From: Candidatus Saccharimonadota bacterium | GTDB lineage: Bacteria > Bacillota_I > Bacilli_A > Mycoplasmatales > Hepatoplasmataceae | Length of the DNA stretch: 32,000 nt | Assembly: GCF_000582535.1 (NCBI RefSeq) | Contig: NZ_CP006932.1 | Location: 600,001 to 632,000 of the forward strand | Reading direction: 5' to 3' | Program-made: the position numbers and the translations under genes | The notes under the pieces: model-generated | The model's input: only the letters and a program-made list of their open reading frames with translations | The model's database searches: none | Told to the model about the DNA's origin: nothing | Shown here: piece after piece, positions 1 to 32,000 of the stretch | Position numbering within the stretch: position 1 is the first letter of the stretch | Layout: each line of letters opens with the position of its first letter

Positions 1-66
1 GACGGGATTTGAACCCGCGATCTCCTCTGTGACAGAGAGGCATGATGACCACTTCACTACAGGACC
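1..66 (-). tRNA. tRNA-Asp (anticodon GTC), 3' acceptor end cut off by window edge
   Basis: Reverse complement reads GGTCCTGTAGTGAAGTGGTCATCATGCCTCTCTGTCACAGAGGAGATCGCGGGTTCAAATCCCGTC. Anticodon stem CCTCT/AGAGG with loop CTGTCAC. T-arm GGGTTCAAATCCC. The 3' acceptor strand lies beyond position 1. Confidence 0.85.
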
Positions 67-143
<77 letters not shown>

Positions 144-152
144 ATAAATAAA

Positions 153-245
153 TGGTGGAGATGGAGGGATTCGAACCCCCGCACGACTTTCGCCGTCTCT
201 CGGTTTTCAAGACCGACCCCTTCAACCAGACTTGGGTACATCTCC
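153..245 (-). tRNA. tRNA-Ser (TGA), class II with long variable arm
   Basis: 93 nt. Reverse complement GGAGATGTACCCAAGTCTGGTTGAAGGGGTCGGTCTTGAAAACCGAGAGACGGCGAAAGTCGTGCGGGGGTTCGAATCCCTCCATCTCCACCA. Anticodon loop CTTGAAA. Confidence 0.9.
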
Positions 246-254
246 ATTTATAAT

Positions 255-331
255 TGGTGGTCCGTGCTGGACTTGAACCAGCGACCAACCGGTTATGAGC
301 CGGTGGCTCTAACCAACTGAGCTAACGGACC
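255..331 (-). tRNA. tRNA-Ile2 (CAT, presumably lysidine-modified)
   Basis: Reverse complement GGTCCGTTAGCTCAGTTGGTTAGAGCCACCGGCTCATAACCGGTTGGTCGCTGGTTCAAGTCCAGCACGGACCACCA. From memory it resembles the Bacillus-type tRNA-Ile(CAU). It also occupies the Ile slot of the conserved Arg-Pro-Ala-Met-Ile-Ser-fMet-Asp order. Ile versus Met identity cannot be proven from sequence alone. Confidence 0.7.
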
Positions 332-336
332 TTATT

Positions 337-413
337 TGGTAGCGGAAGAGGGACTTGAACCCCCGACCCATTGAATATGAACCAATTGCTCTAACCAACT
401 GAGCTATTCCGCC
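337..413 (-). tRNA. elongator tRNA-Met (CAT)
   Basis: Reverse complement GGCGGAATAGCTCAGTTGGTTAGAGCAATTGGTTCATATTCAATGGGTCGGGGGTTCAAGTCCCTCTTCCGCTACCA. The GGCGG...GGTTCATA...GGTCGGGGGTTC...CCGCTACCA framework matches Firmicute elongator tRNA-Met. Confidence 0.75.
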
Positions 414-420
414 AATAATA

Positions 421-496
421 TGGTGGAGCGAACGAGACTCGAACTCGCGACCCCATGCGTGCAAGGCATGTGCTCTACCAACTGAGCTATCACCCC
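421..496 (-). tRNA. tRNA-Ala (TGC)
   Basis: Reverse complement GGGGTGATAGCTCAGTTGGTAGAGCACATGCCTTGCACGCATGGGGTCGCGAGTTCGAGTCTCGTTCGCTCCACCA. G3:U70 identity pair is present. Anticodon loop CTTGCAC. Confidence 0.92.
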
Positions 497-501
497 ATAA
501 A

Positions 502-578
502 TGGTCGGAAAGACAAGACTTGAACTTGCGACCCCCGCGTCCCAAACGCGGTGCTCTGCCAAACTGAGCTACTTTCCG
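502..578 (-). tRNA. tRNA-Pro (TGG)
   Basis: Reverse complement CGGAAAGTAGCTCAGTTTGGCAGAGCACCGCGTTTGGGACGCGGGGGTCGCAAGTTCAAGTCTTGTCTTTCCGACCA. Anticodon loop TTTGGGA. Confidence 0.9.
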
Positions 579-582
579 ATAA

Positions 583-659
583 TGGCGCGCCCGATAGGAG
601 TCGAACCCACAACCCTCTGATCCGTAGTCAGATACTCTATCCAGTTGAGCTACAGGCGC
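583..659 (-). tRNA. tRNA-Arg (ACG)
   Basis: Reverse complement GCGCCTGTAGCTCAACTGGATAGAGTATCTGACTACGGATCAGAGGGTTGTGGGTTCGACTCCTATCGGGCGCGCCA. Anticodon stem TCTGA/TCAGA with loop CTACGGA. Confidence 0.9.
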
Positions 660-667
660 ATTATTAA

Positions 668-752
668 TGGTGCGGGTGAAGGGACTTGAACCCTTACGTC
701 CGAAGACACTAGATCCTAAGTCTAGCGTGTCTGCCTATTCCACCACACCCGC
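668..752 (-). tRNA. tRNA-Leu (TAG), class II
   Basis: 85 nt. Reverse complement GCGGGTGTGGTGGAATAGGCAGACACGCTAGACTTAGGATCTAGTGTCTTCGGACGTAAGGGTTCAAGTCCCTTCACCCGCACCA. Anticodon loop CTTAGGA. Long variable arm. Confidence 0.9.
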
Positions 753-755
753 ACA

Positions 756-831
756 TGGTGCCGTTGATAGGAATCGAACCTACGACCCACTGATTACAAG
801 TCAGTTGCTCTGCCTGCTGAGCTACAACGGC
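756..831 (-). tRNA. tRNA-Thr (TGT)
   Basis: Reverse complement GCCGTTGTAGCTCAGCAGGCAGAGCAACTGACTTGTAATCAGTGGGTCGTAGGTTCGATTCCTATCAACGGCACCA. Anticodon stem ACTGA/TCAGT with loop CTTGTAA. Confidence 0.9.
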
Positions 832-841
832 TGATGATCTT

Positions 842-917
842 TGGTGGGGCATATAGGACTTGAACCTATGACCTCCTGCTTGTAAGGCAGATGCTCTCCC
901 AACTGAGCTAATACCCC
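842..917 (-). tRNA. tRNA-Val (TAC)
   Basis: Reverse complement GGGGTATTAGCTCAGTTGGGAGAGCATCTGCCTTACAAGCAGGAGGTCATAGGTTCAAGTCCTATATGCCCCACCA. Anticodon loop CTTACAA. Confidence 0.9.
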
Positions 918-924
918 GAAAAAA

Positions 925-1000
925 TGGTGACCCATACGGGATTTGAACCCGTGCATGCTAGGATGAAAACCTAGTGTGTTAACCGCTTCACCAATGGGCC
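925..1000 (-). tRNA. tRNA-Glu (TTC)
   Basis: Reverse complement GGCCCATTGGTGAAGCGGTTAACACACTAGGTTTTCATCCTAGCATGCACGGGTTCAAATCCCGTATGGGTCACCA. Anticodon stem CTAGG/CCTAG with loop TTTTCAT. Confidence 0.9.
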
Positions 1001-1003
1001 TAA

Positions 1004-1078
1004 TGGCGCTCCGGAGAGGATTCGAACCTCCGACCAACTGGTTAACAGCCAGCTGCTCTACCACTGAGCTACCAGAGC
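1004..1078 (-). tRNA. tRNA-Asn (GTT), first gene of the operon
   Basis: Reverse complement GCTCTGGTAGCTCAGTGGTAGAGCAGCTGGCTGTTAACCAGTTGGTCGGAGGTTCGAATCCTCTCCGGAGCGCCA. Anticodon loop CTGTTAA. Confidence 0.9.
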
Positions 1079-1105
1079 AATTTAATTGATAAACATACAA
1101 ATATT

Positions 1106-1111
1106 ATTATA
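1106..1111 (-). promoter_or_regulatory. candidate -10 box (TATAAT) for the tRNA operon
   Basis: Plus-strand ATTATA is TATAAT on the minus strand, 27 nt upstream of the tRNA-Asn 5' end. No convincing -35 at 17-bp spacing. AT-rich background makes chance matches likely. Confidence 0.25.
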
Positions 1112-1357
1112 TCTTAAATTAATCTTTTTAAGATAAAAAATCAAAAATTTTTATTAAAACAAAATCTTAATTTAATCTCTTTTTAAGAATATAATAAATC
1201 CCTCTAAATGATTAATATTATTAATCATAATAGAAACAATAACAAAAGATTTTTAAGTAAAAGAATTCGATTATTTTAAGGTTCTTTAAAAATTAAATTT
1301 TTATTATGAAATTTAATAAATATATGTAATCTTTTCTTATTTATTATAATTATACAT

Positions 1358-2029
1358 ATGAAAAAAAAAGAAGTTATTATTATCGGAGTTGGAAGGTTTG
1401 CTGAGGCATTGATAAATGAGTTATCAAAATTTCAACACTTTACATTAATTGCAATTGATAATGATATTAAAAAACTTGCAGAAATATCAACATTTGTAGA
1501 TAAAACATTTGTTGGTGATTCTTCAAATGAACAATTTTTAAAAGAAGTGGGAATTAAAAATGCTGATATTTTTGTTGTAAGTATTGGAAATGATATTCAA
1601 AGTAATTTACTGACTTCATCAATTTTAAAAGACAATTTTAGCGGAACTGTAATTGCAAAAGCAGTAAGTAAAAGACATGTTGAGATTCTTAAAAAAATTG
1701 GTGTTGATGTTGTTATAATGCCTGATACAATAGCAGCAAAAAGAACAGCAATTGGTATTTTAAATCCTGTTCTTAATGCTGAATTATTTCAAAGAAATTC
1801 AGAATTAACAGAGCTTGATGGCGGAGTTTCAATTTTAACAATTGAAGCATTACCAGTATGAGAAGATAAAATGATCAAAGATCTTAAAATACCAAGAAAT
1901 ATTTCAATATTTTTAATTTATCGTAATAAAAAAGTTGTAATTGTAAATGGATTAACAAAAATTGCAAAAGGTGATCGAATTGCAGTTGTCGGAAGAAATG
2001 AAGATTTAAGTAAAATCGTTCAAAAATAA
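1358..2029 (+). CDS. ktrA: K+ uptake system regulatory subunit, TrkA/KtrA family (223 aa)
   Basis: ORF-track fragment 1358..1861 stops at an in-frame TGA (1859-1861). Under code 4 it reads on to TAA 2027-2029. N-terminal Rossmann motif VIIIGVGRFA. The C-terminal half (...IFLIYRNKKVVIVNGLTKIAKGDRIAVVGRNEDL) looks like a TrkA-C domain. Confidence 0.85.
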
Positions 2030-2033
2030 AATT

Positions 2034-2615
2034 TTAATCATCAAAACGAATTGAATTATCTCAATTATTTCAATTCTTTGTCTCTTGTAATTTTAAAAAT
2101 TTATTAAAAGAATGAATTATGATTTTTTTGCTTGTATTATAATGAAAATAAGGAATATATGGATTTGTATCATTTACTTTTGAAAAGCCTTTTAAAGGAA
2201 TATTTTTTTCTCTTTTGGTATTAGGATATTCAATATAAAGCTCTTTAAGTAAACCTTCAATATATATTTTTGCTCTCTTATTTTTTGTAATATTTAAAAT
2301 TCAAATTTCATCAGAAATTTTATTTTTTTTGTAGTTTTTTTCTTTGATAATATTTTGATTATTTAAAATAGCAAAATTTGCTCATTTAATACACTTTATT
2401 TCTTCTTTTCAAAAAGGGGAAATAAAATTAACAATTACATCAATATCTTTTCTTTTGAATTCTATTTTATTTAAAATTGTAAATCGCGTATTCTTTTCTT
2501 TTAAAAAATATTTAAAATTATTAATAAATCTTTCAACATTTTTTTGATCTTTTTTCGCATAATTTAAGTAAACATTAAATAATTTTTTCTCGTCTTTTGT
2601 TATTTTTTGTTTCAT
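2034..2615 (-). CDS. hypothetical protein (193 aa), no family recognised
   Basis: I checked the frame codon by codon. Fragment 2409..2615 ends at TGA. With 5 further TGA=Trp codons the frame stays open to TAA at 2034-2036, 4 nt from the convergent ktrA stop. Lys/Asn-rich, no TM segment seen. Confidence 0.6.
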
Positions 2616-2678
2616 TTTTAACCTAAGTAAATTAATTATTTTTGATAAATTTATTATACAACTAATGAATAATTACTT

Positions 2679-2840
2679 TTAAATCTTAAATTTTTTTTGT
2701 TTTAATTTTTTAATTGTGTAATCATAAAGTTCATTATTTGCTGTTTCATTTGCAATTTCACAAAAGGAAATAATATGTTCGGGATATTTTTTAAGAAATA
2801 TTTTGATTTCAATATTTTTTCTACTTGACACTTTTTTCAT
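2679..2840 (-). CDS. small hypothetical protein (53 aa)
   Basis: ATG at 2838-2840, TAA at 2679-2681. Reads MKKVSSRKNIEIKIFLKKYPEHIISFCEIANETANNELYDYTIKKLKQKKFKI. It falls below the ORF-track size cutoff. It fills the gap between ktrB and the 193-aa gene on the same strand. No homology recognised. Confidence 0.3.
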   Translation of the reverse strand: MKKVSSRKNIEIKIFLKKYPEHIISFCEIANETANNELYDYTIKKLKQKKFKI

Positions 2841-2906
2841 TTACAATTATTTACTTTCAAAATATACATTATAAGAAAATATTAATTTTTATCAAAAATT
2901 TTAATT

Positions 2907-4517
2907 TTAACCTAAACGGATTTTTGTTTCAAGATATTTTGAATTATAAACTCGATAATAATGATGTTTTTTTGAAAAAATATAATCACTACGATTTGAT
3001 TTGAATAAATTAAGAATATTATAAATTCCAAATTGACCAATAAACATTACAATAATTAAAACGATTGAAGCAAATATATCAATTAATTGAAGATTATTTG
3101 TTGCAAGTCCAGTTGTTCCATAAGCACTTGCAGAAATAAATAATGAATCTATATATGTAACATCTTCATTATCAATAACATTTTCTGGAATATAAATTAA
3201 AAAGGAAGATACAAAAACAATTAAAGCAGAAAAGATAAAAATTCTAAAAGCATCGCGGACATTTTCATTTGCAATTCTACGATTAAAACATGTTACTTCT
3301 TTTTTTCTTTTAATTTTAGCAATTAAAGCAACTATTAAAACAAAAAGGGTCGTAGTCCGAATTCCTCCCGCCGTTGATCCTGGACCAGAACCAATAAACA
3401 TCATTAAAATAAAAATAACTTTTGTTGCTTCTGAAAGATCATAAATATTAATAGTTGAAAATCCGGCGTTTCTTGTTGAAAATGTATTAAAAATTAAAGC
3501 AAATGATTTTGCTGAAGGATCTCCATAAAAATCACTTCGATAAAATGAATTTTGATCACTTATTAAAACATCAAATCCTTCTGCAATAAATACTAAAAAA
3601 AGACCAATAAAAGCAACACTAAAATAAGAAAGTGCTGCAATTTTTGTAAAAATCGAAAATCTAAATTTTTGTCCTTTTGCTTTATTTTTTAAATAATTAT
3701 AGCAATCATAAATTACTGCAAAACCCACTCCTCCGAAAACAAATAAAAAAATTGTAAGAAATTGAATAAAGTAATTTTGATAATAAACTGCAAGTGAATA
3801 ATCACCCGTAAAAATATCAAATCCCGCATTATTTATACTTGAACCAGCATGAAATATTCCTGTTCAAAAAGATTGTAAAAAATCCCCTTGTAAACCAAGA
3901 TTAATCGAAGCAGGAGTATTAGAATCTTCTGTTCAATTTGCTGGATATTTTGGATCAACTGAATAAAAAAGTCCAGCAAAAATTAAACCAAAAATTATTG
4001 TAAAAGAGACTGTAGATATAAAAGCTACTTTTGCAACTTCTAGGGCATGTCTATTTGTCTCTCCCCCAATTTCATTCATTATTTCATTTTGATCTTTTAT
4101 TGTAATTTTTTTTTCAAAGATATATTCAACAAGAATAACTTTAATTGTAAATCAACCAACTCCACCAATTAAAATTAAAATTAAAATTATTAATTGGCCA
4201 AAAAAATTATATGTATCACTTACTGATACAGTACTTAATCCAGTATCCGAAAAAGCAGAAGAAGAAATAAATAAAGAATTTATAAAACTAACATGTTCAA
4301 TATCATCTTTTTGAAAAATTGGAATATAAAGTAAAATTCCTCCCAAAATTGAAAAGAAAAGATATCATCCAAGAACCGTAAGGATAGCATGATTTTTATG
4401 AAGAAATCTTTTAAAAAATCCTCCCTCTTCTCATTTTTTATTCCTTACAATATTTTGCTTGGGAATTAAAATCTCATTATGATTGGCCTTATCTTTTTTT
4501 CCAAAAAATGATTTCAT
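2907..4517 (-). CDS. ktrB: K+ transporter membrane subunit, TrkH/KtrB family (536 aa)
   Basis: Fragments 2907..3728 and 4152..4346 and the ATG at 4515-4517 share one frame. 3729-3962 was checked codon by codon with no TAA/TAG. Multi-TM protein with repeated pore-loop-like motifs: SAFSDTGLS, NAGFDIF, NAGFSTI, YGTTGLAT. ATG lies 1 nt after the ligA stop. Confidence 0.85.
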
Positions 4518-4518
4518 A

Positions 4519-6573
<2,055 letters not shown>

Positions 6574-6576
6574 AAA

Positions 6577-8181
6577 CTAAATTTTTATATATGTATTAAT
6601 TCTATCATTTTGTTTAAAATTATAATTTATGAGAAAATTTGCAAAAAAGAATAAACAAGCAAAAACATAGATAAGTAAAATATCATCAAACATCGGAACA
6701 GGAAGATCAAAAAATATTACTCAAATTGGAATTGAAAACATATTAAATAATATCAAAAATAATAAAGCAAAAAATAAGAAAAAATCATTAAATTTTTTAT
6801 ATTTATCATCTTTATTTTGATAATAAAAACTTAAGAATATAAATAAATTTAAAGTAAATAAAATAATATAAAGCGGAATTGATAAATATTTAGAATCAAA
6901 ATTATTTGTTTCCTTAAATAATGGATCATTAAATAATAAAGTAAGATTATCAAAATAATTACTTGCTGAAATAGAAAGAGCAAGAATAATCCCTAAACTT
7001 AAAAGTAACGATAAAATAAATGTTGCATTTTTTTGATTTTCTTTTACTAAAATTTCAAATTTATGAATTTGTTTTTGGTTTTTTATTAATAAAACAAAAG
7101 TAAATGGAAGTAAAATAATTAATCCAAAAAAAGCAATAAAAATTAAAGCATAAAAAATATTTATTGCATAAAAATAAAAGCCGGCTTCAATAAATAATAC
7201 TAGTAGAAAATAATAAATAATATTAAAAATATTTTCTTTTGTATAAATTAAATAAAAAATCAAAGCAAAAGCTATTGATATTGTAAGAACAATTGCATAG
7301 TAAGTTGTAGTATAAAAAGATAAAGTTAAGATGATAATAAAACTAAGATAACCATTGTCTTTATAATAATTATTAACATATCTTAAAAAGATAATTATAA
7401 TTGCAAGAAAATTAAATAATAAATAAAATTTAATTGAAATTACATCTTGATAACCAAATACAAAAATTATAATTATTCCGAATATTAAAAATAAAAGAAT
7501 TGATCTTAAATTTTTTTCATCAATTATAAGTCCTTTTATTAAGAAAAGGATTAATAAAATATAAATAGCAGGAAGAAAATATTTTACGATAAGATCTAAA
7601 TCAATATTTAAATCCTTAGTAAGAATCATAATTCAATAATAATTTGTTTGAAATATTGCATAATAATCTAAATTATTATTATATGGTTTAAATAATTCTG
7701 TAACACTATTATTATTAATGATATTGTTAATTGTAAGATAATTTAAATCTTGCTCATAATTATTAAATCAACTTAAATTATTTTCCAAGATAATAAAAAT
7801 ATAAATAAAAAGAAATGTAAAAATGTAAATAAAAGCAAAATGAAATATTTCTTTTTTATTTATATTAAAACTTTGAAATCATCAGACTCGATAAGATATT
7901 AAAATATAAATAATTAAAACAACATCTATAATATCGGAAAAATAATTAAGATAATCAAGGTTATAATTTAAAACAATAATAATTGAATAAGAAAAAAAAG
8001 TAAGTAATTGATAAAAAAGAAAACCTATAAAAAATGCAAAATAATTATTATTTCTTTCAACCTTAAAATTATTTAAAATTATTTTCCCTAATCCATAGAA
8101 AATAAAAATTAAGAGAAAAAAAGCAAAAAATAATTTTAAGATTGAAAAATCTTCTTGAAAAATTATCCCAATTAAAAACAT
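6577..8181 (-). CDS. polytopic integral membrane protein, unknown function (534 aa)
   Basis: Fragments 6721..7629 and 7882..8181 share a frame. 7630-7881 and 6577-6720 were checked codon by codon, with only TGA and no TAA/TAG. Stop TAG at 6577-6579. Extremely Phe/Ile/Leu/Tyr-rich with many predicted TM helices. Stop is 3 nt from the ligA ATG. Confidence 0.7.
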
Positions 8182-8303
8182 ATAAAAATTATATACGATT
8201 GTTTTTTATTAGTTTAAATTTTAATTTATTTTATCAAGATAAAATAACTTATTTTTTAATAGTGATATAATTTATTTGTCGTAAAAGAAATAGGAAATAA
8301 ATA

Positions 8304-8912
8304 ATGGAGTATAAAAGAATAAAATTACCGTTCAAGTATGATTACTTAGAACCTTATATGGATAAACGAACAGTACAATTACATTATGAAAATCATCATG
8401 GTGGTTATGAAAGAAATCTTTTAACAAAAATCAAAGATGTTGGTTTTGAAAGAAGATATCCTACACTAGAAGATTTAATGCGTAATTATCAAAAAATTGA
8501 TAATCCAGAAATAAGAATTGCCGTTCGTGAATTTGGTGGTGGTTTAATAAATCATAATTTTTTATGAACTATTTTAAAACCTAAGGTTCAATTAAAAGAT
8601 GGAAATTTAAAAAACGCAATTGAAAAAGAATGAGGAAGTTTTGATAAATTTAAAGATGAATTTACAAGAGAAGTAAAAAATCTTTTTGGATCAGGATGAG
8701 TTTGATTAGTAAAAAGAAAAAATGGTTCTTTAAAAATCATTAAAACTTTTAATCAAGATAATCCTTGATTTTTAAAATTTACACCAATCATGGCGATTGA
8801 TCTTTGAGAACATTCTTATTATTTAAAATATAATAGTGATCGAATGGGATATCTTGATAATTATTGAAATACAATAAATTGAGATCAAGCAGAAGAATAT
8901 TACAATTCTTAA
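8304..8912 (+). CDS. sodA: Fe/Mn superoxide dismutase (202 aa)
   Basis: Fragment 8304..8567 continues through 7 TGA codons to TAA 8910-8912. SOD signatures: LPFKYDYLEPYMD, LHYENHHGGY, GGGLINHNFLW, AIDLWEHSYYLKY. The Trp of DLWEH is TGA at 8805-8807. Confidence 0.9.
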
Positions 8913-8920
8913 GATTAATA

Positions 8921-8950
8921 AAAAAAGCACAATTATGTGCTTTTTTATTT
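8921..8950 (+). terminator. rho-independent terminator after sodA
   Basis: A-run, then stem GCACA (8927-8931), loop ATTA, stem TGTGC (8936-8940), then T6 (8941-8946). Confidence 0.7.
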
Positions 8951-9014
8951 TATCTAAATAGTGAAAATATTTATTTATTTTAAAATATATAATTTTTTTA
9001 TGGAAAGAGATAAA

Positions 9015-9692
9015 ATGAAAATATATATGTACATTGATGAATCTGGAGTTTTACATAAAAATGACTATTATAATATTTTTTTATTCGGAGGAATATGTTT
9101 TATAAATGAAAATTTAAGAAATAAATGTAAATGGGAATATGGAAAAAGAGAATTAGAAATAAAAAATAAATATCCAAATAATAAAGAATTAAAAGGAAAT
9201 ACTTTAAAAAATAAACATAAAAAATATCTTTATAGTATATTAAATGGAGAGAAAACTTTTATTGGAAAAGTTAATATAAATAAATTAAAAGAAATTGATT
9301 GACAAAGAAAAAAATCAATTCAAAAATATAAAGATTGATTTTTAATGATGTTAATTAAAGAACAAGTAAATAATTTAATTATAAAAAAAGAAATAAATGT
9401 AAATGAAAAAAATATTTTTCACATTTTTGTTGATAATCAAAATATTTCAATAGATGAAAAAAATAATTTAACAAAAAAAATTAATCAAGAATTTTTTAAA
9501 GGAAAATATAATAATAAAAAAGAATTTATCAAACCAATTTTTAATCAATTCGGAAAAATAAAAGTAAAATATGTTAATTCTGAAACTAATGAATTAATAA
9601 GAGCTGCTGATATATTATGTAATAATAAATTTAATAAAATCAAGGAAGAAAAATCGATTGAAGGAAAACACGTAATTTTTTCTCACCCCTAA
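9015..9692 (+). CDS. DUF3800-like protein (225 aa; alternative starts ATG 9000 or GTG 8961)
   Basis: Fragments 8961..9302 and 9345..9692 are one frame joined by TGA codons (9300-9302 and a second in KDWF). N-terminus MKIYMYIDESGVL matches the DUF3800 YIDESG signature. C-terminal NELIRAADILCN matches its conserved xxADxxx motif. GGAAAGAG lies just upstream of ATG 9015. Assignment is from motif memory only. Confidence 0.65.
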
Positions 9693-9846
9693 TTAAAATA
9701 AAATTAATTTTTAAATGGACATTTATATTATATTTTTATTTAATTGTGTTAGAATTAATTTACAGTTAAGTTTATTAAAAACTGTTTGATATTTAAGTAA
9801 TGAATTTTTTGGTTTAACCGTAATCTAAGTACGGCATCTTAAATAG

Positions 9847-9876
9847 GAAAATTACCTTGATTGGTAATTTTTTTTA
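9847..9876. terminator. bidirectional hairpin terminator between the DUF3800 gene (+) and the phosphohexomutase gene (-)
   Basis: Stem ATTACC (9851-9856), loop TTGATT, stem GGTAAT (9863-9868). A-run upstream and T7 downstream. The minus-strand gene's stop codon (9878-9880) sits immediately beside it. Confidence 0.6.
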
Positions 9877-9877
9877 T

Positions 9878-11515
9878 TTAAAATTTAAAATCAGAAAAGT
9901 ATTTATGTAATGCTTTATATTCTTTTTTTGCTTTTTTAGGATCTTTTTGATATATATTAAAATAAATTCTTAAAATTGGTTCTGTTCCCGAAGGTCTCAA
10001 ACATATAAAACTATAATCATTAAAATATAAAAAAACAATATTTTGTTTTGGATATTTTTCATTTTCGATACGCATATCTATTATTTTTGTAATTTTTATA
10101 TTTAAAATCTTATGATTTTTTTTATTTGTGAAAATATCTAAAAAACGATTTAAATCAAAATTATCTTTTAATTTATGTGTGGTTTGCTTCATTACAAAAT
10201 ATCCATGTTTTTTTTGTAATGAATCTAATATTTCAATTAAATCAGTTCCTTTTTCTTGATAGTATTTTACCATCTCTAAAATTAAAATTAAATTTTGAAA
10301 AGAATCTTTATCTTTAGTCATCATATTAATTGTCGCCCCATTAGATTCTTCTCATACATATAAACATTTATTTTGATTATTTTCTTTTTCTTTTACAATT
10401 TTGAATAATTCTTTAAAACCAGTAAGTGATTTATAAACTTTGACATTTTTTTCTTGTAACAAAAAATCAGCAAAATTAGAAGTAACTATTGATCTTACTA
10501 CAAAATAATTGTATTTTTTAAGATTTTCTCTTTCAAGTAAATAATTAATTGATAAAATAGAAATTTCATTTCCTGAAAATATTTTTCATTTTTTTGCTTT
10601 TTTTAAAGCCACACCAAATCGATCACCATCAGGATCTACCGCAAAAATTAAATCAACATTATTTTTTTCACTTTCTTTTATCGCTAATTTAAAAGATTTT
10701 TCAGCTTGTGGATTTGGAACTTTTGAATTTGTAAAATTAGGATCAAAACTTTCTTGTTCTTTTACTAAATAATAATCAACACCCATTTTCTTTAAAACCA
10801 TTTCTGCAATATTTAAACTAGCTCCATGATGATTTGTAAATGTTAATTTTAAATTCTTATAATTATTTAAATGCTTTTCAAAGCCAATTTCATCTAAAAG
10901 TTTTTTTATATAAAATTCATAATATTTATGATCTAAAAATAAAAGATCGTTTTCACTATCCTCTAAATTAAAATCATATTTTTCTTTTTTAAAAAAATAA
11001 TTAATTTTATCAATAATATCTTGATCTATCTGCTTTCCAATTGAATCATAAAATTTAAGTCCACTATATTCAGGAGGATTATGAGAAGCAGTAAAATTAA
11101 TTCCTCCAATAAAATTATAATTTGCAATTAAAAAAGATAAAAAAGGTGTTGTTTCCAATTGATTATTATAAGGAAGATAAGCTTTTACTCCAAGTTTTTT
11201 AGCAACATTAAAAGCAATTGTAGAAAAATAAAGATTATCTTTACGATTATCCTTAAAGATTAAAATCTTTGATTCTTTTACATTCTTTTCACCATAAATT
11301 GCAAAAAGAGCTAATAAATAACTTTTTACATATTTTGCAACAACATATTTATTAATAAAAGAAGGACCTAATCCTCTTTTTGCTCTTATTCCTGCTGTTC
11401 CAAAATTTAATTTATGATTAAAAGCTTCGTTTATTTTTTTTTCTGATAAATTTTTTAAAATTAGTTTTTCTTTTATATTTAAATTTTCTAATCATTCAGA
11501 ATATTCTTTATTCAT
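9878..11515 (-). CDS. phosphoglucomutase/phosphomannomutase (alpha-D-phosphohexomutase family, 545 aa)
   Basis: Fragments 9878..10324, 10586..11158 and the ATG at 11513-11515 are in one frame. Active-site loop FTASHNP. Metal loop AVDPDGDRFGV. Phosphate-binding loop RPSGTEPILRIY. Confidence 0.9.
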
Positions 11516-11575
11516 AATTATTTCCTATTAAAATAAATATATTTTATTTCTTAAATTATATGAAATATAGATAGA

Positions 11576-12274
11576 TTAAATCATTTTTTTTATTTTTTGA
11601 TAATTAATCATTTTTTGTTGATAATTCAAATTTTTTCTTTTATAAATTATAAAATATCTCTTAGAATCATCTAATAATTTATCTTCTATAATTTTTTGTA
11701 ATTTTAATCCATGCTTTTGATAAAATAAATTGTCAATTTTCTCTAATTCTTTTTCGTAATTTTTTCCTTTATAAAAAACACTTATTTTATTTTTTTTAAG
11801 AAGAAAAGTACTTATTTCTAAAAGTAATATTAATGGTGCTACAGCACGAGCTAATACTAAATCAATTTTTTCTTCCAAATAATTTAAATTTTCGATTCGT
11901 TCGTTTATAATTTCAATATTTTTTAAATCTAATTTTTTACTAATATAATTTAATCAATCTGTTTTTTTATGAGAAGAATCAACTAATATAAATTTAATAT
12001 TAGGATAAATAATAGCAAGTAAAAGTCCTGGAAATCCTCCTCCAGTTCCAAAATCTAAAGCAATTTTTACTTTCTCAAATATTTTTAAATTTATAATCAA
12101 AAGAGAGTCATAAATATTTTTATCTACAAATTGTTTGTAATCTTTTATTCCTGTAAGATTAACTTTTTGATTATAAATATAAATTTCTTTTACAAAATTA
12201 AATATTTTTTTTACTGCTTCTTCATTTAAATTAAATTTTGAAAGAACATCGTATAATATTTTTTTTTCATTCAT
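11576..12274 (-). CDS. rsmG: 16S rRNA m7G methyltransferase RsmG/GidB (232 aa)
   Basis: Fragments 11576..11878 and 11954..12274 are in frame, joined by TGA. SAM-binding DFGTGGGFPGLLLAI. ...LVLARAVAPL... is typical of GidB. Confidence 0.9.
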
Positions 12275-12358
12275 TTTTATCTATTATAAATTTTAAAATA
12301 AAATATAAATTCTTAATTTAAAATTAATTTTCTTTTTTATAATTTATTTTAAATAATT

Positions 12359-14026
12359 CTATTTACTATAAATAGTTCAATCTGGAATTCAAGGATATAA
12401 AAAATTCAATCCTTCTGTAGATGGAACACTATAGGAATCGGAAAAAGTATTAGAAGCCTTTTCAATAATAATATTCCCATCTTGATCTATAGGTTGTTTT
12501 TCAATTGCATAAGCTACAAAATCAAAGAAATCATAATCATTAATATTAGAATCATATTCTTTTAATAAAATAGAAAAGGCTTGATTTAAATCATTAGAAG
12601 GAACAAAATTAAGACCATCATTTTGATAATTACCAATAAAAATAGAACCATATTCAAGAGGATCTTGATCTGTATAATAATAACTTGAATTTTTACCATC
12701 TACATAAAATAAATCAGAATTTGGATCTAAAAAATATTGATCAATTTCTTGATTTGTTTTTGCCGATAAATCACTATTTATATCATCTGGATTACTTTCT
12801 TTTCAACCTCCATCTTCTTTATTGGTTGAAATTTCATCATAATATTTTTGTTCTACTTCTTGATTTGAAATTTCATAATCATTAATAAAATTATCATCTT
12901 GATTATAAGTTAAAATAAATTTATCAATGTACCATAATCCAAGTTTTGTTGCTTCCTCAATATTTTTAGTAGCAGAACCCAATACAGAATTATCTGATCC
13001 AGGAAATTGTTTTGTTGCATCAACATCAACCCCAATTACTTTATATTGATTATTTTTATTTGTATCATTTTCTTGCTCTACTAAATTAATAGTATCAACT
13101 AATTGTCCTCCATTTACAGGAAAAATTACTTTAGTATTATTATCAATTAGCCTTGTTGTAATTGTTCTTCCATCACCTACATTAAATGAACCAGAAAATC
13201 AATCCCCAGTGCTTTTTTGTGATGTTTTACTTGAGTAATTTGGTTCATTTCCATATTGATTTATTAGATGAACATAATCAGATGAATAAGAAGATGAATA
13301 AAGCAAAGCGTTTTGATTTGTTTTATTATGCTCTAAATCATATCCTAATATTTGATAATTAAATCAATTTATTGCTTGTTCATATCCAGACATAAAATCA
13401 AATACTGTAGAAAATTGTTGTCCTCCATAAGTAGATACATTATTTTGCAAATTATCATCAAGAGCAGTAATATAAACTGAAGCAGCTAAACCAGCAATAA
13501 ATCCTGCTTGTTCGCTTTCAAAACGAAAAGAAACAACATTACGAGCAATTCTTCCATCATAATTTGCATCATCTACAATTAAAAATCAATCATCTTTATA
13601 TTTAGGATCAAACATTACACCATTATCATCTCTTGTTGATGTTGCATAATTTGTAGATCCTAATAATGAATCTATTACATTATATCCAGCAGAAGTAATT
13701 ATTTTTGTTCCATTATCATAACTATAAGTAATATTTTTTTGATATTCACTTGTATTATCAATTTCATTTGGCACAACTTCTCCTACTTCTTCGTTAAACA
13801 TTTTTCCATAGTCAATTGTGGCCTCAATTATAGTTTGATTAAAACCCCGATCATTTTTAAAAGGAGAATTAGGCATAACCATTATTTTTTGAAATCCTGG
13901 TGTAATTCCAGTTTTATAATTTATAAAATAACCCGTAAAAAATAATAATAATACAAGAAAAATAACAATTAATAAACTAATTATTGATGTGAATGTTTTG
14001 CGATGACTTTCAATTCATTTTTTCAT
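12359..14026 (-). CDS. BMP-family (PnrA-like) ABC substrate-binding protein with extended C-terminus (555 aa)
   Basis: ATG 14024-14026. Fragment 13586..13882 is in frame. I translated the end of the frame to TAG 12359-12361 (...EGLNFLYPWIPDWTIYSK*). The stretch below 13586 reads WFLIVDDANYDGRIARNVVSFRFESEQAGFIAGLAA, which is BMP-like. DRGFNQ motif near the N-terminus. Frame 12421-13500 was read by eye only. Confidence 0.75.
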
Positions 14027-14040
14027 TTTGTATCTCTATT

Positions 14041-14946
14041 TTAACGCATATCCTTTTTAAATGGCTTTCCTGCACTTGATGGTCCATTGCTTTTTGCTTT
14101 AAATATCACAAGAACAATTAGCGGCAAAATAAATGGAATTGTATGAGCTAATTCTGAAGATATTCCTATATCTATTTCAGATACAACAGCTACTAAAACT
14201 GAGAATAATAATGAAAAAGAAGTAATTCCAATAATTGTTCATTGTCCAAGAATTAAGATTGCAAGTGATAAATATCCTGAACCATTTACAGTACCAGAAA
14301 ATGAATCGAGATTAGCAACAAAAATTGCTCCTGCCATTCCTGATAAAAATCCTGCTGTCATAACGGAAAATCATCTTGTTTTTTTTACTGAAATCCCTGC
14401 TGTTTCAAGAGCATAAGGATTTTCTCCTGAGGCTTTTAATCTTAAACCATAATTTGTTTTATGAAAGAAGAAAGTAAAAAACAATAAAATAAGAACTGTA
14501 ACAATAGTCATTATGATAACAAATGAATCCATATTTCCTGATCAAGAACTGGAATGACCAACATCACTAATTGTTGTTCCTCCATTTGGAATTGCAAACA
14601 TCACTAAAAGTGAAAATGCTGGAGCAATCATATTCAATGCTGTTCCTGTAATTACATGATCAGAAAGTAAATTTATTGTAAAAAAACAAAGTAAAGTAGC
14701 ATAAAGCATAGAAAATAAACCAGCAAAAATTAAAGCTAAATAAGAGCTAAATCAATCTAAGCTTTCTTCAAAACCATTTATTTGAAAAAATAAGGTAAAA
14801 ATAAGTCCACCCATAATCATTTTTCCATCTAATGCAATATTTACAATTCCTGATTTTTCTGATAATAAACCAGCAAGTGATCCTAATGAATAAATTGAAA
14901 AAAATGCTAATAATTCTGTAAAAAATAAAGCTCCTGAACTATTCAC
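14041..14946 (-). CDS. ABC transporter permease 2 (301 aa)
   Basis: GTG start at 14944-14946, preceded by a strong SD (AAAGGAGGCAATA on the minus strand). Fragment 14752..14946 continues through TGA to TAA 14041-14043. Multi-TM. Overlaps the upstream permease stop by 8 nt. Confidence 0.85.
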
Positions 14947-16270
14947 TATTGCCTCCTTTATCTACTTTTTCTTCATGTTTATTTTTCTTTCTATTTTTCA
15001 TTTTTAAATATTGTTGTTTATAAACAGTATTTGCCTTTTTGCCTTTTTCTAAAGCAATTATTTTGTATTCTTTTTGTTTTTTTTGATCTTTATATTGATT
15101 TTCAGTTTCAATTGTTTTATCTTTTTTCATATCCTTGGTATTAGTTTTTTGTTCTAATTTTACCTCTTGTTTTTTATTAATTCAATTAACAATTTTTGTT
15201 TGAGGAGAATAAATTAAAAAGTAATTTGCTCCAGAAATAAATAGAACAATTATTCCCATAATAAAGTCAACAATATTTTCATCACTATAAACATTAAGAT
15301 AAACTTTTGCATTTTCAAAAAGCGAAATAAATAAAGAACCAAATACTGCTCCAATTGGATTATTAAAACCAATTAAAGCAATTGTAATTCCATTAAATGG
15401 TTCTAAAGGAAGATCATTTCCAACCACAGGAAGACTTTGATTTGTACCAAGATAAAAAGTTGCCCCTGCAAGTCCTGAAAGTGCTCCTGAAAGAGCCATT
15501 GCTTTATATATTTCACTTTTATAATTTATTCCTGAATATAAACTAATATCTTCTGAACTTGCAATAATTCCTTGCTTTATTCCAAAAGAAGTTTTTGAAT
15601 ATAAAAACCAAATTAATGGAACAATAATAACTAATAAAATAATCCCAATATTTATTGTAGAACCAGGAAATAAATTTGTAAGTCAATCAAATCTTAAAGA
15701 ATTGGAAGGATCAATATTCATTGGAACCGATCCTCCATTAAATAAATAAGGAGCATTAATAGGATTTCGAAAATAACGATAAATTCAAAAGACAATTCAA
15801 TTTAACATTATTGAAGAGACAACTATATTAATATTGTATCGATTCTTTAAAAAGGCAATTAATAAAGCAATAAATATCCCAGTAGCAACAGGAATTAATA
15901 TCGAAAACATTACACCTATTCTTCCAGGCCAAAGAACAAGGGCAGCAAAAAGATAACCAAATAATCCCCCTGCAACCATTTGTGCAAAAATTCCAATATT
16001 AAAAATCTTAGCACGAAAAGAAACCAAAGCTCCTAAACCTATAAAAGTCATTCAAGTAAAAACAGAAAGGAAATTTCCAAATTCTTTCAGACTTGAAAAA
16101 TTTCCTTCTCATGTTGCTGTAAATAAAGTAAGAGGATTATAACCAAATATTGCAATAATAACCATTCCAATATAAAGTCCGATGAAAATGATAATTAATG
16201 AAATAATTAATTTTTGATTTATATGAAATTTTCTTTTTTCTTTTTTATTTACTTGTTTTTTTGTTGTCAT
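14939..16270 (-). CDS. ABC transporter permease 1 with Lys-rich C-terminal tail (443 aa)
   Basis: ATG 16268-16270. Fragments 15797..16051, 15182..15499 and 14939..15130 are all in one frame. 15131-15184 was checked codon by codon. Stop TAG 14939-14941. Confidence 0.85.
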
Positions 16271-16287
16271 CTAAATTACCTTTATAA

Positions 16288-18318
16288 CTAAACCTCACCA
16301 ACAAACATTTTTGATATTTTATTTAAATCATAATTTCTTGGATCTATTATATTTACAATTTTTCCTTTATATAAAATTGCGATTCGATCACAAACAGAAA
16401 TAAGTTCACTTATTTCTAAAGAATAAAGAAGTGTTGCTTTTTTGGGGGAATTATTAATAATTTCTGTATAAATATGTTTAATTGATTTTATATCTAATCC
16501 TCTTGTTGGATGTCCAGCAAGAAGCAATTTATGTTCTTTTAATATTTCTCTTGCAATTACAAATTTTTGCTGATTACCTCCTGATAAATTTCTAATTTCG
16601 ATATTTAAATTATTTGCTCCATCAACATTCATTTTTTTAATTAATTTATCAGTTCAATCATAAATAGCTTTATTATTAATAATTAAATTTTTCCCTTTTG
16701 GATTTTTATAATTATCTTGATTCTTTTTTCCTTCAAAATAAAATTTAGCAAATTTTTGATCATTAAAATTAGTAATAATAGAATTGAAAGCTAGACTACG
16801 ATCAGCAATAATTCCATGTTTAAAACGATCAATTGGGATATGACTAATAAATTGATTTCTTGTTTTAATTTTAAAATCTTTGATATTTTGATTTTGAAAA
16901 GATATTATTGAATCTTTTGTTGGTTTTTTTATTCCTGCAATACAATTAAAAATTTCTTCTTGTCCATTTCCTTCAATTCCTGCAAGACCGAAAATTTCAC
17001 CTTCTTTGATATCAAAAGAAATATTATCTACGGCCTTAAATCCTTTTTTTGTAATATAAGTTAAATTTTTAACTTCTAATAATTTTTTTTCGATCGGAGA
17101 ATTTTTCTTAAATTCTAAAATTACTTTTGTTCCTACCATCATTTTTGCAATTTCTTCAATTGTAATTTTTTTTGTATTTTTTTCTAAAGCAATTAAATTA
17201 CCTTTTTTAAGAATAGCAATATTATCAGCAATTGTTTTAACTTCTTGTAATTTATGAGATATAAATAAAATTGTTTTATTAGCTTCTTTTAATTTTTTGA
17301 TCAAACTTAAAAGAGAATTTATTTCATCAATTGATAATGTTGCTGTTGCTTCATCAAAAATAATTACTTCTTTTTCTACTCAAAGAGTTTTTAAAATTTC
17401 TACTTTTTGACGATCACCAACACTTAATTTTGATACTAATTGATCAGGATTTAAATTAATTCCGTATCTTTGTGTAATTGCTTCAAATCTTTGATAATAT
17501 TTTTTATAATTTAAAATTCCATATTTTGAAGAATTTCTTGTTTTCAAGTCAATTTTTAAAAAATCTAATTCTTTTCTTAATTCTTCTATTTGTAAAACTG
17601 ATTTTGTTTTTAATTTTAAAACTTCTTTTTCAAGATTTAAAATTTCCAAATTTAAACTTTCTCTTGATTTTTCTTCTTGTTTTAAATTTTGTTTTATTTT
17701 ATTAATTTTTTGTTCTTTTTTTGTTTTACTAATCTTGTATTTTAATTTATTACTATTTTCAATATTTTTAATTTTTTGTTCTATTTTACTAATATTTAAT
17801 TTATTTCGATATCTTAAAAAACGCTTATTACGTAAAATTATTTTTAAATTATAATATTCTTCAAATTGTTCTTTTTTGCTTTTATTTTTATAAAAAAAAG
17901 AATTATATTTTTCTTCTAATTGCGAAATTCTTTCTTCATGAATTTCCTTTTCATCTAAAGAAATAGATAATTCTTCTTGTCCTAAAATAATATTTTCAAG
18001 TACAGTAAATTTTTCAACAAGATGGAAATGTTGATGAACCATTCCGATTCGATGCTTTTTAGCCGCACCTGATTGATACATATCACAAACTTTGCCATCA
18101 ATTTTAATTTCACCAGTATCTTGTTTATATAAACCAAATAATATAGAAGTAAGCGTCGATTTACCCGAACCATTTTCACCGACAAGTGCTGTGACTTTTG
18201 ATGGTTCTATTCCAAGGTTAATATTGTTGTTTGCAACAATTTTTCCATTTAAAAATTTTTTAGTGATATTTATAAATTCAAATTTATAAATAAGATTATT
18301 TTTTTCTTTATTTTGCAT
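16288..18318 (-). CDS. ABC transporter ATP-binding protein, tandem NBDs, with a large coiled-coil insertion (676 aa)
   Basis: Fragments 16288..16632, 16654..17304 and 17380..18318 are in one frame. NBD1: Walker A GENGSGKST, Q-loop MVHQHF, signature LSVGDRQKVEI, Walker B VIIFDEATA. NBD2: GIEGNGQEE, LSGGNQQK. Confidence 0.9.
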
Positions 18319-18509
18319 AAAATTTTTAAATTTTTTAACTTATTCTATTTTAAGTTATTTTTATTGTAATATAAATTTTTGAAAATCTTCAATTATTTTA
18401 AAAAATAATTATTAATTTTAAAATTAAAAAATTCAAATTAATAATCAAATTAAAATTAATTTTTTATTTAAATTTAATTAAAATTTAATTAAAGGGAATT
18501 AAATATTAA

Positions 18510-19112
18510 ATGAAAGAGCAAATATCAATAAATGAAAATGAAAATCAATATTTAAAAGAATTTATAGGAAAAATTATTAATTTTAATAATAAGATTAATG
18601 AGAGTTTAAAATTAATAGATGATAGATTATTTTTTGATGGTTTATTAAAAAAAGAAATATTTTTAAATATGAATAAAAAAACAGAAGAAGAAATAAAAAG
18701 TTTAAAAAATTGAAATAAAAATAATTTTTTAAATAAAAAAATAAATCAATGAATCAAAGAATCAATTTTAAATGTAAACAAATATTTTGATCTTATTGAA
18801 ATAAAAGTAAAAGAAATATTAGAAAAGATAGGTAATAAAATTACAAGTTTAAATTATCTTGATGAATCATATCCTTATCGAAAAAATTCAAAATTATGAA
18901 AATACGATCTTATTTCTACAGAAGTTTTTAATAATATAAATGAATATGATTTTTATATTAAAATTCATTCAGAAGAATTAAATTATTATTTACAAGAACT
19001 TAAATTATTGAAAAATGATTTATTAAATTGAATTAAAGAAGTAAAAATAGAAAAAATAATAGATTCAGAAAAATTTAAAAAAAGTATAAATAATTTAATT
19101 TTTCTTATTTAA
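18510..19112 (+). CDS. hypothetical protein, predicted coiled-coil (200 aa)
   Basis: Fragment 18510..18713 was extended codon by codon through 4 TGA codons to TAA 19110-19112. AAAGGGAA lies upstream of the ATG. Lys/Glu/Asn-rich. No family recognised. The 3' end overlaps the mnmG 3' end by 18 nt. Confidence 0.55.
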
Positions 19113-20972
19113 AAAATTCATAAGAATAATAATATCAGAAGGAGATATTCCAGAAATATTTTTTGCTTGATGAATTGTAGAAGGTTTAAATTCTGTTAAT
19201 TTTTCTTTTGCTTCTTTTGATAAATTTAAAATATCTTGATAGTTAAAATCATCTTGTATTTTTAAATTTTGATATTTTAAATATTTTCTAACTTCAATTT
19301 CTTGTTTTTTAATATACCCTTCAAATTTTATTTCCACTTCTAAATGTTTTTTTTCTTCAATTGTTAAATCAAAAAAATCTTTAAGTTTTAAAGTTAAAAT
19401 TTTATCAATATCAAAAATTGATATTTCTGGTCTTTTTAAAAGATTAATAATTGGAAAAGTATTTTCCTTAATTGAAATTTTTTTATTTTTTAGTAACTCA
19501 TCTATTTCTTGTTCTTTTTTTGTTACTTTTAAATTAGTTATCTTTAAAATTAGATTATCAATTTTTGCGATTCTTTTTTTTCATAAATCATAAGTATTAT
19601 TATCAATTAAAGAATTTTTATAAGCTTTCTTATAAAGTCTTCTTATTGCATTATCACTTCTTAATAACAAACGATACTCAGCACGAGAAGATAATAATCT
19701 ATAAGGATCATTAATTCCTTTTGAAGTTAAATCATCTATCATAACCCCAATATATCCTTCATTACGATCTAATACAAAAGGTGATTTTTTATTAATTTTA
19801 TTTGCAATATTTGCAGCAGCAACTAAACCTTGAGCAGCAGCTTCTTCATATCCACTTGTTCCATTTATTTGACCAGCAGTATATAAATTAGGAATTTTTT
19901 TTAATTCTAATGTTTGTTTTAGTTGAATAGGATTTAAAGAATCATATTCAATTGCATAAGCATGCTTTGCAATTTTTACTTTTTCAAGACCTGGTAAAGT
20001 TTTTAAAAATTTATCTTGTATATCTTTTGGAAGTGAAGAAGATAAACCAGAAAGATAAATTGTATCTAAATTTTCTGATTCTAATTCTAAAAAAACTTGA
20101 TGATGATCTTTTTGATAAAATCTTTTAATTTTATCTTCAATTGAAGGACAATATCTTGGTCCAATTCCTGTAATTTCCTCAGAATATAAATAAGATTTAT
20201 CAAGATTATCTCTAATAATCTTATGAGTTTTTTGATTTGTATATAAAATTCAAGCAGGAATATTTTGATAATCTTTAGTAATTAATCTTTTTTCGGAAAA
20301 ATATATAGGATCATTTGATCCTGGTTCTATTTTTAATTTATCAAAATTAATACTATCTTTAAATACACGAGGAGGAGTTCCTGTTTTAAGTCTTAAAAGT
20401 TGCAAATTAAATTTTTTAAATTGTAAAGAAACACCACTTGTTGTTTTTAAATTATTTGGTCCTGATCGATAAATATCAGTTCCTTGCATTATTTTTGAAT
20501 CTAAAAAAGTTCCTGTACATATAAGAATATAGTTAGCTTTAATATATTTATTTTTCTTTGTATTTACTCCATTTAATTTATTCTTTGCATCAAAAGATAA
20601 ATCAATAACTTCATCTTCAATTAAATCTAAATATTTCATTTCAAGAATTTTTTCTTGCATTAATTTTGGATAATTTAATTTATCTACTTGTGCTCTTAAA
20701 GCTTGTACTGCCGGTCCCTTTGATTTATTTAAAATTTTTGTTTGTAATTGTGTTTGATCAGCAACAATAGGCATCAAACCCCCTAAAGCATAAAGTTCTT
20801 TTACAACAATACCTTTTGCTGAACCCCCAATTGAAACATTACAAAAAAGATAAGAAATATCTGATTTCTTAAAAGTAATAAGAGCTGTTTTAATTTTTTG
20901 TTTATTTAAAACATTTGCAGCTTCTACTCCAGCATGTCCTGCTCCAATAATTATTACATCATATTTTTTCAT
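19095..20972 (-). CDS. mnmG: tRNA uridine 5-carboxymethylaminomethyl modification enzyme MnmG/GidA (625 aa)
   Basis: Fragments 19095..19337 and 20250..20972 are in one frame. N-terminal FAD motif YDVIIIGAGHAGVEAA. C-terminal ...AKNISGISPSDI... is typical of GidA. Confidence 0.95.
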
Positions 20973-21003
20973 AAGATAATTTTATCATTATATAAATTTA
21001 TAA

Positions 21004-22074
21004 TTAAATTTCTCTAGTATATTTATCAGCTAGATTATCAATTCCTTTTATATATTCAACTTCTATTTTTATGTTATTTTCATCAATTAAAGAAAAGGCT
21101 TTTTTCATATAATCTTTTGCTTTTGTTTTACTATTTATTTTTCTTGTTTTTATTCAGGAAATAATGGTTTTATTATCATCATAAAAAAATGCTTTTAATA
21201 TTTTGTTTTTTAATAAATATTTAATAAATTCTAAAAAAGCAAATGCTTCTATTTCATTTGATCATTCACAATCAGGATTTTCACTTCTATATAATAATTT
21301 TCCTTTATTATCAACTATAGCAATTAATCCGACATTATTTTTATTAGAAGAAATAGCACCATCGATATAAAAAATTTTTTGTTTAATTTTATTATTATTT
21401 AAATCTTTCTTTTTATTTTTTAATAAATTATCTAATTCTATAAAATAAGAAAATGTTGTAATTTTTTCAAATAAATCTATAAATTCTTCTTCTGAAATTA
21501 ATTTATTACCTTTATGTCTAATTTCCCCATTATTATTTAATTTAATAAAAACATCATTAACAATTTTTTTACCAAAAAAAGATTTCAATTTTTCTCTATT
21601 TTCTCTTCCATCTAAAAAGGAATAAAAAAGACCTAATTTTTTACATTTTATTTTAAAATCATTTTCTTCTAAAATTTGATAAATTAATTTATTTATATCT
21701 TCTATTATTGTAAATTTTTTCTTATTTTCATTTAAAAATGATTCTATTAAATTGATTATTTTTTTTGCACTATTTTCAAGATTTTTATTGTTTAATCTCT
21801 TTGTTGAAAAAATATGTTTTTTAATTTTTTTTAAAAGATCAATTGTACTTTCAAAATCTAATTCTTCAAAAATTCTTTCTAGCTTTTTGATATTTGATAA
21901 TTTGTCAAAACTTTTATCATTATTTGAATCAATTGCTTTATTTTTAAATTCTTTAATAAAATTATTAAACTTTAATTTATCTGAATATATTAAAGTTGTT
22001 ACTCCGTTGTTTTCCTTATCGATTAATAATTTTAATATTTCAACTATTAAATTATCCAATTCATATTTTTCCAT
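21004..22074 (-). CDS. protein with unknown N-terminal domain (about 230 aa) and C-terminal RNase H-like domain (356 aa)
   Basis: Fragment 21262..22074 continues through TGA to TAA 21004-21006, checked codon by codon. The C-terminal part reads IFYIDGAISS...VGLIAIV...WSNEIEAFAFLEF...AFFYDDNKTIISWI...KGIDNLADKY. That gives a D/E/D/D spacing like type-1 RNase H. Confidence 0.6.
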
Positions 22075-22086
22075 TTACAAATACTT

Positions 22087-22863
22087 TTATTCTCCCCTAA
22101 GTATTAATCAATCTGCAATTTCAGCATAGATTTTTTGATTTGTTTCTTGATATTTATATCTTGCTCATTTTGCTCAAAAATAAGCAGTAAAAATTCTTGC
22201 TATCTTAAATTTTTTAAAATCAAAATTACTTGTTAATTTAATATAAGTATTTAAAAATATTTCTTCTTGTTTTTTTGTTAATTTTCTTTTTACAACAAAA
22301 CTAGCAAGATCAAAATATTTACTATTTAATCCACCATATTCATAATCAATAATTTTAATTTGATCATCTTTTAAAATTAAAATATTACCATCAACAATAT
22401 CATTATTTGCATAACAAAGATCCTTATTAATTATTTTTAATCCTTCTTTTAAAATTAGATTTTCATCTTTATATTGCAAAATTTTCTCCTGCTTATTCAA
22501 AAAATTTCAAGTATCTAAAAAATTTGGTGCTTTAATTTTAGTATTTTTATTAATTTTTATATCATGAAGACTTTTAATTTCTTTTGCACAATTTATTAAA
22601 ATCTTATCATTAACATTATCTATAAAAAAAGGTTTATGATCTATTTTTTCTGCACAGAAGTAATTTTTACCTATTTCCAAAGAATTAAAAACTTTTAATT
22701 CTTTTAAAATTAAAATTTCTTGATTTTGATAAATTTTTGTAAATTCATTATTAACAAAAAATTTGCAAATAATTTTATCTTTAAAATAAACATTATTTGA
22801 TAATCCAATTTTGTCTTTAATTCAAGTTTTATCTTTCTTGATTATTTTTTCATTTCTTTCCAT
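22087..22863 (-). CDS. choline kinase / aminoglycoside phosphotransferase-family kinase (258 aa)
   Basis: Fragment 22174..22500 begins at an internal TTG. I traced the frame codon by codon up to ATG 22861-22863 and down through 3 TGA to TAA 22087-22089. N-terminal IGLSNNVYF (GxxN nucleotide loop). Brenner-like NNDIVDGNILI. IIDYEYGG motif. Confidence 0.7.
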
Positions 22864-24454
22864 AATTATTACTTGCTTCAATAAAACTTTCAAATAAAGG
22901 ATCTAATTTAAAAATTTTTGTATTAAATTCGGGATGAAATTGAACAGCAATAAAAAAATCATTTTTTGGATATTCCACTATTTCAACTAAATTAGTTTGT
23001 GGATTTATTCCAGAAAATACCAAACCATTTTTTTCTAAAATATTTTTATATTGATTATTAAATTCATAACGATGTCTATGTCTTTGATTTATTAAATCTT
23101 TTTTATAAATTTTGCTTGCTATTGTATTGGGAAAAATTTTACATTCATACTCGCCCAAACGCATTGTTCCCCCAAAATTTTTTAAATCTTGATCTTCCAA
23201 TAAATGAATAATAAATTTTTGTTTCTTTTCAGGATTTAATTCTTGATGATATAAATTTAAATTTAAAACATTATTTGCAAATTCTAAAATTAATAATTGC
23301 ATTCCAAAACAAATTCCTAATAAAGGAATATTATTTTCCCTTGCATACTTAATTGTTTTTATTTTTCCATCTGTTCCATCTGTTCCAAATCCTCCAGAAA
23401 TAATTATTCCACTATAATTATTTAATTTTTTGAGATCCAAAGATTTAGAATCTAACAAATCTATTTTTAAATCTATTTTTTTATAAATAGAAATAATTTT
23501 TAAACTCTCAATTATCGAAAGATAAGAATCTTTTAAATTATGGTATTTACCAACAATTGCAATTCTTAATTTATCTTTATTTTGATAAGAGATTAAATTA
23601 TTAAATAAATCATATTTTTCAATATTTTTATTTATTAATTTTAAATTTAAAATTTTAGCAATTTTTTGATCAATTTTTTCTTCCATTAATTTTTTAGGAA
23701 TTTGATATACATTTGGTAAATTTTCTAATTCCAAAATATATTCTTTATTTACACCACAATTAATAGAAATTTTATTGAATACTTCTTGATTATTTATTTT
23801 ATTTTCTGTTCTTACAATTAAAAAATTAGGAAATACACCAAGACTATGTAATTCTTTAATACTATGTTGAAAAGGTTTGCTTTTATATTCTTTATTAATT
23901 GAAAGAAAAGGAACAAAACCAATATGAATATTTATTACATTTTCTCTTTCAAATTGTAATTGTCTAATTGCTTCAAAATAGGGAATAGATTCAATATCTC
24001 CTACAGTTCCACCTATTTCCACAATTAAAAGATCATTATTTTTCAAATTATTTAAAATTAAATCAATTATTTCATTAATAACATGAGGAATAATTTGCAC
24101 AGTTTTACCTAAATATTTTCCTCTTCTTTCTTTTTCAATTAAATTCCTATATATTTTTCCAGAACTAATTGAAGAATTTTTTGAAAGATTTTGATTTATA
24201 AATCTTTCATAATGACCTATATCAAGATCTGTTTCTCCTCCGTCCTTAGTAACAAATACTTCACCGTGTTCAATAGGAGAAATTGTTCCTGGATCAACAT
24301 TTAAATAAGGATCAAATTTCATCATATTAACTTTTAGTCCTCTTTCTTTAAACATAAAAGCTAAGGAAGCAGCGAAAATTCCCTTTCCTAATGATGATAA
24401 AACTCCTCCTGTAATAAAAATTATTTTGCCATTTATTTTTCTGCTATTTTTCAT
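22829..24454 (-). CDS. pyrG: CTP synthase PyrG (541 aa)
   Basis: ORF 22850..24454 ends at TGA. With code 4 it adds WKNNQER and stops at TAA 22829-22831. N-terminal IFITGGVLSSLGKGI. Glutamine amidotransferase GICFGMQ and FHPEF. Confidence 0.95.
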
Positions 24455-24462
24455 AATAAAAT

Positions 24463-24490
24463 AATTATAAAATAAATTTATTTTATAATT
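24463..24490. repeat. 28-bp perfect A/T palindrome between the RCC1-gene stop and the pyrG start
   Basis: AATTATAAAATAAA|TTTATTTTATAATT. The halves are exact reverse complements. Confidence 0.8.
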
Positions 24491-24498
24491 AGTAATTC

Positions 24499-27132
24499 TT
24501 AATTTTGGAAATCATTTATTTTATTTTCATTTTCAATAATTTTTTCTTTTAATTTTAAATTTATTCAAAATAAAATTGTTGTAATTAAAATAAAAGCTAT
24601 TAAAAAACCAACAATAAAAAATAATATTCAAAAATTTCGATCTTGTTTTTTTGTATTAACATTTCCATTTTCTGAAATATCTAAAGATTGATCAAAATTT
24701 TTAGTAAAACTTAGATTTTCAAAATTATAATTTTTATTACTTTCTAAATTCTCTATTTCAAAAAAAAATTTATATTTTTCCGTTCCTCTTTCAGTTCCAC
24801 TAGAAATATGAACAGAACTTTTTAAAACATAAGTAGAACTATAAATATTACCTTCTGAATCTTTTAAATATAGATTTTCATTTAAATTAAAATTTAAAAA
24901 AATTGGTTCTCTATTTTGTTCGTCGGAGTAAATTAAATTATCAATAGTAATTTCATATATTAATAAATTAGTTGTAATTGATGTTTCATTTATTACAAAA
25001 CTATTTTTAACAAATTGTTTATTTACAGATAATGTCTTAATTTCAAGAGAATTAGATAAAGTAATTATTTCAGAATTAGGATCATTAGGATCATTAAGTG
25101 AAATTTTAGAAAATACATATTGAGTGTTAGTATCTAAATTATTTTGTAAAAATTCTAGTTGATAATTCTGTGTTCCATTAATTACACCATTTGAGATAAC
25201 ATTTAAAGTAACAAAAGAGGAATTATATATATTCTCGTTTTGATCAATTAATCAAATTCCATTATTTACATCATATTGCGTGAAATTTGTTTCATTTTCA
25301 TTTGGTTTCAAATTATCAATTTCAATATTAAATTCAAATGATGTTGTGGTAATTGAATTTTCTATAATAAAAATAGAATTTTCTTTAATTATTGGTGTTG
25401 TTTTTTCTGTTTGAAAATACATAGGATCTTGATCAATGGTATATTTATATTCACCATTTTCATAAAAATATTGAATTGAATCAATTTGATAATTTGTTTC
25501 TGAATTTAAATCTGTTAGTGTAATTTCATAGGAATCATCAATTACAAATTCTTGCGAATTATAAATATTTTGATCTAAATCAGTATAATTTACTTTAATT
25601 TTTCGTTCAGAAGAAGTGTAATCTAATAAATTAAATTCTTCACCATTTTGACTAAAATCTAATAAAATTGTTACATCTTCTTGATTTGGATCTAAAATTT
25701 GATAATTGGAAATTAAGTAATCAGAATCAGAAGAAGGAAATATTGAAAATATTGAACTAAATTCCTTTAAATTGGAATTATCATAATAATTTGTTAATTG
25801 ATAATTAGAATTATCACCACAACCATATAAAATATCACTTTCTCCATCATTATTTAAATCAGCTAATAAATAACTATTTTTAGAACCAAAATAAAAATCT
25901 TTTAATTTAAAATTATTAGTATTAAAAATTAATTGAGGAAAATAAATTCCATTTTCATTTAAATTATAATTCCCAAGTTGACCATATTTATTTGATCCTC
26001 AAATATAAAGACTATCTGCATATTGATCATTATTTTGATCAATTAGCACACCCGAATTATATAAACTAATTGATAAATCAATTATATTTCCGTTTCAATT
26101 ATCTTGTCCTTGTGGTGTTATTTTTTGTGGAAATAAAGAATTATTTGTTGTTCCATTTCCCAGTTGGCCATTACTATTATCTCCTCATATATAAATATTA
26201 TCACCATAATTATCAGAATCTATATCATCTATAATAATTGAAATATTATTTGCACTTGCTTCTAAATCAATTATATTTCCGTTTCAATTATCTTGTCCTT
26301 GTGGTGTTATTTTTTGTGGAAATAAAGAATTATTTGTTGTTCCATTTCCAAGTTGGCCATTACTATTATCTCCTCAAGTATAAATGGTATCACCATAATT
26401 ATCTTGATCAGTATCTATTAAAACAGAAGAAAAATATTCCCCTAAGGCAATATCAACAATATTTCCTCCTCAATTATTTTTTTCTTTTGGAGTTACTTTT
26501 GTTGGAATAGATATAGTTCCTCCTATTGTTCCATTTCCAATTTGGCCTTTGCTATTATCTCCTCATATATATAATGTATCAGCATACCCATCATTATTAG
26601 TATCAACAGAAATTGCTGTATTAGTATATGATAAATCTAAATCAATAATCTCTCCTTTTTTATTATTTTTAGAAGAATAAGAAATTACAGGAAATAAAAT
26701 ATTATTTTCACTATCATTTATTTGATTTGAATTATTATCTCCTCACACATATAATGTATCTCCATAATTATCATTATCGGTATCAACTAAAACAGACGAA
26801 TTATATCCGTCAAGCGATAAATCAACAATATTTCCATTTCAATCTTCTTGATTTTTTGGAGTTATCAAAATAGGTTTTGCGATATTTACATTTTCAGAAC
26901 CATTTCCAATTTGACCATATTGATTATCTCCTCACATATAAAGAGTATCTGCATAATTATCATTATCGGTATCAATAATAATTCCAGAATGATAATATCC
27001 TGCATCACCACTTATAATGTTATTTTGATCATAAAAATCAGAATTAATATTTTTATTGTTAAAGTTTATTTTAAAAATGCTTAAATTTAGAAACAAAAAA
27101 GGAAGCATCAAAAAAGCTACAAATTTTCTCAT
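24499..27132 (-). CDS. predicted surface-anchored RCC1-repeat beta-propeller protein (877 aa)
   Basis: The entire frame was translated codon by codon with no TAA/TAG and 13 TGA=Trp. Signal-peptide-like MRKFVAFLMLPFLFLNLSIF. Seven RCC1-type repeats: YMWGDNQYGQIGNG, YVWGDNNSNQI, YIWGDNSKGQIGNG, YTWGDNSNGQLGNG, YIWGDNSNGQLGNG, YIWGSNKYGQLGN, LYGCGDNSNYQL. Three C-terminal modules of about 110 aa each. TM helix FWILFFIVGFLIAFILITTILFW. Stop TAA 24499-24501. Confidence 0.85.
26074..26376. repeat. near-identical tandem duplication (period 189 bp = one 63-aa RCC1 blade) inside the RCC1 gene
   Basis: 26074-26187 and 26263-26376 are identical over 114 bp, except C/A at 26161 versus 26350. A further shared TCACCATAATTATC follows after a short divergent patch. 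Confidence 0.9.
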
Positions 27133-27155
27133 AATAAATCTCTTAAAGAAAATAA

Positions 27156-27185
27156 AAATTTAAAAAATTTAAATTTTTTAAATTT
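27156..27185. repeat. 30-bp perfect A/T palindrome in the divergent RCC1-gene/metG intergenic region
   Basis: AAATTTAAAAAATTT|AAATTTTTTAAATTT. The halves are exact reverse complements. Confidence 0.8.
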
Positions 27186-27263
27186 ATTTTAATATATTAT
27201 AAAATTTAATAAATCCCTTACAAGATTATTATATTAAAATTTAAAAAAATAGATAATATTTAA

Positions 27264-28756
<1,493 letters not shown>

Positions 28757-28760
<4 letters not shown>

Positions 28761-29668
28761 TTAAACTCTAAATTTGTATCAATTAATTTAACTTTGCTGA
28801 AATCAATTTTATTTAAATTTGCAGATTTTAATTTTACTGATTTAAATTCTGCTCCTTCTAAATTTGCTTTTGCAAGATTTGCATAACTAAGATCAACATT
28901 TTCTAGTCTTGCATTTTTAAAATTCACATAAGCAAGATTTGTATAAGATAAATTAATATTTTTAAGATTAGCTTCACTAAAATCAACAAATTTTAAGTTT
29001 GATTTATTAAAATTAATATCTTTAAGGTTGGATTTAATAAAACTTGAATAAACTAAATTAGAAGATGATAAATTTACATCATTTAGTCTTGCTTCATTAA
29101 ATAAAGATTTTTTAAGATTGCAATGATCTAAGGAAACTTTATCTAAAATAGATTTATTAAAATTAGAATTAAGTAATCCTAAATAATTTATTTTTACTTC
29201 TTTAAAATTTGCTTTTGTAAAATTAACTTTTACAAAATTTTCATTTAAAAAACTAAATAAAAATTTTTTATTATTTATTTCTACATTATTAAATTTTGCA
29301 TCAGTAAAATTAACTTTTGTTAATCTTACTTTTTTTAAGTTTACATCAGTAAGACTTGATTTATTAAATTTTGCATCAGTAAAATTAACTTTTACAAAAT
29401 TTGTTTTTATCAAATTTGTATTAATAAAATTAGAATCATTAAGATTTGATTTTAAAAAATTTGCTTCTTTTATATTTGAATCTTCCAAATTTGCTTCTTT
29501 TAAATTTGTTTTTTTAAAAATTGAAAAATCTAAATTTGCTCTACTTAAATTAATTTTGTTCAAATTAGATTTTAAAAAAACTGAACCTTGTAAATTCTTT
29601 TCAGAAAAATTTACTCCTGTTAAATTTTTTTTCTTTAATTCTGTTTTATTAATATTATTATTATCCAT
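28757..29668 (-). CDS. pentapeptide-repeat protein (303 aa, essentially all repeat)
   Basis: Intact ORF with no TGA. About 57 consecutive A(D/N)(L/F)xx pentads, for example NLTGV NFSEK NLQGS VFLKS NLNKI NLSRA NLDFS. AAGGA lies 6 nt upstream of the ATG. The start is 11 nt downstream of the helicase stop. Confidence 0.9.
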
Positions 29669-29679
29669 ATTTTTCCTTA

Positions 29680-32000
29680 TTAATTATTTTTGATTAAATT
29701 TTCAATATTTTTTAATTCTTGTTTTTGATTATTAAATCAATTGTTTATTCAAACACGATAGAATTTATATCCTCTTTCATTTAAAAAATCTTGTTTTGAA
29801 ATATCTCTTTTTCGGACAGATTTATAAGAATTTTTGATTATTTCATCTGTTTCGATCAAAAGACTTACATTATTATCTTGGTCGTAAATTAAAAAATCAA
29901 TATTATATCCATAATTATCATCTTGATTTGCTACATTTAAATTATATTTATTTGTTATTTTTTTTAATTCAAAATAAAAATCTTTTTCAAAATTTGATTT
30001 AAATTCTTTTAATTTAAATCTTTCATTTAATGATAAATTATTATTTAATTCCATACAGTATTTTAAAAATCTATAAAGTATATATATTCCACTTTCAAGA
30101 TTGTGTTTATGTAAATTATTACGAATAAAAAAATTTTCAAAATCTATTTGTTTTAATGAAGTTACTACATACATTTTTAATCTTGATCTTGTAATTGCTA
30201 CATTAATTCTATTTATTCCTCCTTCTTGATTAATTGGTCCAAAATTAAAAAGAACTTTTCCTTCTTCATTTTTTCCATATAAAGTAGAAAAAATAATAAT
30301 ATCTCTTTCATCTCCTTGCACATTTTCAATGTTCTTTACAAATAAATTAACATCTCTACTATTTATTCAATTTGCAAATTCAAGATCAGAAAAACCAATA
30401 CTTGCAATTTGTTCTAAAATATATTTTTCTTGTCTTGAATTCATTGTAATTATTCCAATTGATTTATCTTTAAATTTTTCTGCATTTTTAATTGAAATAA
30501 GAATTTCAATAATCTTATCTGATTCTTTTTTATTCAAACTATTTTTATATAATGGATCATTTATTTGATAATATTCAATTGGTTGATAATCTATATTTTT
30601 ATTATTTTTAGTAATAAAAGTAAGATTACTATTATAAAAAATTTTATTAGAATATTCAATTAATTCCTTATAATCAGAACGATAATGATGTTCCAACATT
30701 ATATGAGGAAATTTTGCTTTTGCATAAGTTAATAAAGATAATTTATTATCTATTAAATTATCATCTTCATATTTTTCAAGTTCTTCTGTTGTATTTCTAG
30801 AAATAAAAAAATTTGTTGGTGATAATTGTTTTTCGTCTCCCAAAATTACAACTTTTTTAGATCTTTCTATTGAAGGTAAACTTCTCTCAATAAACATTTG
30901 TGAAGCTTCATCAAAAATTACTAAATCAAATTGATCTTCTAATGTAAAAATACTTGAAATTGTTTCAGGATTTAATAATCAAATTTTATATAAATTTTTG
31001 AAATCTTGTGCTTCGTTTTGTAAAAATACTTTTACTCCTCATTTTTTCTTAACATTAAAAATTATTCTTTTAAATTGATCACTTGTTTTTCTAAAATTAA
31101 TTCAAAAATTCATTGCAAGATAATATTTTGCAATTTTGCTAAATTTATCAATTTTATCTTTTCTTAAATTTAAAAAATCCTTGTAATTATCTTTTCATTT
31201 AAAAACTTGTTCTTCAATTTTAAATAAAAAGTCAAATTTATTTATTCTTTCACGAAAGATTTTAAATTCAATAATTTCTAATAATTTGTCATATTTTATT
31301 TTATTTTTCTTAGTAAAATCTAAAAATTCTTTTAAAAAATAGAATTGACCATCAGTAAAATTTTTTATTATTTGAAATTCTTTAAAACTTAAATTTAAGT
31401 TAGCTTCCAGATTTTTATATTTTGTTATTAAATTTTTTTGTTCTTCTAGATTTTTATTAAATAAATTATTATATTTTAAAATAATTTTATTTTTTAAAAG
31501 ATCATAATCTTTTATTTCATTAAAAGACTTTTTAAGAATAATAATCATTTTAGCAATACTTTGTTCTACTTGTAATTCTTTTTTTTGATTTCCATATTTT
31601 CGATCATATTTAATTTTATTAATCAAAAATTCCTTCTTTGCTAAATCAAAATCACTTTTTAAATTTTTATATTCTAATTTAAAATTATCATTTTCTAGTA
31701 AATATTTAGAAAATAATTTTTCCTTAAAATCATTTTTTAACAGTGAAAAAAAATATTTTTTCAAAATAGGATGAATTTTCGAAAAATAAATTAAATCATG
31801 AGAATAGGTAAACAATTTTTCAAAAAGATCTAATGAATGAGATGCGACAAAAGAATTAAGTTTATCATTTTCAAAATATTTTAATATTTCGTCATATCTA
31901 GAATCATTTATATTTTTTCACAAATCATTCCAAATAAGTTTTAAATTTTTTTCTTCTAAAATTAATTCTTCTTTTTTAATATCAATTAAACTATTAAAGT
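29680..32000 (-). CDS. SF1 (Upf1/DNA2-like, AAA_11/AAA_12-type) helicase fused to a C-terminal Vsr/DUF559-like endonuclease domain; 5' end outside the window
   Basis: Fragments 29749..30321, 30367..30897 and 31195..31815 are in one frame. The junctions and 31816-32000 were checked codon by codon. Motif II VIFDEASQM. ILGDEKQLSPT. Motifs V/VI VQGDERDIIIFS and INVAITRSR. C-terminal ...NIDFLIY...LLIETDE...RKRDISKQDFLNERGYKFYRVW. Stop TAA 29680-29682. Walker A not yet seen, presumably upstream of 32000. Confidence 0.85.

Follow-up and report, generated by a model that had tools for sequence, protein, structure and literature searches.

What does the wall-less symbiont of an isopod gut display, if anything, through a long RCC1-repeat protein encoded between pyrG and metS? 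The locus lies in the analysed window, a stretch of 32,000 nucleotides of contig NZ_CP006932.1, and its architecture, its relatives and its probable role have been characterized through in silico analysis.

The gene and its coding

The gene and the candidate signal upstream of it are located as follows:

24499..27132, minus strand: complete gene, 877 codons plus TAA in genetic code 4, with 13 TGA codons read as Trp
27196..27223, minus strand: candidate sigma-70-like promoter TTGTAA-16-TATAAT, 10/12, the best upstream match, about 64 nt before the ATG

The table-4 translation gives an 877-aa frame in which all 13 Trp codons are TGA and none is TGG, just as the first-pass annotation had read it. 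The same usage is found throughout the long ORFs of the window (91 TGA vs 5 TGG), and the conserved W of the WG motif is encoded by TGA codons. The translated protein is 100% identical to AHK22682.1 / WP_025208968.1 of Candidatus Hepatoplasma crinochetorum Av, annotated in the strain Av genome as “RCC1 repeat protein”, and 98.6% identical to the Tokyo2021 ortholog BDV03256.1 (HCTKY_5500), which is present in Table S5 of Kawato et al. 2024 (Access Microbiol, PMC10928387). Neither the gene nor its family is new, both having been annotated and published already, and the earlier remark of not being aware of a described surface RCC1 protein of this kind does not stand. The gene order metS / RCC1 gene / pyrG is syntenic in the Tokyo2021 MAG, with 99.6% identity across 17.5 kb.

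The TTGTAA-16-TATAAT site is a candidate only, because shuffled sequence contains promoter-like sites at least as often. In this DNA of 22% GC, the promoter and terminator scans at the RCC1 gene gave results no better than those for shuffled sequence, and the sole terminator-like match falls within the RCC1 gene itself.

Domain architecture and topology

The protein is composed of the following parts, listed from the N-terminus:

27067..27132, minus strand: N-terminal signal or hydrophobic segment, aa 1-22, MRK followed by FVAFLMLPFLFLNLSIF (hydropathy; lipobox Cys absent)
25726..27039, minus strand: seven-bladed RCC1-like beta-propeller, aa 32-469, blades of 60-67 aa (Pfam, blade segmentation, AF2, Foldseek)
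25399..25725, minus strand: stalk module 1, beta-sandwich, aa 470-578
25027..25398, minus strand: stalk module 2, FnIII-like, aa 579-702, homologous to module 3
24655..25026, minus strand: stalk module 3, FnIII-like, aa 703-826
24562..24633, minus strand: C-terminal TM helix, aa 834-857, FWILFFIVGFLIAFILITTILFWI (hydropathy; AF2 helix 833-875)
24502..24561, minus strand: Lys/Glu-rich tail of 20 aa, predicted cytoplasmic, aa 858-877

The RCC1 repeats noted on first reading are recovered by three profiles, all scoring above the gathering cutoff: PF25390 (171.9 bits, cutoff 150), PF00415 (146.8, cutoff 21.7) and PF13540 (67.9, cutoff 22). A search of the protein against NCBIfam gave nothing useful. 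The seven blades are anchored at aa 54, 117, 177, 240, 303, 365 and 425; six of them possess a W-G-x-N-x-x-G-Q-[LI]-G-like motif, the seventh being degenerate (GCGDNSNYQLT). AlphaFold2 (AF2) was run on the 98.6%-identical ortholog BDV03256.1 and not on the window protein itself. In the model, aa 38-439 form 27 strands that recur with a period of four, at a mean pLDDT of 83.9; it also has a low-confidence 28th propeller strand (aa 449-469). Foldseek matched it to UVR8, the RPGR RLD, the HERC2 RLDs and RCC1, with E values of 3e-23 to 1e-15 and TM(target) of 0.80-0.89, in agreement with the seven-bladed propeller proposed at the outset. Ran-type GEF activity is not expected for an exported bacterial protein.

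The three stalk modules modelled alone reached a pLDDT of 93.2 and a pTM of 0.83. In Foldseek, this model is matched by fragments of sDscam, Tie2, fibronectin, PTPRD and titin that each comprise three FnIII domains (probability 1.00, E values from 2e-8 to 1e-5), and the match to tandem FnIII arrays at E ~1e-8 upholds the earlier description of a beta-sandwich stalk with three Fn3/Ig-like modules. A Pfam search of aa 471-832 returned zero families at E <= 0.1, fn3 included; one paralog gives a subthreshold Pfam fn3 match at E 0.04. The hhalign comparison identifies modules 2 and 3 as homologous (probability 99.7%, E 6e-27), and module 1 has no detectable sequence relationship to either. Of the modules that follow the propeller, module 1 is the one shared most widely within the family, occurring in 19 of the 20 sequences aligned. 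The relatives of the stalk amount to only 18 matches among 1.84 billion representative proteins, and as far as sequence similarity reaches, the stalk is restricted to the Hepatoplasma lineage.

The protein contains two hydrophobic segments only, aa 4-22 and about aa 834-857, as expected from the first-pass annotation, which had placed a signal without a lipobox Cys at one end and a single TM helix with a short tail at the other. With no lipobox, and with the sole Cys at aa 438, a lipoprotein reading was rejected. In each of the 20 paralogs, a start that includes Lys/Arg precedes a hydrophobic stretch. The hydrophobic N-terminus of the window protein is not followed by a recognizable canonical signal-peptidase site, small residues at -1/-3 not being obvious, and the N-terminal segment may therefore persist as a second anchor. 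Among the 13 other TM-bearing family members, 11 have 4-8 Lys/Arg in the 15 residues that follow the TM helix, against 0-1 before it, a skew that would follow from the positive-inside rule; the charge around the helix of the window protein itself is balanced, with 3 K/R on each side. The TM helix is absent from 6 of 20 family members, and membrane anchoring is therefore not universal in the family. An extracellular location is typical both of FnIII modules and of Dx[DN]xDG motifs (PMC3123361). The best-supported reading of the topology is an outward-facing one.

Acidic hairpins of the propeller blades

Each blade carries an acidic hairpin of nine residues:

26947..26973, minus strand: blade 1, DTDNDNYAD, calcium-blade-like
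26758..26784, minus strand: blade 2, DTDNDNYGD
26578..26604, minus strand: blade 3, DTNNDGYAD, strict Dx[DN]xDG-xx-D
26389..26415, minus strand: blade 4, DTDQDNYGD
26200..26226, minus strand: blade 5, DIDSDNYGD
26014..26040, minus strand: blade 6, DQNNDQYAD
25834..25860, minus strand: blade 7, DLNNDGESD, strict Dx[DN]xDG-xx-D

This lineage-specific, Dx[DN]xD[GN]xxD-like hairpin is thus present in 7/7 blades. The strict Dx[DN]xDG form is found in two of the seven, and motif position 6 is Asn or Gln in the other five; Gly occupies this position in 71% of 118 family hairpins. Position 9 is Asp in every blade of the window protein. Of the 118 family hairpins, 99% have Asp and 1% have Glu at this position, the extraction pattern itself having required [DE] there; independently of that pattern, the position-9 Asp is (nearly) invariant in the 20-sequence family alignment, and the hairpin Asp residues are invariant or almost so across the 20 paralogs. 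The family consensus is D-T-[DN]-x-D-G-Y-A-D, with position 3 being D in 53% and N in 42%. The calcium blade has been defined by Dx[DN]xDG and an extra acidic ligand two residues later (Rigden et al. 2011, PMC3123361), and the family consensus, taken as a sequence pattern, is this motif with its acidic residue two positions on. In the AF2 model the motif is located in the hairpin between two strands of each blade (e.g. strand 48-54, loop 55-62, strand 63-69), and the hairpin is an insertion of about 6 residues relative to HERC2/UVR8.

The same motif is nearly confined to this family, since a survey of 439 blades from 42 bacterial RCC1 proteins outside it yielded 0 strict and 1 relaxed occurrence. 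A profile of the hairpin had no significant match in the PDB (best E 0.63); six of its ten weak matches are EF-hand loops, and none is an integrin, PilY1 or lectin. No FG-GAP or VCBS Pfam match was obtained for the protein at E <= 1. The hairpin profile, being without a significant PDB match, was rejected as evidence of homology to the integrin calcium blades and is kept as a weak, motif-level indication only. The isopod gut is calcium-rich. It is possible, as a tentative reading, that the hairpins are true Ca2+ sites which make the propeller a Ca2+-dependent adhesin head tuned to this environment.

The Hepatoplasma RCC1 family and its relatives

The Hepatoplasma RCC1 family comprises at least 10 paralogs per genome, with 33-51% identity, some of them in tandem. 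Truncated or split paralogs also occur, namely a 360-aa + 619-aa pair in H. scabrum and forms of 658-667 aa without the TM helix; another H. scabrum paralog occupies a locus different from that of the window gene. A ColabFold model of the paralog HCTKY_2170 consists of an N-terminal 7-blade propeller followed by four Ig-like folds, and a role of the RCC1-like proteins in host-symbiont interaction has been suggested and discussed by Kawato et al. 2024, who regard the similarity to eukaryotic proteins as one at fold level and not as recent transfer from a eukaryote (PMC10928387). The list of seven proteins given there leaves out HCTKY_0080, 0090 and 2010. That paper makes no mention of the signal, of the TM anchor or topology, or of calcium, nor does it mention the hairpin, the restriction of the stalk, the SNP hotspot or gene conversion.

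Outside the family, the RCC1 sequence search gave 3,148 significant matches among 8,000 scored candidates, mostly bacterial, so that the earlier view of bacterial RCC1-repeat proteins as uncommon is not sustained. Many of the bacterial matches are fused to Fn3, Big, PKD, T9SS-sorting, dockerin or InlB-B-repeat modules and are therefore extracellular. Bacterial RCC1 proteins are in this light abundant exported modules rather than rare effector-type oddities. Similar TM-anchored RCC1 families, arranged as tandem arrays, are present in other code-4 Mollicute-like contigs. Related arrays are carried by the assemblies GCA_040777365.1 and GCA_040777445.1. Beyond the family, the sequences closest to it come from bacteria, and a protein from a eukaryote-only source (EukProt) first appears at rank 42, which contradicts the first-pass description of the repeats as eukaryote-type and of the protein as a host-factor mimic.

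Proposed function and alternative explanations

The reading that we favour, with moderate confidence, is that of a type-I membrane, propeller-headed and adhesin-like surface protein of the wall-less isopod-gut symbiont, which probably helps the bacterium to bind something in the host gut. The adhesin idea raised on first inspection is to this extent plausible. The proposed parts would act in sequence: (i) the N-terminal hydrophobic signal would lead to Sec-dependent export; (ii) the single C-terminal helix would anchor the protein in the cell membrane, with about 20 residues inside; (iii) the rod of three FnIII-like beta-sandwich modules would hold the seven-bladed propeller off the membrane; (iv) the Dx[DN]xD[GN]xxD hairpin of each blade is predicted to bind Ca2+, which may stiffen the propeller within the digestive-gland lumen of the host; (v) the propeller would serve as the head that binds the ligand, most likely a component of the brush border of the hepatopancreas. 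The paralogs may offer alternative binding heads. Hepatoplasmas live on the hepatopancreas brush border (PMC10928387). The outward topology, the Ca2+ binding and the adhesin or receptor-binding role are the three elements that we infer, and several other binding roles would fit the same architecture.

One such role, considered unlikely, is that of a surface-displayed binder of soluble luminal macromolecules, either an inhibitor or trap of host digestive enzymes or a nutrient capture device. BLIP-II, an RCC1-like propeller which inhibits beta-lactamases, provides a precedent. The RCC1 fold is a generic protein-binding platform, with enzyme inhibition cited among the functions of the superfamily, and hepatoplasmas rely heavily on host nutrition (PMC10928387); moreover, the 6 of 20 family members without a TM helix could be released. 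However, a long, membrane-anchored stalk is found more typically where a cell makes contact with a surface, similarity to BLIP-II was not found among the top 50 Foldseek matches, and the flanking genes are pyrG and metS, with no linked transporter or protease genes.

The variation within the gene bears on a second alternative, in which the family forms a variable surface coat or decoy without a specific ligand, its paralogs and intragenic recombination diversifying the exposed surface and thereby allowing escape from phages or from immune effectors of the host. In Mollicutes, variable surface proteins encoded by multigene families are common, and the number, divergence and partly tandem arrangement of the paralogs agree with this. 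The gene contains the following repeat:

26075..26586, minus strand: 189-bp tandem repeat, 2.7 copies, 81% match, approximately blades 3-6

Within the repeat region a 38-aa stretch is present as an exact duplicate (aa 253-290 and 316-353), and a blade-4-to-blade-5 gene-conversion tract was located at gene nt 929-1010. Between Av and Tokyo2021, 40 of the 69 SNPs of the 17.5 kb fall in the RCC1 gene (binomial p = 3e-16). The differences are, however, mostly synonymous, with a dN/dS of 0.10 and zero indels; among the paralogs, both the acidic hairpins and the cores of the blades show strong conservation, and the 143-bp upstream region has no visible homopolymer or short-repeat switch. The RCC1 gene is a SNP hotspot under purifying selection, and the low dN/dS together with the predominance of synonymous differences points to imported or old alleles, not to diversifying selection. 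A coat or decoy of this kind is, on balance, quite improbable.

There is very little to recommend a eukaryote-like effector or host-factor mimic, which would act on a small GTPase of the host in the way that RCC1 does on Ran. The RCC1 profile matches are significant and the best structural matches are eukaryotic RLDs, but this ranking says little, because the RLDs in the PDB are almost all eukaryotic. The closest sequence relatives are bacterial, the first eukaryote-only match being the 42nd, and on this ground a eukaryote-derived mimic was rejected; Kawato et al. reached the same negative conclusion (PMC10928387). The protein is, furthermore, membrane-anchored with an FnIII stalk, the lineage-specific blade insertion is missing from eukaryotic RLDs, and the organism is an ectosymbiont with no secretion system reported for effector delivery. 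A decaying gene, as suggested by the truncated or split paralogs (360 aa + 619 aa in H. scabrum; 658-667 aa without TM), or an artefact of TGA read as Trp has a negligible chance and is refuted for practical purposes, the gene being intact and of equal length in strain Av, Tokyo2021 and an ENA metagenome contig, with a dN/dS of 0.10 and no indels between the two strains, and TGA being read as Trp window-wide as well as at the conserved W of the WG motif.

With the adhesin-like surface protein as the preferred reading, the RCC1 family provides some of the few candidates for host-contact proteins in the genome of about 650 kb of the uncultured hepatoplasmas, and a testable architecture of head, stalk, anchor and seven putative Ca2+ sites would therefore help symbiosis researchers. 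A possible convergent insertion of calcium-blade type in RCC1 blades might interest structural biologists. Current knowledge is not overturned by these findings. If the Ca2+-site reading is true, TM-anchored RCC1 multigene families could represent a general attachment device of arthropod-associated Mollicutes.

Comparison with known systems

The window protein is a member of the Hepatoplasmataceae RCC1-like family, and propeller and Ig-like folds are found in both (PMC10928387). It differs from HCTKY_2170 in having three post-propeller modules instead of four, and it is without the module of about 100 aa which directly follows the propeller in the paralogs of 962-991 aa. The bacterial extracellular RCC1 proteins, or COG5184 “alpha-tubulin suppressor-like” proteins, likewise combine RCC1-type blades with fused exported modules; in these proteins, however, the strict motif of the acidic 9-residue hairpin is missing from all 439 blades surveyed, and the anchors differ from that of the window protein. 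The eukaryotic RLDs (RCC1, UVR8, RPGR, HERC2) are the best solved matches, at 16-23% identity, with seven four-stranded blades. In contrast to the window protein they are intracellular and without the hairpin insertion, and their roles in Ran GEF activity, UV-B sensing and scaffolding are not transferable to it.

The calcium blades of integrin alpha/FG-GAP, PilY1, the Psathyrella lectin and rhamnogalacturonan lyase belong to extracellular propellers in which Dx[DN]xDG and an acidic residue are repeated across the blades, as here (PMC3123361). Those blades are of the FG-GAP type, whereas the blades described here are of the RCC1 type, without a profile relationship to them, and the Ca2+ binding is putative. 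No homology to the P110/P140/P1-type cytadhesins was detectable, and these were absent among the top 50 Foldseek PDB matches. The adhesin P110 of M. genitalium, a precedent for the proposed architecture, is formed by a 7-blade propeller, a stalk domain and a TM helix; its propeller is closest to virginiamycin B lyase and bears a sialic-acid-binding “crown”, and a novel C-domain takes the place of FnIII (PMC6203739). In contrast to these differences in construction, the layout of a 7-blade head, stalk domain, C-terminal TM helix and cytoplasmic tail is common to the window protein and to P110, P140, P1 and P40/P90 of Mycoplasma genitalium and M. pneumoniae (PMC6203739).

Gene and reading frame

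The window has a G+C content of 22%, and its long open reading frames stay open only when TGA is read as tryptophan (91 TGA against 5 TGG in frames of at least 200 aa). The gene under study, located at 24499-27132 on the reverse strand, is an unbroken frame of 877 codons with a TAA stop, 13 TGA and 0 TGG, whereas translation with table 11 yields fragments of at most 90 aa. The frame, its length and the use of TGA for tryptophan, as reported in the first-pass annotation, are therefore right. The product is 100% identical over 877 residues to AHK22682.1 / WP_025208968.1 and differs at 12 residues from its ortholog BDV03256.1 (HCTKY_5500), encoded by the Tokyo2021 metagenome-assembled genome. The gene order metS, RCC1 gene, pyrG, choline-kinase-like gene, ..., mnmG, ABC transporter is common to the window and Tokyo2021. 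The gene is already annotated as an RCC1 gene in the published genome of this isopod hepatopancreas symbiont.

Propeller head

The Pfam RCC1-like domain (RLD) PF25390 matches the protein at 171.9 bits (cutoff 150), together with PF00415 (146.8 bits) and PF13540 (67.9 bits). Seven blades of 60-67 aa each are recognised, with anchors at aa 54, 117, 177, 240, 303, 365 and 425. The AlphaFold2 model, built for the Tokyo2021 ortholog from an alignment of 19 family members, has a mean pLDDT of 83.9 and shows 27 strands with a four-strand periodicity over aa 38-439; the expected 28th strand falls in a low-confidence linker (aa 449-469). Foldseek against the PDB matches the propeller to UVR8, RPGR-RLD, HERC2 RLD1-3, RCC1, RCC2 and WBSCR16 (E 3e-23 to 1e-15; TM-score 0.80-0.89, normalised to the target). 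The profile score above cutoff, the blade count, the model and the RLD matches together uphold the seven-bladed RCC1 propeller described in the first-pass annotation.

Acidic hairpins

Each of the seven blades carries a D-x-[DN]-x-D-x-x-x-D hairpin directly preceding the L-Y-x-W-G strand; relative to the blades of HERC2 and UVR8, about 6 residues are inserted here. Across the family the consensus reads D-T-[DN]-x-D-G-Y-A-D, with Asp 1, 5 and 9 unchanged or almost unchanged in the 20-sequence family alignment. Of 118 distinct hairpins from the family, 53% have D and 42% have N at position 3; at position 6 the shares are 71% G, 10% N and 8% Q. Most Hepatoplasma paralogs possess 5-7 in-register hairpins, and one possesses 2. 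In 439 recognisable blades of 42 other bacterial RCC1 proteins the strict motif does not occur, and a relaxed form occurs once. P0022, a 'Mycoplasmataceae bacterium' protein, has an equally long hairpin in which position 3 is Thr.

The calcium blade of Rigden et al. 2011 is defined by Dx[DN]xDG with an acidic ligand two residues on, in a blade hairpin, and has known examples in integrin alpha, PilY1, a fungal lectin and a rhamnogalacturonan lyase (PMC3123361). The Hepatoplasma consensus equals this definition in the motif, the later acidic residue and the placement in a hairpin of a propeller blade. Binding of Ca2+ by the hairpins is a reasoned prediction held at about an even chance, because Gly at position 6 is found in blades 3 and 7 only of the window protein and no PDB or FG-GAP relationship emerged: a 23-residue hairpin profile gave nothing significant against the PDB (best E 0.63; EF-hand loops were 6 of its 10 weak matches, none significant), and a Pfam search for an FG-GAP relationship of the protein found none. 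The literature search returned no paper combining 'calcium blade' and 'RCC1'; a calcium-blade-like hairpin of RCC1 blades is a feature without earlier mention.

Stalk, anchor and topology

The stalk (aa 466-832) was modelled on its own with 8 paralogs (pLDDT 93.2, pTM 0.83), and the model matches three-domain FnIII fragments of sDscam, Tie2, fibronectin 10-12, PTPRD and titin in Foldseek (E ~1e-8 to 1e-5, probability 1.00). This model and its FnIII matches support the three tandem Fn3/Ig-like modules proposed earlier, here delimited as aa 470-578, 579-702 and 703-826. No Pfam model detects any of them. By hhalign, the homology between modules 2 and 3 is clear (99.7%, E 6e-27), and no relationship of module 1 to either is detected.

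Only two hydrophobic segments are present; (i) aa 4-22, right after MRK, and (ii) aa 834-857, within a single helix (aa 833-875) of the AlphaFold2 model. The standard Sec signal consists of a few basic residues and then a hydrophobic stretch at the very N-terminus, and the N-terminal segment is accordingly classed by sequence as a Sec-type signal with putative cleavage. As the sole Cys is aa 438, there is no lipobox; both this and the single C-terminal transmembrane (TM) helix agree with the first reading. Given the Sec-type start, the best-supported topology would leave most of the protein outside the cell, with the C-terminal 20 residues inside. In most TM-bearing paralogs the 15-residue stretch that follows the helix holds 4-8 Lys/Arg, versus 0-1 ahead of the helix, in agreement with the positive-inside rule; the flanks in the window protein are balanced (3 before, 3 after). 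FnIII modules and Dx[DN]xDG motifs are predominantly extracellular (PMC3123361).

Strain differences and gene conversion

The window, from strain Av, and Tokyo2021 differ at 69 positions over 17.5 kb, with no indels. The RCC1 gene (24499-27132, against 10001-12634 of the Tokyo2021 locus) holds 40 of these 69 (binomial p = 3e-16), a density of 15.2 per kb, where the other genes have 0-8.3 per kb; outside it the density is ~2 per kb overall, tapering through the flanking metS (6.1) and pyrG (4.3). As 28 of the 40 differences are synonymous and dN/dS is 0.10, the gene is functional and evolves under purifying selection. The local, mostly silent excess points to an allele imported by recombination or anciently diverged, not to positive selection.

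In blade 5 (window 26123-26204, gene nt 929-1010), five consecutive strain differences all carry in Av the paralogous base of blade 4, forming an intragenic gene-conversion tract. This run sits inside a 189-bp tandem repeat (window 26075-26586) and yields an exactly repeated 38-aa stretch in blades 4-5 and 5-6.

Family and distribution

Outside Hepatoplasma genomes, full-length relatives (33-51% identity) occur only in a few metagenome contigs. In Tokyo2021, cluster look-ups and Table S5 of Kawato et al. 2024 tie 10 locus tags to the family, three more than the published table (seven): HCTKY_2170, 2330, 2450, 2750, 2760 and 5500 appear in both, HCTKY_0080, 0090 and 2010 in the look-ups only, and HCTKY_2180 in Table S5 only. 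Table S5 of PMC10928387 thus leaves out at least HCTKY_0080, HCTKY_0090 and HCTKY_2010 (936, 927 and 973 aa, respectively), all clear family members, HCTKY_0080 and HCTKY_0090 being without a TM anchor. Another RCC1 gene lies ~9 kb past the window end.

The C-terminal helix is present in 13 of 20 aligned family members, and 6 stop short of it. In the database members P0010-P0012 it is followed by Lys/Glu-rich repetitive cytoplasmic tails of 170-240 aa, which might tie the surface protein to a structure inside the cell of this stalk-forming mollicute. One of these three is annotated 'ATPase involved in DNA repair'.

Of 1.84 billion representatives, just 18 match a stalk profile at E <= 1e-3, and the stalk is restricted to this lineage. 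Propeller relatives number more than 3,000 significant among only 8,000 scored candidates, mostly bacterial and fused to export-associated modules, which contradicts the earlier statement that bacterial RCC1 proteins are uncommon. Tandem genes were found on two further contigs:

JBEVUG010568987.1 (GCA_040777445.1), L007:1-13842, 27.8% GC, TGA=Trp: at least 7 RCC1 genes in a row
JBEVUO010686523.1 (GCA_040777365.1), L006:6001-10999, 20.7% GC, TGA=Trp: 2 RCC1 genes

Both source assemblies are very fragmented, and the contigs are probably symbiont DNA within host genome projects. The array genes combine a signal, an RCC1 propeller, a C-terminal TM helix and a Lys-rich tail. From these arrays, membrane-anchored RCC1 families look recurrent in host-associated Mollicute-like bacteria and may be widespread.

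Expression signals and neighbouring features

The RCC1 gene and the divergent metS are separated by 143 bp, where the best -35/-10 match, TTGTAA-16-TATAAT, ~64 nt 5' of the RCC1 ATG, is a candidate only; such matches near the gene are no more frequent than in shuffled sequence. The spacer from the RCC1 stop to pyrG (24455-24498) consists of 44 bp, all A+T. A consensus scan of it found no G+C-rich terminator, so that read-through and co-transcription with pyrG are predicted as possible. By eye, the spacer contains a near-perfect palindrome, AATTATAAAATAAA/TTTATTTTATAATT. Other features of the window are:

67-1078, reverse strand, cluster of 12 tRNA genes including three tRNA-Met (CAT)
8304-8912, forward strand, Fe/Mn superoxide dismutase gene (Pfam Sod_Fe_C 126.8 bits, Sod_Fe_N 54.3 bits)
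9000-9692, forward strand, DUF3800 protein (46.4 bits)
21004-22074, reverse strand, 356-aa protein, C-terminal part weakly RVT_3 / RNase H-like (22.8 bits, barely above cutoff)
28757-29668, reverse strand, 303-aa protein consisting nearly entirely of pentapeptide repeats (PF00805, 160.8 bits)

Superoxide dismutase is unusual in Mollicutes. The tRNA cluster gives a spurious 153-aa ORF (42-500, forward strand). The pentapeptide-repeat gene and the convergent metS share 4 bp at their 3' ends, and the precomputed annotation of the Tokyo2021 locus holds no Pfam record for the pentapeptide-repeat protein.

Published work and proposed role

Kawato et al. 2024 reported seven RCC1-like proteins in H. 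crinochetorum Tokyo2021, with HCTKY_5500 listed in Table S5, and ten in H. scabrum; their ColabFold model of the paralog HCTKY_2170 (991 aa) places a seven-blade propeller at the N-terminus, along with four Ig-like folds (PMC10928387). They concluded that the RCC1 likeness is at the level of the fold and not evidence of recent transfer from eukaryotes, and suggested a possible host-symbiont role (PMC10928387). Signal peptides, transmembrane segments and calcium are not mentioned in PMC10928387, and the literature search returned no other paper discussing RCC1 in a Mollicute. The observation and structural reading of the first-pass annotation stand; its claim of novelty does not, since both the gene and its family already appear in annotations and in print, and proteins of this class are common among bacteria. 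What remains of interest is the calcium-blade-like insertion, together with TM-anchored RCC1 arrays as a Mollicute-wide pattern.

The best-supported reading is an exported, membrane-anchored binding protein, in which a stalk of three FnIII-like modules would keep a seven-bladed, probably Ca2+-stabilised RCC1-like head off the cell surface, as one among a family of alternative heads. Its rivals are a binder of soluble luminal proteins and a variable-coat role; a eukaryote-like effector and a pseudogene are effectively excluded. Hepatoplasmas live on the hepatopancreatic brush border (PMC10928387). An anchored binding protein of this construction would resemble the unrelated Mycoplasma adhesin P110, whose seven-blade propeller likewise comes with a stalk domain and a TM helix (PMC6203739).

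Follow-up and report, generated by a model that had tools for sequence, protein, structure and literature searches.

Hhe has been described as a single gene that combines helicase and nuclease domains (bioRxiv 10.1101/2024.10.10.617714). For ProA, named in NCBIfam as an anti-phage protein, and PDC-S37, a candidate single-gene system in PADLOC, no descriptive literature was found in the library searched, and searches for the MTES_1575 domain likewise yielded nothing usable. Among pentapeptide-repeat proteins (PRPs), MfpA and Qnr mimic DNA by virtue of their electrostatics and of a rod-like dimer formed through a C-terminal helix (PMC8145042), and in the Hailong system pentapeptide repeats are part of an anti-phage protein, HalA (PMC13586616), where they are fused to a potassium-channel domain and the protein is paired with a nucleotidyltransferase; the literature on Hailong and pentapeptide repeats offered nothing further of use. 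We analyzed a 32,000-nt stretch of a Hepatoplasma genome (hereafter, the window), in which the first-pass annotation had proposed a candidate two-gene system, namely a helicase-nuclease kept inactive or targeted by a DNA-mimic-like PRP. Our results favor, with a probability of roughly 0.62, a stand-alone helicase-nuclease of the Hhe/ProA/PDC-S37 kind followed by a separate, Hepatoplasma-specific orphan PRP.

The window has a GC content of about 20% and has to be read with genetic code 4: TGA occurs in frame 8 times in the helicase gene and nowhere in the PRP gene; translation with table 4 recovered both frames. The helicase frame runs on the minus strand from position 31998 down to a TAA stop (29682-29680) and is open at the window edge. 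The reported 11-nt gap with a ribosome-binding site was read directly from the DNA: the AAGGA in the spacer TAAGGAAAAAT ends 5 nt ahead of the PRP start codon (ATG, 29668-29666). On its other side, the PRP gene is convergent with metG, such that the stop codons of both genes overlap, and metG occupies the same convergent position in Candidatus Hepatoplasma crinochetorum strain Ps (74% identity). The GC content of the helicase and PRP genes (0.18 each; neighbors, 0.19-0.21) matches that of the rest of the genome, and horizontal acquisition was rejected on the basis of composition. A scan of positions 28400-30400 detected no terminator-like sites and 13 promoter-like sites compared to 20.7 expected from shuffling, that is, no enrichment, but at 18% GC such a scan of the junction is uninformative. 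The shared strand, the short gap, the AAGGA motif and the lack of a terminator make it likely that the two genes are co-transcribed, possibly with coupled translation, and in the favored reading this downstream position and probable co-transcription reflect no more than the compactness of the genome. The two genes, their motifs and their tight same-strand junction, as originally noted, are real, with matches far beyond chance and intact orthologs in strain Ps.

Features of the helicase-PRP locus (coordinates in the window; residue numbers refer to the translated helicase fragment)
Feature	Coordinates	Strand	Evidence
metG (methionyl-tRNA synthetase), context	27276..28760	+	ORF and N-terminal HIGH motif
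Pentapeptide-repeat protein (PRP), 303 aa	28757..29668	-	Pfam Pentapeptide 4.4e-48, AlphaFold2, Foldseek
Spacer TAAGGAAAAAT, 11 nt	29669..29679	-	Sequence; Shine-Dalgarno-like AAGGA at 29678-29674
Helicase-nuclease, C-terminal part, 772 codons and stop	29680..32000	-	Code-4 translation; runs past the window edge
MTES_1575 (PD-(D/E)xK / Vsr-like) nuclease, D...ExD...K intact	29698..29991	-	PF18741, residues 670-767
AAA_12 (RecA2), motifs V and VI (VQGDERD, NVAITR)	30157..30714	-	Pfam AAA_12, residues 429-614, 1.4e-15
AAA_11 segment, motifs II (DEASQ) and III (GDEKQL)	30814..30948	-	Pfam AAA_11, residues 351-395, 1.3e-07

The upstream gene had been annotated as a Upf1/DNA2-like helicase with a C-terminal restriction-endonuclease-like domain, and the Pfam searches bear this out, with AAA_11, AAA_12 and MTES_1575 all detected above chance (for the latter, 4.2e-15 and 56 bits, above the cut-off of 38.2). 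The DEASQ and GDEKQL motifs are invariant across the helicase alignment, the core blocks of AAA_12 are 90-92% identical to those of strain Ps, and the nuclease signature IDF...IETD...YKS...RKRD is shared with strain Ps and canonical family members; the nuclease motifs quoted in the annotation are present in the translation (LLIETDEIIKNSYKSVRKRD...ERGYKFYRVW). In the strain Ps ortholog (1351 aa), the fragment corresponds to residues 579-1350, with 62% identity, and from this ortholog, which contains the Walker A motif GPPGTGKS, we infer the N-terminal part beyond the window and a full length of about 1350 aa. The PDB sequences matched by the helicase include IGHMBP2, Upf1/NAM7, Sen1 and ZNFX1; the PHROGs matches are limited to families without known function, and the closest sequences to the window proteins in genome and protein collections show 62-69% identity. 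Judged by these motifs and profile matches, the protein is an SF1B, Upf1-like helicase fused to an MTES_1575 nuclease.

A relationship with single-protein anti-phage helicase-nucleases had also been suggested, and indeed the best HMM matches are PDC-S37, ProA and Hhe. PADLOC models matched both the window fragment (PDC-S37, 2e-96; Hhe, 3e-58) and the full-length strain Ps ortholog (1e-116 and 3e-64, respectively), and the top NCBIfam matches were ProA (295 bits for the fragment, 357 for strain Ps) and Hhe (251 and 276 bits). Both the fragment and the full-length ortholog fall far short of the equivalog cut-offs (2000 bits for Hhe, NF042953; 1500 bits for ProA, NF058533), so that function cannot be simply transferred from either family. 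The similarity to Hhe (NF042953, PDLC02194) spans the entire C-terminal part (residues 355-765), with the same order of an AAA_11/AAA_12 SF1 motor, in which the ATPase and translocation motifs are intact, and a C-terminal Vsr/MTES_1575-type nuclease that retains the catalytic residues; neither has a conserved partner gene. Unlike Hhe, the profile of which comprises about 1800-1900 positions, the window protein has only about 1350 aa, and its gene, located on the chromosome of a minimal genome, has been inherited vertically. The PDC-S37 and ProA profiles match best and reach into the Lys/Glu-rich insert that precedes motif II, although the best stretch for PDC-S37 (PDLC05009) covers profile positions 732-1340 of 1550 only. 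The N-terminal domain DUF4011 (PF13195), the expected position of which lies outside the window, was not detected by the Pfam search in the strain Ps ortholog at E<=0.01, is weak in the two closest relatives (P0003 and P0004) and is present in most of the other homologs. Taken at the level of sequence, the helicase-nuclease is a diverged relative of the single-gene Hhe/ProA/PDC-S37 proteins.

The product of the downstream gene consists, as annotated, entirely of pentapeptide repeats: the Pfam Pentapeptide domain (4.4e-48) matches in 8 stretches, and about 58 pentapeptides can be counted, with a single register break near residues 133-140. [quoted passage not shown] Tandem Repeats Finder detected only weak repeats in the gene (periods of 15, 30 and 75 nt, 69-82% matches), without any sign of recent repeat expansion. 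The PRP is collinear with its strain Ps ortholog at 49% identity; identity among the exposed residues is 77% in coils 9-60 and 30% in the middle. The reading frame is intact in both species and, considering the conserved exposed surface of coils 9-60, the PRP is, by these evolutionary signs, functional. A search of 1.84 billion representatives identified no further ortholog; all 56,458 PRP matches show at most 39% identity and differ in size, which, by this comparison, makes the protein a Hepatoplasma-specific orphan. No PADLOC model matched it, and the idea that the PRP is a defense component thus gained no support from the defense library. The positive charge and the conserved end surfaces of the beta-helix suggest a protein-binding or nucleic-acid-binding scaffold.

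The proposal that this protein mimics DNA does not survive the comparison with known mimics. [quoted passage not shown] The window also encodes acidic proteins, with pI of 4.05 and 4.23. All scores against the HMMs of PRP families are far under the respective cut-offs, including Qnr (85 bits, cut-off 240), MfpA (49, 360), PipB (92, 274), PipB2 (76, 354) and HalA (46, 250). In contrast to HalA, the PRP contains no membrane or channel domain and has no nucleotidyltransferase partner. Given the strong basicity and the absence of the dimerization helix, together with the model and the family scores, we conclude that the PRP is not a DNA mimic; annotation of the gene as encoding an orphan basic pentapeptide-repeat protein fits these data, whereas Qnr-like DNA mimic does not.

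We then asked whether the gene pair is conserved. In a phmmer scan covering all ORFs of 92 loci, a PRP gene on the same strand beside the helicase was found only in L001, the strain Ps locus, and among about 95 loci of relatives the same pair occurs only in this collinear genome. In the sister mollicute clade, no PRP gene adjoins the helicase, which is followed instead by ybeY-dgkA-cdd-era or other genes, and the pair is absent from about 90 further loci. Neighbor clustering across the 92 loci revealed no recurrent partner family beside the helicase, and the Pentapeptide domain was not detected within any of the 98 helicase homologs (0/98). A single candidate for a second case, L079, has a convergent PRP gene beside a 1845-aa helicase; it was rejected because the gene is on the opposite strand, encodes a different kind of PRP and belongs to an organism with 54.5% GC, and is best considered a chance or defense-island neighbor. 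The absence of the adjacency from related genomes had been named beforehand as an observation that refutes the two-gene system, and outside the genus the idea fails; the claim of a conserved system shrinks to an adjacency in the window and strain Ps. Because the helicase family works alone and the PRP is basic and restricted to Hepatoplasma, a new two-gene "DNA-mimic" system is not supported.

The stand-alone helicase-nuclease, which we consider the best explanation, has a divergent N-terminal region, followed by the Walker A motif, a long Lys/Glu-rich insert, the SF1B motor and the C-terminal MTES_1575 nuclease. By analogy with the family, the protein is predicted to act alone: its motor would use ATP to move along a nucleic-acid strand and in this way deliver the fused nuclease to foreign or aberrant DNA, or license it there. 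In Hepatoplasmataceae, its gene is old, chromosomal and vertically inherited rather than part of a recently acquired island, as indicated by the joint clade of the Hepatoplasma and Tyloplasma-like helicases (bootstrap 100%), the latter from other arthropod-associated mollicutes, and by the matching GC content. The PRP is not a conserved partner of the helicase family, and the two genes are probably functionally independent. If so, a helicase-nuclease that is diverged, Hhe/PDC-S37-like and inherited vertically is to be added to the annotation of Hepatoplasmataceae, the published genome papers of which do not list it among the defense genes.

Independence of the two genes is challenged by the possibility that the PRP was recruited on the Hepatoplasma branch to serve the helicase-nuclease as an accessory subunit, be it a regulator, an adaptor or an inhibitor. 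Such a module would work not through DNA mimicry but via the conserved N- and C-terminal coils of the PRP or through nucleic-acid binding by its basic surface. Both Hepatoplasma genomes that are accessible keep the pair, with a gap of 11 nt and no terminator in the window and a gap of 8 nt in strain Ps, and co-transcription is likely; this junction persists although the housekeeping proteins of the two species share no more than 74-83% identity and two gene indels lie nearby, as would also be expected of a real operon partner; the exposed surface of coils 9-60 is as conserved as these housekeeping proteins. Moreover, within the mollicute clade the intact E-x-D box of the nuclease coincides with the presence of the PRP: it is intact in both PRP-bearing Hepatoplasma proteins and eroded in the PRP-less Tyloplasma-like clade, another observation that counts against independence. 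Some immunity proteins, among them Hailong HalA and Orc/Cdc6 fusions, are also known to contain pentapeptide domains. However, only two Hepatoplasma genomes could be compared (the window and strain Ps), and these are collinear over the whole block, so that the persistence of the adjacency says little; the correlation with the nuclease motif amounts to a single evolutionary event. The co-occurrence is missing in the sister clade and in the other loci, many of which encode canonical nuclease motifs, the validated relatives function as single genes, and the PRP has diverged more quickly than the helicase (49% vs 62% identity). Given the probable co-transcription and the conserved end surfaces, a Hepatoplasma-specific partnership is possible, albeit at long odds. 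The more specific scenario, in which an ancestral Hhe-like enzyme gained a dedicated 15-coil basic PRP, encoded on the same mRNA and docking via its terminal coils to gate or target a still-active nuclease, appears less probable still. A genuine partnership would reveal a new function for the pentapeptide-repeat fold, and the PRP would be the first pentapeptide-repeat protein to regulate a helicase-nuclease, by a mechanism other than DNA mimicry.

Another alternative, which we regard as unlikely, is that the helicase-nuclease is not an anti-phage protein but a housekeeping enzyme of nucleic-acid quality control or repair, possibly linked to YbeY-dependent RNA processing, with the PRP being unrelated. 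The gene was inherited vertically, and none of the accessible members of the Hepatoplasma and Tyloplasma-like clade lacks it, although their genomes measure about 0.6 Mb. In 3 relatives, it lies directly upstream of ybeY-dgkA-cdd-era, and in two of these its stop codon overlaps the ybeY start; RNA is a common substrate of Upf1-like motors, as seen in the PDB relatives, and in Pseudomonas aeruginosa a large DUF4011 gene belongs to the core genome of all isolates (PMC10250203). A type of helicase-nuclease known from defense islands is a core gene in 0.6-Mb symbionts and, in sister lineages, adjoins the ybeY operon; this retention and neighborhood raise the question of housekeeping roles for some members of the family. 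On the other side, anti-phage families account for all of the strongest profile matches, and some homologs adjoin a type III restriction-modification system and a Schlafen-like helicase, or else AAA_15/HNH genes. The ybeY linkage is lost in Hepatoplasma, and in Tyloplasma a hairpin followed by a T-run lies between the helicase gene and ybeY. Nor does conservation argue against a defense role, since CRISPR-Cas9 is also retained throughout Hepatoplasmataceae (PMC10928387).

Finally, that the PRP has a role of its own, as a DNA gyrase protector of the Qnr/MfpA type or a host-directed effector of an extracellular gut symbiont, is very unlikely: the weak matches to Qnr, MfpA, PipB and PipB2, the Foldseek matches to MfpA, QnrB1 and AlbG, a mid-helix irregularity (residues 133-150) loosely resembling the Qnr loops, and the discussion of further Hepatoplasma repeat proteins as candidates for host interaction (PMC10928387) are outweighed by scores far under all four cut-offs, the basic charge, the missing dimerization helix, a sequence without a visible signal peptide or transmembrane segment, and best structural matches to generic PRPs, HetL and synthetic solenoids.

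The helicase-nuclease gene and the gene for the pentapeptide-repeat protein (PRP) directly downstream of it match the first-pass annotation in every checkable detail. Pfam search identified AAA_11, AAA_12 and MTES_1575 in the former and Pentapeptide in eight stretches (4.4e-48) in the latter, which consists of ~58 consecutive pentapeptides with the consensus (V/S/A)-N-(L/F)-x-x and a single register break near residues 133-140. The PRP stop codon overlaps that of the convergent metG gene.

Features of the window, with positions on the 32,000-nt stretch
Feature	Position	Strand	Description
tRNA gene cluster	1-1078	-	13 tRNA genes
DUF3800-domain gene	8958-9692	+	Pfam 8.7e-12
DUF3800-I RNA motif	9755-9882	+	Rfam RF02969
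RVT_3 protein	21004-22074	-	356 aa
pyrG and choline/ethanolamine-kinase-like gene	22087-24520	-	~74-nt overlap, different frames
RCC1-like protein	24499-27159	-	877 aa, pI 4.05
PRP ORF	29668-28757	-	303 aa, ATG start
Spacer helicase-PRP	between TAA 29682-29680 and PRP ATG	-	TAAGGAAAAAT, 11 nt, includes AAGGA
Helicase-nuclease	31998-29680	-	772 codons, open at window edge; stop TAA 29682-29680

Long continuous ORFs are obtained in the window only with TGA translated as Trp, and the helicase frame contains 8 such codons. The GC content is ~20% throughout, except for the start, where the dense tRNA cluster (with three tRNA-Met(CAT) genes) raises the GC content of the first kilobase to 52%. [quoted passage not shown]

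The complete helicase ortholog in strain Ps (1351 aa) consists of an N-terminal region of ~340 aa, Walker A (GPPGTGKS), a ~550-aa Lys/Glu-rich insert, motif II (DEASQ), motif III, AAA_12 and MTES_1575; the window protein corresponds to residues 579-1350 (62% identity), and in the alignment every helicase motif is preserved in both species, as are the PD-(D/E)xK-type nuclease residues (ID...IExD...K). Among proteins of solved structure, those related in sequence are Upf1/NAM7, IGHMBP2, Sen1 and ZNFX1, which places the helicase in the Upf1-like SF1B group. The top matches in defense-oriented libraries are PDC-S37 (1e-116), ProA (357 bits) and Hhe (276 bits), the latter two scores being far under the NCBIfam equivalog cut-offs (1500 and 2000 bits, respectively), so that the protein, diverged and shorter, is related to these families but does not belong to them. 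Protein search yielded 98 homologs (E<=1e-10) from many phyla, nearly all of 1200-1350 aa, with the architecture DUF4011-AAA_11-AAA_12-(HRDC)-MTES_1575, and the pentapeptide domain was found in none of the 98. The Hepatoplasma protein is a new, diverged representative of an already known helicase-nuclease type.

The AlphaFold2 model of the PRP is a confident, continuous beta-helix (pLDDT 90.7, pTM 0.87) with one irregular stretch of lower confidence (~residues 133-150) and no terminal alpha-helix. In a Foldseek search, generic PRPs (HetL, synthetic solenoids, Np275/276) lead, with MfpA, QnrB1 and AlbG lower down; PADLOC gave no match. Bit scores for the specific NCBIfam PRP families are all far under the cut-offs (HetL 122/260, Qnr 85/240, MfpA 49/360, PipB 92/274, HalA 46/250). 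Both PRPs are strongly basic (window: pI 9.70, net +18; strain Ps: pI 10.10, net +29); the local proteome tends to be basic, yet acidic proteins (pI 4.05 and 4.23) are encoded in the same window. In MfpA and Qnr, DNA mimicry depends on a DNA-like electrostatic character and on dimerization into a rod through C-terminal helices (PMC8145042). Both features are missing from the Hepatoplasma PRP, and the earlier reading of this protein as a Qnr/MfpA-like DNA mimic is therefore rejected. No ortholog was detected by word-indexed search or when 1.84 billion representatives were scanned exhaustively with HMMER; the best of the 56,458 HMMER matches are giant multi-repeat proteins with <=39% identity. 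The PRP is an orphan inside a superfamily of very large size. It is nevertheless constrained: the window and strain Ps have intact, collinear ORFs (49% identity). Conservation is focused on the N-terminal coils (77% of exposed residues identical) and the C-terminal coils, compared with only 30% of exposed positions in the middle, and this clustering suggests binding surfaces at both ends of the helix.

In strain Ps, the order is the same as in the window: helicase, an 8-nt gap, a 302-aa PRP and convergent metG. Retention of the pair says little because the whole block is collinear, save for two gene indels. With gaps of only 8-11 nt, co-transcription can reasonably be inferred; a site scan of the junction found no terminator-like element and no enrichment of promoter-like hexamers. 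Co-transcription does not by itself imply shared function in a compact genome. When all ORFs at 80 metagenomic and 8 genomic loci of helicase relatives were translated (codes 11 and 4) and searched with both PRPs, an adjacent same-strand PRP was found in L001 only. A different arrangement was observed on a metagenomic contig (L079; GC 54.5%), where a 1845-aa helicase of the same family (1586-7123, +) is followed 23 nt on by a convergent gene (7146-8777, -) for an unrelated 543-aa pentapeptide-repeat protein with a C-terminal domain of ~120 aa that Pfam does not recognize.

In a neighbor-joining tree, the two Hepatoplasma helicases are sister (bootstrap 100%) to a clade of Ca. Tyloplasma litorale and other arthropod-associated code-4 assemblies. 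In three genomes of this clade, ybeY-dgkA-cdd-era comes next after the helicase, with overlapping stop and start codons in two of the three, and in a fourth a DHH phosphoesterase gene; none of the four has a PRP gene at this position. Other Mycoplasmatota homologs adjoin a type III R-M system and a Schlafen-like helicase or sit among metabolic genes. In the mollicute clade, ybeY was the only recurrent partner family that neighbor clustering across loci revealed, so the helicase family behaves as a single-gene unit, in agreement with the literature, where Hhe is described as one gene encoding both helicase and nuclease domains (bioRxiv 10.1101/2024.10.10.617714). With the pair absent from the sister clade and the PRP basic, the proposed two-gene system of a helicase-nuclease and a DNA-mimic regulator finds no support. 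Judging from family membership and intact motifs, the helicase-nuclease most likely works autonomously, as Hhe-type proteins do: an SF1B translocase powered by ATP and linked to a PD-(D/E)xK nuclease would survey foreign or aberrant nucleic acid, and the PRP would be a genus-specific beta-helix scaffold functioning separately.

A partnership confined to Hepatoplasma is unlikely, albeit the best of the alternatives; it fits the tight junction, the conserved PRP ends and the coincidence that, within the mollicute clade, only the lineage with a PRP has an intact nuclease E-x-D box. Recruitment of the basic PRP to regulate an Hhe-like enzyme in this lineage is likewise unlikely. In three Tyloplasma-like loci (L009, L010 and L012), the E-x-D box is eroded, with a 2-residue deletion, and these helicases may be motor-only, possibly with an RNA-related role, given this erosion and the ybeY linkage. 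A housekeeping role of the helicase tied to the ybeY operon is considered improbable; it is supported by vertical inheritance and by a DUF4011 gene that belongs to the Pseudomonas aeruginosa core genome (PMC10250203). Independent action of the PRP in gyrase protection or as a host effector is least probable.

Elsewhere in the window, the DUF3800-I RNA motif (46.4 bits; gathering score 44.2) directly follows a DUF3800-domain gene, so this known RNA-gene association occurs in a minimal mollicute genome. Between metG and pyrG, a gene with no equivalent at this spot in strain Ps encodes an acidic protein that matches RCC1-repeat beta-propellers; its N-terminus is hydrophobic, and a transmembrane segment lies at the C-terminal end. 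Similar RCC1-like proteins have been discussed as candidates for host interaction (PMC10928387). RVT_3, an RNase H-like domain (9.5e-05), was detected at the C-terminus of another protein; between mnmG and the choline-kinase-like gene, the collinear segment of strain Ps contains no equivalent of it. The overlapping pyrG and choline/ethanolamine-kinase-like genes correspond to one continuous 788-aa ORF in strain Ps (L001 13884-16250), a difference that could be due to gene fusion in one lineage or to a frameshift.
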